DNA of 64,000 bases from a virus (lineage: Duplodnaviria > Caudoviricetes), in the IMG/VR virus record IMGVR_UViG_3300034031_000001, positions 487 through 64,486 of that record. One strand, given 5' to 3'. Below, in pieces: positions 1-64,000 of this stretch. Made by a program: the position numbers and the translations under genes. Numbering within the stretch: the stretch's first letter is position 1; every line of letters begins with the position of its first letter. Under the pieces are notes generated by a model. It saw only the letters and a list, made by a program, of their open reading frames with translations, searched no databases and had not been told where the DNA came from.

Positions 1-420
1 TTATTGCGAGGCTCCATGCTTATTTAGGTTTAGTTTGCTATTAATGGAGGCTTTAGTAGCTTGTTCCATTAACTCCTTAGTGATTACATCCTTATAAGCA
101 TCTAGACTGTCTAGATAGTCTATAGATACATCCCGTGTGTAAAGGTACTCTACAGGCTTCTCATTGGCCTGTACAATCCTTCGCTTGGTCTTGTACCTAA
201 CGAGTACTCTAGGGGCAAATAGAGGCCCTCCGTCAGCATCACTAATCTCTACTGATTTCTCGTAGATACAGTAACGATTAACATCCTTGTCCTCTATATC
301 AAGGCTCCATACCTTTATAGGGTGAGGAGCATTGGGATACAACATATTCCACACATTAGCGTAGATATTATGTGCCATGATTACTTGCAATATTATTTGC
401 TTACGTATCTCTGTATACAT
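1..420 (-). CDS. hypothetical phage protein
   Basis: 139-aa ORF in a tightly packed minus-strand gene run; no recognisable motif. Confidence 0.65.
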   Translation of the reverse strand: MYTEIRKQIILQVIMAHNIYANVWNMLYPNAPHPIKVWSLDIEDKDVNRYCIYEKSVEISDADGGPLFAPRVLVRYKTKRRIVQANEKPVEYLYTRDVSIDYLDSLDAYKDVITKELMEQATKASINSKLNLNKHGASQ

Positions 421-426
421 GGCTCA

Positions 427-738
427 TTAATTTACATTACCAACCCACATACTATCAGCATTTCCAGTTACTTCTAACACAACTAGATTATCTCCTTTAG
501 CAGGCACTTCTTCCCTAGATTGTGTATAGATTACTACTACATGTTCAGAGGGTTGCTCATCACGTGCAGCTTGTAATGGATTATATTGATACAGAGCACT
601 TTCATAAATGAGTCTAGCTCTTTTATCAATAGTGCTTGCCTTAACAGTACCAGAACCTTGTTCTAGTCTATTACCTACTACCCATATTATGGATAGTATC
701 ATCATAGCCACAAAGGCTAGTAATATACCTTGTCTCAT
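427..738 (-). CDS. hypothetical membrane-anchored protein
   Basis: N-terminal hydrophobic helix (ILLAFVAMMILSIIWVV); preceded by the repeated TTAAAACACCCCAAACAAAATG leader. Confidence 0.7.
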   Translation of the reverse strand: MRQGILLAFVAMMILSIIWVVGNRLEQGSGTVKASTIDKRARLIYESALYQYNPLQAARDEQPSEHVVVIYTQSREEVPAKGDNLVVLEVTGNADSMWVGNVN

Positions 739-1205
739 TTTGTTTGGGGTGTTTTAATATCAATTTGTTTACAACAATTTGGATTCATTATAAATACACT
801 CTCAACATCCCAACCATATAGATTAGGCTCTGAGTAACGTGTAGTACTCTCACCACGTTGAGTCAGCCATATGACATCATGTGACTTTGACACTGACTCG
901 AAATCAATGAACCTCATACTAGGCAAAAAAGGATGGTGAATAAGAGGTAATCTTATTAGGTCAATTAAAGAGTCAATAATATATATCCTAGCTTCCTTAT
1001 TCAACTCTAGTTTAAAGCTATTAACTTTATCAATATGCCTAACACCCTCTGATGTACACCAATCCTTCCAACCCCATTCAGAGTTAATAGGTGATGTCCA
1101 TAGTCCACCATATGGTTTTATCCACTGTCTATTGACAATTTTACCTACTCGTTCAGGAATGTATTCAGTATGTCCATAATGTATTAGTGTGCCCGGATGT
1201 CTCAT
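735..1205 (-). CDS. conserved hypothetical phage protein (possible ADP-ribosyltransferase-like fold)
   Basis: Motifs LIHYG, KPYGGLWTSP, WKDWC, HDVIWLT, LYGWDVES..IMNP; overlaps both neighbours; fold is inference only. Confidence 0.6.
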   Translation of the reverse strand: MRHPGTLIHYGHTEYIPERVGKIVNRQWIKPYGGLWTSPINSEWGWKDWCTSEGVRHIDKVNSFKLELNKEARIYIIDSLIDLIRLPLIHHPFLPSMRFIDFESVSKSHDVIWLTQRGESTTRYSEPNLYGWDVESVFIMNPNCCKQIDIKTPQTK

Positions 1206-1450
1206 AAATTATCATAATCCATTAGACTATCGAGAGTAGGATTCTCACCATACTTAATACTACCAATAGGCTCCATACTCTCATCGAATATGTTATAACC
1301 TACCGTGTCTACATTCATGTGATACTCTGTTGGAGCTACCACAACCTTAATAGTTGGTGTATGTGTTATCGAATAGATACCAATAGCACCTAGAGATATG
1401 CCAATGAGCATAATAGCCAATGCGCATATTAATAAAGAGATATTTTTCAT
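1202..1450 (-). CDS. hypothetical membrane protein (start moved from 1537 to 1450)
   Basis: ATG at 1450 follows the repeated leader TTAAAACACCCCAAAAACAAATG; N-terminal TM helix ISLLICALAIMLIGISLGAIGIY. Confidence 0.7.
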   Translation of the reverse strand: MKNISLLICALAIMLIGISLGAIGIYSITHTPTIKVVVAPTEYHMNVDTVGYNIFDESMEPIGSIKYGENPTLDSLMDYDNL

Positions 1451-1558
1451 TTGTTTTTGGGGTGTTTTAAGATTAATGGAGCATCTCACTCCTTTACATA
1501 ACTGTGCCTTGTGAGCTACGTCAATGTGGCTGTTCATAAACTAGCTTAAGTAGTACTC

Positions 1559-1822
1559 TTATTTACGTTTATTTGCTTTCTTACGTGCATTCTTCTCATT
1601 GAGGGCGTATATTATTACACCATCAATGTTAAATGGCTTGTGACCATTAGGTATTGGTTTCTCAGGCATATGACTGGTAATCTGTGATGAGTGTATGCCA
1701 CCATTAATTGATGATGTACCCATCATAGCTAAGCCTGCTAGTACACCTAATAGGCCAAGCCCACGACGCATACTAGGTGCAGGCTGTAACATACCATCTA
1801 TTTCAGGAATATATTCTTTCAT
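1559..1822 (-). CDS. hypothetical protein
   Basis: 87 aa, hydrophobic stretch, C-terminal IYALNEKNARKKA; packed in operon. Confidence 0.65.
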   Translation of the reverse strand: MKEYIPEIDGMLQPAPSMRRGLGLLGVLAGLAMMGTSSINGGIHSSQITSHMPEKPIPNGHKPFNIDGVIIYALNEKNARKKANKRK

Positions 1823-1824
1823 AG

Positions 1825-2211
1825 CTATTTAAGATTAGCTCTTGTTCTGTGAACTGATTTGTTTACTTTAGTACACTGTTTAGTGAACTTGTTATTCCAC
1901 GCATTATACTGTGGCTTAGGATACTCTTGTGTAAAGTATTGAGCGGTAGTTAATTCAGGTATATCAAAATCATAATGTCTCTTAAACTCATACCTTTCAA
2001 CAATAGCATCTAACTGCTCTGTAACAGTAGGTGGTACACCCTCTTCATCAGTAATAACCATTATTGTAGAGTGAGTGTCCATAGCCAATGCAAGTAGTGC
2101 GTGATGTAACATAGCAGTCTTACCCATTACACCAGCAGATATGATTACAATACCACGTTCCCTTTCTGGTGCGTCGCCAATTAGTTCTATATGTGCATCT
2201 ATTGATTCCAT
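1825..2211 (-). CDS. hypothetical protein with a degenerate P-loop-like segment
   Basis: 128 aa; IVIISAGVMGKT near the N-terminus; too short for a full ATPase. Confidence 0.6.
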   Translation of the reverse strand: MESIDAHIELIGDAPERERGIVIISAGVMGKTAMLHHALLALAMDTHSTIMVITDEEGVPPTVTEQLDAIVERYEFKRHYDFDIPELTTAQYFTQEYPKPQYNAWNNKFTKQCTKVNKSVHRTRANLK

Positions 2212-2217
2212 GATAAA

Positions 2218-2466
2218 CTATTTAACACGCTCTAAGAGAATATAATATCTGTTATTCCATCCATCACGTACAGTATCGCCCACTCTATAACTAGAGTCCA
2301 AATGGTTAAGATGTATACCATCTTCAAAGAGATATCCACCTGAACTCATTTGTGTTGCCTGTCTAGTCCTAAATTTAACCTCTCCCTTATCAGGGGATGA
2401 ACCACATGCATGTAGCATGATAATAGCCATTACAGCTAAGATGAGTAATCTAATATTATGTGTCAT
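2218..2466 (-). CDS. putative lipoprotein
   Basis: Signal peptide with lipobox-like LHAC-G; preceded by the repeated leader. Confidence 0.65.
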   Translation of the reverse strand: MTHNIRLLILAVMAIIMLHACGSSPDKGEVKFRTRQATQMSSGGYLFEDGIHLNHLDSSYRVGDTVRDGWNNRYYILLERVK

Positions 2467-2490
2467 TGTTTTGGGGTGTTTAAATGATAT

Positions 2491-2637
2491 TTAACAGGCA
2501 TCAATACTCACTATATCAGCTATAGGAATAGGCCATTCTGAGTTGTCAATAAGCCTGATAGAAGCTATATCTCCACTAAAGTCAATAGGGAGTATAGCTT
2601 CTAATTCAGCTGTTTTTGTCTTAATTATTACATTCAT
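2491..2637 (-). CDS. small hypothetical protein (48 aa, not in ORF track)
   Basis: ATG 2637 to TAA 2491, MNVIIKTKTAELEAILPIDFSGDIASIRLIDNSEWPIPIADIVSIDAC; fills the gap directly after the upstream stop. Confidence 0.55.
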   Translation of the reverse strand: MNVIIKTKTAELEAILPIDFSGDIASIRLIDNSEWPIPIADIVSIDAC

Positions 2638-2638
2638 A

Positions 2639-2977
2639 TTATCCAGCTCTAAATGAGAAATTAGGTGGACTAGTCATCCCCTTATATCCATTGGTGAACT
2701 TAATACGTATCCTTGGTCTTGTCTCACCGTATATATGGCCTATACTGACATAGTCCTCTACTTTAGTGGATTCCTTATTAAGATTGAATTTCTCAGTTAT
2801 AATCTTTACTGTTTCTTCAACCTTACTGTCGTCTAACAAGCTAAATCCTATAGTGTTTGATGATTTCGCATCATTATAGTCATACCCATCGGTACTACCA
2901 TAAAATGAGAATGTAGATATGTCAATACCTTCGATATTGAGCGTTTTAAAGCTGTTTACTTGAATATTAAGTATCAT
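2639..2977 (-). CDS. hypothetical protein
   Basis: 112-aa ORF with A-rich leader. Confidence 0.65.
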   Translation of the reverse strand: MILNIQVNSFKTLNIEGIDISTFSFYGSTDGYDYNDAKSSNTIGFSLLDDSKVEETVKIITEKFNLNKESTKVEDYVSIGHIYGETRPRIRIKFTNGYKGMTSPPNFSFRAG

Positions 2978-3032
2978 GTTTAAGATTTAATATGTGACCC
3001 CATAATGGACGCTTGCAGCCTAACACCTGTTT

Positions 3033-3150
3033 ATACTCCCTGCAAGGAGTTATTAAAAGACTACCACACCAAGTCCTGTTCAGTGGTAACTAGTATTTCT
3101 ACCCACCTTGGACGTGTGCTCGACACAATGGAGGTGTAGTAGCCTTTTAA
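3033..3150 (-). ncRNA. putative structured RNA element
   Basis: 18-bp closing stem (3053-3070 with 3133-3150) that is perfect on the minus strand with 2 G-U pairs; encloses GUCC/GGAC and GGUA-GAAA-UACU stems; adjacent ACUCCU-UGCA-GGGAGU hairpin. Confidence 0.55.
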
Positions 3151-3170
3151 TCGTTCATCTTTAATGTTAT

Positions 3171-3476
3171 TTAAGCAGCTACTGATATATCATCTGCTAT
3201 ATCATCACTGGATTGACCTATTACTTGATTAATTAGATTTGTTGGTAAGGCTAGTGGATACAATGTCTGTATCTCATTCAACTCCCTTAATCCATCTTCA
3301 TCTAACTCTCTACACAAATCTAATAGACACTCAACCCTAATGTGTGCAGTATTTATCTGCTCCAACTTACTAGCGTCTGCGTGTCCTTGTGAAGTCATTA
3401 GGTCAATAACAGCCTGCTTGGCTCGTGCTGCACCCGATAGTCTGGATAACAGTAATGCTTGCAATTGTGCTGACAT
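3171..3476 (-). CDS. hypothetical helical protein
   Basis: 101-aa ORF; TTAAAACAC-type leader. Confidence 0.65.
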   Translation of the reverse strand: MSAQLQALLLSRLSGAARAKQAVIDLMTSQGHADASKLEQINTAHIRVECLLDLCRELDEDGLRELNEIQTLYPLALPTNLINQVIGQSSDDIADDISVAA

Positions 3477-3517
3477 GACTAATGTGTTTTAAATTGTTAA
3501 TGCTATATATACCCTTA

Positions 3518-3805
3518 ATATTATACTGTGAGCCAGCGTTAATAGCCCACAGTATAACATATAAACCTCACAATTCCGACCTAATGTGAGTAAATACACA
3601 GGATATTCGTGTATTTGTGCCCGCTCCTCATCCCATCTTGCGTGATGCTGAGCTTATATATAACACAGTACTTGTCGAAGGTATTGCGCAAATATGCATA
3701 GTTTATATCAATATTATTACACACTACGCTAATAGAGAGGTGTGCCGACACCTTGTTTAGGTTAATGCCCTAGCTTTACTATTAAGCACAGTGTGTAATC
3801 ATATT
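3518..3805 (-). ncRNA. putative large structured non-coding RNA or structured leader
   Basis: ORF-free region with serial stems: 3518-3535/3543-3560 (18 bp, 3 G-U), 3567-3590, 3593-3615, 3716-3735/3779-3799 enclosing AGGUGU-CGGC-ACACCU; mismatches in the long stems resolve as G-U on the minus strand. Confidence 0.55.
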
Positions 3806-3847
3806 GCCCCACTATTATGTGAGTATGTGTAGCCATTTGACTACGTG

Positions 3848-3861
3848 TTAATGCGATGTAT
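3848..3861 (+). repeat. TTAATGCGATGTAT box, copy 1
   Basis: Identical 14-mer at 3999, 17280 and 61638. Confidence 0.8.
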
Positions 3862-3997
3862 ATCAAGTAGAGTAATGCAAATTATAGTAGTTAAGAATGT
3901 GATGAAAACATCCCATAACTACTAGCTCATATAACTCTCAAACATTTATAAATCAATATTAAACGTTTATAAACGATTATTAGTTAATTAAATGCTT

Positions 3998-4020
3998 GTT
4001 AATGCGATGTATTGTCTAAA
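3998..4020 (+). promoter_or_regulatory. TTAATGCGATGTAT box, copy 2 (23-bp exact match to 17279-17301)
   Basis: GTTAATGCGATGTATTGTCTAAA occurs at both sites. Confidence 0.75.
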
Positions 4021-4032
4021 TGAAGAAATAAA

Positions 4033-4064
4033 TTTGGAAGTATGCTCCAAAACCACTATCTTCG
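4033..4064 (+). promoter_or_regulatory. Bacteroidota-type primary-sigma promoter with no downstream plus-strand ORF
   Basis: TTTG (-33), 20-nt spacer, TATCTTCG (-7; consensus TAnnTTTG). Confidence 0.5.
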
Positions 4065-4272
4065 CAGTAGCTATGTGAGTAGCACCTTAATGCAAACGTA
4101 CTACGCCTTCGGCTAACCGCTACACTCCGTTCCGCTAAGCACAAAAAAGCTTCTTAAAACAAAGAGTTTGCTACTTACTAACACTCACTGATAGCGGATG
4201 CTGTGTCTTGTTCCGAAATACTATCTTACTCCAATCAATATCTATATGTTGTGAACCCAAGAATTAACCAGC

Positions 4273-4635
4273 TTATTGCTGGTCATTTCTGTTACTATTA
4301 GCTCTAGCTTCCATTCTCATCTTATCTGCTTCCTTCCAGAACTCCTCTTGGCACTTATGTGATTCCTTCATAGACTCTGTGTTACGTGCTTGCATGAAGC
4401 GAGCAGTATCTAAGTCTGATGCACTTAGCCCACCAATAAGAACTTCCTCACCTTCAGGATTATACTCATTAGGATTACCTTTAGTTGCATCTCCTATAGG
4501 GTTCATAACAAATCCCCCAATTGGTTGAACATCAGGTAGTTGGAATGTAAATACAGCATTGCTGGCATTACTCTCTTGCATTTGGCGTAGCATTTCAAAC
4601 ACTACAGCTTGATTTAAATTAAGGGAAACTAGCAT
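4273..4635 (-). CDS. hypothetical protein (start moved from 4707 to 4635)
   Basis: The upstream part of the 144-aa ORF runs through a terminator hairpin; ATG at 4635 has an A-rich leader. Confidence 0.6.
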   Translation of the reverse strand: MLVSLNLNQAVVFEMLRQMQESNASNAVFTFQLPDVQPIGGFVMNPIGDATKGNPNEYNPEGEEVLIGGLSASDLDTARFMQARNTESMKESHKCQEEFWKEADKMRMEARANSNRNDQQ

Positions 4636-4659
4636 TGTATTTAGATTTAGTTGATTACG

Positions 4660-4705
4660 TGAGAAAAAGAAAGAGGAGTGTATCATTATAATACACTCCC
4701 TTTTC
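4660..4705 (-). terminator. intrinsic terminator after 4734-5387
   Basis: Minus strand GGGAGUGUAUU-AUAA-UGAUACACUCCU followed by CUUUCUUUUUC. Confidence 0.65.
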
Positions 4706-4733
4706 ATTTAGTCCTAGTTCAATTTACGAACTA

Positions 4734-5387
4734 TTACTTACCATCTTGAGCTGGAGTCTGTCCTCCACCACCGGGCTGTTCACCAGCACCAGCTGTGACA
4801 TTGTCCATACGTGCAGCCTCAATCTGAGCTTGCAGTTGTTCAGGACTCAGTTCAGACTCATCGTTCTGGTTGTTATTACCACGAACAAGAGCTAGACGGC
4901 CAATCTTACCAACACCACGTGCAGCGATAAGCTTGGCACGCTCTTGGTTAATCATGGTATTCTGCTCTGCACTACCACGTGCCAGCGCATCCATGTCATT
5001 CGGTACGAAGCGTCCAAGAGGATTCTTGCCCGGAGCACCTGATGTCCAAGCAATCTCGAAAGAATTGCCCTGCCATACTGGTGATGCAAACAACACCTGC
5101 TGTGTAACAGGGTCTTGGATTAGTGCAGTTCTTGGCGTACCATCTGCACCGTCAACACGCACGTTATCCATAACGTCTGCATACGCTTCGTATTCATCCT
5201 GATTGTTGAAGTTAACAACATACAAGAAGAATACACTACCACCCGCTCGCCTGATAGGCTTAGGGTTACTACATAAGAACTTCAGCATACCAAACTTGGC
5301 AGCTGCTTCTCTTGCGGCGACTACGCCTGCATCATTTGGGTCAACTCCACGTAGCTGTGGGATGAAACCTTTGTTTGTACTTGCCAT
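4734..5387 (-). CDS. hypothetical protein, first gene of the leftward operon (possibly nucleic-acid binding)
   Basis: 217 aa, beta-rich core with low-complexity acidic/Gly tail; own structured leader and terminator; function not recognised. Confidence 0.7.
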   Translation of the reverse strand: MASTNKGFIPQLRGVDPNDAGVVAAREAAAKFGMLKFLCSNPKPIRRAGGSVFFLYVVNFNNQDEYEAYADVMDNVRVDGADGTPRTALIQDPVTQQVLFASPVWQGNSFEIAWTSGAPGKNPLGRFVPNDMDALARGSAEQNTMINQERAKLIAARGVGKIGRLALVRGNNNQNDESELSPEQLQAQIEAARMDNVTAGAGEQPGGGGQTPAQDGK

Positions 5388-5444
5388 AACATTTGTTTTA
5401 AGGCGTTAACGATAAATATAACTACTTCCATAACGGATAGAAGC

Positions 5445-5544
5445 CTAGTGTTGGTTGCGCGCTGACATCTGTCTCGATGGACTGTTACTATTCCATTCTG
5501 AGCTGTGCCACGATACCGGGCACACCCCCACGCGCACAATCTAG
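5445..5544 (-). ncRNA. structured 5' leader (multi-way junction) of gene 4734-5387
   Basis: Nested stems CUAG/CUAG, UUGUGCGC/GCGCGCAA, UGUGCC/GGCACA, AUGGA/UCCAU in a GC-rich intergenic stretch. Confidence 0.45.
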
Positions 5545-5619
5545 TCCGGGCTAACTACACAGGGTGGTAAGCCCTCATATAGATATGTTGAACTTTGTAG
5601 GTTTTTTCCGGGGAAAATT

Positions 5620-5650
5620 TTTGGAAAATTCATCAAATAGACTATCTTTA
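5620..5650 (+). promoter_or_regulatory. Bacteroidota-type promoter, probably giving a leaderless mRNA
   Basis: TTTG, 19-nt spacer, TATCTTTA; ATG follows 4 nt later at 5655. Confidence 0.55.
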
Positions 5651-5654
5651 CGTT

Positions 5655-6890
5655 ATGAATTGGATACCTAGTCACGAGAAGGCAATACTAGATACTTTAT
5701 GGGGCTATCCTAATAGGGATGCTATACTAATACAAGGCAGGCAGATGGGGCGCACAAGTCTCATAGAAAGAATGCGTACACAGCAAATACAATATAACAT
5801 AGCTATGGCATCAGCCCAAAGCTTAATAAATGATGCACAAATGGATACAGAACAAGAGAGATTATTGCAACAGCAGATACGTCAATTAGAGGAGAGAGTT
5901 GGTGTACATATAGTTGAGGGTCAAGTAAGTGGACAACCTACTAGTGGATTCTATCCTGAGGGGTCAGTAGATACAGGAGAACATACAGGCCCATCATCAA
6001 ACTATATACATTGGAATAGTGCCCCAGCTCTAGGCCCAGTATATATAGATAACAATACAGCTAGGAACTATCTTAATGGGGAAATAAGTATTGGGAACAC
6101 CTCCCCTAATGAACAAATGGTGGGGCGCTTCACTAGTCAAGCAGCGATAAACAGTCTTAGTGGAGTGGTAAATCCATATAATGGTACTACAGTTCGCCCA
6201 TACATAGTAGATGAGATAGGGCAAATGCCAATGACAGATAGAGCAGAAACATGGGCAAATGCTACAATAGCAGCTAACCCATTAGCTCAGATGATGCCAG
6301 TAGGAGATGGTAGCGCACAATATCATTATGATGAGACTACCAATGGATGGACATGGCAGGCACCAGTTAATACACCTATGCCATATGTTGTAGGAGTAGA
6401 CCCTGTTAGTGCACCGGGAATAGATGGTCAACCCTTTACAGTAAGACTAGATAGAGATGCCTTTGATTACCATACGGTAAATAGGGGAGGTGGTTTATAT
6501 GAGACTATAAGGAATTCAAGTGAACCTACTACTCCCTTAACTGCTGAAACAATTAGAGACACAATGCATCAGGTATTTAATGTACCTAGACCTCAGCGTA
6601 GGGTTCAAGTATTCACTAATGAGGCAGGTATGCGCACCTTTAATGACGCCATGAGAGTAGATGCACGTACATCTTATGACTCTTTAACAAATAAAGTGGA
6701 GTATGGGATGCCATTTGCACTTAGAGGTGACAACAGAATCTGGACAGCTAACTTCCCAGAAGCTAATAGTGCACATTTATGGTTCTGCTCATGCTTAGAT
6801 GAGACAAAGATTATAGCTGATTGGGATATGATACCTATAACTATAGTTCCAGATGAAGAAAAATTTGGAAATATGGATAAAAATACATAG
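5655..6890 (+). CDS. mosaic protein with terminase-, portal- and major-capsid-like segments (candidate immune decoy)
   Basis: Intact 411-aa ORF: ILIQGRQMGRTS (terminase Walker A-like), SLIERMRTQQIQYNIAM (portal-like), NGTTVRPYIVDEIGQMP (TerL Walker B-like), PGIDGQPFTVRL and GLYETIRN..RRVQV (MCP-like). Confidence 0.7.
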   Translation: MNWIPSHEKAILDTLWGYPNRDAILIQGRQMGRTSLIERMRTQQIQYNIAMASAQSLINDAQMDTEQERLLQQQIRQLEERVGVHIVEGQVSGQPTSGFYPEGSVDTGEHTGPSSNYIHWNSAPALGPVYIDNNTARNYLNGEISIGNTSPNEQMVGRFTSQAAINSLSGVVNPYNGTTVRPYIVDEIGQMPMTDRAETWANATIAANPLAQMMPVGDGSAQYHYDETTNGWTWQAPVNTPMPYVVGVDPVSAPGIDGQPFTVRLDRDAFDYHTVNRGGGLYETIRNSSEPTTPLTAETIRDTMHQVFNVPRPQRRVQVFTNEAGMRTFNDAMRVDARTSYDSLTNKVEYGMPFALRGDNRIWTANFPEANSAHLWFCSCLDETKIIADWDMIPITIVPDEEKFGNMDKNT

Positions 6891-6895
6891 GTTTG
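6864..6895 (+). promoter_or_regulatory. Bacteroidota-type promoter
   Basis: TTTG, 20-nt spacer, TAGGTTTG, just upstream of ATG 6912. Confidence 0.6.
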
Positions 6896-6911
6896 CATCA
6901 AACCAGCACCA

Positions 6912-7250
6912 ATGCAAATACTAAAGTTACGTAAAGAGACAGTGAGTAAGGTAGAATTAGCTAATCTAATGCTACATACTTACTGTCTTTTTCAGAATAT
7001 AAAGATTAACAAGACAGAGTTAGATATTCTGTCATATTTTGCTGTATATGGATTTAAAAAGTCCACTAAAGATATCATCTTGCGCAGTAAAATCCTCAAC
7101 TCCCCTAACTCCCTAGAGAATACTATTACAAAATTGCGTAAGCTCCGTCTTCTTGAGAAGAATAGGGATGGGGAAACTGTGCTTATCAAAGAGTTACAGT
7201 TCACAGTTGAGAATAAGATGGGTATGATAATAAAACTGGAGAATGTATGA
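6912..7250 (+). CDS. putative winged-HTH DNA-binding protein
   Basis: INKTELDILSYF...SPNSLENTITKLRKLRLLEK pattern typical of wHTH. Confidence 0.6.
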   Translation: MQILKLRKETVSKVELANLMLHTYCLFQNIKINKTELDILSYFAVYGFKKSTKDIILRSKILNSPNSLENTITKLRKLRLLEKNRDGETVLIKELQFTVENKMGMIIKLENV

Positions 7251-7636
7251 TAGATACTATTAACAATGTTAACAAAGAGGTGGCGCGTGAGCTAGGTATA
7301 GATGAAGCCATTGTTAAAAAGATTAATGCATTCTACTGGAAGGGAGTTAAAGGAGCAATAGCTAGTGGGGAACACACCTCCATTTACTTAAAGAATATTG
7401 GAACACTCTCCATTTCTCGTAACAAGCTGAATAAGAACATACTATATCTTATCAAGCAGTTAAGATTCTTTAAGAACACTACAGAGGAGTTCAAGAAGAA
7501 GACAAGGGAGGAGTATATTGCTGAATTAAGTGAACAATTAAGAAAGATGCTAGCTAGACGCAATGATATAGCTAAGCTCTATAGAGAAACAGAGATTAAG
7601 ATTAAAACTAAGAGAAGAAATGCTACCCAACATTAA
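7247..7636 (+). CDS. HU/IHF-like DNA-binding protein
   Basis: KEVARELGIDEAIVKKI...AIASGEHTSIYLKNIGTLSI matches the HU/IHF N-terminal pattern. Confidence 0.7.
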   Translation: MIDTINNVNKEVARELGIDEAIVKKINAFYWKGVKGAIASGEHTSIYLKNIGTLSISRNKLNKNILYLIKQLRFFKNTTEEFKKKTREEYIAELSEQLRKMLARRNDIAKLYRETEIKIKTKRRNATQH

Positions 7637-7874
7637 ACAGATATGGGAGAATAAACATCTGATAGCTACAGGGCTAGTCAATAGATTCTTCTCCCCAAGA
7701 GAGATTAAAGAATTAGCTAATAAGAGATTGGCCATATGTAATGTATGTCCAGACAATAGCAAGAATACAGTGAGTGGATACAATGTACCATATAGACACT
7801 GTACATTATGCGGATGCTCATTAGCACTTAAACCATATGCTAAACAATCTAAATGCCCGGTAAACAAATGGTAA
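7620..7874 (+). CDS. small Cys-rich Zn-binding protein
   Basis: RLAICNVCP...HCTLCGCSLALK...KCPVNKW. Confidence 0.75.
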   Translation: MLPNIKQIWENKHLIATGLVNRFFSPREIKELANKRLAICNVCPDNSKNTVSGYNVPYRHCTLCGCSLALKPYAKQSKCPVNKW

Positions 7875-8110
7875 AGGTAGGTGACATGATAACCTCTAAC
7901 TATAGAGAAGGTAGAATATTCTATGTTGAGGAGATTCGTAACGATGATGAATTATGGGGAAGACATGTTGAAAACAATCCAACTCCCTTTGAGCAATACT
8001 TTGAACCAGAATATTTCATCATTAGAAACACCTGTGGGGAATTTGATACTATAGGGGGTTGTAATAAGGTAGAGTCATATAAAAACAAACATACAAATGG
8101 AAACATGTAA
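7868..8110 (+). CDS. hypothetical protein
   Basis: MVKVGDMI start overlapping the upstream stop; packed in operon. Confidence 0.55.
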   Translation: MVKVGDMITSNYREGRIFYVEEIRNDDELWGRHVENNPTPFEQYFEPEYFIIRNTCGEFDTIGGCNKVESYKNKHTNGNM

Positions 8111-8651
8111 TCGCGCACAATGCGTATGTAGAGAAAGAGAGGCCACCGTTGAACAGTTAACAAGCTTATCTCACCTAGTAGCTAATCCTTTCTTAAGTGA
8201 TAGTATTAAGACTTCAATAGAGAACCTTATGGATACATTAATCTATAAGATGGAACAGGAGTTAGATATTGATAGGTATGAGGACTTCTCATTGAATTAT
8301 CCTGAGAATATATCACATACACCTCCTCTAATTGACGACCTAGTAGAGTTGGACATGAAGAATGTTAGTAAGACTGAGATTGATGCAGCCATTGATGTAG
8401 CATCACAGAAGAAGGTTAATACTTACACATGGGAACAGGTAATCAGTAGGAGTATTATAACTCCGGGTGAGAAGTATGCACGCATAGATTGGGATAATGG
8501 GTTCAATCAAGAATACATTATGCTATTAGATAATGTAGGTTGGGTAAAATATTTTCGCACAGTTAAGGTGGATAAATTCAAAAATGTCGTACATTCGTTT
8601 GAACCTAGAGAAGAAGATGCTGATGCAGACTGGGTTATACTAAATGACTAA
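8097..8651 (+). CDS. protein with C-terminal DUF2829/Tad2-like domain
   Basis: YTWEQVI...GEKYARIDWDNG...YIML...FEPREEDADADWVIL resembles DUF2829 (G.KVAR.GWNG ... P...D.LA.DW.I). Confidence 0.55.
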   Translation: METCNRAQCVCREREATVEQLTSLSHLVANPFLSDSIKTSIENLMDTLIYKMEQELDIDRYEDFSLNYPENISHTPPLIDDLVELDMKNVSKTEIDAAIDVASQKKVNTYTWEQVISRSIITPGEKYARIDWDNGFNQEYIMLLDNVGWVKYFRTVKVDKFKNVVHSFEPREEDADADWVILND

Positions 8652-8653
8652 CT

Positions 8654-8884
8654 ATGGGCGCTAAAGTAGAGAACACATTTTACAGTGACAAAGAGATTAG
8701 GACAGTATTGGAAAGAAAGGGATATGTATTCCCATACTTACAATCACCATTATGTACACCAAAATATAAGGAGCACCTTATTGCGGAACCAGACTTTAAG
8801 TTTGAGGATATGTACAAACTGTTCAAGAGCATAGTTAACAAGAGATTGAATCAAAGTAAACAACAATTTTTAGATAGCTTATGA
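8654..8884 (+). CDS. hypothetical protein
   Basis: 76-aa ORF abutting its neighbours. Confidence 0.6.
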   Translation: MGAKVENTFYSDKEIRTVLERKGYVFPYLQSPLCTPKYKEHLIAEPDFKFEDMYKLFKSIVNKRLNQSKQQFLDSL

Positions 8885-9126
8885 TATACTACTGTGATAC
8901 AGCCAGACACTTAGTCTGTATCCCATACTCTATAGAGAATCTACATACGATGGCTAAGGACTTGAATATTAAGAGATGTTGGTTCCATAAGAATCACTAT
9001 GATATTCCCCTCAGACGAATTCAGGAGATTACTAGTAAGTGTTTGGTTGTATCAAGTAGAGATATTTTGAGGATAATAAAACCAGATGAGCAAGCAAACA
9101 CAAATAAAGACTATAAAGGACTATAG
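8881..9126 (+). CDS. DUF4031-like protein
   Basis: HLV...SIENLHTMAKDLNIKRCWFH..HYDIP pattern. Confidence 0.7.
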   Translation: MIYYCDTARHLVCIPYSIENLHTMAKDLNIKRCWFHKNHYDIPLRRIQEITSKCLVVSSRDILRIIKPDEQANTNKDYKGL

Positions 9127-9511
9127 GGAGTATGTTGATACTCTACCACCAAACAGCCTATGTAAAGTCGAGGGTAATCCTCATAACATAAAAGTATCAG
9201 GACTATTGAGTAAGGTGGATGCAATGATAGACCTCCAGTTCCGTTGGGCAAAGAATGAGGAACTTCCAATGGATGTAACTCTGGAAGCACCTAAGGATAC
9301 TATTGAAACTATATTAAAGGAGATGCGTAAAGCTAATGATGCAGATACATATCCCTCCTCTTACTTAAGAAATAATATCTTCTATAATCAGGAGTATTAT
9401 GTGTATACAGGAACGGCTCGTATAAAGCTAGTGGAAGCTGATGTATTTAAACTAACCGTACATAAGGAACCTATTAAACGTGAACCAGTGAATTTAGAGG
9501 AGGCAATATGA
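9086..9511 (+). CDS. hypothetical protein
   Basis: 141-aa ORF overlapping its neighbours. Confidence 0.6.
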   Translation: MSKQTQIKTIKDYREYVDTLPPNSLCKVEGNPHNIKVSGLLSKVDAMIDLQFRWAKNEELPMDVTLEAPKDTIETILKEMRKANDADTYPSSYLRNNIFYNQEYYVYTGTARIKLVEADVFKLTVHKEPIKREPVNLEEAI

Positions 9512-9816
9512 TAAACCAAGAGATACTAAAAGAAGCTGGATGGATACTAGGTAAAGTAGTGACTGATAATAACAGTGTTGAGGAGAGAGTTAATTATTTC
9601 TTTTTCAAAAAGGATGTGCGCGATGTGGAACTCAAACTATATAAGGGTTGGAGAGAAAACATACAAATCTATATTAAGACTACATCTATTCAGGATGATT
9701 GTATAAGTGAGAAGAAGACGATGTTATTTAGAGGTAAGGTAGAGACATTATCTGAGGTAGAAGCAATAACTAACTGTTGTCTCAGAGATTTCAAGAAAAT
9801 TAATTTGGATTCTTAA
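9508..9816 (+). CDS. hypothetical protein
   Basis: 102 aa; ATGA overlap; C-terminal LFRGKVETLSEV. Confidence 0.6.
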   Translation: MINQEILKEAGWILGKVVTDNNSVEERVNYFFFKKDVRDVELKLYKGWRENIQIYIKTTSIQDDCISEKKTMLFRGKVETLSEVEAITNCCLRDFKKINLDS

Positions 9817-9834
9817 TAGAAACACTTATCTTTG
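9804..9834 (+). promoter_or_regulatory. Bacteroidota-type promoter (leaderless)
   Basis: TTTG, 19-nt spacer, TATCTTTG; ATG at 9839. Confidence 0.65.
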
Positions 9835-9838
9835 TCAC

Positions 9839-10117
9839 ATGATAAACAAGGCATTAAGATTATGTTACAACACTGATACTGGTGAGCTGCTCTATTCAGG
9901 CTTTAATAAGGATAGACAGATGGCAATCTATGAGAAGAATACTCAGAAGGTTTACATGGTAACTCATGCAATGGCATTTGTGGATGAGCAAGTTATTAAT
10001 GATGACACTAACATCTCCTCTTTCCTTATCAAGAACATTGGCATAAGAGAGAAGATAAGACGCTCAATTAAAGAACAGCTATTAAAGAACCTTAGACAAC
10101 CAGAGTTTGATGACTAA
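9839..10117 (+). CDS. hypothetical protein
   Basis: 92-aa ORF directly behind the promoter. Confidence 0.6.
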   Translation: MINKALRLCYNTDTGELLYSGFNKDRQMAIYEKNTQKVYMVTHAMAFVDEQVINDDTNISSFLIKNIGIREKIRRSIKEQLLKNLRQPEFDD

Positions 10118-10418
10118 CAAAGTGATTAATGAAAAGGGAGAGATTTATTTAACTCCACAAATGATACATGAATGGGACATTCACCTGTTGAGGGCACTAG
10201 TGGATAACTACAAGGTTATCACGAATCAACAGGGAATGCAGATGTTACAACAAAAAGATATAGAAGCTACTATGGCACCTAACACAAACAATCAACTAAG
10301 TGAGGACTTGATTAAGACTATGGTCGTTAATGAGTTAAATGACCCTAAGCCCACTAAGTCAAGCAAAGGTAAACACCCAACCAACAGAACTCCACCTAAA
10401 AGAAAAAGGAGAAGATAA
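10110..10418 (+). CDS. hypothetical protein with basic C-terminus
   Basis: MTNKV...PPKRKRRR; contains LTPQMI..KVITNQQGM. Confidence 0.6.
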   Translation: MTNKVINEKGEIYLTPQMIHEWDIHLLRALVDNYKVITNQQGMQMLQQKDIEATMAPNTNNQLSEDLIKTMVVNELNDPKPTKSSKGKHPTNRTPPKRKRRR

Positions 10419-10579
10419 TGAATGACATTATAACAGAATTGGAAAGAGCTGTAGAATTACATAGAGACCTACAGCTCGACCCAAATGACCTATCAATCAT
10501 AAGTGACTTCATACATTCAATGAATGCAGTACAGTTACTGGTTGATGAACAAATAACAATAGCACTAGACAAACTTTAA
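10418..10579 (+). CDS. small hypothetical protein (53 aa, not in ORF track)
   Basis: TAATG coupling; MNDIITELERAVELHRDLQLDPNDLSIISDFIHSMNAVQLLVDEQITIALDKL; fills the gap exactly. Confidence 0.6.
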   Translation: MNDIITELERAVELHRDLQLDPNDLSIISDFIHSMNAVQLLVDEQITIALDKL

Positions 10580-10580
10580 T

Positions 10581-10811
10581 ATGCAAATAACAGCTAAATT
10601 AACATGTACAAATGTGAGTCTCTTCAATGAGACAACTAAGTCAGTAAAATTGGAAGCTAAGTATGACCCTCAGAATAGTCCTGAGGATAACAGCTTCTCC
10701 CTTTATACACCTTACGGAGAGCTTAATATGAGTATTACAAACCCTGCAATACTTGACCAATTTCAAGAAGGAGTAATATTTGATGTAGTACTAACCCCAA
10801 GAACAAAATAA
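10581..10811 (+). CDS. conserved small phage protein
   Basis: ITAKL.C...V.L...Y...PEDNSFSLYTPYGELNMSITNP...F..G pattern, recalled from many phages. Confidence 0.7.
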   Translation: MQITAKLTCTNVSLFNETTKSVKLEAKYDPQNSPEDNSFSLYTPYGELNMSITNPAILDQFQEGVIFDVVLTPRTK

Positions 10812-10814
10812 AAT

Positions 10815-11102
10815 ATGGCAAACCAAACATTAGGACAAGAGATTATAAGAGTAGACTTCGCTAAGGATGGTGAAGTAAAGGATATGAAGATTGCATTTGC
10901 TGCACTATTAGACAGACTAATCAATCGCTCACAGGATGCGCAAAAGGCTATGGACACACCTCCAACTATACTAGCACCAGAAGCTATCCAATCCCATATG
11001 GAAGTTATCCGTAAGAATGAAGAGTTAATGCGCTGCATGAGTGAAGCAGGGAAGCTATTAGAAGTTGCGGCAATGTGGGCAGTTAAAGGACTCACTGCAT
11101 AG
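10815..11102 (+). CDS. Acb2/Tad1-like helical-hairpin protein (candidate nucleotide-signal sponge)
   Basis: TLGQ..IRVDF...VKDMK..FA.LLD ... RCMSEAGKLLEVAAMWAVKGLT matches the R..S.A.T.LE.A.MWAVK hairpin pattern. Confidence 0.6.
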   Translation: MANQTLGQEIIRVDFAKDGEVKDMKIAFAALLDRLINRSQDAQKAMDTPPTILAPEAIQSHMEVIRKNEELMRCMSEAGKLLEVAAMWAVKGLTA

Positions 11103-11192
11103 GTGGCACTAACTAGCGTTAAGAAGGATTTAAACTCACTCATTTATGTCCAACGAATGCAAGGTCACTGTAAAAACATAACTTTAAAGACA

Positions 11193-11384
11193 ATGAAAAC
11201 CAAACAATTAGTTCTTAGAGAACTACTAGAGATTATAGAATTGTGGCCCGAGATTAGCATTGCACAACATCTGTGCACAGCTATGCGCCCATACAAGGAT
11301 GCTTACCACTGGACAGATGAAATGCTGTTGAAGAAGATTGATAAGTATCGTGATGAACTTGAAACTGAAACTAATGGAGGATAG
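11193..11384 (+). CDS. hypothetical protein (start moved to ATG 11193)
   Basis: MKTKQLVLRELLEIIELWPEISIAQHL...DAYHWTDEMLL; A-rich leader. Confidence 0.6.
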   Translation: MKTKQLVLRELLEIIELWPEISIAQHLCTAMRPYKDAYHWTDEMLLKKIDKYRDELETETNGG

Positions 11385-11631
11385 TACTAAGAATAAAGTA
11401 ACAGAGCAGATTAACTCAGCAGTTCCCCTGCTTGAGAAGATGCTTGCAACAGGATTCCCCATTGATGTTAAGCAGACATCACCGGGAGTTGTAGAATTTA
11501 CGAAGGATAATAAACCACTTAATTTAGAAGTAATGGATGTGGAGGCGCTAAAGTTCTACATCAATACTATGATATTTTTTACTTATGGCACGGGAGAAGA
11601 AACTGGAGATAAAGGAAGTACCTCAACATAA
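11374..11631 (+). CDS. hypothetical protein
   Basis: ATG 11374 overlapping the upstream gene end. Confidence 0.55.
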   Translation: MEDSTKNKVTEQINSAVPLLEKMLATGFPIDVKQTSPGVVEFTKDNKPLNLEVMDVEALKFYINTMIFFTYGTGEETGDKGSTST

Positions 11632-11923
11632 CACATCTCCCCTAATTGACGAACAGACTAGTTCAATTGCTCCAGAGCAGAGAAGACTAGAGGACATGGT
11701 TAGGAAGATATTAGACTCAATGGACTCCATTGACCCAATGGAAGCTGAGGATTTAGAGGAACAATTAAAGTTAACACTAGGGTTACAGAAACTAGCAGAG
11801 AACATGCCTAAGTTATTAATGGCACTGGAGGAACTACGTAATAAGCATAAACTAAAGAAGGAAGATATTAAAGGTAACAAGAGTCTATCACCACTAGAAG
11901 ATGGTACACTGGACGATGATTAG
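11585..11923 (+). CDS. putative terminase small subunit
   Basis: Helical 112-aa protein immediately upstream of TerL, ending IKGNKSLSPLED; positional inference. Confidence 0.45.
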   Translation: MAREKKLEIKEVPQHNTSPLIDEQTSSIAPEQRRLEDMVRKILDSMDSIDPMEAEDLEEQLKLTLGLQKLAENMPKLLMALEELRNKHKLKKEDIKGNKSLSPLEDGTLDDD

Positions 11924-11970
11924 AGCTTAGGTATTTATACCTAGGCTTTTGTATTTAAACTACAAACCAA

Positions 11971-14055
11971 ATGAGTAAGAAGATTAGTTACAAGCAACCC
12001 ACCAAGAACATATGGTTCCCAGAACAAGTAGAACCAGATAAAGATGACAAAGAAGCTTTCAGAGCTTATTGGAAAAGGGAGAGAGATAGAATAAGATTTG
12101 GATTCAGAATAGCCAATGACCAAATCTACATATCAGGATGGCTATATTGGTACACAGTCTACTGGATAATTGAGTTAGATACTAAGCTAGCAGATGGACG
12201 TGACTTTAAAGGTAAGGGAGTACCTCTATTCAGAGATATCGAGTGGGAGGTTGGTGATGATATTGAACGAGCAGAAAGGGAGAAGAAGTTATATGTCCTA
12301 GTAGGGTCGCGTGGATTTGGTAAATCTAATGTATGTGCCTCTATAGTTGGACGTATCTATAATTTCTTTGATGATACTGAATCAGTTATATCTGGTGGGT
12401 TCGCAAATGACATTAAACTACTAGCAGATAAGATTAACCTAGGACTATCTAATTGCCACCCCATATGGCACAAACAGAGGCTACTTAATAACTGGAAGCA
12501 GGAAGTTAAGGCTGGCTGGAAGGATAGTGAATCAGGCCTAGATAGAGGCTCTAATAGCCGTATATCTGTACGTAACTATGAAGAGGGTAATAATACAATG
12601 GCCGCGAATGGTACGCGTCCAAAGGTGCAGATTATAGATGAGATAGGTAAGATACCTAACTTAGCTAGATGTGTACTTGATACTGTACCATGTTGGAATA
12701 CAGCCTCTGGTGAACAGTTCTCAATTCCTATCCTTGCAGGAACAGGAGGAGATATGGAGAAGGGTGCTGATGCAGCCAAAATTTTCAGAGAGACTAAACC
12801 ATATAATGTACTTGAGTTTGACGACGAGTGGGAAGGTACTGGTAAAATTGGGAAGTTTGTTCCTGTAACTAAGGCCTTGAATAAGTATAAGGAACCTTGG
12901 ACTCTATTTGACTACTTAACCAAGGTGCGTAAAATGGACTTGCAACCTCACCCGGAATTACAGCGAATCATTATTCTTGTATCTAACGAGGAGAGAGTAA
13001 AGGAGGAGTTTGTTAAGCCTAGGAGAGAAGCTGCATTAAGGTCTAGTACTGGTAATGAGATTATCAAGGAGAAGGCCTACTATCCATTAGTACCTAGTGA
13101 ATCATTCCTTACTATTGATGCAAATGACTTCCCACAAGAAGCTTGTAAGGAGCATAGAAACAATCTTATATCTAATGGGTTCAAGAGCTTTAGGGTAGAG
13201 CTATTCCTCAATGCTGAAGGAGAGACTGCGTTCAAGGCTTCAGATAAGCACCCGGTAAGTGAGTTCCCAGTGAAGTCAGATACTAAGAAAGAGGGCGTTG
13301 TAGAGATAGTGGAGTTCCCTATAAGCAATGCACCTTACGGGCTGTATGTGGCTGGAATTGACCCTTATAAGCAATCTGAATCAGACTATTCAGACTCACT
13401 AGGTTCTGTCTATATCTTTAAACGTATGACAGATAATATGGGAGAGACATTCCAGTACATGCCAGTAGCTTGGTATAATGGTAGGCCTAAGTCTATACAT
13501 GACTGGTATGAGAATGTACGCCTCCTCTTAAAGATGTACAATGCTATAGCTATGTGTGAGAACGCTGACTATGGGTTTATTCAATACATGATTGAGAAGA
13601 ATGAGACATATTATCTAGCAGAAGGTATGTCATTCCTTAAGGAGCTTAATCCTAACACTAGACACAGGTCTACATATGGATTGCCACCAACCACAGCTAC
13701 CATAACACACTGGAATAATACAGCTGTTATCTATACAAAGGAGATGGTAGCTAAGGAGCGTGATGAGAAAGGTAAAGTGACTAGAGAAGTACTGGGTGTA
13801 ACTAGAATACTAGACCCAATGCTATTAGAGGAGATGATGAAATTTAATAAGAATGAGGGTAACTTTGACCGTATAAGGGCATTCTCTATAGCCTTAGCGT
13901 ATGCTAAGCAGTTAGATGCAACTATACCTAAGATAGCCATTACAGAAGAGAGAGAAGAAGCTAAAAAGAAATCAATGCGTAGTCCATTCATGATGGGAGG
14001 CTCCCTAGGATTCAAAGGAAAGGGCCCAAACAGGTCACCATTTATGATGAGGTAA
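11971..14055 (+). CDS. terL: terminase large subunit
   Basis: Walker A GSRGFGKS, Walker B QIIDEIG, coupling motif AGTGG, nuclease YVAGIDPY and GNFDRI. Confidence 0.95.
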   Translation: MSKKISYKQPTKNIWFPEQVEPDKDDKEAFRAYWKRERDRIRFGFRIANDQIYISGWLYWYTVYWIIELDTKLADGRDFKGKGVPLFRDIEWEVGDDIERAEREKKLYVLVGSRGFGKSNVCASIVGRIYNFFDDTESVISGGFANDIKLLADKINLGLSNCHPIWHKQRLLNNWKQEVKAGWKDSESGLDRGSNSRISVRNYEEGNNTMAANGTRPKVQIIDEIGKIPNLARCVLDTVPCWNTASGEQFSIPILAGTGGDMEKGADAAKIFRETKPYNVLEFDDEWEGTGKIGKFVPVTKALNKYKEPWTLFDYLTKVRKMDLQPHPELQRIIILVSNEERVKEEFVKPRREAALRSSTGNEIIKEKAYYPLVPSESFLTIDANDFPQEACKEHRNNLISNGFKSFRVELFLNAEGETAFKASDKHPVSEFPVKSDTKKEGVVEIVEFPISNAPYGLYVAGIDPYKQSESDYSDSLGSVYIFKRMTDNMGETFQYMPVAWYNGRPKSIHDWYENVRLLLKMYNAIAMCENADYGFIQYMIEKNETYYLAEGMSFLKELNPNTRHRSTYGLPPTTATITHWNNTAVIYTKEMVAKERDEKGKVTREVLGVTRILDPMLLEEMMKFNKNEGNFDRIRAFSIALAYAKQLDATIPKIAITEEREEAKKKSMRSPFMMGGSLGFKGKGPNRSPFMMR

Positions 14056-14100
14056 TCACCTCCTTTGATTATGTATCTTTTTTAATCTGCTAAATCTTAG

Positions 14101-14108
14101 TATATTTG
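14101..14108 (+). promoter_or_regulatory. -7 promoter box upstream of portal
   Basis: TATATTTG 20 nt before the ATG. Confidence 0.55.
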
Positions 14109-14128
14109 GCACTTCATAACAAAACTTA

Positions 14129-16852
14129 ATGATTGTAAGCTCGTCAAGTCTATCATTACCTCCTCAAATGCTTCCCCTTAGTCAAAAGACTGAGAAGTGG
14201 AGGCAGGATTGCATGGATGCACTAGAGGCAATAGGTAGACATCAGATAAATCAGAATACCAAGCTTATAGAGAACTATGAGATGGTACGCGGTAAGTTTA
14301 TATACAGCCACTATATTGAACGTGAGGAATACGGGGACTTAATGACTCAGCTAACTAATGAGTTTGAAATGCCCTCTCACCTCCGTCACTATGATATTGT
14401 TTCTCAAGTAATTAATACACTCTCCGGTGAGTATCAGAAGAGACCAGACATATTCCGTGTAAGGTCTAGAGATGAGAACGCCAAGAACAACTATAGTCGT
14501 AAGAAGACTGAGTTGCTAATGGAGTATGTGATGCAAGAGATTAATGGAGGTATAGAAGCTCAACTAGCTAAAGAGGGCTTAGACCCTAATAAACAAGACT
14601 TTGCCTCACAGGAGGAACAACAACAATACCAGCAACAAATAGAACAGAGACGAGGTGCTTTAACCCCACCTGAGGTGGAACGTTACATGCAGACTCAGTG
14701 GATGGACGCTGCTGAAATTTGGGCAGAACATCAGTTAGAGCATGATAAAGACCAGTTCAACTTACCGGAAAAGGAGAAGGTTGAATTTGAAGATATGCTA
14801 ATAGCTGATAGATGCTTTAGACACTTTTATCTCACTCCCTTTGGACACAGTCAAGAGACTTGGAACACTATACACACATTCTATCATAAGTCACCTGAGG
14901 TAACATATATAGAGAATGGTGATTATGTAGGTAGGATACTATATGTATCTCTTCCTGACATTATCAACAGATATGGTCATAAGATGACTGAGAGTGATAT
15001 ACTCTTGCTAGAAGCCTTTAAGAATGAATCCTACAAGGCTAAGCAAGGCTTTGGTTCAGGAGAAGCAACATACTCAGGACTAACAGCAGGAACAGGTATG
15101 CCTCATCAGAATTACGATGAGCAAAAGTTTGTAAGTGGACACTTAGGGTTTGACCCTAATAATCCTGAATCTACCAACCATAATATTGACATTGCGTTAG
15201 GTAGTGGAGATGCTATCAACAACATGAATAAGTATGGGCTCTATGAGGTCACAGAGGCCTACTGGATGTCCCAACGTAAGATTGGTAAGTATGTCTACAA
15301 TGACTACGAGACTGGGGAAGTAATGGTAATGCTTGTGGACGAAACGTTCAGCTTACCGGGTGTAAAAGAAAGGGAGAACTCATTTCTAGAATTAGGTAAT
15401 GACCTAGAACCTAACACTATTACTTGGACTTGGGTTAACGAAGTATACAAGGGTATCAAGATAAACAACAGATATAACAACCTAGCTAAACCTCTCTATA
15501 TTGATGTAGGTGTAGCTGAGTTCCAATTTAGAGGAGACCTGAATATATATGGGGCTAAGCTTCCTGTATGTGGTCAGATATTCAACAACAGAAATGCAGA
15601 GTCAATGTCTCTAGTAGACTTGATGAAGCCACACCAGATTGGCTACAATGTAGCTATGAATCAGCTGTATGAGATTATGCAGCGTGAGATTGGTAGGTTC
15701 ATGTTGATGGATATGAACTTTATCCCGTCAGGTAAAGATTGGGGTGGTGAGCATAATTTTGAAAAATTAATGTTGGTTGCTAAGCAGTTAGGTATAGCCC
15801 CACTAGATGGTAGCCCTGCCAATACTAAGCAATCAAGCTTCTCACATTTCCAAGAGATTGACTTGGATGAATCCGCAAGGATGATATCTAGGCTCAAAAT
15901 AGCTGAGGCATTTGAGAACTTTGCACTTAAGCAAGTAGGTATCACACCACAGAGACTAGGTGCAACAACTGCGTCAGAATCTGCAACAGGTGTACAACAG
16001 GCTGTTAATCAGTCCTATGCACAGACAGAGAGTCACTTCACTAACTTCTCCAATTATAAGAGGAGATGCTTACAGATGAACTTAGAGATAGCTCAGTACG
16101 TACAATCCAAAAAGGAGAATGTACAACTAGCTTATGTTAAGTCTGACATGTCCCGTGCATTTGTAGAAATAGCTGGAACAGACCTCCTCTTATCTGAGTT
16201 CGGGGTAAGAGTAGCTAATAGTGCAGAAGAAGTAAGGAAGCTAGAGATGATGAGACAACTGTTCCTTGAGAACAATACTACTGGTGCTAATCCAACAGAC
16301 CTAGCTACAGTTATCATGTCTAATAGTCCTGCTGAGATTAAGGCACAACTGGCTGCATCTTGGAAAGCTCAACAAGCTCAACAACAACAACAAATGCAAT
16401 CTGAACAGCAAGGTATGCAAGCACAAATACAAGCTGCTGCTGAAGAGGCTGAAAAGAAACGTCAGTTTGAAGCTGAACAAGCTGAACTTGATAGAGCTAA
16501 TGAAAGGTATATTACTGAAGTTAGAGCACTTGGTAGTGTGGGCTTAGGTGGTAACCCAGACATAGATGGAAGTGGAGTACCTGATGTACTTGAGGTACAG
16601 AAGCTAAACATGGAAATGGGTAAGCATACTGAGGATATACTATTCAAGAGACAAGAGGCTCGTATGAAGCTTAATGAGCAGAAGACTAAGGCTGATATCG
16701 AGAAGGATAAGGTTAAACTTGAAAAGGAGAGAATGAGCCATGAGAAAGAGGAGAATGAGAAAGATAGACAGGTTGAGCGTGAGAACATGGTCAATGACCT
16801 AGCTATTGAGAAACAACGTGCTAAGAACAAACCTAAACCTTCAAGTAAATAA
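14129..16852 (+). CDS. portal protein
   Basis: 907 aa after TerL; LRHYDIVSQVINTLSGEY, SLVDLMKPHQIGYN, GITPQRLG, coiled-coil C-terminus, as in crAss-like portals. Confidence 0.9.
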   Translation: MIVSSSSLSLPPQMLPLSQKTEKWRQDCMDALEAIGRHQINQNTKLIENYEMVRGKFIYSHYIEREEYGDLMTQLTNEFEMPSHLRHYDIVSQVINTLSGEYQKRPDIFRVRSRDENAKNNYSRKKTELLMEYVMQEINGGIEAQLAKEGLDPNKQDFASQEEQQQYQQQIEQRRGALTPPEVERYMQTQWMDAAEIWAEHQLEHDKDQFNLPEKEKVEFEDMLIADRCFRHFYLTPFGHSQETWNTIHTFYHKSPEVTYIENGDYVGRILYVSLPDIINRYGHKMTESDILLLEAFKNESYKAKQGFGSGEATYSGLTAGTGMPHQNYDEQKFVSGHLGFDPNNPESTNHNIDIALGSGDAINNMNKYGLYEVTEAYWMSQRKIGKYVYNDYETGEVMVMLVDETFSLPGVKERENSFLELGNDLEPNTITWTWVNEVYKGIKINNRYNNLAKPLYIDVGVAEFQFRGDLNIYGAKLPVCGQIFNNRNAESMSLVDLMKPHQIGYNVAMNQLYEIMQREIGRFMLMDMNFIPSGKDWGGEHNFEKLMLVAKQLGIAPLDGSPANTKQSSFSHFQEIDLDESARMISRLKIAEAFENFALKQVGITPQRLGATTASESATGVQQAVNQSYAQTESHFTNFSNYKRRCLQMNLEIAQYVQSKKENVQLAYVKSDMSRAFVEIAGTDLLLSEFGVRVANSAEEVRKLEMMRQLFLENNTTGANPTDLATVIMSNSPAEIKAQLAASWKAQQAQQQQQMQSEQQGMQAQIQAAAEEAEKKRQFEAEQAELDRANERYITEVRALGSVGLGGNPDIDGSGVPDVLEVQKLNMEMGKHTEDILFKRQEARMKLNEQKTKADIEKDKVKLEKERMSHEKEENEKDRQVERENMVNDLAIEKQRAKNKPKPSSK

Positions 16853-17283
16853 TGGCTAAGAGAACCGCCCAGACTATATCAGTATTTTCAAGATGTTATG
16901 GAGATATATTCCCATATAACATGGTATTAGTCTATAAGAAGGATGGAGACTTTAGAGATATGGTAGATGAAGCAAAGAAGGGATTCCCTGACCTAAAGAG
17001 GCTCGATAGTGAGCCCTTTGGTGATGGAGTCTCTGCCTTTGTATTCAGTGATGATACCTCCCCTAGTGGAAATATCTACTTATTCTTTACTGACTCCCTT
17101 ACCATAGATGTGTTAGTACACGAATGTGTCCATGTGACATCCAGAGTATTTGACAAGCTAGACTCCGAACTAAACCCTAGTACAGAGGAGATATTTGCCT
17201 ACACAATGGAGTTCATGTTTAGAGACATTTATTACATGATTACCGATAAAATGAAGGTTGACCTAAGCAAAATATCTCGTTAA
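16852..17283 (+). CDS. HExxH zincin-like protein
   Basis: VLVHECVH followed by EEIFAY. Confidence 0.6.
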   Translation: MAKRTAQTISVFSRCYGDIFPYNMVLVYKKDGDFRDMVDEAKKGFPDLKRLDSEPFGDGVSAFVFSDDTSPSGNIYLFFTDSLTIDVLVHECVHVTSRVFDKLDSELNPSTEEIFAYTMEFMFRDIYYMITDKMKVDLSKISR

Positions 17284-17346
17284 TGCGATGTATTGTCTAA
17301 ACCTCATGTATAGATTTTAACGATAGAGAATTATTCCTTAATATTG
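17279..17346 (+). promoter_or_regulatory. TTAATGCGATGTAT box plus degenerate -7 box upstream of the head operon
   Basis: 23-bp match to 3998-4020; TAATATTG at 17339-17346. Confidence 0.6.
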
Positions 17347-17377
17347 CATTCAATACGTAATAAAAACCAACCAAAAT

Positions 17378-18547
17378 ATGGCAGATAATACCACTGAGGT
17401 AAACTTAGAAGTTATCTCCGAAGATATCTTTAATCAGTTGATGGATGATGCTCCTGTAAAGACAGATGCACCCACAAAGGTTGACCCTAAAGTTGACCTT
17501 GAACCTGAGAAAAAGATTCCTACACGGAGAGAGAAAGCTCCTGAAGGTGATGATACTGATAAAGTAGAGCCTCCTACCAAGACTGATGATGAAGTTAGTA
17601 AAGATATCGACGGTACATTTGATGATACATTAGATGGTGACGATGAAGGTAATGGAGATGCTGATACTAGTATTTTAGAGGCTAAATACAAGGGTCTCGT
17701 AGAGAGAGGTATATGGCAAGAGATTGAGTTACCGGCAGACTTTGAATGGTCTGATGAAACATACGGTGAGATAGCATCAACTCAGGCCCAATGGAAAGCA
17801 GAGGAGATGTTTAATGAGATGCTAGACCAGAGCGGTGACTATGGTAAGGCAATCTTTAATCACATCAAGAATGGTGGTAATCCAGATGAGATTATAACAC
17901 TGTTCAAAGAATCTAAGAAACTTGAAGGTTTAGACATCACAACTGAGGATGGACAACAACAAGCTGTTAGAGACTACTATACAAAAGTAATGGGCTGGTC
18001 AGAAGCTAAGACTACCCGTTTCATAAATAGCGCCATTGACCGCAAGGAATTAAAGACTGAAGCTGAGGAAGTGAAAGGTCTGATGGACAAAGAAATTAAG
18101 AAACAACTTCAGGAAACTGAAAAAGAACAAGCTGCCAAGGTAGAGGCACAGAAAGCTGCTAATGAACAATTTGCTAAGAGTATGGAACAGGCCATCGCGT
18201 CTCGTGAAGACTTTAGTGCAAAAGAACAGAAGCAACTAATGCAAAATCTACTAGTGTTCGACCAAAAACTTTCTGATGGAAGAGTAGCCAACAAGTTCAC
18301 AATGGACTATATGGCACTAAAGTCTGACCCTGCTAAATTTGTTGACCTAATTGCATTCGTATCTAACCCTGAAAAATACATCGAGAAAGTATCCAAGAAA
18401 GCAGAAACAAATACAGCAAAGAAGACTTGGGAGTTTATCAAGAATAGTGGCTCCCTTAATAGAGCAACAGGTACAACACACTCAAGTAGTAAGAATAGCA
18501 AGGAGAAAGACCTTGTAATTGATTATAGAACTTTAAGTAGAGACTAA
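17378..18547 (+). CDS. putative scaffolding/head assembly protein
   Basis: Acidic, coiled-coil 389-aa protein between portal and MCP (crAss-like synteny). Confidence 0.7.
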   Translation: MADNTTEVNLEVISEDIFNQLMDDAPVKTDAPTKVDPKVDLEPEKKIPTRREKAPEGDDTDKVEPPTKTDDEVSKDIDGTFDDTLDGDDEGNGDADTSILEAKYKGLVERGIWQEIELPADFEWSDETYGEIASTQAQWKAEEMFNEMLDQSGDYGKAIFNHIKNGGNPDEIITLFKESKKLEGLDITTEDGQQQAVRDYYTKVMGWSEAKTTRFINSAIDRKELKTEAEEVKGLMDKEIKKQLQETEKEQAAKVEAQKAANEQFAKSMEQAIASREDFSAKEQKQLMQNLLVFDQKLSDGRVANKFTMDYMALKSDPAKFVDLIAFVSNPEKYIEKVSKKAETNTAKKTWEFIKNSGSLNRATGTTHSSSKNSKEKDLVIDYRTLSRD

Positions 18548-18572
18548 CAAACAATAAAAATAGAACAGATAA

Positions 18573-20171
18573 ATGGCATCCTTAACAACTTTTAATAACT
18601 CACTGGTAGTAAGTCAGTCTGAGTTTAAAGCAGGCAAGTATACCGATACCAATACAATTTATTCTTGGTATAAGAAAGATACCTTTACAAATTATAAGGG
18701 TATGCTTGCACTTTGGAACCAGCGCAGACTGGTTAACACTCCACTATTGAACATGACTGAGTTGAAGAACAACGTCGTATATGTTAATGGTGCTGAGGGT
18801 AAATTCTCCTACAGTGTTCCTTACGAAATTGGCTTGCCAGTTATGGTAGAGAACATGGTATCTGGTAACTCAACTCCGGGTATTGATGGTCAGAAATTCA
18901 AAATTAAGCTGAGTGAAGATTGCTTCACTAATACAGACAGAATCACTTATGATTATCGTGATGGTATCGAACTTTACGTTACCGAAGACGAAATCTATCA
19001 TGAGAATGGGGGTTATGTATACACCGTGCAAGTAGTATCTTTCGACAGAAAGAATGCCTATTTCCCACCTGCAAAGCTTGCACCCGGTACTCCATTCATG
19101 AAGATATCTAACTCTAACCATGAGTATGATACACAGAAGTCTAGCATCACTACTAAGTTTGGTAGCTTGAAGCTTGAGAATCAGATTGGTGGTGCACGTT
19201 CAGTTTACCACTGGATTACAGCATATGCTGACATGTTGAAGGTTAGTGACCCTAACATGGCGTGGATATCATCTGTATATGGTGACCTGAAGAATTCCAA
19301 CTCTACAATGGTTATGTATAACCTTGATGAAGCTGGTAAACCTAAGAAGGGTTCTCTCCGCTGGATGAGCATGGTTGAGGCTATGTTATGGGCAGAGATG
19401 AAGAAGATGGAAGAAATGGACTTGATGTGGTCTAAAGGTGGTGTGGTTGAAGGTTCTGGTAGAACTCCAGTGCGTGTAGGTATGGGCTTGTATGAGCAAA
19501 TGCGTAATGGTACACGTCTGAAATACACAACTCTTTCTAAGGCAATGTTGGATGGTCTGTTTGGACAGTTATTCTACAACTCAGGTATTCCAATTGAGAA
19601 GCGTAGAGTTAAGGTACAAGTAGGTACTGGCGCAATGATTGAGGTTCAGAAATTAATTGAGAATGAATTTGGTAAGACTCCATTTACAGTTAACGCTAGT
19701 GATGTAGGATTACTTAAGGGAGATTCTCAGAATCTGAAATTTGGTTACAGATTTACATCAATGCAGTTCCCTACAGCGGGATGGGTTGAATTCGAAATTA
19801 ACCCTGCATTTGACAACTTATATAACAGAGTAGCTGATGGACTTATCGGAGAGTTCCCAGTACACTCTTACACGCTTGCAATCTTTGACGTAACAAACGA
19901 CAGAGAGACTAATGCAGCTGCTAAGATGGATACTCAGTTCCGTTATGAGCAAGGTGCAAACAATGGCTCTAACATAACACTAGTTAAACCTGAAGGTATG
20001 GATGGCATTGTATGGGGTTATGAACTCGGTACACACGCACCAAACTGGATGAGTAGCGGCCCAATCTACTCTACTTCACAAAGAGATGGTTATGCTATCT
20101 GGATGAAGAGTATGAGTGCAATATGGCTGAAAGATGCTTCTAGAAGTATCCTGCTTGAAAAGAATGTATAA
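18573..20171 (+). CDS. major capsid protein
   Basis: 532 aa; PGIDGQKFKIKL, YTVQ, GMGLYEQM, GYRFTS, NPAFD, IWLKDASR motifs and synteny of crAss-like MCPs. Confidence 0.9.
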   Translation: MASLTTFNNSLVVSQSEFKAGKYTDTNTIYSWYKKDTFTNYKGMLALWNQRRLVNTPLLNMTELKNNVVYVNGAEGKFSYSVPYEIGLPVMVENMVSGNSTPGIDGQKFKIKLSEDCFTNTDRITYDYRDGIELYVTEDEIYHENGGYVYTVQVVSFDRKNAYFPPAKLAPGTPFMKISNSNHEYDTQKSSITTKFGSLKLENQIGGARSVYHWITAYADMLKVSDPNMAWISSVYGDLKNSNSTMVMYNLDEAGKPKKGSLRWMSMVEAMLWAEMKKMEEMDLMWSKGGVVEGSGRTPVRVGMGLYEQMRNGTRLKYTTLSKAMLDGLFGQLFYNSGIPIEKRRVKVQVGTGAMIEVQKLIENEFGKTPFTVNASDVGLLKGDSQNLKFGYRFTSMQFPTAGWVEFEINPAFDNLYNRVADGLIGEFPVHSYTLAIFDVTNDRETNAAAKMDTQFRYEQGANNGSNITLVKPEGMDGIVWGYELGTHAPNWMSSGPIYSTSQRDGYAIWMKSMSAIWLKDASRSILLEKNV

Positions 20172-20180
20172 TGAAATTGT

Positions 20181-20215
20181 GGGGTGCTATTAAATACTTA
20201 GTAGCACCTCCCTTT
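20181..20215 (+). terminator. stem-loop after MCP
   Basis: GGGGTGCTATTAA...TTAGTAGCACCTC followed by CCTTT. Confidence 0.55.
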
Positions 20216-20249
20216 ATACCTTCCAAACTAATAACAAAACCAACATATA

Positions 20250-21137
20250 ATGAGTAGCAATTTCGTAAGGTTCAAAGAGAACGCGAGTAAATCTAGGCCT
20301 AACCTCGGATTAGAGGCTGATGGCAGAAGTAAATTCCCTAATTGTGTAGACTTGTATCAACCAGCCTTAGGCCCTGATGGCAGATGGTTAACTGGTATGG
20401 ACGAGAACGCACACTCAGTATTGATTATACAAGACGCGACAGAAAGGGAAGCTAAGAGAGAGGCATTGAAAAAGGAGAGAGAGTCATTAGAGTCTCTGAC
20501 TAATATTGACCTTTCAGGTAAGAGTGCATTTTGGAATACATATTGGGTTGAAGTTAACCCAAACAAACCTCTTAATCTAACTAATCCTCTTGACCGTATT
20601 AAGTATAATGTACTATTAGTATCTGATGTAGTTGCCCCAACTCTCAAGGATGCAAATAGAGCTGAATACAAAAATGCAAAATACTACATTGCTCGTGAAT
20701 TCGAGGATGTGACTGATAGACTAGAGAAAAGGAGAAACAAGGATGAAGCTAGTGCAGCTCTACTTGAGTTACTGAAGGTGCCTAATAGGGCAGTATTAGT
20801 TGCCAAGTATTTAGAGTTACCTATTAATGAGTCCACACCTCCTGAGAATGTATACGATATATTCGGTACATATCTCGACAATGATGAGAAATTAGATTCA
20901 GTTAATAAGTTTCTTTCTGCTGTGAGGAAATCTCCTGAAGAAATCAACATTAAGCTAATCTTCGCTGATGCTGTAAAATGGAATGTTATTAGACGTAGAG
21001 ATAATCTATATCAAAGAGGTAACATCACATTAGGTAGAGAGCCTAAGGAAGTTATTACTTTCTTAACTGATGTGAAGAATAGTGGAGAGTTGTTATCTAT
21101 ACAGGAGGAAGTAGAAATGAAGCGCAAGTTCGGATAA
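20250..21137 (+). CDS. conserved crAss-like protein downstream of MCP
   Basis: 295 aa; GRWLTGMDE, FW, LNLTNPLD motifs; synteny. Confidence 0.7.
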   Translation: MSSNFVRFKENASKSRPNLGLEADGRSKFPNCVDLYQPALGPDGRWLTGMDENAHSVLIIQDATEREAKREALKKERESLESLTNIDLSGKSAFWNTYWVEVNPNKPLNLTNPLDRIKYNVLLVSDVVAPTLKDANRAEYKNAKYYIAREFEDVTDRLEKRRNKDEASAALLELLKVPNRAVLVAKYLELPINESTPPENVYDIFGTYLDNDEKLDSVNKFLSAVRKSPEEINIKLIFADAVKWNVIRRRDNLYQRGNITLGREPKEVITFLTDVKNSGELLSIQEEVEMKRKFG

Positions 21138-21140
21138 TAA

Positions 21141-21812
21141 ATGACAGCACTAGAGGCTTATAAAGAGTTTGAACTAAAGATAAATGGTCTGGACAACTCT
21201 AGTAATGTAGATATATCTCCGGGTGAGTTCATAATGTTATACAATGAACAACAGCCCAAATGGTTCTCAAGTAAGTTTGAAGAGAGAAGTTCAAGGTATG
21301 CGATAGATGAAGTTGAGGGTCTAGTTGAACTAGATAAAACCCTAGAGATTGAGTCGATAACTGGAAGGTATGTTAATTGTAAACTACCTTCCAATTATTT
21401 TGACCATATCAAGACTCATATATTAGCATCAAGAGCCTCCTGTACTGAGAAGTTACTTAAGACACATGAGGTAAAATTATTAGAGCTTGAGTCCTATCTA
21501 GGTGACCACTTTAATTCACCTTCATTTGATTACAGAGAAACTGTAATTACTTTTGCAGGAAACAAAATACAAGTATATAAGACAGACTTTGAAGTAAAGT
21601 CCGTGCTTATGACATATTATAGATACCCGGTTAAGATTGATATCGCCGGGTATAAACATGTAGATGGTACAGACTCCTCTAATGTCAACCCAGAGCTTCC
21701 AGATGAAGCGGTAAGGGAGGTGTTAGATATGTGTGCACTAGAAGTACAGAGAACTTTTCAAAACGTTGAAGGATTTCAACTATCAACAGATAGAGTAAAC
21801 AGAAACAAATAG
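21141..21812 (+). CDS. putative tail ring/adaptor protein
   Basis: LPSNY, PSFDYRET, TYYRYP, PELP motifs; synteny. Confidence 0.65.
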   Translation: MTALEAYKEFELKINGLDNSSNVDISPGEFIMLYNEQQPKWFSSKFEERSSRYAIDEVEGLVELDKTLEIESITGRYVNCKLPSNYFDHIKTHILASRASCTEKLLKTHEVKLLELESYLGDHFNSPSFDYRETVITFAGNKIQVYKTDFEVKSVLMTYYRYPVKIDIAGYKHVDGTDSSNVNPELPDEAVREVLDMCALEVQRTFQNVEGFQLSTDRVNRNK

Positions 21813-21838
21813 ATTAACAACAACAAAACAATAGAATA

Positions 21839-22960
21839 ATGGTAGGTTTGAATCAAAATTTTACAAAGGTATTCGTAACCAATAACAATACCTTACTCGC
21901 TGCTGGTACTACCACTGCCCTCGCAGATGGTCAATTGGGTATCTTCAATGCGGACACTTATGTAGCTGATGCTACACCAACTTGGGCTGAGGAAAAGGCA
22001 ATTATAATTGCTCAAGGTACTCCTGATTACAGTGGATTCCCTAGTGGAGCTGGTATCAGAAATGAGACTGATAAGTCCAAGATTATAGTTGGTAAGAAGA
22101 TTACTGGCTGGAGAAGAAAAGACTATAGTGCTGGTGCTAATCACATCATGACTATTGGTTGGGATGGTGTTAATGGTAACAAAGACACTAAGAACATGGA
22201 TATCAAGTGTGATGAGGTTAAACACCTGTACATCAGACTGACTGGTAAACCTATCGAAGATTTGTTTCCGGGTGGTTATATGTTACACGTAGAAGCTCAA
22301 GGCCCTTGTTGCGAGACATGCGGTGACAACTGTGCTGATGTTGACCCAACAATGCTGAGAGACCAATTCTATGATAGAATCGTTGAACACGAATTCTTAG
22401 GTGGTATCTCAATACTTAAGTACATCACAGTAACTAAGTTGACATCTACTAACACAGCTGGTGACCCAGTAGTAGGTTTGAAGTTTGAAAGTGCATTTGT
22501 TGATAGAGTTACATCAGCATGTTACTACAACTTATTCCCTTACAATGCTGACCCAATCCATATCCAATTAAGCGAATACAATCCTGATTGGCATGGTACT
22601 CCTGAAAGATGTATCAGCACATTCCCTGTAACTGAAATACAAGCAGTAGCCTATCCATTTGGTTCTGGCGAATATGTAATCCGTTACGAAGAGAATGCTA
22701 AGAAGTGGGATGGTCAGTACTATTCTGATGACATGGCTACGAGAGCAGCTTATGGTCAAAGATTACTGGCAGTGCCTACAACTAACTATGACCAATATAC
22801 TCTAAGCTTTGACTTTGATTATAAGGTACTTGGTTGGTCTGATACATACAGAGATAGCTACAACATTGAAGTATTTGTACCTACGGGTCAAACAGCTTTC
22901 AGAACTGCTATCAATACATATGTAAATAGTGTAACAGGGCTTGGTATAGCTACAGTATAA
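21839..22960 (+). CDS. putative auxiliary capsid/structural protein
   Basis: 373 aa beta-rich; LADGQLGIF; followed by a terminator-like hairpin. Confidence 0.6.
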   Translation: MVGLNQNFTKVFVTNNNTLLAAGTTTALADGQLGIFNADTYVADATPTWAEEKAIIIAQGTPDYSGFPSGAGIRNETDKSKIIVGKKITGWRRKDYSAGANHIMTIGWDGVNGNKDTKNMDIKCDEVKHLYIRLTGKPIEDLFPGGYMLHVEAQGPCCETCGDNCADVDPTMLRDQFYDRIVEHEFLGGISILKYITVTKLTSTNTAGDPVVGLKFESAFVDRVTSACYYNLFPYNADPIHIQLSEYNPDWHGTPERCISTFPVTEIQAVAYPFGSGEYVIRYEENAKKWDGQYYSDDMATRAAYGQRLLAVPTTNYDQYTLSFDFDYKVLGWSDTYRDSYNIEVFVPTGQTAFRTAINTYVNSVTGLGIATV

Positions 22961-22975
22961 TTCTAACAATAACTT

Positions 22976-23006
22976 GGTGGGAGGGGAAACTCTCCCATCA
23001 CTTTAT
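22976..23006 (+). terminator. intrinsic terminator
   Basis: GGTGGGAGGG-GAAA-CTCTCCCATC then ACTTTATT. Confidence 0.6.
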
Positions 23007-23020
23007 TAACTAATGCATAA

Positions 23021-23554
23021 ATGGATACTAATTTAGACTTCTCTATTATTGAAAATGGTAATTGCAAGACAATTACTATAGTTGATGGCTCAATTTATGC
23101 TAGTGGTCAGACAATCTCTGAACCCAAGTTTACTGTATATATACCCGGATTTACTGACCCAGTGGTTGTGAATATGGTTCCCAAGATAATTAATGTAATC
23201 AACAGTAATAATCTGAACCTGACATGCACTACAGATGTTAATGCATTGACGGTACTACCTGATGGAATATACAAGGCAACTTATAGTATAAAGCCATCTG
23301 CAACTTACTCCATAGAAAAGATGTTTCTTAGGACGTGTAAGTTGGAGTGTAAGTTTGACAATGCACTTTTAAAGTTAGATATGCTCAACTGTTTCGACGG
23401 TAACATACCTAACAAAATTGTCAAGTTAAGGGAGATTGAATTCCTAATAATGAGTGCTAAGGCAGCAGCTAATGCGTGTAACCCTAAGCTAGCCTTAGAG
23501 CTTTATATGAGAGCAGATAAGGAACTAAATAAAATTGAGGCTAAGTGTCTCTAA
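23021..23554 (+). CDS. putative structural protein (tail hub-like)
   Basis: LPDGIYKATYSI motif; Cys-containing helical C-terminus. Confidence 0.6.
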   Translation: MDTNLDFSIIENGNCKTITIVDGSIYASGQTISEPKFTVYIPGFTDPVVVNMVPKIINVINSNNLNLTCTTDVNALTVLPDGIYKATYSIKPSATYSIEKMFLRTCKLECKFDNALLKLDMLNCFDGNIPNKIVKLREIEFLIMSAKAAANACNPKLALELYMRADKELNKIEAKCL

Positions 23555-23569
23555 CAAAACCCAAACAAT

Positions 23570-23710
23570 ATGGCACAGTGTAAAACTTGTGGAAAAGAAG
23601 TAGGTTGCCCATGTAACCTTGATAAAAATGGAAATTGCAGTAAATGCGCTAGTAACGCCACTAAACAAGTAAATGTTACTACCCCAACTGTAAAAAATAC
23701 TAAGCAATAA
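23570..23710 (+). CDS. small Cys-rich protein (46 aa, not in ORF track)
   Basis: MAQCKTCGKEVGCPCNLDKNGNCSKC...; A-rich leader; TAATG coupling to 23710. Confidence 0.7.
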   Translation: MAQCKTCGKEVGCPCNLDKNGNCSKCASNATKQVNVTTPTVKNTKQ

Positions 23711-23988
23711 TGCTCAATCAATCAACAGGAAAGTCTAATTGTCCGTGCGGTGCAGATAAAGTATCAGTAATGCTATCTAAAATTGATGGTAAGCTGGTAG
23801 GTTATGCTAACAAGCATCTTAATTATCTTAAGTATGACACTGACTCTCCCTTTGATATGGACGAGGTATCTATGCTCATGTCCCTTAAAAGGATGTTTGT
23901 AGCTAAATCTACCTTGTGTACAGAGTGCTTTGCTGGACTACCTTTAGAAAATATTTGTTCAAAAATACTTAGGATAATTAGTAAATGA
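23710..23988 (+). CDS. hypothetical structural protein
   Basis: 92 aa, coupled to both neighbours. Confidence 0.6.
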   Translation: MLNQSTGKSNCPCGADKVSVMLSKIDGKLVGYANKHLNYLKYDTDSPFDMDEVSMLMSLKRMFVAKSTLCTECFAGLPLENICSKILRIISK

Positions 23989-25109
23989 GCTGCGTAACAG
24001 ATTACTCTACATTATGTTCTGGTGAAGTAGTCTCTACCAACTGTATCAGCTGGCAAGGAATTAATCTTCCTTGTTTGGGTATAGTTAAGGGAGATGCTTT
24101 AACTAAATTAGAGGAGGCAATAGCAAGTAAGCTTTGTGCATTGGATGTGGCAGTTGATATGTCTACAGCTACTCTATGCCCTGACTTAGTGGCTCTTATA
24201 GGCACTCAGGACAGGAATGCAGGCAACTTACTGAAGATATTACTTACATATAGCTGTACCCTTAAAGGGCTTATAGACAGCTTAACAACACAAGTAGGGG
24301 AGACACAGAGCCTTAACTTAGACTTCAAGTGTATAGAGATAGGAGCTACTGGTGACCCTTGTGACCCAACTTATGGCGCATACACAGTTAATACAGTATT
24401 GCAAATACTTATTGATAACATATGTGACCTCAAAGTTGCTATCGACCAAATTAATAGTACAATTAGTACTACTGTAACTGACGGTATAGGAACTGCATTA
24501 GCCAACATGTTGTCCTCTTGTATGACTAACAGGATAACACCTGTAGGCTCAGGAGCTTCAACTAAAATAATGTTCAGTGGTTTCGTACCACCTTTTGTAG
24601 CACTCCCTTACTTTGGCCCACTGACACACTTTGATGCTTCAGGTAAAGGAGCAGATAATAGTCCTTACTGTGGATTCTATCTGTGTAATGGGCTTAATGG
24701 TACACCTGATATGAGAGGTAGAGTACCAGTAGGTGCCGTTAATGGTGTAGGTGGTGGAGCACTTCATCAACAAGTTGACCCTAGTCTACCACATAATAGT
24801 GGTGCAGGATATAGTATCAATGACATTGGTGGTGAGGTTAGACATAAGAATACAATAAATGAAATGCCTGACCACGGTCACACAGCTAGTACTCAACCTC
24901 ACTCACATAGTGCTGGTAAAGTTGTCGCTGACAAACCTATAGTATATCCTAACATGATTATGTTACAGGGTAATACTGACATAGGATTACGTAACGTACA
25001 GGGTGACTCTGCTACAGTACAGGTAACAATAGGAAATACTGGGGGTGATGCGTTCCATGAGAATAGAATGCCTTACAGAGCCTGTGCTTTCATAATGATG
25101 ATAAACTAA
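23985..25109 (+). CDS. tail fibre/baseplate-like protein with tail-collar domain
   Basis: Cys-rich coiled N-terminus; FYLCNGLNGTPDMRGRVPVG, GGEVRH..TINEMPDHGH, HENRMPY. Confidence 0.75.
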   Translation: MSCVTDYSTLCSGEVVSTNCISWQGINLPCLGIVKGDALTKLEEAIASKLCALDVAVDMSTATLCPDLVALIGTQDRNAGNLLKILLTYSCTLKGLIDSLTTQVGETQSLNLDFKCIEIGATGDPCDPTYGAYTVNTVLQILIDNICDLKVAIDQINSTISTTVTDGIGTALANMLSSCMTNRITPVGSGASTKIMFSGFVPPFVALPYFGPLTHFDASGKGADNSPYCGFYLCNGLNGTPDMRGRVPVGAVNGVGGGALHQQVDPSLPHNSGAGYSINDIGGEVRHKNTINEMPDHGHTASTQPHSHSAGKVVADKPIVYPNMIMLQGNTDIGLRNVQGDSATVQVTIGNTGGDAFHENRMPYRACAFIMMIN

Positions 25110-25113
25110 TAAT

Positions 25114-26691
25114 ATGAGCTGTACATCTTGTAACGAATCTAATCCAACTTTAAACTATGTCCCTTGTGAGACAACTCCTGCTCAAGTAGGTTGCTTAAAC
25201 ATTATTGATGCTCAGTGTGTCGTATATTTAGGTGATGACCTCACTTGCTTAGGTGTGGGCACAGGTACTAGACTTGAAGCTATCTTACAGCTTATAGATA
25301 CTAAGTTGTGTGGTGCTGATGGGGAGAGCCCATACAGTAACTACAATACTTACTGCTTACTTACAGGTGAAGATGAGTCTCCTGCTACTCAACAAGAGTT
25401 TGTAGAGACTATCTCTGAGTATGTATGTAATACACAGACACAACTTAATACCTTTGTTAATAGTACCTATGCAGGCAACTATGCTTCACAAAATACAAGA
25501 ATAACTAATGTTGAGAAGCCTGTAGGATTACACAGTAACTCATATATTACAATACCAGAGGCTGCCACACAGACACAGATGTTACAATTACATACTGATA
25601 AGTTGGCTGACCTTAACACTAGAACCTCCCTTAATGGAGTTACGTGGAACTCATGTTACACAGTTGACCCATTACCTACAAGTATAGCACAGGGTTTTAA
25701 TACTGTCCTGACACAAATATGCACTCTTAGGAATCAGGTTAGTGGAGCTGGTGATACATATAAGATTAAGACTAGGAATACGGATACTAATCCTGACTAC
25801 TTATACAATAAGTTTAAATCTACAGCTAGTGTGGCATTCTACACTATGACTGAGACTAATGGAGTAGAGAAGATATTTGCTGAGATTCCTACAATGGAGA
25901 AGCATATCTTTGATATGAATCAGTTTGATATCAATCAGGTATCTGCTGATGCAACCAGTGTAACTAAGTTAGTCTCTATTAAACCTAGTGCATTCCCTAC
26001 ACCCGAGAATACAGTTGACTGTACCTCAGTAATGGGAGTATACAGCAACTATACAACAGGTGCCTTACCCGGTGTGTTAGTGGGTAGTAATGCTGAAACA
26101 GGTGAATGTCAGAGGTTTGAAATACCTGCCATCAAGAATGCAATGTTTACAGGGTACACTACAGGTGACTATGTAATCATGTATGATGCTGATGCAACAG
26201 TAGAGAGTGCTAAGATTCAGCTTAAAACATACACTCCCGTAACTAACACTGATACTAACATATACAATTCAGATGGTACTGTGTCTGGTAATAGAGTCAT
26301 AACAGGTGACCCCGCTAATACTATCAGATTTGCTGGATTCAATGATTTCACTATCGGTGCAGATGTAGATTTTAATGCTGGAGGACAGGGTTATATAGGT
26401 GGATTTGGAATGGCTATTAATGTAGTTCCTAAGACATCTGACTACTCTGCTACTAAGAATGATAGCACTATTGTAGTGGATACCACTGGTGGAAACGTTA
26501 TGATTACTCTACCAACCACAGGTATAACAGGTGGTAAGATATTCATAATCAAAAAGATTGCAGCATCTAACAACGTTATAATTGATGTTACAGGAGAAGC
26601 TACTATAGATGGAGCTTCTACTAAGACTATTACAACACAATGGGATTTGCTCAGATTACAATTTAATGGTACTGGTTACTACATAATATAA
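25114..26691 (+). CDS. putative fibre/structural protein
   Basis: Cys-rich N-terminus like that of the upstream gene (CVVYLG..L.CLG); C-terminal ITLP..GKIFIIKK..TIDG module. Confidence 0.6.
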   Translation: MSCTSCNESNPTLNYVPCETTPAQVGCLNIIDAQCVVYLGDDLTCLGVGTGTRLEAILQLIDTKLCGADGESPYSNYNTYCLLTGEDESPATQQEFVETISEYVCNTQTQLNTFVNSTYAGNYASQNTRITNVEKPVGLHSNSYITIPEAATQTQMLQLHTDKLADLNTRTSLNGVTWNSCYTVDPLPTSIAQGFNTVLTQICTLRNQVSGAGDTYKIKTRNTDTNPDYLYNKFKSTASVAFYTMTETNGVEKIFAEIPTMEKHIFDMNQFDINQVSADATSVTKLVSIKPSAFPTPENTVDCTSVMGVYSNYTTGALPGVLVGSNAETGECQRFEIPAIKNAMFTGYTTGDYVIMYDADATVESAKIQLKTYTPVTNTDTNIYNSDGTVSGNRVITGDPANTIRFAGFNDFTIGADVDFNAGGQGYIGGFGMAINVVPKTSDYSATKNDSTIVVDTTGGNVMITLPTTGITGGKIFIIKKIAASNNVIIDVTGEATIDGASTKTITTQWDLLRLQFNGTGYYII

Positions 26692-26723
26692 TACCCGCGT
26701 TTTTGTTTGGTTTTACGCAATGG

Positions 26724-26758
26724 GGGCTCGGATGTATCTACATCGCGGGCCTTTTTTA
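26724..26758 (+). terminator. intrinsic terminator
   Basis: GGCTCG-GATGTA-TC-TACATC-GCGGGCC then a T-run. Confidence 0.65.
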
Positions 26759-26848
26759 TGTCCCTATAGCAAAAGTTTATTAGGAAATGCAAAAAATACG
26801 CTGTAACTTCGCCATACGAAATTGATAACAATTAAAAACTAAACAAAG

Positions 26849-28030
26849 ATGTCAAAACAAACATTAATTCAGGACGTACAAAAGAATGGTAAATATGCTG
26901 ATTGGGCTACTCTAGCTAGAAAGCATGGATTAGTATCAGCAGATAGTGCACGTAAGACTTGGAGAAATGGTAAGGTTCCTTCATACGAACAATTATCTAG
27001 AGAGATAGGTATAGTACCAGAATTAAAATCTGTTGAACAGGACAATTACATTATTGACCTAGAGAATCAAATAGTAGAGTTAGTAAAGAAGTTAAAGGAG
27101 ATGCCTAAAGCAAGTCCTGCAACTGCATTTAACATAGGGCACAACCCATTAGACTTCTCCCTTGAATTACAGAAGGAGACTATCCTTAATGAGATGAGAA
27201 GAAACTCTCCTAAGGTTAGTCCTATACGTACAGGAAGAGTTCCCGCTGAAAGAAACTGTTTACTAGAGCTATCAATATTTGACCTACACATAGGTAAGTT
27301 AGCTTGGGATAAAGAAACAGGAGAAGATTATGATATTGAAATAGCTGTTGCTAGATATAATGAGGCTATTGAGGAACTCCTTAGTAGAACCAATCTTGCA
27401 ACTATTGATAGAATATTGTTACCTATAGGTAATGATATGATTAATGTTGATGGCAAGACTAACATGACTACCTCAGGCACTCCACAATCTTGTGACAGTA
27501 GATTTGGTAAGATGTTCAGAACTGCTAAGGAACTGCTTGTAAACACCATTAATAACCTATCTAGTGTAGCGCCAGTAGATGTAGTTGTGATTCCGGGTAA
27601 TCATGATGAGGTTACTATGTTCTCATTAGGGGAGGTGTTAGATGCATGGTTCCATAACGACGCAAATGTTGCGGTGCATAATGAGCCTAAACTCCGCAAA
27701 TACTATCAGTATGGTGCTAACATGATTATGTTCACGCACGGTGATAAAGAGAAACATACTGACCTTGGTATGATAGCTGCAAATGAACAAGCACAAATGT
27801 GGGCTAATACAAAGTATCGTGAGGTACACCTTGGTCACTTTCATAAGAGCAAGGTTCTTAACTTCTTAGGGGTTGATGAACATGCTGGATTTAAAATTAG
27901 GATTCTTCCTAGCCTTAGTGGAACAGATGCTTGGCACCACGGTAAAGGCTATATATCAATGAAGGCTGCTAAAGGCTTTATATGGCACAGAGAGAAGGGC
28001 CTAATTACAGAACACACTTACAATTTGTAG
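26849..28030 (+). CDS. calcineurin-like metallophosphoesterase with N-terminal HTH/coiled coil
   Basis: DLHIG, GND, GNHD, HGD, GHFH motifs; TAACTTCG -7 box at 26804. Confidence 0.8.
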   Translation: MSKQTLIQDVQKNGKYADWATLARKHGLVSADSARKTWRNGKVPSYEQLSREIGIVPELKSVEQDNYIIDLENQIVELVKKLKEMPKASPATAFNIGHNPLDFSLELQKETILNEMRRNSPKVSPIRTGRVPAERNCLLELSIFDLHIGKLAWDKETGEDYDIEIAVARYNEAIEELLSRTNLATIDRILLPIGNDMINVDGKTNMTTSGTPQSCDSRFGKMFRTAKELLVNTINNLSSVAPVDVVVIPGNHDEVTMFSLGEVLDAWFHNDANVAVHNEPKLRKYYQYGANMIMFTHGDKEKHTDLGMIAANEQAQMWANTKYREVHLGHFHKSKVLNFLGVDEHAGFKIRILPSLSGTDAWHHGKGYISMKAAKGFIWHREKGLITEHTYNL

Positions 28031-28053
28031 TTTAATTGTTATATTTCGTCTAC

Positions 28054-28083
28054 AGCCTCCTTTTTCTAAGGGAGGCTTTTTTG
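28054..28083 (+). terminator. intrinsic terminator
   Basis: AGCCTCCTTT..AAGGGAGGCT then TTTTT. Confidence 0.75.
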
Positions 28084-28151
28084 TTTCAAATACTTTCCGT
28101 ATATTTGCACTGTGACCATATGGCACATATTCATTCATTAAACAAACATTT

Positions 28152-28448
28152 ATGAGAAGTACAATCAAGATTGACATGGATTCTGAGAATCAACCCTACA
28201 TTGCAGTAGTGCTAGACTATGCAAGTGATGACCTAAGAGACAAGATGTTAAAGAGGTTCTTTGAGAAACTAAATTATTCTAGCAACCTAGCTCTAATTGA
28301 GTTCGTTAATCCCTCTAGTGAGGGTAAACAGTTCATCTCTATTGAGCCAATTGCTCCCGGCTCATTACAAGGTATAATAGATAGGGATACTCTACCTATC
28401 TCAATTCCACAGGTGACAGAGATGTCTAATGTTCGCAGACCAATATAA
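28152..28448 (+). CDS. hypothetical protein in its own transcription unit
   Basis: TATATTTG at 28100 upstream, terminator downstream. Confidence 0.65.
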   Translation: MRSTIKIDMDSENQPYIAVVLDYASDDLRDKMLKRFFEKLNYSSNLALIEFVNPSSEGKQFISIEPIAPGSLQGIIDRDTLPISIPQVTEMSNVRRPI

Positions 28449-28454
28449 ATGATA

Positions 28455-28478
28455 AGGCCCCACAAGTTGGGGCTTTTT
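28455..28478 (+). terminator. intrinsic terminator
   Basis: AGGCCCCA-CAAGT-TGGGGCTT then TTT. Confidence 0.7.
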
Positions 28479-28556
28479 CATGTAGATACGTTAGATATTT
28501 TTGATAGTTCACAGATTAGTAGTATATTTACCTCATTTTATAACACTTATTAGTTA

Positions 28557-29267
28557 ATGACTAAGAGAGAGGTAGTTTCAGAAATAATAAATGACCTAAG
28601 AGCCCATCAGGTAGATGATAGGGTGTCAGAGAGGTATGTATTGTCAAAACTGACATACTATAATGGACTCTTCCTCAAGAGGGAAAATGACCAATTAAAG
28701 CTATTCTACGATAATAACATATGGACTCCTGTAGATTGCATTAAACTAGAGACAGTGGATAATTCAGAATGTACAGATGTTAGAATCCCATTATACATCT
28801 CCCTTTCTCGTTCAGTTGAACCAATCCCAGAGATATACAGTTACAGTCACGGGCCCATCATAAGAGAGGTATCTCCAGTAGCAGGTAATAAGACTTACTT
28901 ACCAACGACGCCTAATGACTATCTAAAGATACTTAAGCGTGAATATAGAGACCCTAGGCAAAAATACTACTGGTTCCAAGGGCAACACTTAATTATACCA
29001 GATTCTAATCTAACCACAGTCAACTTAACAGCATGTTTCGTAGACTCATTAGTAGCCAAGAGATTAAGCTCCTGTACCGAGACATCTGCATGTGCAGAGT
29101 CATTAGATGAACAGTTTCCTTGTCCAGCACACTTAGCTGCTATAGTTAAACAAGAGACCATTAAGGACTTATTTAACTTCTATAAGCGCAATATACGTGA
29201 TGAAGTAGCTGACCTAGATACTAATAACAAGACAGAGAAGGGAGGCTCTCCACGTAATGGCCAATAA
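28557..29267 (+). CDS. putative tail ring/tubular protein
   Basis: YYWFQGQHLII, LDEQFPCP motifs; crAss-like tail synteny. Confidence 0.65.
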   Translation: MTKREVVSEIINDLRAHQVDDRVSERYVLSKLTYYNGLFLKRENDQLKLFYDNNIWTPVDCIKLETVDNSECTDVRIPLYISLSRSVEPIPEIYSYSHGPIIREVSPVAGNKTYLPTTPNDYLKILKREYRDPRQKYYWFQGQHLIIPDSNLTTVNLTACFVDSLVAKRLSSCTETSACAESLDEQFPCPAHLAAIVKQETIKDLFNFYKRNIRDEVADLDTNNKTEKGGSPRNGQ

Positions 29268-29772
29268 GTCAAGAGGATTAAAGAATGGAGATAGGCTAAA
29301 GTTACTCAACAAGACATTTTGGGCTAGATTCAAAAGAGAAAGTGGAGTAGAGATATCATATCTAGACTTCTTAAAAGTTATTCAAGAGAGTAATCTTAAG
29401 ATACAAGATAGAATTCTTAGTAATATCAGTGGCTTCAAGTTCCCAGAAGCACTAGGTTTCTCTGCTGTAAGTAGATATAAGCCTGCTGTGTCAACTAGTT
29501 TCAAACAGATTGACTGGAAGAAGACTAAGGAGCATAACACTATAGTATATCATACTAACTTCCATTCCTTTGGTTACAAGGCTAGGGTATTATGGTTAAC
29601 AGATAAGCTATCTAGCTGTAAGAACATTAATGTATACAAGCTAACAGCTGAGCGCAAGATGGTGCGCAAGTTATCTAAGAACTTATTTGATGGAAAGGTT
29701 TATACTGAATACAAGTATGATGACTTTAAAACAAGAAAGATTCGTATAAATCTTGACAAATTTATGAAATAA
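29257..29772 (+). CDS. IHF-like protein of the crAss tail gene block
   Basis: GFKFPEALG, IDWKKTKE, YHTNFHSFGY, basic; lies between ring genes. Confidence 0.65.
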   Translation: MANKSRGLKNGDRLKLLNKTFWARFKRESGVEISYLDFLKVIQESNLKIQDRILSNISGFKFPEALGFSAVSRYKPAVSTSFKQIDWKKTKEHNTIVYHTNFHSFGYKARVLWLTDKLSSCKNINVYKLTAERKMVRKLSKNLFDGKVYTEYKYDDFKTRKIRINLDKFMK

Positions 29773-30638
29773 TGGATAGACATTCATTCAGAAGTACGGA
29801 CGCAATGTTCGCTAGAATACGAGAAGACCTATATACATTTGATAATGCAGGCATGATTGATGAAGGTAGATTCTACAAGCAAGTAGTCTACATTATCAAC
29901 CTATTAGGTATTAACTGGTACATTGACGCTGAAGAAATAATTGACGTATGTAACTATACAGCAGACTTACCTGATGACTTCAAACTACTTGAAGTAGCAT
30001 TCAAGTGTAGTAAGTCTGTGGAGCAAGAGAATGCGGATGGTGTATTACTTAAGAGGAGAGTATTTGATTACTATCCTGAGATTGCCAACCCAAGTACACA
30101 CTCATACGTATGTAAGGACTGTCCAGACTTCTGGAAACTCCCACCTACATGTCAGTTCAATAGACAAGAAGAGATATTAGTACCTAGGGGCTCAACCATA
30201 CTTAGATATTCTTCTCCTCTTCTCTTAAAATTGGGCAATGTAGACACAAAGAAATGCTGTGTTACCAACTGTACTAACATGTTCAGTAGGGCAACAGATG
30301 AGATAACAATAACTAACAATAGAGTATTTACAAACTTCAAGGATGGTAGTATATACTTAATGTACAATGCATTTCCCCTTGATGAAGAAACACACCTCCC
30401 TTTAATACCAGATGACCCTATCATTGAGAAGTGTATAGAGGACTACATCAAGTACAATTTGATGAAGAATATGGTGACTAATGGAGATGGTGATGTGTCA
30501 AGATTATTACAACTGTATAGAGATGATTATAAAGAGTCTCTGTCACAAGCTATATATCTTACCAAGCTACCTACCTTCAAGTCTATGACGGACATGATAC
30601 GTAGAAACAAGAAGAGTCTTAACCTTTACCAACTGTAA
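29772..30638 (+). CDS. putative tail ring protein
   Basis: ADLPDDF, FTNFKDGSIYLMY..PLDEE..LPLIPD, IEDYIKY. Confidence 0.65.
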   Translation: MDRHSFRSTDAMFARIREDLYTFDNAGMIDEGRFYKQVVYIINLLGINWYIDAEEIIDVCNYTADLPDDFKLLEVAFKCSKSVEQENADGVLLKRRVFDYYPEIANPSTHSYVCKDCPDFWKLPPTCQFNRQEEILVPRGSTILRYSSPLLLKLGNVDTKKCCVTNCTNMFSRATDEITITNNRVFTNFKDGSIYLMYNAFPLDEETHLPLIPDDPIIEKCIEDYIKYNLMKNMVTNGDGDVSRLLQLYRDDYKESLSQAIYLTKLPTFKSMTDMIRRNKKSLNLYQL

Positions 30639-33600
30639 TGGATAACAAAGAATTGAATCAACCCATTAAGGGACTTAATACAGATGTTCACCCAATCAAT
30701 CTTGATGGTAAGAGTGCATATACTTATGCCCTCAATGCACGTCAAGAGAGTGAGGATGGTGGGCAAATGAGTCTAACTAATGAACCTAGTAATACTATAG
30801 CGGAGTTATTCCCTAAGGGTTATAAGGTCATTGGTAGGATTAACATTGTTGAGGTTGGACGTACCATGTATTGGCTTGTTAACCCTGAAACAGGTGGCTC
30901 TGAGATAGGTTATATTGAGAATGATGCATCTAAGTGTATAGATACTATTAATCTGGTTGACCCTGATAATACTAACTATTGTGCTGAGTGCCCTCAGAAT
31001 GAGCCAACAGAAGCTGTATTTGGTGAGGAGACAGAGAGTACTGGTAACCCATGCATGGTATACGTGAAGATGGTTAATGACCCGTGCCTTAACTTCTCTT
31101 ATGACCATCCTATACACAAAGCTGAATATGAGATAACTAATAAGACTATACGCCTCTATTGGACTGATAACTACAATCCAATGAAGTGGTTAGATACTAA
31201 TAACATACCATACCTTTCAAATGGTGCACTTAACTGCAACTTGACTAAGGTATTCCCTGACTTCGAAGTACCTACTATTAAGGTAGTAGATGAGTTAGAT
31301 ACAGGCTCTCTCAAGGTTGGTACATACCAATTCCTTGTAGCCTATGCTAATAGTAAGGGAGAAGAGTTATCACAGTACTATTCTGTGACTAACCCTGCTG
31401 GTGTGTGGGAAAATAAGATAGATGATAAACCTTCATTTGTCACATCACGCTCCATTAAAATACACATAGACCACCTAGATGAGAACTTTAAGTACTTCAA
31501 TATAGCTGTAATCAAGACTATTGAGGGTGTACAAAGTTATGACCTAGTTGGTACATACGACATTATAAATGACCACTTTGAGTATGTTTATACAGGTAAT
31601 GATAAGTCTCCTAGAGAGCTTACATTAAATGAGATATACTTCAGGTCTCCTTCATATAAGAGGTCTGGTACTGTTGAAGCTCAGAATAATATTCTTATGT
31701 GGGGTAATCTCCATAGTAAGAAGAGAGTTAACTATCAGTCAGTAGCTAATAGAATCAAACTTCAGTGGGAGACATGGACACTACCAGTGAACAAGTTCCA
31801 AGCTTATAACAACATAGCTAACACAGCTGAGTTGAGGGGTTATATGCGTGATGAAGTTTATGCATTTGACTTCGTACCTCTATTTAAGGATGGTACAATG
31901 GGTGATAGATTCCCTATACCGGGCCCACAAGCAGGGCCTACTGATTGGGATGCTATCACTAATGACGATGCTGTAAACTCTGATGTAGACAAATGTAAGC
32001 CCGGAGAAGATAAATACAGATGGCAAGTATACAATACTGCTAAAGAAATAGACTATTCACCTGAGTATGTAGCTTCTGGTGGGGATAATTGTGTCGATAT
32101 AGTAGTACCGGGTACATCTGTAAATACAGGAACTACTACAGTAACACCGCTTACAGGTACTGTTAATCAGCTTATTAGTGGTGTAATTACCATAGAGAAG
32201 ACAGGTACTATCAGCAAGATTACTATAGATGTAGCTCAACCTTATCCAGACGATATAGTAGTAGAGCTTGGTTATACTGTTCCGGGTGCAACACCTAACG
32301 CATTACCACAAGCACATAGCTATGCAGGACTGTTTGTACCTGCTAGTATTCCAGCTATACCAACTACATATTCTGCTCCATTTAAGGTAACTATACCTGC
32401 TGGACAGACAACTGTAGTCAGTTTTGGTAATATGAATACTCCTGCCCCTTGGGATTATCACGATACATACGAGGAGATATATGCCCGTATCAAGTGTAAT
32501 AACATGGACTTTGAGGTCTATGCTGAGGATAACACAGGTACATTGCAGAATGTAAGTGGACTAAGTTATCTAATGGATGACACAGGATGTCAGCCTACAG
32601 TTACTATTACTCCAAGTGCAGGCAGTGGTGCAGTAACAGGCACACTAAATTTTGTGGACACCTTAAATAATGGTGGTGGTACAGGAGACCCACTCACAGC
32701 TGTAGTAACACTAAACTCTCCCTTAACTTATGACCTAACTCTAGAGATAGGCTACATAAGTCTTAATACAGATGGTAACTACCGTTCAAGAGGATTTGAT
32801 ATAATTCCTCCAGCTAACATGCCATCAAACACAATAGGTTATAACTTATACCCTATTGCAGGTTTTGGTATACCGGGAACTATTGTCATTCCAGCTGGAC
32901 AGACAACTGTTACTGTACCTAATTTTGGCAGTAACTCATCTTGGTATATATTACCAGATATGGATAACTGGTATACAGACATTTATATCAAGGCATCTCC
33001 TTGTCAGGCAGTTAATTTTGACTTCACTACACAAAGTCTTGAAGGAGAGAATCAACCTCCTATTAATGTACACAATATAGGTGATGCATGTTCTAGTGAT
33101 ACTATCACAGTGTGTTCACCTAATAAGTGTTATATAGGCCCATATAAGTATGGTGAGTTTGGATTCTGGCAGAGTACTGAGAGATACCCTAATGACCCTG
33201 ATGTATGGGGTGAATTAGCTGGTCAGCTCATCAGACACCATAGATTCCCTGACTGTGCTATATCCCCTATACACGATAACAATATCACTGGAGATATCAA
33301 CTATGAACATACTATATTTCCTATAGGTGTTAAGGTTGATGAATTCAACATAATGGAGGCTATAAAGAACTCCAGTTTAAGTCAAGAGGAGAAAGATGAC
33401 ATAATAGGTATCAAGATACTTAGGTCTTACCGTGGTCGTAATAGAAGTATTGTGGCTAAAGGTATGGTGTTTAATGTTGGTCAGTATGAGAAGGATAAAC
33501 AAAAGTTCTTATATCCTAACTATCCATTCAATGACTTAAGAAGTGACCCATTCTTATCTGCAACTGAGGTAGAGAGGACTATTGAAATGGTTCCGGGCAT

Positions 33601-36600
33601 TCCGGGTCAGAAGGAAGATACTAGACTAGATGGCTTCAATAATGATGTATCTCAGAGTAGATATACCTTCATGTCACCAGATACTTCCTTTAAGAGGAAG
33701 CCTATTTCTGGTAAGCTGAAACTTGAGACTGTTGAATATGGTAAAGCTAATACACACTTAGTCAAGGTACAGGATAATGCTAAGTATACCATTGGTACAC
33801 AGAAGGGTGTTAAGATGGCGCTTACACTAGCTATAACTACCTGTATGAACTATACTATTGAAGGTGGCTTCAGTGGTGTAGGAGGAGGTATGAATATTGA
33901 CTTAAGTCAATTCACCAACTCATTCCAAGTAGCCTTTGACTTAATTAAGAAACTAATCCCATTCAGGGAGTATGGATATGCTTATCACGCTGTAGGTAAC
34001 TATAGTATGAGTGCACCAGTTCCTGATAATGGTAATAAGATAAGAAGCATTGAACTTGCCGGATACTTAGATTCAGGTATATATGACATTGGTGATGTAG
34101 CCCCTGTCAATAACTATCAGAGAGAATCATCAGTATTCCTCAAAGTTAATGGTGACCTCCCTTTCTCTCACACTGTAGCTGGCCCACAAGATAACACACG
34201 TTATACTTTTGGTTCATACAGACAAGAGACTGGACAGAACTTAGATTCTGATGTACGCGTAATGAGAGATGTTAATGCATATTACGCTTCCATTAAGCAG
34301 ATACGTAATGACCAATATGGTCAGATATACTCTTATGAGTCTATTGACACAGGTTCACTCCTCTACTTTGGAGAGAAGTTTACTACTGTATTTGGTGGAG
34401 ACATCTTCATCAATAGATTCGCTGATAAGAGAAAGTTACCATTCTTCCTTACTAATACTGTAGGACAACAGGATGATACGGATGTATTCTACAACGAATT
34501 ACATAATGTAGCCTATCCTATATTCTTCCTGTCCACAGGGCCAGTTAAGTATGAACTGACACAAGAGGTTAAGGATGCATTTGATAAGGCATACAAGAGA
34601 ATAACTGCCACTGACTTCTTAACGGGACTTGGTGCAGCTGTATCTGGTGGTATGTCAAGGTTCACTCCAGCTATGAAAGCAATGTTTGCACTAGTATTGG
34701 ATGTGTTCAAATTCCTTGGTATCAAGAACATTAACCTAGATAAGTACGTCGATAGAGGATACTTTGAAGAGGGTGTTATGTACTTGTTTGCTTATGGTAT
34801 ACCTTACTTCTTTGTAGAGTCCGATGTTAATGTAGACTATAGACAAGCTGAGAATACATTAGATAAGAATTTCTTCCCTAATGTAGGTACTAATATACCA
34901 GACCTATGGTTACAGGAAAAGACTGTATCTATTACTAATGATAACTACCATTCATATAACTGGGACTTATCGCGCAATAACTTACAGAACTTCTTCACCC
35001 ATCTACCTAAGGACTATAAGGTTAATGAAACTAACATTAATCATCATAAGACTAGGGTAATATACTCTGAGCCATCCAACTTAGAGGAGAAGCAGAATAA
35101 CTGGTTAGTATACAAAGCTAACAACTATAAGGATTATGACCTCACTAATGGTGAGCTAATAGATATTAATGCACTTGAGTCACAGAAGTTCCTGTTAAGA
35201 TTCGAGAATAACATGGCAGTTGGTAATGCTTACATTAAGCTTGCAACTGACAACAAGTCTGCTATTATTGGAGATGGTAATATGTTTGCTAACCCAGAAC
35301 AGAGCTATAGTCAGACTGACGTAGGTTATGCTGGTACACAACATAAGGCCTTCTGTAGTACAAAGTATGGTCACTTCTGGGCAGATGCCAAGAGAGGTGA
35401 GGTATTCTTATTACAGAATGGAGGTACACCAAGTGAGATATCTCGTAAGGGTATGCGCAATTGGTTAAAAGAGAACCTCCCTTTCAATATAAGCAAGTAT
35501 ATTAAGAATGTACCAGTTGATAATTCCTATAAAGATATAGGATTATGTATGACATGGGACAATAGGTTTGAGCGTCTATTCATTACTAAGAGAGATGTTC
35601 TGCCTAGAGATAAGAGTATAGTATATCAAGATGGACAGTTCTATACTACCACTACAGAAACAGTAGAGGAGTGTGAACTAATAAACTGTTGTCCTGAAGG
35701 ATATGAGTTAATCAACGGAAGATGTGTGCAAGAAGCCTTAACACCTGCCGTACTCATTGAAGATTCACTCCCTTTTGAGGCAGCTAAGAAGAGTGACGGT
35801 AACTATACAAGGTGGTATACTGCACTGTATGATTCTTTCAATCCAGATGGTACAGGTGTCTACACAATCATGACTGACCCTTACTGGCAGAATCAAAATG
35901 GTGTAAACAATAATACAGCTGGCCCATTAAATAGGACAGCTATATGGAATAGTACAGGAGATAATCCAATAGGTGTTTGGGTAGGCCTACTACTTAGAGT
36001 AGATATACCTACCACTAAGACTTACTATATTGGTATAGGCGCTGATGATAGGGCTCGTATTATACTTGACTGTGAGACTATACTAGAGTATGACTTACAG
36101 GCAATGGCTAATCAGCACTTCCCTGATGTAGAGGCTAACACTAATTTCAACCCAATTGTTAATAGTGAAGTATCCTATAAGATATGGCATATCTTCCCTA
36201 TAACAATACCACAAGGTCAACACTTTATTGAGATTCAATGTATGAATACAGGTGGGCCCGCAGGTTTTGGTGTACAAGTATATGAGAATACTGAGGCTGA
36301 GATACTTGCTGCTACACAAGATGGTGACCTTACAGTACTATTAGATAGTGCAGATTATGTTGGTGAGGTTATAGAGGCGCATAGATATGAGTGTCCGGGT
36401 CAAGGATGTCACGTAGTTGTGGAACAAGATGGCGCATACTGGTGTACAGGTATCAATGAGTTACCAACCTCATGTGAGACTGTATGTAAGACTGTAGAGA
36501 AGACTACATATCATCCAATTGATATTAGCGACCCTAAGTACTTCTGTGATAGCTCATGGACTTTAGCATACTCTCCTCTAACTGAGTCATGGGTATCATA

Positions 36601-37258
36601 CTACTCCTTTATACCTAACTACTATGTGGAGCAACAGAACTTCTTCCAGTCAGGTATAAATAGTGGAGATGCTAGTTTATGGAATCACCTGTTAACTAAT
36701 AAGGGTTATCAGACATTCTATGGTGTATTCCACCCATTTGATGTAGAGACAATTACCAAGACTGACCCACAGACTAAGGTATTAACTAATGTGTCATATA
36801 GGTTAGATGTATTAAGATATACTAACTCCTATGACTGGAAGTTAATGAAAGATGTTACCTTTACAGAAGCTGTAATACATAGTACACAGCAGACTAGTGG
36901 TAACCTTAAATTGAATGTACGCGATAAGAATGACATGTCTAGTGGACTTCTTACAACAATAGATAGTGATGGTATTAACATTCCAGTATCTCAGACAGAT
37001 GATATATGGAGATTTAATAAGTTTAGTGATGTCACTAGAGACCACAATAGTCTCATGCCAGTGATGGTATATGGATGTGGTAATGTAAATAGGAAGGTTA
37101 ACCCTAAGGCTGTAGATTATAATAAGACCAGTAACATGCTCACTCGTATGAGACTGAGAAGTGATTGGTTCAAGATTAAACTCTCAAATACCCAACACTC
37201 AAGATATAAGTTTATCTTCAAATGGGTTATGAACAAATCAATTAACAGTGGCAGATAG
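30638..37258 (+). CDS. tail muzzle/stabilisation protein with inserted domains
   Basis: 2206 aa; KGLNTD, YALNA, LYWTDNYNP, GYMRDEVY, IRHHRFPD, FGGDIFINRF, WVSYYSFIP motifs typical of crAss-like muzzle proteins. Confidence 0.8.
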   Translation: MDNKELNQPIKGLNTDVHPINLDGKSAYTYALNARQESEDGGQMSLTNEPSNTIAELFPKGYKVIGRINIVEVGRTMYWLVNPETGGSEIGYIENDASKCIDTINLVDPDNTNYCAECPQNEPTEAVFGEETESTGNPCMVYVKMVNDPCLNFSYDHPIHKAEYEITNKTIRLYWTDNYNPMKWLDTNNIPYLSNGALNCNLTKVFPDFEVPTIKVVDELDTGSLKVGTYQFLVAYANSKGEELSQYYSVTNPAGVWENKIDDKPSFVTSRSIKIHIDHLDENFKYFNIAVIKTIEGVQSYDLVGTYDIINDHFEYVYTGNDKSPRELTLNEIYFRSPSYKRSGTVEAQNNILMWGNLHSKKRVNYQSVANRIKLQWETWTLPVNKFQAYNNIANTAELRGYMRDEVYAFDFVPLFKDGTMGDRFPIPGPQAGPTDWDAITNDDAVNSDVDKCKPGEDKYRWQVYNTAKEIDYSPEYVASGGDNCVDIVVPGTSVNTGTTTVTPLTGTVNQLISGVITIEKTGTISKITIDVAQPYPDDIVVELGYTVPGATPNALPQAHSYAGLFVPASIPAIPTTYSAPFKVTIPAGQTTVVSFGNMNTPAPWDYHDTYEEIYARIKCNNMDFEVYAEDNTGTLQNVSGLSYLMDDTGCQPTVTITPSAGSGAVTGTLNFVDTLNNGGGTGDPLTAVVTLNSPLTYDLTLEIGYISLNTDGNYRSRGFDIIPPANMPSNTIGYNLYPIAGFGIPGTIVIPAGQTTVTVPNFGSNSSWYILPDMDNWYTDIYIKASPCQAVNFDFTTQSLEGENQPPINVHNIGDACSSDTITVCSPNKCYIGPYKYGEFGFWQSTERYPNDPDVWGELAGQLIRHHRFPDCAISPIHDNNITGDINYEHTIFPIGVKVDEFNIMEAIKNSSLSQEEKDDIIGIKILRSYRGRNRSIVAKGMVFNVGQYEKDKQKFLYPNYPFNDLRSDPFLSATEVERTIEMVPGIPGQKEDTRLDGFNNDVSQSRYTFMSPDTSFKRKPISGKLKLETVEYGKANTHLVKVQDNAKYTIGTQKGVKMALTLAITTCMNYTIEGGFSGVGGGMNIDLSQFTNSFQVAFDLIKKLIPFREYGYAYHAVGNYSMSAPVPDNGNKIRSIELAGYLDSGIYDIGDVAPVNNYQRESSVFLKVNGDLPFSHTVAGPQDNTRYTFGSYRQETGQNLDSDVRVMRDVNAYYASIKQIRNDQYGQIYSYESIDTGSLLYFGEKFTTVFGGDIFINRFADKRKLPFFLTNTVGQQDDTDVFYNELHNVAYPIFFLSTGPVKYELTQEVKDAFDKAYKRITATDFLTGLGAAVSGGMSRFTPAMKAMFALVLDVFKFLGIKNINLDKYVDRGYFEEGVMYLFAYGIPYFFVESDVNVDYRQAENTLDKNFFPNVGTNIPDLWLQEKTVSITNDNYHSYNWDLSRNNLQNFFTHLPKDYKVNETNINHHKTRVIYSEPSNLEEKQNNWLVYKANNYKDYDLTNGELIDINALESQKFLLRFENNMAVGNAYIKLATDNKSAIIGDGNMFANPEQSYSQTDVGYAGTQHKAFCSTKYGHFWADAKRGEVFLLQNGGTPSEISRKGMRNWLKENLPFNISKYIKNVPVDNSYKDIGLCMTWDNRFERLFITKRDVLPRDKSIVYQDGQFYTTTTETVEECELINCCPEGYELINGRCVQEALTPAVLIEDSLPFEAAKKSDGNYTRWYTALYDSFNPDGTGVYTIMTDPYWQNQNGVNNNTAGPLNRTAIWNSTGDNPIGVWVGLLLRVDIPTTKTYYIGIGADDRARIILDCETILEYDLQAMANQHFPDVEANTNFNPIVNSEVSYKIWHIFPITIPQGQHFIEIQCMNTGGPAGFGVQVYENTEAEILAATQDGDLTVLLDSADYVGEVIEAHRYECPGQGCHVVVEQDGAYWCTGINELPTSCETVCKTVEKTTYHPIDISDPKYFCDSSWTLAYSPLTESWVSYYSFIPNYYVEQQNFFQSGINSGDASLWNHLLTNKGYQTFYGVFHPFDVETITKTDPQTKVLTNVSYRLDVLRYTNSYDWKLMKDVTFTEAVIHSTQQTSGNLKLNVRDKNDMSSGLLTTIDSDGINIPVSQTDDIWRFNKFSDVTRDHNSLMPVMVYGCGNVNRKVNPKAVDYNKTSNMLTRMRLRSDWFKIKLSNTQHSRYKFIFKWVMNKSINSGR

Positions 37259-37757
37259 AGGATATATCTATAAGATAACTAACCCAGTAGGGCAAATCTA
37301 TATAGGTCAAACTAAGAATCTTGAGAGACGCATGGAGAGCTATAGGAAGCTTGATTGTATTAAGCAGAAGCTTATCTATGCGTCTCTGAGGAGATATGGA
37401 TTCAATACACATAGAGTAGAAATACTTAAGAGATGTGCACACAGTAGAATGGATTATTGGGAGCTTAAATTCATCAATGAACATAGAAGCTGTTATAGGG
37501 ACGATAGGGAGCTTGGATTGAACATCCTGAAGGAATCCTACGAAGACTATTGTAAGCTCCGTGGTGAGGCTAAAACACAGGTTAAAATACCTATAGCCCA
37601 ATACTCAATGTCAGGTAACTTAATGAAGGTCTGGGACACTATGGCTCAGGCTACAAAGAAACTTAAAATTAAATCAGGTAATATAGCCAAAGCTATTAGA
37701 GGAGACTTTGATAGTGCTGGTGGTTACAAATGGAGATACTATGCCTCAAAAGCTTAA
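37248..37757 (+). mobile_element. free-standing GIY-YIG homing endonuclease with NUMOD1-like domain
   Basis: GYIYKITNPVGQIYIGQT, R...Y, E..FI, GLN; C-terminal PIAQYSMSGNLMKVW...SAGGYKWRY. Confidence 0.85.
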
Positions 37758-40700
37758 GAAGAAAACAACCCCTCCTACTAAGTCACCAGAGGAGTTAAAG
37801 AATGAAGCCTCTAAGAATGAGATACTTCAGTTCATGAAACTGCTTGAAAAAAGTGGTGTTGACCCTTATACTATGGTCAATCAGGAAACTATGAAGTTTA
37901 ACATAGCTGATAAGAGGAAGATTAGAGCAACCACTGGTAAACCTATGGAGGATAATAGGGATAAGAAGGAGGGTGACTATCACGTAGGGACTGTATACAA
38001 ACTTATTAAAGCTGCTAAATCTGCTGGTATTAACCCTTATACAGCTGTTGCTGTAGGTCTAGCTGAAACTAGATTGGGCTCTACAGATGAGAATGTGGGC
38101 CACGTAACAGGTGACCAATGGAAAGAGGGTGATTTAATGGATACCACTGTAGAGGAGGGTCTAGCAATAACTCTTAAGAAGAAGATGGAGTATGCTAAGA
38201 AACTAGGTTTCACCAGTCCTGAATTACAATTACAAGCCTATAATGGATTGGGTAAGGTGTTTCCTAGTACAGAAGCTGATTATCATGGTTATCAAATGAA
38301 GTCAATATATGGCGTACCTTTGGATAAGAATGGTATAGACATGAAGAAGAATCCCTTATATGGGAAAGAAGTGTTAGATTTACAGAACAATGTTATTAAA
38401 CAAAACCCTCTGATAAATGGTATGGTTAAGGCCATGTATTTAGATGAGAAAATACCAGAGTTCAGTGAAGGTGGTACTGTAAAAGATAAGAAGACATTCA
38501 TACCTAAAGGATATAAAGAAGCTAAGGGTAAGGCTCGTCCCCTAACTAAGGAGGAAGAGAAAGAAATTGAGGTAGAGAAGTTAAGGGAGAAGAAAGCTAA
38601 TGAGCAGAGACTAAATGCTGTAAATTTAAAGGCAGATAATACTACTCAGAATACTCGCAAGAGAGAGGAGATATCTGACTCTATCATAGAGAATATTGCA
38701 GAAATGATTGACCCCACTGGTATATTGTCTTATGATGATGTAAAGAGGGGTTGGGCTGATAATAAATTTACAAGTGACGATGTAAAGAATATGATAGGTG
38801 CATTACCTATGACAGGACTTCTTGGTAAGTTTGGAAGAGTCAGCACTGGTATTAAAAAGGCTGACAGGTCATTGAAGATGTTATCTATGCTCCCTGATGC
38901 ACTCAATGTGACAGAAGGATTAAGTGATATTATAGAAGATAATGGTCGGGAACTTAGTGAGGTATCTCTAGAGAAAACTATCAGTGGTCTCGATAAACAA
39001 TATGAAAAAGGATTTCAACAACTAGAACAATACGCTATGGGCGGTAAGATAAAAAAGAAATTACCTAAGTTTGATGTTGGTGGTATAGCAGGACTCGCTA
39101 GTAGATATACTAAGGAGCAACTTGCAAAGATGCATCCAGAACAACTGGAGATGTATAGTGCTATGCATAATGCTGGTGGTCAACTAGTTAGTAGAACTAT
39201 GGAGCCACTAACCCCAGAGGAACTACAACAAGATGGGTTATTAAAACCTAACTACAACTTTAGCAATGACTTCGTTGGTCAGGGTGCTAGTCCACAGGCT
39301 AATATGGATGATGTTATTATGACTGGTGGGCCTAACATTAAAGGTGAACCTGCTCCTCTAACTGCATCAGATGCTGCACTTACTAAAGATGAAGCATCTA
39401 AACCTAAGCAGGGTGGGTCTAATGCCAAGATAGGAATGAATATAAGCACTGCTCCTCTAATTGCTGGAGCTAATGCATTGGTTACTAACTTCGTATATAA
39501 CCCTCAGCTTAAACGCAGGGAAATGGAGATGATGCGTAATCAGATAGCTCCTATACAGAGTCCGGGTAACTTCAATGGTAACGACGATATGGAGATGTAT
39601 GCTAAGGGTGGTATGGTAGTATCATATGATGACCCTGAAGGTGTTATGTCACAACCTATACGTAGGCAGCCTACACAGATGAATCCTATATCTATGTATA
39701 AGACTAGTGGTAGGCCTGCACCAAGAATGCCACAACCTATACCAGTACCTCAGACTAGTGTTCCGGGTTCAATAGAATTCGAACAATTACTTGATGAGAA
39801 TGGTTCACCTGTAGGTTACAACCCAATATTCCACGGTAATTACAGCCCGTCTCAGATAAGAGATACACTACCTAATCTACCTAAGGAGTTTGGTGGAGTA
39901 CCTGTAGTTAGGTCATTCAATGAATATAGAGAAATGAATCAGTATCAACCTAAGACAAATAAGTGGACTCAACCTAGTGACCCTAGTTTGGTAATTAAGC
40001 CTATGAGAGGTAAGTCTGGAATGGTAGCATCATCATTTGCTAATGGAGGTGAGGTTGATGAACAGTTTGAAGTATCTCCCTTAACTGCCAATGCCGAAGT
40101 AGAGGGTGGAGAATTCATGCAAACTCCTCACGGACAGACTGACATGATTGATGGTAAGTCTCACGCTGAGGGTGGTGAACCTAGGAACTATCCTGATGGT
40201 ACACGTATCTTCTCTAAGAAACTTAAGGCTGATAAAGAAGTAGCCTCAACTATAATGGGTAAGAACATAACTAAGAAGATGCCTATATCTAAGCTTGCTG
40301 CCAAGTTTGACACTAAAAAGGAAGATGAGATATTAAAGAATACTACCTCTGATAAGATAGCTATGGATACAGCTAAACTTATGAAGGGACATAAGGAAGC
40401 TAAGCTTGACCAATTGTTCCAGTATCAGGAAGCTATGAAAGGGCCTGTTGTAGACCCTGAAATGATGGCCCAAGGGGGTAGTGTAGGTAATAAGATATTG
40501 AAGGGTGTTGGTAATGTTACTAGTCAATTAGGGGAGATGATGCCTGAGATGGTAGGTATGATTCAAGCTATGACAGATAGTCCTATATGGACACAAAAGT
40601 TCCAGCCTACTTATATGCCACAAGCTCCTCAGTTAAACATTGAGGGACAGCTTGCCAAGAACTATTCACAGGTTAAGCCTTTCCTAGATAGTAATTCTGG

Positions 40701-41202
40701 TAATGCCTCTGTTGATAGCGCACGTGCTTTACAGGCTCTTGCTAGTGTACAGGATGCTAACAATCAAGTATATCAGCAGAAGTATAATGTAGATACTAGG
40801 TCTAAGCAAATGGTTGACCAGAGCAATGTACAGATTAAGAATCAGGCTGACCTAGAGAATTATAAGAGAATGAGTGACTTTAGTGATAAGTCTAACATGC
40901 GTCAGTTCAATAAGGAGACTGCAATTAACCAAATTGCTCAGAGTACTTATGAGAAGTCTAAAGGTAAGCAACTTGAGCAAAGGTCTCAACAGTTGATTAA
41001 CCAGATGTATAATAACTATCAGTATGACCCTGAGACAGGTATGTCATTTATTCCGGGCCAAGGTGCAGCATTCAGAAGCTCTAGTAAATATATGACGGGT
41101 AATAATGGATTCGACCCTAATGATAATGCTCAAACTACATATACCGAAATAATTGATAGTAAGGGAAATAAGAAATATGTTAAGAGACTAAGAGAGTCCT
41201 AA
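37741..41202 (+). CDS. virion cargo protein with N-terminal lysozyme-like domain and repeated (F/Y/M)xxGG motifs
   Basis: ATG 37741; GINPYTAVAVGLAETRLG..QAYNG; AEVEGGE..GKSHAEGG; six aromatic/Met-x-x-GG motifs. Confidence 0.65.
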   Translation: MPQKLKKKTTPPTKSPEELKNEASKNEILQFMKLLEKSGVDPYTMVNQETMKFNIADKRKIRATTGKPMEDNRDKKEGDYHVGTVYKLIKAAKSAGINPYTAVAVGLAETRLGSTDENVGHVTGDQWKEGDLMDTTVEEGLAITLKKKMEYAKKLGFTSPELQLQAYNGLGKVFPSTEADYHGYQMKSIYGVPLDKNGIDMKKNPLYGKEVLDLQNNVIKQNPLINGMVKAMYLDEKIPEFSEGGTVKDKKTFIPKGYKEAKGKARPLTKEEEKEIEVEKLREKKANEQRLNAVNLKADNTTQNTRKREEISDSIIENIAEMIDPTGILSYDDVKRGWADNKFTSDDVKNMIGALPMTGLLGKFGRVSTGIKKADRSLKMLSMLPDALNVTEGLSDIIEDNGRELSEVSLEKTISGLDKQYEKGFQQLEQYAMGGKIKKKLPKFDVGGIAGLASRYTKEQLAKMHPEQLEMYSAMHNAGGQLVSRTMEPLTPEELQQDGLLKPNYNFSNDFVGQGASPQANMDDVIMTGGPNIKGEPAPLTASDAALTKDEASKPKQGGSNAKIGMNISTAPLIAGANALVTNFVYNPQLKRREMEMMRNQIAPIQSPGNFNGNDDMEMYAKGGMVVSYDDPEGVMSQPIRRQPTQMNPISMYKTSGRPAPRMPQPIPVPQTSVPGSIEFEQLLDENGSPVGYNPIFHGNYSPSQIRDTLPNLPKEFGGVPVVRSFNEYREMNQYQPKTNKWTQPSDPSLVIKPMRGKSGMVASSFANGGEVDEQFEVSPLTANAEVEGGEFMQTPHGQTDMIDGKSHAEGGEPRNYPDGTRIFSKKLKADKEVASTIMGKNITKKMPISKLAAKFDTKKEDEILKNTTSDKIAMDTAKLMKGHKEAKLDQLFQYQEAMKGPVVDPEMMAQGGSVGNKILKGVGNVTSQLGEMMPEMVGMIQAMTDSPIWTQKFQPTYMPQAPQLNIEGQLAKNYSQVKPFLDSNSGNASVDSARALQALASVQDANNQVYQQKYNVDTRSKQMVDQSNVQIKNQADLENYKRMSDFSDKSNMRQFNKETAINQIAQSTYEKSKGKQLEQRSQQLINQMYNNYQYDPETGMSFIPGQGAAFRSSSKYMTGNNGFDPNDNAQTTYTEIIDSKGNKKYVKRLRES

Positions 41203-41227
41203 TCTTTATAGATTAGGTTTCTTTTTT
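41198..41227 (+). terminator. intrinsic terminator, followed by -7 box TAATTTTG at 41244
   Basis: CCTAATCT-TTAT-AGATTAGG then TTTCTTTTTT. Confidence 0.6.
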
Positions 41228-41265
41228 GTATCACTTATTTTAGTAATTTTGCATAATAGACACAG

Positions 41266-44115
41266 ATGAGCACATACGCAGGTAATAGTTATCAGAAGGG
41301 GCACTTTGTATCAGGTATACCACTAGATTTAGTTATGCAGGTTGCAGGAGCTAAACAGGCTAAGTATGACAAGGCACAAGCTAACCTACAGTCTGAATTA
41401 GATAGACTGAGTAACTATCAGATAATCAAGGACTCAGACAAGGAAGTTATAGGTGGAAAGATGAATCAATTGGTTGACAGGATGAATAAATTCTCCGGTC
41501 AAGACCTTTCAGATAGTCGTGTCTATAACCAGTTGTTAGGTGAGACCAGCTCCTTTTATAACGATAAAGATGTATATAGTAGAATCTCCGCTAATGCTAA
41601 AGCAGTGGCAGCTACTAACAAATACCAAGAGACAGTGGAGAAACACCCTGAACTCTATAGTGCAGCCAATGAATGGAAGTTCCAGAAGGAATTACAAGAC
41701 TGGCAGAGTGACCCTAACAAGATAGATTTCAATGGGTCATATACTCCATATCATGACAGCAGTAAGAAATACCAGCCAGTAATTGATAAGATGATGGCGC
41801 ATCCTGATGTCAGATATGAGATTGAATGGTATACTAATCCTGAGACAGGAGAGACTATTAAGCGTGGTGAGCGTGAGGTTAAAGAATTGACTGCTAATAA
41901 GATTAAGCAAACATTAAAGGGATTAATGGACGGTAAGGACATGTCCCAAGCAATGATTGATTATGAATACAAGATGGCCAACACTAGTCTCGAAGATGCT
42001 CAAAAGGAGATACAGGATGATATGACTCTGATTGATAATCAAATAGCTGCACTAAAGGATAATGTAAATGCAGGTATTAGAGTTGATGAGAGTAGTGACT
42101 TGATTGACCAGTTTGAGCAAGATAGAGCCAAGTATGAGTTGAAGTATCAACAGGTAACTGCAAGCGGTGACCCTTCATCCTATTATACTAGGGACAAATA
42201 TATAGATGATAACCTTACAGCTTTTGCTAATGGTTATGCATTTAAAGATAGAGGTAAGCTGGAAGATGACTTCTTATTTACTGAAGAATACAAGTTTGGT
42301 AATGCTATGAAGCTTGCCAAGTTCAATAGTGATTTGAATGTAGATGAAGCTATAAGGAAGCAAAAGGCTGGTGTTGGTACTGGTAGTAAGACTACTAAGG
42401 CTGGTGCTCCAGTTGATGCTGAAGGTAAGCCTTTAGTAGCCAATCCATTTGAAGATGATATATGGAGCATATTTGAGAAAGGTGAGGGACAGATATCTAG
42501 TCCTGAAAGAATGGCTGCTACATATACCAACTCAGGTCAGGTTGACCCTCAGACAGGGACATTCATGATTAACCTGAGTAATATGAAAGTACACCTTGAC
42601 TTGAAACCATCACTTAACAGTGTTGGAATTCAAGAAAGTACTAAGCGTGCCACTGGATATAGAACACTACAATCAGCGTATGATAAGTGGACTACCACTA
42701 AGGAAGGTATGCAAGCAGCTGGCCCTAAGGTAGGTGCCACTGGTAGAGCAGGTTCCATGACTCAGCCTAGGTTTGAGAAGAAATCTGTAAATGACTTCTT
42801 AAGAAGTGAAGCTGGTAAACAAGTAGCTGCATCTATTAGAAAAGATTATGGGTTAGATGTTGCCAACAAGGAAGACATGGATAAGGTTCTCAAGTTCATG
42901 GAATCAGCTGATACTCAGACACTTACAGGCCTACTTGGTACTATGTTAGAGGAGAAGAAGATTTCAGGTAATGTCCGTGTTAAACCTGCTGGTGGAACAA
43001 ATGCTTATGTTGATAATGAGGGTAACCTAGTAACTAACGTTGTGGTTACTGCTACACATGATGAGTTTGCTAATATACTTGGTTCAGGTACATTCTTTGG
43101 TGCTAGTGGTGTGGACTTACTCATTAAGAAGGGTATAATTAATCCTACACTAGAATCCAATGCCAAAACTGATGATGAGGGTAAGCAACTATATGAGATG
43201 CCTATCATTACTAGAGTAACTAAGGATTTGGCAGTTGCCAATATGGACTACCTAGCAACTAAGGGTAATACATTCTTCCCTGAACATATGCCAGCATATG
43301 ACCAATCATTTAGACAACTATATGACGGTATACAGAAGACTAAGAGTATTGAGAAGAACCCCGAGAGGCTAGCTAAGATAACTACTGACAATGTCAGTAA
43401 GATTCTTAACGCTGTTAATCCTCCAGAAGATAAGAAGAAAGCAGTTATGGACTTGATTAAGTATCATGAAGGTGTTCTTAAGACTGGTGATAAGGCTGGT
43501 GTAATTGACTCTAGAAAGGCTTTATCAGAACTATCAACAGCAACATTAGCAGAACTACAAGAACTTATGAAAGGTAATCAAGCAGCACAGACTGATGGTG
43601 TAGTAAATGTATCTGCCCCTGCTAATTTACGTGGACAGATAAATGACTATATGCAGGAGAACTATCCTGCTGACCAGTTCCAGAAGGAGATACCTAATAT
43701 TAAGAAGGCCTTTACTGGCCCTGAAGTAGCAGGTAAGAAAGGTGCAGAAGTATATACAATGAGGAATCCTCAGAGTGGAGCTTATGGTAAGTATCAATTC
43801 TTACCTAGTACACTAAGAGGGTTATGGGAGAGTAAATATAAGTCTGAATATTCTACAGCAAGTGGATTCATTGACGCATTCAAGAAGACTCCTGCACTAC
43901 AGGAACAAGTAATGGATGAGTGGATTATGGATAGAGCTAAAGCTGTAGGTTATAATCCATATAAAGTTGCCTTAGCTCACTTCTTAGGTGATGAAGGGTT
44001 CAGAGAACTTGCTGCTGGTAAGAAGAGTTGGGAGTCCAACCCTACTGCTAGTAGAGGAATTAGAAACATGAGCCCTCTGGCTTATCTGAGAAGTTTCGAG
44101 GAAAATTACCAATAA
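41266..44115 (+). CDS. virion cargo protein with C-terminal lytic transglycosylase-like domain
   Basis: N-terminal KQAKYD helical region typical of the gene before vRNAP; C-terminal SGAYGKYQFLPST..PALQEQVM..LAHFLG. Confidence 0.7.
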   Translation: MSTYAGNSYQKGHFVSGIPLDLVMQVAGAKQAKYDKAQANLQSELDRLSNYQIIKDSDKEVIGGKMNQLVDRMNKFSGQDLSDSRVYNQLLGETSSFYNDKDVYSRISANAKAVAATNKYQETVEKHPELYSAANEWKFQKELQDWQSDPNKIDFNGSYTPYHDSSKKYQPVIDKMMAHPDVRYEIEWYTNPETGETIKRGEREVKELTANKIKQTLKGLMDGKDMSQAMIDYEYKMANTSLEDAQKEIQDDMTLIDNQIAALKDNVNAGIRVDESSDLIDQFEQDRAKYELKYQQVTASGDPSSYYTRDKYIDDNLTAFANGYAFKDRGKLEDDFLFTEEYKFGNAMKLAKFNSDLNVDEAIRKQKAGVGTGSKTTKAGAPVDAEGKPLVANPFEDDIWSIFEKGEGQISSPERMAATYTNSGQVDPQTGTFMINLSNMKVHLDLKPSLNSVGIQESTKRATGYRTLQSAYDKWTTTKEGMQAAGPKVGATGRAGSMTQPRFEKKSVNDFLRSEAGKQVAASIRKDYGLDVANKEDMDKVLKFMESADTQTLTGLLGTMLEEKKISGNVRVKPAGGTNAYVDNEGNLVTNVVVTATHDEFANILGSGTFFGASGVDLLIKKGIINPTLESNAKTDDEGKQLYEMPIITRVTKDLAVANMDYLATKGNTFFPEHMPAYDQSFRQLYDGIQKTKSIEKNPERLAKITTDNVSKILNAVNPPEDKKKAVMDLIKYHEGVLKTGDKAGVIDSRKALSELSTATLAELQELMKGNQAAQTDGVVNVSAPANLRGQINDYMQENYPADQFQKEIPNIKKAFTGPEVAGKKGAEVYTMRNPQSGAYGKYQFLPSTLRGLWESKYKSEYSTASGFIDAFKKTPALQEQVMDEWIMDRAKAVGYNPYKVALAHFLGDEGFRELAAGKKSWESNPTASRGIRNMSPLAYLRSFEENYQ

Positions 44116-44142
44116 GTAACTATCTTTACAAAAAGGAAATAA

Positions 44143-47100
44143 ATGGGAGATGCCCTTAAGAAATTAGCTGACATATTAGCTAGTAAGCAAGTTGAAAGTA
44201 CTGAACCAGTTATACCCACCCCAGTTGAAGGTGGGTATAATCCTAATTTGACTAATGACATTACAGATGTTATTATGCAAAAGTATGGGCCTAAGGTTCC
44301 CTACCGTGTGTCTACCGACCCCACAGTAGTTACTCCGGGTATGCCCAATCCAAAGTATAATACTACTGACATGTCTAGTATTAATGTGGATGATGAGGCA
44401 CTTAATAGTACATGGACTAATGCTTGGAATAACTTTAAGCAGGGTATTGATTCTATCCAGATTGCTACTGAGTTCGGTAAGATGAACTTAAATGGTGTGT
44501 TTGGTGATGCCCCATACAAGATACTTGACGAGTATGACAAGAATAAGGCTACACTTGATAACCTTAGAGATAAGGGTAAGCTGAGTGCTGAGCAATACAA
44601 TAGTCAGTTAGAGGAGTTAGATAAGAATAGAGAGAATGCTAGACGTAGTGTAGGTAAGAGTTTTGCTGACATACGTGCTAATGAGGTAGAGATTGCTAAT
44701 GAACCTGTAGCTAAGGACTATAAGATTAAGTCATATCTTACACAATTACAGGGTGACCAATCCTCATTGTCTGATAGGTTTGTCTATACAATGCCTCAGG
44801 TGTTAGGTAGCTCTATGTCACTTGTTGCTCCACAGATTGCAGCTACATTTGGTTCTAATATTACTAAGGCTGTAATTGAAACTGCTGCTGCATCTCTCTT
44901 TACTGAGGGTATAGCTACCGCCGTGGGTGTTATTGGTGCTATAGGTATGTCAGTTGCTGAGGTGGCTTATGGTAGATATCAAGAGTCTTATGGTGAAGTA
45001 GGTTCTACTATAATGGCTGCTCAGGAGAAAATGATGAATCAATACATGAGTGACAATGGTCTCTCATCAGTTGATGACATCCCCGAAGAAATTAAAAAGG
45101 AGATTCGCATACAATCTCGTAAGGGAGCTGATATGCAATTCAAGGAAAATATGGCTCTAGCTGCTGTGGATATTGCACAAGCTATCCTAATGCCTCTCTC
45201 CTCTTTGGGTGGAACAGTTTCCATGTTAGGTAAGACTACTCAAAAGGTAGCTGATGTGGCTGAGGCTGCACGTAACTATAACAAGATTACTCGCGTATTG
45301 AGTACTGTTGGTAAGTTCGGGGCTAATGCTATGGCTGAGAAGTTTGAGGAAGGCTTCCAATATGCTGCCGGTAAAAGAGCTGAAGATACTATTGATGGTA
45401 CAGGAGAGTTTGATAGTAAGGGTTTCATAGGTAATGTGTTTGCAGATGGTTATGATACTGCTGCCTCCCTTAACTACTCATTAATACCCGGTATTGACTT
45501 AAGAGGTTCTGGTAAGTACTCCCAAGATAAGGAGTTCCAGTTCTCTGAGAATAGTGGTGCTATGCTAGGTGCACTTATGGGTGCAGTTCCTACAGGTATC
45601 TCTCTATACAAAGATATTAAAGGTTACATAGACACTAAGAAAGCTGTATCTAATAATGGTCTTGAAGATGTTGAGGGTAGACTTAAGGGGCTCAAAGCTT
45701 CTATACTTAAGACTTACTTTGATAAAGACCAAGCACATCACCTTGAACAAGCTGTATTATCTCTTGTAGGTAAGAAGGATGAACAGGGTAATGAGATACT
45801 GAGTAAAGAGAATGCTACAGAGATTGTTCAGGATATGAGACAATCCTTTGTAATGTATAACTCCATTACTCGTAACATAGAAAGAAATATAGGTAAGGAT
45901 ACTAGGATGGGACTGAAGAGTAGCCCACAGTTACTTGCTGCTAAGGAGATGCTTAAAGAGGATGCTCTTAAGTTATCCATGAATATAGTTGCTAAGGAGA
46001 AGCTTCTTGCTAAGATAGGTTCTAGCAGGGAGGCCCAATTCCAGTCTGAATATAATGCTAAGAATCCTAGGTTCATTAGAGAGAATGAATACGGTGACAG
46101 AGTTAGTCAACTAGAAGCTATCAATGAGATGCTGGATGAACACTCTAATGACACCTCCTCTTCTCTTACACCTGAGGAGAAGCGTAGTCATATCCAATTC
46201 CTAAATGATGCCAAGAAAGGTATTGAGGAAGAGTTGGCTGAGATTAAGTCTGGTTTCGAGAGTTTGAAGTCAGCAGGCTCTGATATGAATAGCCTAGTTG
46301 AACCTTCTGCTGACTTAATAGAACTTGATAAGCAAATCTATGCTCAGACAATGTATGAGTTGGATGCTCGTGTGAAGTATGCTAAGCTCTCTAAGATTAA
46401 GACTAGAGAAGCATTAGATGCTTATGTTAATGAGGCTAAGTCTAAACCTATTGATAGGAACTCTCCTCTTAAGACTCAGATGAATACTCCTGAGCCTACA
46501 GAAGTTCCTGTACCTGAACCAGTTGAAGAGACTGAAGTTAAGGATAATGTATCTACAACTCCTACACAGACTCCTAAGTCTACTCAAACAGTTACAGGCG
46601 ACCCTGTAGATAATGTTGATAAGGGTGAGGGAGAGCTTGATAAAGAGTATGAACAGGCCTTAATGGAAGCTGGTCAAGAGGCTAAAGCTATTATAGAAAC
46701 TAAACAGGGAGCACCTGCATTCGAGGAATGGAGAGCTTTATACTTCCCTGACTATATAACTATACCTGATATTATAGGTCTGCTTAGGTTTATATTACCT
46801 AATGATGAAGACTTCATTAAGAATAATTTTGATGAAATACAAAGTTTAGTTAAAGCTAATGACCCATCCGTTGAAACATACGAGATGGATAAAGTTGATA
46901 TGTCATTATATCAACCAACTAATATACCTCCAACACAAGGTGATGCAGAGAATGTTGATAACCTTAACCAAGGTATCATTGACATGGTTGAGGAAATTGA
47001 GGATACTAAAGGTACTCCTCTCAAGATAACCTCCTCCCTTACTCTGGCTAATGCTAATGTTGCAGGCTATCTTAATCCATCTACTAACAGATGGTATAAT

Positions 47101-50100
47101 CAATTAGATGATAATGGTAAGATTATCTTTTCAGAGAATGACCACCAGCAACTAGTTAATACTAACTTGGTTAATGTAGGAGATACCATCTACTTTAAAC
47201 TGGAGGATGTTCCTGAGAACTTTAATCCTGCTGATACTTCATATGAAAACTACGATAAGCTAGTTATAGGTATGTATGCAAGAGTATCCGGTGACGGAGT
47301 TACTCAGAACTTACGTATTGGTGCTGTCCATGAGATTAAGTCTCTAGACAGATTATTATCTCAGTATGAAAATGCTGACCAGATTAACATTGAAGAAGAA
47401 AGGGAGAGACTCCAATCTATTAGGACTACAGTATTCAGTGGTGGTAAAGATGCCACATTTGAAACTACTGTGACTAAGAAAGGATTTGGTTATCTCAATA
47501 AGAACTCTCCACTATTACAAACTACCGTAGCTAATGCTATAGGTAAGGATACTAGACCTTTCATTACAGTACTTAACAAGGAGAAGGTTCCTTCCCTTGT
47601 AGATAGAGACATTACACCAAGGTACTCCACTTCAGATAAAATGAAGGCTGGAGCTACAATGATTATGCTCCCTAATGAAACTGCTGAGGGAACTGTCTAT
47701 ATGCCATTCTACCTTAAGAAAGGTAAGATAGGTGCTGACACTGCTATACTGGATAAGGTATATGATTCAATAGTAGCATTCCTAGGTAGTGCAGACTCTA
47801 GCCAATTAAACGTGGCAAGAGATTATGTCCACATATCCAGAAGTGACTCTGATAAGGCTGCATTAGGTAAGGGTGGTATCTTCGTGGGATATAAGGGTGA
47901 TAATACAGACATTTCTAAGGGCGTTCAACATAACGCTACAGTAATGGTTAACAACCAGATATTCGACGGTGGTAAGATTGAGGGACTGAGAGAGGCACTA
48001 GCAGAGACATATTTTACTGCAAGAGGTAGAAGACTCACTGACCCAACCTATCAGGCTGAGTTAATGAACTCTCCTATCTTAACAACTAATATTACACAGA
48101 ACACAGTACTTAGAGATAGGGCAGATGATTATACATTCCTTGAGCCCAATCAACAATACTCTTACTTTTCACAACACTCCATTTACTATGAGGGTATTAC
48201 CCAGTCATTAGAGAAGGTGGAGGCTAAGAGAACTACTAGGCGTACTCCTACACCTGAGGCTCCAGAGGTTGTTATTAATACTTCAGTTGAAGCTATTGAG
48301 GCTAAGAGACGTGAGGAACTAGAGGCTAATGGTCTATACAACAGATTATTTCCACTAAGCCTAGATGCATCAGATGCTGAATTTAAGGACATAGTAAGGT
48401 TAAAGGAGCTACAAGAAAACATCAATACTAAGTATGATGCTGAATTGGCTGCTTTGAATCCATCACGTTCCTCTGAATATAAGGATGAGGTTCACTTTAA
48501 CAAGAGAGAATTCTTTGTTATAGCTCCTGCCGCTGCTGTACGTTACGATAGTGAAACCTTCAATACTACTCAGAAGATACTTGAGTATGCTACTAGTGAG
48601 CGTGATAGAGAAGGTGCGGGTGAGTCTCGTAAGGCTGAGATGCAAGAGGTTATCGACCAGATTGAGAAGTATAGAAACTATGCTATCAGCAAGAATGACA
48701 TAGATGACTACGAGAAGAATATGAGTGAGCTTGCACAATCACCTGAGTATCAGGAATGGGAGGCTGCTCAACGTGAGGATAGTATTCGTCGTCAGATAGA
48801 GGAGGGCCCTGAGGAAGATGATACTCCTACTAAGAGTCAAGAAGACATTGACAGAGAGTTGAATGATAGTGGATGGGACTTTGGTGATGACATCAGTGAT
48901 GACTTACCACAGGAGAACCCCCTTGATATGGCTGCAATGGTTAGAGACCTGTTAGGCCTTGAAGTAGGTAAGAGATATACTGAGGAAGAGGTAAATGCTA
49001 TTAGAGCAGCATTAGCTGAACTTAATGCAGATACAGGTAAATTCCATACACTGATTACCGCTAGAGATAGTTCAGGTAGATATGCTGTACACATACACAT
49101 ACAAAGAGACTTCTTACTAGATGACCTAGAGGAGGGTAATATAAGCCCAGATATACCACTGTCTATACAAAGACAAATGGTTGAGAGTGTGGCATATATG
49201 TTACTCAACAATGAGCGTCCTGATAGTACTGACACTGAGAAGTTAAAGAATGAGGATAGGGTTCGCGCACACATACAGAAAGGTGTGGACGGGATGAGAG
49301 ACTGGATTAAACTTGAGTCTGCTAAACCTAACCTTACTCAAGAAGACCTTGAGCGTATAGATAATAGAAGGAGAATAATGTCTCTGAATCAACTCCTCTT
49401 AGATAACTATGATGGGGTAATAGCTGGTGCAAGAGGATTCCTTGAGAACCTTGGATTCACACTAGGTGAAGAAGATGACTACTATGAGAGATTAGAGGAG
49501 GTTATTGATGGTAATGACTTCCAAGAATTTGGTGATGAGGCTTCGCGTACTCGTAACCATACTGAGGACTTGAGCCCTGAGGTGAAGAAACTAATATACT
49601 TCATACCTCAATTAAGAGCTATCGACCCAGATAGTAAGGTTGACCAGAAGTGGTTGGAGCAACAGAAGAAGTTGAACCCTACTGCTGAACCTAAGAATTA
49701 TAGACAAGAGTCTAATGACTTAGGCCTCCCTTACTTTAATAACTTTAATGATACGTGGGAGAAAGTATTGTACGTAGTTTCTGGAGCACACTATCCACCA
49801 GATAAATCTGGATTTGATAAGATGGTGAATAGACTTCGCCAGAAGGATAACTTCTTTGTGGTAAGATACTTAGGAGACTTACTAGCTAAGAAGGAAACTT
49901 CTGAGCAGATTAAGCGTGCATTCTTTAGAAGGGCTAACTTACAGAATCAGAGGAATGTAACTATGTTATATAACCTGATAGATGTTAAGAAAACTCCTAC
50001 AGAAGAAGAGTTAGCACTTGACCCATTCTTGGATGCTAGACCCACATATATGGGTACTAAGAAGACTGCAAGTATTACTCAGGCTGATAGAAGACAAGCT

Positions 50101-53100
50101 GAGAGAAATGTGCTTGACCAATTAGAGAATGAGTTCAGAATATATGGTGTAAAGACTGGTATACTTAGCTCCTCTATTGATACAATCACTGGTAAGAACA
50201 TAGTTACTGTTAACCTAGATAAGGCTAAACAAATAACTGATGGCATACTTGCTATCCTTGATAATGATGCCAGTTACAAGCAGCTAATTAAAGAAGGTAC
50301 TAACATGGCTCCAGTTAGGGGTAAGCTCCTAGAAGAGTCTATTAAGGCTATCTATGAGCATGTACTTGATACTGGTATCAACATGTCATACTCTGCATTC
50401 TCAGATTTCGCTAATAGTCACACTATTAATGATAAGAGGGATGCTGCACTTAACATACGTTCAGTATTCGTTAATGGTATCTTAGCTACACTTAGAGGGG
50501 ACAGAAATGTTGATTCTAATGAAGGTAACTTCGTATCATATAAGCAACATAATCCATTCAGTAAGGATAGGCAAACTATGCTACTGTTGGCTAAGTTTGA
50601 ACACAAGTATAGAATACAGAGACAAGCTGGTTCATATAGATTAGAAGGTAAGTCCTACTATTCTTATACCAGACATAACATGTTGTCTAGCATCTTTACT
50701 CAGATAAGGGAGATGCATGAGACTAAGGGTAAAGAAGATACCTTTGCTATGTCCAAGTTAGTGAATGATAGATTCGCGTCACATAGTAAGTATCTTAAGT
50801 TACTTAAGACTAGTTCTGCATTTAGGAAGGACTTTGTACTATCATATGAGTTAGGTGCTCGTAACACCTCCTCTGATAACCCTATCAAGCTATTGAAAGA
50901 TATGACTGATAGAGAGCACGAGATAACTAAGTTGTCTTGGTATCAAAATAATGGTAAGCAGTTTGCAGCTTATATGTATGATACTTTATCTGATAAGTCT
51001 ACTAAACCTATGATTGAGGCTAAGAGATATTCTTTTGGATTCACATTTGTTGAGGGTAGAAAGATTGGTAAATATGATATGGTTAAGCTTGCTGAGGAAA
51101 GTATGGCTGAATTATATACATACTATCAAGCTGAGTTTGACCGTATCAATGATGTACGCAAACAGAATGCTACACTACCTAAACATGAGCTTATTAAGGG
51201 CTATCATGATATAGGTAATAAAGAAGGTATGGGTAAATACTTCAACATCTTTTACTTCCTTAATAAGGCTATATTGGATGGTGAGAAGAATCCTCTATCT
51301 GGTATCATGTATAATGAAGATGGTAGCTTTAAACCTGTAACAGAGGATGTTAAGAAGGGTATTGAAGCTGAGATTAATCTTAACTTCAATTTAATCTTTG
51401 CTAAGGTTAGAGGTGACTTTGAGAGACTTAAGTTATATACTATAGATGATACTCTTGAGGGTGCTAGTGCTGCTGATAAAACTGTAATAGAGAAGTATGG
51501 TTTCAAAGCAGACCTTACTGACTTAATGGATGCTAAGTATTTCTCTGGTACTTATGACCGTGAGTTTGGTGGATTCCAACATGGTGTTGTTGAGGCCCTA
51601 GGTCTTAATGGTGACCCTATGTTATGGGAAGCTGTAAACAATGGTAGATACGAAGCTCTAGGCCCAGATGTAGTAGCTAATATAGTTGACTATGTTATTG
51701 GTGATTATCTGTTCAATACAATGATATTCTCTAATGAGATGCTTATGCTTACAGGTGACCCTGCACAGGCAGGTAAGTTAGCTGGTAAGGGAGAGATAAA
51801 AGCTATCGAGGAGAAGCATAAAGATGCTCCACTAGTTGCTGCCAAAGAGAAGCTTATAGCTAATATCAAGTCTACCTTTGTTAACTTAGGTAAGCGTAAT
51901 GCTGCATTCCTCGCCTCTGGTGAGAGTGCAATGTTTGACACAGCAGAATATAATGTATCCATAGCTAATGATATTAAGATTAACTCCCCTCAACTTGATG
52001 AGTATAAGGAGAGATTTAAAGGTAGTGAGTCTAGTATTCAGAAAGCTTATGGTGATGGTGACTTAACAGATGCCCAAGAGGTTACAACTGTTAGAGAGCA
52101 CTTACACGTAATGAAAGCTTATGGTGATATAAGCCCTATGCAATATAAGAAGGCCTTATATATCTATGATGAAGCTGACTATAGGAAAGAATTTGGTGAT
52201 GAAGATGTTGTTATAACAGCACAGGATAAGGTTAACATGATGAAGATAATCATGCAGCCTATGAAACCTGTGCAGCGTACATATGTAATTGATGGAGACT
52301 TAAAGATATCTAAGCAATACTATATCAAGACCTCCTCTTACCCTATCATTCCTGCATTAGTTAGGGGTACTCCTCTTGAGGATTTACTCAATGACATGAA
52401 GAAGAATGAGGTACAGAGGATAGCATTTGAGTCTGGTGTTAAGCAAGGTGTTGCTGGCTCTAAAGATATGTTCGATGAGAATGGTCAATACAATACCAAG
52501 TTCTTTGAGAACAATGTAAACACTCTTAACAGGTCTGGATTCAGAATCCAGTTACAAGTACCTTACAAGGCTACTAAGGGTGCTATCAGAGAGGGTACTC
52601 AGATGTCTAAGCTATTGTTCGTGGATATCAATGATAACCTTGAGGTTAGCTTCCAAGGTAAGACTGCTAAGATAAGTGAGCTACGTGAGAAGTTTGTTCA
52701 ATACCACGGAGCTATAATTGATATACAGCGCAAAAAACTGTTAGAGGAGATTGGTATACTTGAGGGAGTTGAGGAGATTACCTTTGAGTCCTACAAGAAA
52801 CTGTCTGACATACTTCGTAAGGAAGCTATGGGTAGAGGTTATGCGGGTAACTCTGTTAGAGGTCTTGAATTAGCTAACAATGGTAGATTCAAAATTCCAT
52901 TAACATTCTTACCTAATGCTGGACAGATTGAACCAGTTATCACAGCTATTGTTTCTAACCGTATTGCTAGACTCAAGATGCCGGGTAAGTCTTATGTACA
53001 GGGCTCTGAGTTCGTACTTAATAGTAAGGGTAAAGTAGCTGAGGGAACTGAGCTTGATAAGAGAGGTATAGTATGGACTAAGGCTGAGTACTCAGGTACA

Positions 53101-56100
53101 CCTAAGCTTAAGTACATGCGAGTAGAAAATGGAGAGGTTAAACCTGCTCAGATTGTAATGCCATTTTACTTCATTAATGGTGAAGAAAGAGTTGACCTTA
53201 CACAATACACTGTGTCTCAGGAAGGTAAGACTGTTCTTAATACTGAGAAGATTGACCCTGAGTTATTAGCTTTAATGGGATTCCGTATTCCATTCCAAGG
53301 TCATAACTCTGGTATGTGGTTCGAGGTAGTAGGATTCTTACCTGAGGTAGCTGGTGACTTGATATTAGTACCGGGTGAAATTGCTGGTCAGATGGGTTCT
53401 GACTATGATGTGGATAAGCTATACTCTTATATGTATGCACATTCTGTGGATGATAAGGGAGTGATTAGTAAAGTTAAGTCTACTGAACCTAGTACAATTG
53501 AGCAGTATCAGAATGCACTTATTGATATACACAAGTCAATATTTACATCAAATGACCCTGAGCTTATTAAAGCTATCCTGTTACCATTAGCATTCGATGA
53601 CATTGAAGATGCGATACAGCACCACGGCCCTATGGGTACTTCAACATTCTATGGTGCTTATGACCCTATCTATCAGAGAGATACATACTTCTCTAACCTG
53701 ATGGGTAAGGGAGGTACTGCGATATCAGCTAATGCTAATACCTCACATGCTTTGGCACAACAGTCTAATCTCTTTATTAAGGGACAAGGTGTTATGTTCA
53801 GAGATGAGAATGGTAGTAGATATGATGATAGTGTAGATAATGCAAGTGAGATAGATGACAATGGAGTTAATGAGCGCACACTGGAGACTTATGAATATGA
53901 GCAAAATGTTCCGGGTGGTGGTATGGATATCGTTGACCAAAATATAAGTGGTACTGGTGCATGGAGATTGGATAAGATATATACATTCCCTAATCCAGTA
54001 ACTGGTAAGAGGTATGTTATATCTAACATCATCTCTCAGATACTTGGTATCTCTGTGGATAATGCGAAGGAACAGAAGCTTGGTGCATTTGGTATCAACA
54101 GACATAACTTCAATACCACATTAACTATTATACGTACAGGCTTTGACCATTTCTGGGCAATGGCATTCATCAATCAACCTATCCTTAGAGAATACTATAA
54201 GAGAATAGGTGAGACTGAGGATATGTACAATGTACAGTATGTTCCTAATAAAAAGGAGAAGGTAGTTGAAGACTTATATGATGAATATGCTGCTGACTAT
54301 GGTATATCTGAAATGGATATGAAGATGGTTAAGGGCACACCTGATGTAGAGGCATTCAACTTTAAAGAGCTTAGTGAGAATATGCGTGCTAAGGTTACAT
54401 CTAATAATGCATTGATGCAAGTACAAGTACTTAAAGCATTCCTGCGTTACAAGGCTATATCTGATGCGCTACAGAATATAACATCTACATTCAATGTGGA
54501 CGTTAAGGGATTACCTAAGAATATATCTGAGACTGCTGAGAAGGAGATTGAGATATTACAGGCTCTTGAAACTAATAGTATTGGTAACATACGTAACTAT
54601 GTCTCCTCCACTATTCCGGGTCTGTTCCTAGATGTACCAACGCTGGCAACTGATATGTTCCTTAGAGGTAACAATCCAGTGTTTGCATATAAGTCTGCTG
54701 CATATCAGCAGGCTATATACAATGTTAGCCAGTACTCTGGTAGAATGGAACTGAATCAAGAGAGACTTGATACTATCCATAACAATATCAAGCAGTTCAT
54801 ATACTCAGGATTTGCATTCCCAAATGTAGATAAGTTTGATGTTGAAAGTGAACGCGCACGCCTAGTATTTGATTACGAAGCATTAGGTACTAAGTCAGTA
54901 CAAACTAGAGTCCTTGAACTTAAGGCTGACCCTAGATACTCCCGTAATGAGTTACTTGGAGCTATTAATGTCATCTCCTCTAAATTCACTGATGACCCTA
55001 AGTTAGTGGAGATACAGATGTCTAATGAGGATGATTATGTACAGAAGGTATCTGAACACTGGGAACATGCACTATATAGTGATGATGAACCAGAGTTACA
55101 ATCAGTTGCTAGAGACCTAGTAAAGTATGCCTTGTATATAATGCCACAGGAGTTTGGTACAACTAACATTATCAAGTACATTCCTTTTGGATATCTTGAA
55201 GAGATAGGTTTCACTGAACATCTGGATAACATTAATACTGAGGTACAATACTCTCATGACTTACTTGAGAACTTTGGTAAGCAATTCTTACAGCATGATG
55301 TTGACTTCTTGTTAACTGCAAGAGAGAAGCGTGACATGATTCCGGGTAGCATTATCACAAATAGTGCTGGTGTAATAGAGAAGTTTACACTTCCTGTTAT
55401 TGACCCTAAGAACTTGGGCACTGCTAGGGCATCTAGTCTTGTTAGAACTAGAGAGGTTGGTGGACAGACTCAATACTTCTACCCTAGATTCCTTGCTGTA
55501 TATATCAATGAAGCTCTAGGTAAGCAAATATATGAACAGACTATTGTAGCTGGAGTACCTACATTCTACAGAATTGAGAAGTTAAGTAGCAATGGTATGT
55601 CTCAGTATGCGATGGATAAGGCTGATGTACGTACAATTGTAGTGAGTGATTATGTTGAGGAGAAGAATATAGGAGCCTCAGCTAATGCTATCATTGCAGC
55701 TACCAATGCTAAGAGTGATTCTGTAATACAGGAGAAGAGAGATAGTAGAGATTATCTGACTGAGGGTATGAGCCCTTATGATATGCTCCACAAGATTATT
55801 ACAGTTAATGATGATATAGTTATGAGAAAGACTGTATCACCAACTAACTTGAGATATGCTGAGCTATTCTCTTGGTTAGCTAAGGAGATACAGGCTACTA
55901 ATGCAATCAATACTAGGATTATTATTGACCCTGAACATCAGACTACTGCAACTACAGCAAGTGATGGTTCAAGCATTACCTTTAATCCTACCAAGATTAA
56001 GACTGGTAGAACTGGATTGTTAACTGAGCTAGAGAAGCAACGTAGTGTACTCCATGAGTTCCTACACGTAGCTGTCTATAAGGGAGATAAGCGCACTAAA

Positions 56101-56145
56101 GAATGGGCTGATATAGTTGAAGTATGGAATACATATAGGAAATAA
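44143..56145 (+). CDS. virion-encapsidated RNA polymerase (giant cargo protein), C-terminus interrupted
   Basis: 4000 aa; GFRIPFQG, catalytic GSDYDVDK (DYDVD at 53401-53415), VDNAKE; HEFLH near the end. Confidence 0.92.
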   Translation: MGDALKKLADILASKQVESTEPVIPTPVEGGYNPNLTNDITDVIMQKYGPKVPYRVSTDPTVVTPGMPNPKYNTTDMSSINVDDEALNSTWTNAWNNFKQGIDSIQIATEFGKMNLNGVFGDAPYKILDEYDKNKATLDNLRDKGKLSAEQYNSQLEELDKNRENARRSVGKSFADIRANEVEIANEPVAKDYKIKSYLTQLQGDQSSLSDRFVYTMPQVLGSSMSLVAPQIAATFGSNITKAVIETAAASLFTEGIATAVGVIGAIGMSVAEVAYGRYQESYGEVGSTIMAAQEKMMNQYMSDNGLSSVDDIPEEIKKEIRIQSRKGADMQFKENMALAAVDIAQAILMPLSSLGGTVSMLGKTTQKVADVAEAARNYNKITRVLSTVGKFGANAMAEKFEEGFQYAAGKRAEDTIDGTGEFDSKGFIGNVFADGYDTAASLNYSLIPGIDLRGSGKYSQDKEFQFSENSGAMLGALMGAVPTGISLYKDIKGYIDTKKAVSNNGLEDVEGRLKGLKASILKTYFDKDQAHHLEQAVLSLVGKKDEQGNEILSKENATEIVQDMRQSFVMYNSITRNIERNIGKDTRMGLKSSPQLLAAKEMLKEDALKLSMNIVAKEKLLAKIGSSREAQFQSEYNAKNPRFIRENEYGDRVSQLEAINEMLDEHSNDTSSSLTPEEKRSHIQFLNDAKKGIEEELAEIKSGFESLKSAGSDMNSLVEPSADLIELDKQIYAQTMYELDARVKYAKLSKIKTREALDAYVNEAKSKPIDRNSPLKTQMNTPEPTEVPVPEPVEETEVKDNVSTTPTQTPKSTQTVTGDPVDNVDKGEGELDKEYEQALMEAGQEAKAIIETKQGAPAFEEWRALYFPDYITIPDIIGLLRFILPNDEDFIKNNFDEIQSLVKANDPSVETYEMDKVDMSLYQPTNIPPTQGDAENVDNLNQGIIDMVEEIEDTKGTPLKITSSLTLANANVAGYLNPSTNRWYNQLDDNGKIIFSENDHQQLVNTNLVNVGDTIYFKLEDVPENFNPADTSYENYDKLVIGMYARVSGDGVTQNLRIGAVHEIKSLDRLLSQYENADQINIEEERERLQSIRTTVFSGGKDATFETTVTKKGFGYLNKNSPLLQTTVANAIGKDTRPFITVLNKEKVPSLVDRDITPRYSTSDKMKAGATMIMLPNETAEGTVYMPFYLKKGKIGADTAILDKVYDSIVAFLGSADSSQLNVARDYVHISRSDSDKAALGKGGIFVGYKGDNTDISKGVQHNATVMVNNQIFDGGKIEGLREALAETYFTARGRRLTDPTYQAELMNSPILTTNITQNTVLRDRADDYTFLEPNQQYSYFSQHSIYYEGITQSLEKVEAKRTTRRTPTPEAPEVVINTSVEAIEAKRREELEANGLYNRLFPLSLDASDAEFKDIVRLKELQENINTKYDAELAALNPSRSSEYKDEVHFNKREFFVIAPAAAVRYDSETFNTTQKILEYATSERDREGAGESRKAEMQEVIDQIEKYRNYAISKNDIDDYEKNMSELAQSPEYQEWEAAQREDSIRRQIEEGPEEDDTPTKSQEDIDRELNDSGWDFGDDISDDLPQENPLDMAAMVRDLLGLEVGKRYTEEEVNAIRAALAELNADTGKFHTLITARDSSGRYAVHIHIQRDFLLDDLEEGNISPDIPLSIQRQMVESVAYMLLNNERPDSTDTEKLKNEDRVRAHIQKGVDGMRDWIKLESAKPNLTQEDLERIDNRRRIMSLNQLLLDNYDGVIAGARGFLENLGFTLGEEDDYYERLEEVIDGNDFQEFGDEASRTRNHTEDLSPEVKKLIYFIPQLRAIDPDSKVDQKWLEQQKKLNPTAEPKNYRQESNDLGLPYFNNFNDTWEKVLYVVSGAHYPPDKSGFDKMVNRLRQKDNFFVVRYLGDLLAKKETSEQIKRAFFRRANLQNQRNVTMLYNLIDVKKTPTEEELALDPFLDARPTYMGTKKTASITQADRRQAERNVLDQLENEFRIYGVKTGILSSSIDTITGKNIVTVNLDKAKQITDGILAILDNDASYKQLIKEGTNMAPVRGKLLEESIKAIYEHVLDTGINMSYSAFSDFANSHTINDKRDAALNIRSVFVNGILATLRGDRNVDSNEGNFVSYKQHNPFSKDRQTMLLLAKFEHKYRIQRQAGSYRLEGKSYYSYTRHNMLSSIFTQIREMHETKGKEDTFAMSKLVNDRFASHSKYLKLLKTSSAFRKDFVLSYELGARNTSSDNPIKLLKDMTDREHEITKLSWYQNNGKQFAAYMYDTLSDKSTKPMIEAKRYSFGFTFVEGRKIGKYDMVKLAEESMAELYTYYQAEFDRINDVRKQNATLPKHELIKGYHDIGNKEGMGKYFNIFYFLNKAILDGEKNPLSGIMYNEDGSFKPVTEDVKKGIEAEINLNFNLIFAKVRGDFERLKLYTIDDTLEGASAADKTVIEKYGFKADLTDLMDAKYFSGTYDREFGGFQHGVVEALGLNGDPMLWEAVNNGRYEALGPDVVANIVDYVIGDYLFNTMIFSNEMLMLTGDPAQAGKLAGKGEIKAIEEKHKDAPLVAAKEKLIANIKSTFVNLGKRNAAFLASGESAMFDTAEYNVSIANDIKINSPQLDEYKERFKGSESSIQKAYGDGDLTDAQEVTTVREHLHVMKAYGDISPMQYKKALYIYDEADYRKEFGDEDVVITAQDKVNMMKIIMQPMKPVQRTYVIDGDLKISKQYYIKTSSYPIIPALVRGTPLEDLLNDMKKNEVQRIAFESGVKQGVAGSKDMFDENGQYNTKFFENNVNTLNRSGFRIQLQVPYKATKGAIREGTQMSKLLFVDINDNLEVSFQGKTAKISELREKFVQYHGAIIDIQRKKLLEEIGILEGVEEITFESYKKLSDILRKEAMGRGYAGNSVRGLELANNGRFKIPLTFLPNAGQIEPVITAIVSNRIARLKMPGKSYVQGSEFVLNSKGKVAEGTELDKRGIVWTKAEYSGTPKLKYMRVENGEVKPAQIVMPFYFINGEERVDLTQYTVSQEGKTVLNTEKIDPELLALMGFRIPFQGHNSGMWFEVVGFLPEVAGDLILVPGEIAGQMGSDYDVDKLYSYMYAHSVDDKGVISKVKSTEPSTIEQYQNALIDIHKSIFTSNDPELIKAILLPLAFDDIEDAIQHHGPMGTSTFYGAYDPIYQRDTYFSNLMGKGGTAISANANTSHALAQQSNLFIKGQGVMFRDENGSRYDDSVDNASEIDDNGVNERTLETYEYEQNVPGGGMDIVDQNISGTGAWRLDKIYTFPNPVTGKRYVISNIISQILGISVDNAKEQKLGAFGINRHNFNTTLTIIRTGFDHFWAMAFINQPILREYYKRIGETEDMYNVQYVPNKKEKVVEDLYDEYAADYGISEMDMKMVKGTPDVEAFNFKELSENMRAKVTSNNALMQVQVLKAFLRYKAISDALQNITSTFNVDVKGLPKNISETAEKEIEILQALETNSIGNIRNYVSSTIPGLFLDVPTLATDMFLRGNNPVFAYKSAAYQQAIYNVSQYSGRMELNQERLDTIHNNIKQFIYSGFAFPNVDKFDVESERARLVFDYEALGTKSVQTRVLELKADPRYSRNELLGAINVISSKFTDDPKLVEIQMSNEDDYVQKVSEHWEHALYSDDEPELQSVARDLVKYALYIMPQEFGTTNIIKYIPFGYLEEIGFTEHLDNINTEVQYSHDLLENFGKQFLQHDVDFLLTAREKRDMIPGSIITNSAGVIEKFTLPVIDPKNLGTARASSLVRTREVGGQTQYFYPRFLAVYINEALGKQIYEQTIVAGVPTFYRIEKLSSNGMSQYAMDKADVRTIVVSDYVEEKNIGASANAIIAATNAKSDSVIQEKRDSRDYLTEGMSPYDMLHKIITVNDDIVMRKTVSPTNLRYAELFSWLAKEIQATNAINTRIIIDPEHQTTATTASDGSSITFNPTKIKTGRTGLLTELEKQRSVLHEFLHVAVYKGDKRTKEWADIVEVWNTYRK

Positions 56146-56816
56146 GAGGTATTCCAGTAGATGTGTTTGATGCTGAATTGTTCTCCCTGTTGAAGTCAGA
56201 TTATGATAGGGCTCGTATAAAGGATGGAGTTACAGATTCCTTTGCTTCATATGTTAGAGGACTAGTTGTTGATGAACAGAACCTAACTAACCTCCTCTTA
56301 GATATGGGTAATAGTTTATCTGCACTTGCTGCTGAGGGACTTATAAAGGATAGAAACTTTGACTTCGTAACTAATGAGGGTCGTCGTAATGATATGAGAA
56401 GACATATCTTGGATAGTTTCTTAGGTGACCTACGTGGTATGATTAACAAGTATTATGGATACCACTCTGTTGATGAGTTCGTTGTAGAGACATTAACTAA
56501 TAAGGTACTACAAGGTATGCTTATGAAGTTACCTAGTATCTGGGATAGAATGGTATCAGCCATCAAGAACTTTATACATAAGGTACTTGGTGTTGAGAGT
56601 GAGGATAGGAACCTATTAGATGATGCTGTGGATGCAGTGATGACATTCTTGAAACAAGGGCCAGCTACTGGTGCACCAGTTAGAGAGGATATTGACCCCG
56701 CTGACCCAGTAATACCTAATAACTCAAATGGAGGAAATATTCTAGATGACCTTTCAGGTTCGGGAATAATTGATTATCTTGCATCCTTAGGCGTACTAAA
56801 GAAAAACTGTAAATAA
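56139..56816 (+). CDS. frameshifted C-terminal continuation of vRNAP (second half of zincin domain)
   Basis: The -1 frame is open from 56139; contains YGYHSVDEFVVETLTN..LQ completing the HExxH domain; ends KKNCK. Confidence 0.7.
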   Translation, partial: EIRGIPVDVFDAELFSLLKSDYDRARIKDGVTDSFASYVRGLVVDEQNLTNLLLDMGNSLSALAAEGLIKDRNFDFVTNEGRRNDMRRHILDSFLGDLRGMINKYYGYHSVDEFVVETLTNKVLQGMLMKLPSIWDRMVSAIKNFIHKVLGVESEDRNLLDDAVDAVMTFLKQGPATGAPVREDIDPADPVIPNNSNGGNILDDLSGSGIIDYLASLGVLKKNCK

Positions 56817-57388
56817 TGAGTTGTAACTATGGAGTATGTGGGATATACTCCCTAATAAATAAGAACAATGGGCACTGTTACATAGGTAGCAGTGTCAACA
56901 TTGGCTTAAGATTCAATGCACATAAAAGTGAATTAAATAGAGGTAAGCATCCTAATATGATTCTCAGGAAAGCTTGGGACAAATATGGGGAGAATGCCTT
57001 TGAGATTAAGGTTGTAGCTATCTGCCCAAAGGAGTATCTGCTTAAAATGGAACAATGGTTTATAGATAACGTTAAACCTAGATATAACTATTCCAGAATA
57101 GCTGGTCGAGCAGTCACGACACACTCTGAGGAATCTAAGAGGAAGATGTCTGCTAGTAGAACTGGTAAGAGTAGAGCTTATAACCCAAAAGAAATGGATA
57201 AATTTAAGAGGCTTTGTCACGGGGAGAATCATCCACACAGGAAACTTACTTGGGAACAAGTAGTAGAAATAAGGGAGAGGTACTCTAAAGGTGAGAAGCA
57301 ACATAAGTTAGCCAAGGAATTTGGCGTTAGACAAGATAATATTTCATTAATCGTTAACAATAAGATATGGCAAACTGCAACAGTTTAA
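56816..57388 (+). mobile_element. free-standing GIY-YIG homing endonuclease with NUMOD3-like and HTH domains
   Basis: GIYSLINKNNGHCYIGSS, HSEESKRKMS, KLTWEQVVEIR..LAKEFGV..IS.IV. Confidence 0.88.
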
Positions 57389-60300
57389 ATTACAAGGGTC
57401 AAACCTACACACAAGATGAATTCCTCAGGTATGTTAAAGAGCATCCTGAGGAGTTCTCTCAATATAATACCTCCGACAGTGATATGAGCGTAGGGCAAGA
57501 AGCTGATATAATCCTGCCTATAGGAACTTCCGGTAGTGGTAAATCTACTTGGATTAAAAGTATTAATGCAACAGGTAAGTTTACAGTCATTTCCCCTGAT
57601 GAAATGCGAGTTGAATTTACAGGAGATATAAATGATAAGAGTAAAGATGATGAGATATATCAGGCTGTAAATGAGAGGGTTATTAGTGCAGTAAGAGATG
57701 GTAGACAAGTGATAGTTGATACTACTAACCTTAAAAAGGATAGGAGGAGATTCTTTATAGAAGAGGTGAAGAGAGCATTACCTGATGCTAAGATTCAATA
57801 TAAGCTTATGCCTCTGAATGCAGAGTTGGCAAAACAAAGGATTAGAGCTGATATTAAAGCTGGTGTTAATCGGGCTGATGTGCCAGATTCTACAATAGAC
57901 AGACATGCTGAGTCTTATAGGGAAATGTTAGAGGATATTAAGTCTGAAGATATGACTAATTATGATGACTCTATACATATATCAGATGATATATCCGATG
58001 ACTTATCTGAGGATGACCTTAATAATGTCAAACCTCTCCCTTTCAAGATACCGTTAGCTAAAGTTCTAGCTGGTACTAAGAGATTACTGGTACTACCTAT
58101 GAAGTATGACCTAGGTACATACAGAGTTAAGAATAAGCTTATTAATCTAGTTCCTATGAATAGGAATAAACTTACCTTACCTGAGTATTTGGATATACTC
58201 AATATGGGTAGGTCTAGCTTTGTTAAGACCTTTATTAGTTCCGACGAGACTGAGTCTGATGAGGTTAAGGCCTTCTTAGCTGGTAACTTAGAAATGTATC
58301 TCTATGGATTAGAGCACGTTACTGAGGCTGATAGTATACTTCCTACAATGGATGATAAGAGGTTCTTGAATGTATATGACAGCAAGAAGCGCCTCATAGA
58401 AAAGACTGAGCAACAGTTACGTAATGAGCCTGACCCAACTAAAAGGGAGGTGCTTAATGATAGAATATTCCTATTACAGCAACAGATGCGCGCATTAGAG
58501 GATGATGAAAATAGAACTATCAATACTATTACTGCATTCATGGATAATGATATCCAGACAGTGGAGCATGTATTGAACAATAATCCAGACTTAGCTAGCC
58601 TAGAGTATGCTCAACACCTCCTCTTCAACTATGTCAATCTGGTAACAGTAGACTTCAGAGACCTAGTAGACACATTACCTGTTGAGACTAGGGCTAATAT
58701 AACTAGGTTCGTAAGCAATGTTACAGACTTAATGCAACGTATTAAGACAGAGTTCTTAACTAGACCTGCTAGATTAGTAAAGGAGTTAACAGGTACTGAG
58801 GTACTGTTGGACGGTATGGTGATTGAGGATAAGGAGACTATTGGTAAGATTGGTAGGTTCACTAAAGATACTACTGAGAATGTCAATGACATAGTACAGA
58901 CTTTAACTAAGACTATTAAGACTGCTATTGAGCACCTTAACCTTAGGTATACATCCTTCTTATCTAAACATCAGAAGCTTGTAAAGGACTTATTAAAGTA
59001 CCAGAATGATAACGGAGTCAAGAAAGCTAATGCTTATGACTTCATGGTACAGGTAGATGACGCTGGACTTAAGACTGGTTTCGTAGTAGATAGAAACTCT
59101 GCTGCATATTATAGAGAGAGATTAGATACCCACGCTTCAGAAGAAGTGGAGGCTATCCTAAACTTCTATGCACAAGACCATAACCTTAAGATTAATGACA
59201 AGGCTTGGGATGTACGTGAGAAGAGTCTTATTGAGTATTTTAAGACCCATAGATACGATGAAGTTATCCTCAGTGAGTCTGATATGGCTAAGGGAATAGA
59301 GTTCTCAGAGAAGCTTGAAAAGGCTGCACAAGCCTATGCCTTAAAGAGGAACCCTTATACAGCCAAGAGAATAATTGAGAAGTACAGAACTGACCCTACA
59401 TCTGTTGATGTCAGAGAGAAAGGTTCATTCATGACCTTTGTGAAGTCAGGTATGTACTATGAGAAAGTGGATGGTGTTAAGATGCAACCATTGGAGTTAA
59501 TTCCAACTGGTAGATGGATTGACCCTAAGTATAGTGAGATTCAAAGTATGAGTGCCACTGACCCACGCAAAGTATTCTATGACCACTTCATGGCTAACCT
59601 AGTTAAAGGGAGAGAAGCTGTATCTATTGAAGACTTCTACTTACCTTGGAACTATATTCCTGAGAAGAGTAAGAGACTACCTATTGGAGGTAACTTAAAG
59701 GAGTGGTTGAAGGATAGGAGTAGCCAGTTCATTACTGACAACTTTGCGCAATCAATCTCTGAGAATGAACAAGTTGACCCATTCACATTAGAAGTATCTA
59801 AGAAGATACCTAGATATATGACTGCGGGTAACTTACATCCAGATGATAAGTCATATGATTTAGGTGATGTACTAGGTGACTTCATGAGAGAGGTTATGAA
59901 CTTTGAGGAAAAGAAAGCTATTGAGGATGACACTAACCTCCTCTTAATGCTACTCAAGGAACAACCCATTGTAGAACTTGCTCCAGATGGTAGTAAGAAG
60001 GTTAATCCTGATGGCTCATATAGAGTTAAGGAAGGATTATCCGTTAACTACTTAATGAGTTTGTATAGAGTTAATGCTCAGCTGTATGATGAGAAACAAG
60101 ATAGAGAGAGTGTAAGTAAGTTTAAAAGAATGGATGTGGCCACTAAAAAGAGAGTCACTGAGATTGAAGCTAAGCTTGCTGCCATTGAGATATCTCCTGA
60201 GGATAAGGAGAAAGCACTTGAGCTATTCCATGAGGATATGCCATATGTAGGTAACAAGCTTGAGATAGCTGACTACATATCTCTACTAAATCAGCGTAAG

Positions 60301-61641
60301 GCTATTAAGGGTAATGTTAAGTACTTATCTGGTAATAAGGCTGCTAACAGTTTAATGTTCTACACCTCCATTAAAGCACTAGGTTTCAATATATTTGGTG
60401 GTATTGCGGAGATGTTACAAGGTCTCACCTCCCTTTTCATGGAGTCTGCGTCAAGAACATTCTTTACTGACAATGATGCTATGAGTTCATTTGGAGAGAT
60501 GATAATGAATCTTAATCCATTCAGTGATGGGCCTAGGGAGATTAGAAACTTCTCTAAGTACTTTGGTGCACAGGGTAAAGTATATCAGGATAGTGACCAG
60601 AGTAATGGATTATCTAAATTAGCATTCCTTCAATATGAAAAGGCTGGTTACTTTATCAATACTACATTCTTACTATCGTTCCTACGTGGACAGAGGATAA
60701 AGGATGTTGATGGTAAGGAACATACTCTAAGAGATGCATTGACTATTGATGACTATGGTAACTTCTCTTGGAAGGATGGGTTCAATATTGCAGAGAAGCT
60801 ACACGAAGAGAATGGTAGACACTCCCAATATCTAATTGACCTCATTCATAGGTTCAAGGAAGTGATTAAGAATAATAGGGATAGACAGGCCTCTGATGAC
60901 CCTATTGAAATGGAGAAGAGTATGATAGGTAGGATGCTAGGTCAGTTTAAAAAGAACTGGTTATTTAGAGCATACACTATCAGATTTGGTGAAGCAAGGA
61001 AGGCTGATAAATTCTCAGGGCAAGAAGCTAAGGGTTTCTATAGAAGCTTCTGGGATATGATACTAGACTCAGTACCTACTAAGATTAATGAGTTCGGAGA
61101 AGAGGAGAGAGATATGCGCAAGGCCTTAACAGCTGTACCATATGCTCTACTCAGTAACTTTATTAAGTTCAGTGTATTTGGTAAGATGCTTGGTTATACT
61201 CCTAAGGAAGGAGAGTTCAGCAAGATAGATGAAGCTAATCTCCGTAGATTTATGAGAGAGACCTCCTTTATCATTACCCTAATGATTACTGTACTTATAT
61301 TAACTAGCGGAGATGGGGATGATGATAGAGATGGGGCACGTAGATACTTTACTAACCAGCTTATTAGGTTACAGAGGGATATGACTACGTACATGTCACC
61401 TAACTCATTTGCCTCCCTTTTCAAGAATCCTGCTCCAGTAATAGGAACCTTCACTGACTTGTTCAGAATAGGAGATGCTATGGTTAAGAGTACTGTATTA
61501 GGTGACCCATACATATATGAGGGAACTGATAGACAAGCTCTTAGAATATGGCAGGCTACTGAGAAGAATATTCCTATCATTAATCAGATTGATAAGATAA
61601 GGAATAAGATTGATAAGATAACTATGTATAATACTTATTAA
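57367..61641 (+). CDS. virion cargo protein with N-terminal PNK-like (AAA_33) kinase domain
   Basis: 1424 aa after vRNAP; GTSGSGKST, ISPDEMR, VIVDTTNL; C-terminal GQFKKNW, hydrophobic helix, NPAP. Confidence 0.75.
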   Translation: MANCNSLNYKGQTYTQDEFLRYVKEHPEEFSQYNTSDSDMSVGQEADIILPIGTSGSGKSTWIKSINATGKFTVISPDEMRVEFTGDINDKSKDDEIYQAVNERVISAVRDGRQVIVDTTNLKKDRRRFFIEEVKRALPDAKIQYKLMPLNAELAKQRIRADIKAGVNRADVPDSTIDRHAESYREMLEDIKSEDMTNYDDSIHISDDISDDLSEDDLNNVKPLPFKIPLAKVLAGTKRLLVLPMKYDLGTYRVKNKLINLVPMNRNKLTLPEYLDILNMGRSSFVKTFISSDETESDEVKAFLAGNLEMYLYGLEHVTEADSILPTMDDKRFLNVYDSKKRLIEKTEQQLRNEPDPTKREVLNDRIFLLQQQMRALEDDENRTINTITAFMDNDIQTVEHVLNNNPDLASLEYAQHLLFNYVNLVTVDFRDLVDTLPVETRANITRFVSNVTDLMQRIKTEFLTRPARLVKELTGTEVLLDGMVIEDKETIGKIGRFTKDTTENVNDIVQTLTKTIKTAIEHLNLRYTSFLSKHQKLVKDLLKYQNDNGVKKANAYDFMVQVDDAGLKTGFVVDRNSAAYYRERLDTHASEEVEAILNFYAQDHNLKINDKAWDVREKSLIEYFKTHRYDEVILSESDMAKGIEFSEKLEKAAQAYALKRNPYTAKRIIEKYRTDPTSVDVREKGSFMTFVKSGMYYEKVDGVKMQPLELIPTGRWIDPKYSEIQSMSATDPRKVFYDHFMANLVKGREAVSIEDFYLPWNYIPEKSKRLPIGGNLKEWLKDRSSQFITDNFAQSISENEQVDPFTLEVSKKIPRYMTAGNLHPDDKSYDLGDVLGDFMREVMNFEEKKAIEDDTNLLLMLLKEQPIVELAPDGSKKVNPDGSYRVKEGLSVNYLMSLYRVNAQLYDEKQDRESVSKFKRMDVATKKRVTEIEAKLAAIEISPEDKEKALELFHEDMPYVGNKLEIADYISLLNQRKAIKGNVKYLSGNKAANSLMFYTSIKALGFNIFGGIAEMLQGLTSLFMESASRTFFTDNDAMSSFGEMIMNLNPFSDGPREIRNFSKYFGAQGKVYQDSDQSNGLSKLAFLQYEKAGYFINTTFLLSFLRGQRIKDVDGKEHTLRDALTIDDYGNFSWKDGFNIAEKLHEENGRHSQYLIDLIHRFKEVIKNNRDRQASDDPIEMEKSMIGRMLGQFKKNWLFRAYTIRFGEARKADKFSGQEAKGFYRSFWDMILDSVPTKINEFGEEERDMRKALTAVPYALLSNFIKFSVFGKMLGYTPKEGEFSKIDEANLRRFMRETSFIITLMITVLILTSGDGDDDRDGARRYFTNQLIRLQRDMTTYMSPNSFASLFKNPAPVIGTFTDLFRIGDAMVKSTVLGDPYIYEGTDRQALRIWQATEKNIPIINQIDKIRNKIDKITMYNTY

Positions 61642-61693
61642 TGCGATGTATAGGTCAGAATTCCTACCAGTTAGGAATTTTGGCTTATATTTG
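61638..61693 (+). promoter_or_regulatory. TTAATGCGATGTAT box plus TATATTTG -7 box upstream of the fibre operon
   Basis: Box at 61638-61651; TATATTTG at 61686-61693. Confidence 0.65.
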
Positions 61694-61768
61694 CACAAGG
61701 CTTCCTTGAAGCTGCAAACAACCCTAAATTTTAATGGATAACAAGCTACACGAATAAAAGGAGGTACT

Positions 61769-62323
61769 ATGAGCAAGGAGAAAAACTGTGGTACTGGTGC
61801 TTGTACTACTCCAACGCCACCTAGTTGCCTTGATGTATGTAGATGTATATCTGTAGCTTCCCCAAATAAGACTATTCGTGTAGCTAGACATGGTTGTAGA
61901 TTCGAGTATGAAGTCAACAAGGGTCTTATAGGAGATGCTACAAAGATAATTTCAGGTGACGGTATACATATTACTGGTACTGGTTTAGACATAACACCTT
62001 ATATAATATCCAACGTAGGAGTTTTAAGTGTCAATGGTCAGGTAGGAGATATTACTATTAATGCTGATGTAGCAGGTATAGACATAGACGCTACAGATTA
62101 TATATATGACCTACAACTAGCATTAGTACCGGGTGGGATAATAGCAACACTTACTGAAGAATATAGGACTGGCTCAGTTAAAGTATACTTCAATGGAATA
62201 AGATTAACACCGGGACAAGATTACGATTATATTGAACTTACAGCCGATACAGTGAAAATATTCACACCCGCCCAAGACTTGGACGACATTAACATCACAA
62301 TAGATTACAAAAAAGACATATAA
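61769..62323 (+). CDS. putative structural/fibre-associated protein
   Basis: GDGIHITGTG, VLSVNGQVGDI, VKVYFNGIRL..G.DY module. Confidence 0.65.
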   Translation: MSKEKNCGTGACTTPTPPSCLDVCRCISVASPNKTIRVARHGCRFEYEVNKGLIGDATKIISGDGIHITGTGLDITPYIISNVGVLSVNGQVGDITINADVAGIDIDATDYIYDLQLALVPGGIIATLTEEYRTGSVKVYFNGIRLTPGQDYDYIELTADTVKIFTPAQDLDDINITIDYKKDI

Positions 62324-62326
62324 ACT

Positions 62327-63727
62327 ATGCCAGTTACAACAATAAAAAAGTATCAGATAGATTACACTGGTACTAACGCAATCACCAATACAGAGATAGC
62401 TGCTGCTGCTGCAATAGCTACCACTAAGCTGGCTGATGGTGCAGAGTTCTTTAAAAGAGATGGCTCTGTCACAGCCACAGGTAACCACAACCAAGGTGGA
62501 TTTAGAATTACTAACTTAGGAGATGGTGTTGCCGCAACAGATGCTGTTACAGTACAACAACTCCAGAATGCTCAATTAGGTATTGATTATAAAGAATCAG
62601 TACGTGCAGCCACAACTGCCAATATTGCCCTTACAGGTACACAAACTGTTGATGGTGTTGTACTGGTAGCTGGTAATAGAATATTGGTTAAAGACCAGAC
62701 TACTGGTTCTGCAAACGGTATCTATGTAGTAGCTGCTGGTGCGTGGACGAGAGCAACTGATGCTGACTCTTCTGCTGATGTTACATCAGGTATGATTACC
62801 TATGTTGAAGAAGGTACTACAAATGGTCAGAGCCAGTGGGTATTATCCAACTCTGGTGCCATAGTACTAAATACTACTGCATTAGTCTTTGTACAGTTCT
62901 CAGGAGCTGGTCAGATTACAGCAGGTGCGGGTATGACCAAGAATGGTAACACATTAGATGTGGTAACAGCCTCAACTTCTCGTATCGTAGTAAATGCAAA
63001 TGACATTGACCTTGCGACCACAGGTGTTGCTGCTTCCACTTATAGAAGTGTTACAGTGGATGTCTATGGTAGAGTAACAGCAGGTACTAACCCTACCACA
63101 TTGGCAGGTTATGGTATCACTGATGCTCAAGGATTAGATGCTGACCTTACCGCTATTGCAGGTGTATCTACTACAGGTATCCTCGTGAGAACTGGTGCTG
63201 GTACTGCAACTACTCGTACATTGTCTACGGCATCTTCTGCTCGTATTACAGTAACAAATGGTGATGGTGTATCAGGTAACCCTACATTAGACCTCGCCAC
63301 AACGGTAACTGCTGGTACAGCAATGAAGATTACCTATGACGTGTATGGTCGGGTAACTGCTGGTGCAACTGCATCATTAAGTGACTTATCTAACGTAGTA
63401 CTTACTACTCCTACTAACGGGCAACTGTTACAGTACAATGGTACTAACTGGGTAAATGCCTCCCTTAATACAGTTGTATCCTCTGCATACGTAACAAGAG
63501 AAACACCTTCAGGTACAATAAATGGTACGAATGCTATATTTGTACTTGCTAATAACCCTGTAACAGGACAAGAAAGTGTATATGTGAATGGTGTATTACA
63601 GAATGGTGCGTCTAATGACTACTCAATTCAGTACAACACTCCAGCTAACCAAGCAACTATCACATTCCAAGCTGGTGCAGTTCCACCAACAGGTTCAGTG
63701 ATTCTTGTTAACTACTTTAAAGCATAA
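62327..63727 (+). CDS. tail fibre protein
   Basis: ITNLGDGVAATDAVT, DYKESVRAATTANI..NGIYVV..WTRATD, repeated DVYGRVTAG, ETPSGTINGTN. Confidence 0.8.
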   Translation: MPVTTIKKYQIDYTGTNAITNTEIAAAAAIATTKLADGAEFFKRDGSVTATGNHNQGGFRITNLGDGVAATDAVTVQQLQNAQLGIDYKESVRAATTANIALTGTQTVDGVVLVAGNRILVKDQTTGSANGIYVVAAGAWTRATDADSSADVTSGMITYVEEGTTNGQSQWVLSNSGAIVLNTTALVFVQFSGAGQITAGAGMTKNGNTLDVVTASTSRIVVNANDIDLATTGVAASTYRSVTVDVYGRVTAGTNPTTLAGYGITDAQGLDADLTAIAGVSTTGILVRTGAGTATTRTLSTASSARITVTNGDGVSGNPTLDLATTVTAGTAMKITYDVYGRVTAGATASLSDLSNVVLTTPTNGQLLQYNGTNWVNASLNTVVSSAYVTRETPSGTINGTNAIFVLANNPVTGQESVYVNGVLQNGASNDYSIQYNTPANQATITFQAGAVPPTGSVILVNYFKA

Positions 63728-63734
63728 TAACTAA

Positions 63735-64000
63735 ATGCCAGTAACTCAAGTACAAGGTGTCCAAGTTGGTGACCAGAGTATTACTAGAGATGACCTGAAT
63801 ACTACTACTTCTACTAAAGCAGTGATAACCAAGTTCCTTACAACAGGTTCAGGGTTGTCACTGACTTCTAGTGGTGTGGATAGTGGTACTGGTGACGTTA
63901 CACTTGGTCTTAATTTTACTTACTTAGACGGTATCTATGCGGCGGTAGGTTCTCTTGGGAACTATGTACTAAAGGCAGGTGATACCATGACAGGTGCACT
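63735..64000 (+). CDS. putative fibre protein, partial (runs off the window)
   Basis: ATG 63735 MPVTQVQGVQVGDQSITRDDL..., open to the window end with YVLKAGDTMTGA. Confidence 0.7.
   Translation, partial: MPVTQVQGVQVGDQSITRDDLNTTTSTKAVITKFLTTGSGLSLTSSGVDSGTGDVTLGLNFTYLDGIYAAVGSLGNYVLKAGDTMTGA

Follow-up and report, generated by a model that had tools for sequence, protein, structure and literature searches.

Where does an intact reading frame that resembles several head proteins at once come from, and does it do anything for the phage that carries it? This question is raised by P0001, an ORF in a 64,000-nt stretch of DNA (the window) from the Caudoviricetes record IMGVR_UViG_3300034031_000001. 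In an earlier note, P0001 was read as terminase, portal and capsid epitopes strung together, which would act as a decoy, occupying Avs/STAND, CapRel and Lit-type sensors without triggering them, or would poison rival phages. The comparisons described below point elsewhere: P0001 is a lineage-restricted chimeric gene and most likely the scar of a foreign head-gene block.

The P0001 gene and its locus

The locus contains the following features, in coordinate order:

4273..4707, minus strand: o144, next leftward ORF, 144 aa, no family match
4734..5387, minus strand: o217, divergent neighbour, 217 aa, also an orphan, GC 0.49
5620..5650, plus strand: promoter-like motif TTTG-N19-TATCTTTA, ending 4 nt ahead of the P0001 ATG
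5655..6890, plus strand: P0001, intact orphan ORF of 411 aa, ATG at 5655, stop at 6888-6890
5655..6242, plus strand: N-terminal half (aa 1-196), predicted helices at about aa 33-82, then a Gly/Ser/Thr/Asn/Pro-rich stretch
5724..5759, plus strand: Walker A-like ILIQGRQMGRTS (aa 24-35), Arg instead of the P-loop Lys
5727..5807, plus strand: portal-like stretch (aa 25-51), sharing residues with the Walker A-like motif
6180..6245, plus strand: Walker B-like NGTTVRPYIVDEIGQMPMTDRA (aa 176-197), directly adjoining the capsid-derived part
6243..6470, plus strand: MCP block 1 (aa 197-272), equivalent to MCP 45-127; N-arm helix, rising E-loop strands and first insertion-domain strand
6471..6803, plus strand: MCP block 2 (aa 273-383), equivalent to MCP 297-415; A-domain core with strands and two long helices
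6822..6887, plus strand: possible MCP C-terminal remnants (aa 390-411), short, aligned to MCP 481-490 and 521-532 in MAFFT alignment A3 only

As the earlier note stated, the frame of P0001 is open from its ATG to its stop, a run of 411 codons in DNA of 41% G+C, and the gene stands at the head of an accessory cluster, opening the rightward block of accessory and head genes. Its distribution is narrow: no homologue was found in 1.84 billion representatives or in a set of 5.8 billion clusters, tblastn and megablast against the phage collection gave no matches, residues 1-199 matched nothing in that collection even at E 10, and a PDB sequence search returned just one chance match (E 0.43). Apart from the window, P0001 is seen once, on a contig of 2,630 bp that carries 349 aa of it at 100% identity. 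Contigs from four further runs cover parts of 4200-7300 with zero differences, so that no variants of the locus were found, and no RNA run is listed among the runs carrying P0001 DNA. The AF2 single-sequence model is unusable (mean pLDDT 30.9), and the ESM Atlas model (pLDDT 0.35) has Crass_capsid clusters as its nearest structural neighbours, which at TM 0.27-0.28 are a lead only. As for base composition, the GC of P0001 (0.409) equals that of TerL and MCP; an island of foreign composition was considered and rejected, high GC being confined to o217. The GC3 of P0001 is 0.28, compared with 0.37-0.39 for TerL and MCP, and this was counted against the scar explanation.

P0001 had also been credited with a host-type promoter of its own. 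The motif is indeed present ahead of the ATG and may function as a promoter, and the same layout is found ahead of the ATGs at 6912, 9839 and 28557; however, its number in the window does not exceed chance (5 against 2.39 expected, with 9 of 100 shuffles attaining 5), and a sigma-70 scan of the window likewise shows no excess (10 against 9.5 expected).

In three relatives with 60% MCP identity, homologues of 6912-7250 and of the small genes that follow lie directly downstream of a tRNA array. The fetched stretches of these relatives contain 22, 19 and 23 tRNAs, respectively, and none was found in the window, whose leftward ORFs have no match in the tRNA-array stretches. Synteny is broken here, P0001 sitting where the relatives have their array. 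In Leptolyngbya phage Lbo-JY46, the nearest named phage, 17 tRNAs are annotated ahead of the packaging genes. With this nearest named phage, and with DNA of the window found in biocrust and soil runs, the Bacteroidota host that had been assumed is not established. Relatives at 72-85% MCP identity (contigs of up to ~130 kb) appear to lack P0001, judging from empty protein searches only; searches with the resident TerL gave five distant loci among viral contigs and two short ones among metagenome contigs, none of which extends to the P0001 locus. The neighbouring o217 and o144 were considered as further head-gene remnants and gave no match. Neither the remaining frames of 3000-7400 nor the rest of the window yielded additional capsid, terminase or portal debris, and another small gene, for which this capsid element had been claimed as well, scores -1.2 bits. 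Among the scanned small neighbours, the only anti-defence Pfam match is that of 10815-11102 to Acb2_Tad1_hairpin (E 0.0089, below the cut-off).

The capsid-derived C-terminal part

All five pairs of similar segments listed in the earlier note are present at their positions, and for the two pairs that involve the MCP the similarity lies far beyond chance by BLASTP, by shuffling, by HMM scores against decoys and after leaving the resident out. Aligned by BLASTP, P0001 and the resident MCP share two collinear HSPs, with E values of 2e-5 and 8e-4, and none of 300 shuffles attains the Smith-Waterman score of P0001. Against an HMM of 101 MCPs, P0001 scores 39.3 bits, while the best of 2,001 decoys reaches 5.3 bits and none of 1,002 real ORFs attains the score; against a leave-resident-out HMM built from 66 MCPs at 29-32% identity to the resident MCP, it still scores 30.8 bits, attained by none of 2,001 decoys. 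Chance was refuted for the capsid part by these decoy, real-ORF and leave-resident-out comparisons. HSPs with P0001 are obtained from 194 of 201 MCPs, and in five related virus records P0001 matches the MCP gene in four (E 2.3e-6 to 6.2e-4) and nothing other than MCP genes. Seven of 103 MCP windows are attained by at most 2 of 1,000 decoys, compared with none of 203 windows from four control families. In addition, PHROG 11589 (major head protein) matches P0001 with E 7e-5 over 68 residues lying in MCP block 2. Pfam PF23898, the crAss-type MCP family, gives no match to P0001 at E≤10, whereas the resident MCP profile finds PDB 7QOF (PhicrAss001 gp32) with E 2.5e-13; by profile comparison, P0001 is thus homologous to crAss-type MCPs yet falls under the threshold of the curated family. 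Taken together, the alignments give solid grounds for regarding residues 197-411 as a block-deleted relative of this MCP.

The extent of the deletions was read from alignment A3, with the AF2 model of the resident MCP as the guide to secondary structure; this model has a mean pLDDT of 57.9, with the blocks over residues 91-180 averaging 81-88. Counterparts exist only for the N-arm, the E-loop base and the A-domain core, so the complete HK97 fold is not present: beyond the first insertion-domain strand nothing of that domain is left, and the E-loop return strand and the spine helix have gone along with most of the P-domain strands. It has been described for crAss001 gp32, in the accessible text of PMC10172136, that the insertion domain comprises residues 79-180 within the E-loop. 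Between the two blocks about 170-180 MCP residues are skipped, close to the ~184 reported earlier, and hhalign widens the second matching segment to P0001 274-383 against MCP 299-415. Among the columns that are at least 90% conserved over 201 MCPs, P0001 keeps 9 of 12 in block 1 and 5 of 7 in block 2, or 14 of 19 altogether. Compared with the crAss-type MCP, to whose N-arm, E-loop base and A-domain core residues 197-383 align, P0001 also differs in having 196 unrelated residues in front, in lying outside the head module and in not being conserved among relatives. Given the elements lost from its fold, P0001 cannot serve as a normal capsid subunit. A predicted complex of the resident MCP with residues 197-411 scored 0.01 against a mark of 0.32, which is evidence neither way.

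The capsid part is no recent duplicate of the resident MCP, a possibility that was rejected since P0001 and the resident MCP gene are not similar at the DNA level and the resident clade is not the one nearest to P0001. In block 1, identity over shared columns is 27% between P0001 and the resident, 30% between P0001 and the distant clade, and 35% between the resident and the distant clade; in block 2, the corresponding values are 25%, 27% and 28%. P0001 is no nearer to the resident MCP than to distant MCP clades. Since its distance from the resident MCP is roughly that between separate MCP clades, the capsid part would have come from another phage or from a very old copy.

The front half and its terminase and portal echoes

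Residues 1-196 have no demonstrable relatives; they are possibly a decayed terminase ATPase domain. Three observations were counted for a terminase origin. An ESM Atlas feature search with residues 1-199 returned terminase ATPase clusters as nearest (0.90, with 144-150 of 256 features in common), which is a lead only. The pattern RQ.G[KR][ST] occurs six times in 3,025,116 six-frame residues and is found in 4 of 88 distinct TerL ORFs, in none of 999 other ORFs, and in P0001. The Walker B-like block, moreover, ends exactly where the capsid homology starts. Against this origin stand the lack of a Pfam terminase match (one weak unrelated match, to TEA, has E 0.11), the lack of a PHROG match at E≤10, an hhalign probability against terminase of 2.9%, and the family-level controls described below; PF03237 and PF03354 are uninformative here, both missing the resident TerL too.

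The motifs themselves give a mixed picture. What had been called a terminase-type Walker A reads GRQMGRTS, with Arg at the position of the GK[ST] lysine, and its PSSM block is unremarkable, 472-571 of 2,001 decoys attaining the score. The hhhhDE order of Walker B is present as YIVDE at aa 182-186, located 153 residues past the Walker A Arg, which makes the spacing ~45 residues longer than in the resident TerL. The Walker B-like stretch is 45% identical to the resident TerL (pairwise E 0.013) and 44-50% identical to four resident-clade TerLs. In the TerL family HMM, the score of P0001 is attained by 1 of 2,001 decoys when the resident is in the profile and by 18 of 2,001 when it is left out (p ~0.01), and 266 of 927 unrelated real ORFs have a TerL-window match as good; the proposed derivation from TerL Walker B is therefore not significant family-wise. 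In the pairwise comparison, 6 of 300 shuffles attain the TerL score.

Similarly, the portal segment of the earlier reading aligns with the resident portal at a pairwise E of 0.02, a score that 15 of 300 shuffles attain. The portal family HMM score is attained by 2 of 2,001 decoys with the resident and by 24 of 2,001 without it (p ~0.01), again not significant family-wise. The match is confined to a single 27-residue block, which scores 20.7 bits against portal columns 491-510, a value attained in some portal window by 14 of 931 unrelated ORFs, and 5 of 16 conserved portal columns are kept. The YVVGVDP stretch, once compared with the TerL nuclease motif, sits within the MCP-homologous block and is not terminase-derived, and no terminase RNase H-like nuclease domain is present, residues 197-411 being capsid-derived. 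A similarity to the start of the TerL nuclease at aa 76-131 is out of order, has E>1 and was taken as chance. As the Walker A-like and portal-like matches fall on the same residues and YVVGVDP belongs to the capsid block, a three-protein concatemer is unsupported; the portal and terminase matches are within the expectation of a free search over ~50 proteins. Nevertheless, when 803 segments of the window are ranked with the TerL HMM and with the portal HMM, the P0001 frame comes out each time as the best non-self match, which is hard to put down entirely to chance. The claim first made for terminase and portal pieces should not be taken as established.

Origin of P0001 and competing explanations

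In the most likely course of events, residues 197-411 would be the remnant of a crAss-type HK97-fold MCP after block deletions that left the N-arm helix, the E-loop base, the first insertion-domain strand, the A-domain core and perhaps the last strands, the capsid part having been donated by another phage or derived from a very old copy. If the front half is of terminase origin, one deletion from just past Walker B of a terminase gene to about codon 45 of a capsid gene would have produced the fusion. Comparable scars exist in cryptic lambdoid prophages, where deletions have left a shortened large-terminase gene joined, in frame, to a gene further downstream. P0001 resembles such scars of decaying prophages as a chimeric frame of morphogenesis-gene pieces, with a possible terminase N-terminus joined to a later head gene; it differs in that its host phage has complete terminase, portal and capsid genes of its own, that its pieces are not copies of resident genes, and that its terminase part is putative. 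No intermediate form or donor of P0001 was found, which was counted against the scar explanation; the comparisons demonstrate the capsid homology, the missing parts, the narrow distribution and the break in synteny, whereas the deletion history and any function are inferred. P0001 is unable to do the work of a capsid subunit or of a terminase. Regarding the present role of P0001, a collapsed foreign head-gene block, expressed or not and with no selected function known, is favoured at somewhat better than even; a non-assembling MCP look-alike that binds something normally binding the MCP is a minority possibility, and some other role a smaller one. A selected function would also fit an intact frame across at least two, perhaps four, deletion joints, together with the promoter-like motif and the 14 of 19 conserved MCP residues.

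That P0001 is no gene and its similarities are accidental is scarcely credible: it is an orphan and no RNA run is listed, yet against this stand the 411-codon open frame and an MCP profile score that exceeds the best decoy by 34 bits. A minor structural or assembly protein of the phage's own head, such as a vertex- or portal-proximal capsid paralogue, would suit an MCP homologue encoded upstream of the head genes on the same strand. T4 gp24, a paralogue of gp23, is a conserved vertex protein with a complete fold. P0001 is likewise a second MCP-related gene in one genome, but it is cut down and an orphan; the spine helix, P-domain strands and E-loop return used by every HK97-fold lattice subunit are gone, and the gene is absent from all searched relatives, which share the same head module, so that a role in the head is quite improbable. 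It is doubtful, though with more in its favour, that P0001 is a capsid-only look-alike whose A-domain and N-arm surfaces bind an MCP partner (a host MCP sensor, a scaffold or auxiliary capsid protein, or the capsomers of a co-infecting relative) while being unable to polymerise itself. The intact frame with a promoter-like motif at its start, the retained conserved columns and the fact that the deleted parts are those required for lattice building would agree with this; the available text of PMC10172136 has the crAss001 auxiliary protein touching the A-domain surface, and the passages available from 10.64898/2026.01.04.697583 and PMC13728456 describe several defence systems that sense the MCP. 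Against it, there are no homologues and hence no sign of selection, the identical copies of the stretch offer no variants to measure, no fold was obtained, and the apparent keeping of conserved residues owes something to the way in which the alignment was detected.

The epitope string of the earlier note fares worse and is very improbable. Its capsid pieces are real, P0001 tops the non-self matches of both HMMs with few decoys attaining its scores when the resident is included, and MCP, terminase and portal are all known defence triggers according to the accessible parts of 10.64898/2026.01.04.697583, 10.64898/2026.04.30.721860 and PMC13728456. However, neither the TerL nor the portal match withstands the family-wise control, and the Walker A-like and portal-like claims share residues. 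In the passages available from 10.64898/2026.01.04.697583 and 10.64898/2026.04.30.721860, Avs sensors read conserved core folds over large interfaces and not short linear epitopes, and in those of the latter, a bioRxiv preprint, Avs2 is activated, not blocked, by T4 vs.8 and by terminase ATPase domains on their own. T4 vs.8 is described there as a stand-alone terminase-ATPase-like accessory protein of unknown function; like P0001, it is an accessory product whose Walker A and B motifs recall those of the terminase ATPase, but its homology is clear in both sequence and structure and its motifs are canonical, whereas P0001 has Arg for Lys and no significant profile match. Known anti-defence genes recur across phages, whereas P0001 is an orphan, and the available literature passages on phage-protein sensing contain no capsid-fragment decoys. 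DSAD1, which counters the tail-tube sensor DSR2 (PMC11087589), would be a model for trigger-competing anti-defence if P0001 were such a protein; in the accessible text of that source it is not described as a fragment of the trigger protein, and nothing links P0001 to any sensor. A decoy role for the three-protein version is thus unlikely. Somewhat less far-fetched, though improbable, is that a virulent crAss-type phage keeps a non-assembling capsid look-alike of A-domain and N-arm under its own promoter, maybe with a dead terminase-ATPase-like head, which would soak up capsid or terminase receptors or cap and poison the capsomers of rivals.

Implications

If P0001 is a scar, as seems most likely, orphan phage genes would be born from pieces of other phages' core structural genes within an otherwise intact genome, and the locus would mark a recombination hot spot, as relatives carry a tRNA array there. 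If instead P0001 has been retained for a function, it would provide the first example of mimicry by a fragment of a capsid protein. Avs families, CapRel, Thoeris and CBASS are now being shown to sense capsid proteins, and a look-alike with a receptor or capsomer target, if true, would be a weapon of a new class, fashioned from the debris of structural genes and aimed at host defence or at other phages.

The Gene and Its Virus

The source virus record contains 64,486 bases and is estimated to be ~52% complete, and the head module of the window is crAss-type.

Head genes of the window
11971–14055: large terminase (TerL), PHROG 6681, E 5.7e-77
14129–16852: portal, PHROG 6547, E 4.2e-116
18573–20171: major capsid protein (MCP), Pfam Crass_capsid, E 4e-31

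The closest named phage is Leptolyngbya phage Lbo-JY46, with an MCP identity of 52.5%. Downstream of the head genes lie two giant ORFs, 30638–37258 (+; 2,206 aa) and 44143–56145 (+; 4,000 aa). ORF 5655–6890 (+) is open and codes for P0001, a protein of 411 residues; its gene is the first on the + strand past a divergent intergenic region. The DNA around it is present in biocrust and soil metagenome runs, and parts of 4200–7300 are matched with zero differences by contigs of four biocrust/soil runs.

Capsid Homology of P0001

The capsid part of P0001 is genuine. In BLASTP, residues 200–270 match resident MCP 48–118 (E 2e-5) and, collinearly, residues 275–319 match MCP 300–348 (E 8e-4); hhalign widens the second match to P0001 274–383 versus MCP 299–415 (E 1.6e-4). 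The local alignment score against the resident MCP was equalled by 0/300 shuffles, and in a comparison of P0001 with 50 ORFs of the window, each 100 aa or longer, the MCP clearly pairs best. PHROG 11589 (major head protein) is matched by the whole protein at E 3.8e-4 and by its C-terminal half at E 7e-5. A set of 201 MCPs was assembled, with 120 from a protein search, 80 from related loci, and the resident; 194 of them have a BLASTP match to P0001, and the top matches (E 3.5e-7) come from a clade that shares only ~30% identity with the resident MCP. Every second MCP of the set plus the resident, 101 sequences in all, went into an HMM, which assigns P0001 39.3 bits over two collinear domains. 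The top-scoring decoy out of 2,001 (1,000 shuffled in full, 1,000 shuffled inside 30-residue blocks and one reversed) gets 5.3 bits, and no unrelated real ORF, out of 1,002 scored, equals P0001. After removal of the resident and its near relatives, which leaves 66 of 70 members (29–32% identity to the resident), P0001 still scores 30.8 bits, and 0/2,001 decoys are as high. The capsid segments proposed in the earlier note, which had read P0001 as a candidate immune decoy of terminase, portal and capsid epitopes, are thus upheld, and all segments that it quoted from P0001 and the resident proteins were located as described. When all six frames of the window (804 segments) were scanned with the MCP HMM, only the MCP and the P0001 frame matched; in addition, P0001 matches four of five related virus records, always at the MCP gene. 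The small gene 10149–10253 has no capsid-like match (−1.2 bits with the MCP HMM).

Capsid Elements and Their Source

The blocks were placed by aligning P0001 residues 197–411 with 18 MCPs.

Capsid-derived parts of P0001
P0001 197–272: capsid block 1, MCP 45–127
P0001 273–383: capsid block 2, MCP 297–415
P0001 390–399 with MCP 481–490, and its final 12 residues with the C-terminal end of the MCP: possible C-terminal remnants

The resident MCP profile finds 7QOF (crAss001 gp32; E 2.5e-13), whose insertion domain comprises residues 79–180 in the E-loop (PMC10172136). According to an AF2 model of the resident MCP, which is only moderate overall (mean pLDDT 57.9; 10-residue blocks over 91–180 average 81–88), P0001 retains the N-arm helix, the rising E-loop strands, the first insertion-domain strand, and the A-domain core including two long helices; the remaining insertion domain, the E-loop return strand, the long spine helix (267–283) and most later strands are missing. 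By the general architecture of the HK97 fold, a lattice subunit of this type is impossible without the spine helix and P-domain.

No DNA similarity was found between the P0001 gene and the resident MCP gene. In block 1, the identity of P0001 is 27% with the resident and averages 30% with the distant clade, and the resident and that clade share 35% over the same columns; the corresponding values in block 2 are 25%, 27% and 28%. Among columns whose conservation across the 201 MCPs is 90% or higher, P0001 retains 9/12 in block 1 and 5/7 in block 2, a retention partly built in, as alignments anchor on conserved columns. Because of the absent DNA similarity, the low identities and the retained columns, the capsid pieces resemble parts of a functional MCP that belonged to a third lineage. 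A recent copy of the resident MCP is ruled out, since DNA similarity is lacking and P0001 is no closer to the resident than to the distant clade.

Terminase and Portal Echoes in Residues 1–196

When the resident proteins are part of the family HMMs, the P0001 score is equalled by 1/2,001 decoys for TerL and 2/2,001 for portal, compared with 448 to 1,137 for four control families (15 genes were tried; eight were dropped for having fewer than five homologues in related loci); among unrelated real ORFs, 2/999 and 5/1,002 equal it, respectively. The P0001 frame is the top non-self match of both HMMs among 803 window segments, and its portal block reaches 20.7 bits without the resident, a score attained by 0/1,000 decoys. 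The pattern RQ.G[KR][ST] occurs six times in 3,025,116 six-frame residues and is present in P0001, in 4/88 distinct TerL ORFs and in 0/999 other ORFs. The Walker B-like stretch is 45% identical to the resident TerL and 44–50% to four resident-clade terminases. An ESM Atlas feature search with residues 1–199 places terminase ATPase clusters on top (144–150/256 features in common), at a score of 0.90 that by the tool's calibration is consistent with a chance match or with a distant relative.

Other results count against the terminase and portal pieces of the earlier note. The pairwise E values are 0.013 (TerL) and 0.02 (portal), and in the shuffle comparison that it had proposed the capsid part exceeded the controls, whereas 6/300 (TerL) and 15/300 (portal) shuffles equalled the scores. 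When the resident TerL and portal, on which the earlier note had selected, were removed from the HMMs, 18 and 24 of 2,001 decoys equalled P0001. The note's real freedom of choice is represented by an any-window null, in which 266/927 unrelated ORFs have a match to some 20-column TerL window that is as good as that of P0001 to Walker B, and 14/931 get to 20.7 bits in some window of the portal profile; with ~50 proteins in the window, these rates place the echoes at chance expectation. The Walker A block alone is unremarkable (472–571/2,001 decoys as high), Arg replaces its essential Lys, and it shares the same residues with the portal-like block, where only 5/16 conserved portal columns are retained, unlike in the capsid blocks. 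The further TerL echo claimed for YVVGVDP sits inside capsid block 1. The hhalign match to terminase covers the Walker B stretch only, at a probability of 2.9%; residues 1–199 have no terminase match in Pfam (the sole match is an unrelated TEA domain, E 0.11) and no match in PHROGs. On these comparisons, residues 1–196 may possibly derive from a terminase ATPase, and a portal origin appears improbable. The end of the Walker B-like block coincides exactly with the start of the capsid homology, so that, if the terminase origin is true, one deletion with its ends inside a terminase gene and a capsid gene would account for the fusion.

Locus Context and Start Motif

Protein database searches found no P0001 homologue besides a 349-residue piece of identical sequence, encoded by a contig of 2,630 bases, and the divergent neighbor at 4734–5387 (−; 217 aa) is an orphan as well. 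This neighbor has an unusually high G+C of 0.49 (window, 0.39) and a Gly/Gln-rich tail. Homologues of 6912–7250, 7247–7636 and 7620–7874 are found in three relatives (60% MCP identity), in all of which a tRNA array lies directly upstream; their fetched stretches contain 22, 19 and 23 tRNAs, the majority belonging to the array. In Lbo-JY46, 17 tRNAs are annotated upstream of the packaging genes. The P0001 gene is at a synteny break, since the relatives have the array there, no tRNA gene was found in window 1–64000 (the record is about half complete, and the array could be in the missing part), and none of the window's leftward ORFs matches in the three relatives' stretches.

A TTTG-N19-TATCTTTA motif ends 4 bases before the P0001 ATG, and the same layout is seen at three other + strand starts.

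TTTG-N18-21-TANNTTTR motifs, four of the five in the window
5620–5650 (+)
6864–6895 (+)
9804–9834 (+)
28500–28530 (+)

Each of these four is followed by a + strand start codon at a distance of 4 to 26 bases, and two would give leaderless or nearly leaderless mRNAs; a Shine-Dalgarno sequence is absent from most window genes. A promoter-like motif is present where the earlier note claimed a promoter for P0001; the five motifs of the window (2.39 expected) are not above chance, 9/100 shuffles getting to five. We take this layout to be of the Bacteroidota type, yet the nearest isolated phage is reported on a cyanobacterium.

Other elements are found nearby. A full-model Pistol ribozyme match (RF02679; 44.6 bits, gathering score 34.5, E 1.2e-5) is placed at 2993–3050 (−) between two leftward small genes; 8881–9126 (+) codes for an 81-aa protein whose DUF4031 domain passes the Pfam cut-off (E 3.7e-8); 10815–11102 (+) has a weak Pfam Acb2/Tad1 hairpin domain match (E 0.0089; 16.7 bits, cut-off 27), compatible with a sponge candidate, though not establishing one; and 8097–8651 (+), searched for a Tad2/DUF2829-like C-terminus, has no Pfam match at E ≤ 0.1.

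Possible Function

P0001 cannot act as a capsid subunit or as a terminase. Its frame stays open across the deletion joints and carries a start motif, which fits a young scar or a kept gene alike. A scar with no known function would be the somewhat favored reading. A capsid look-alike, kept because it binds an MCP partner, seems rather unlikely; the open frame and start motif would fit such a gene, and several defense systems sense MCP (10.64898/2026.01.04.697583, 10.64898/2026.04.30.721860, PMC13728456). The same sources weigh against the three-protein decoy, which is very improbable: Avs sensors bind conserved core folds (10.64898/2026.01.04.697583, 10.64898/2026.04.30.721860), Avs2 is activated, not blocked, by isolated terminase ATPase domains and T4 vs.8 (10.64898/2026.04.30.721860), and no capsid-fragment decoy was found in the consulted portions of the literature on phage-sensing defense systems. 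The order of scar, look-alike and decoy follows from the open frame, which suits a scar or a kept gene, and from this sensor work. The observation of the earlier note is confirmed in part and its interpretation supported in part, and P0001 falls near known kinds, namely capsid paralogues and deletion-scar chimeras.
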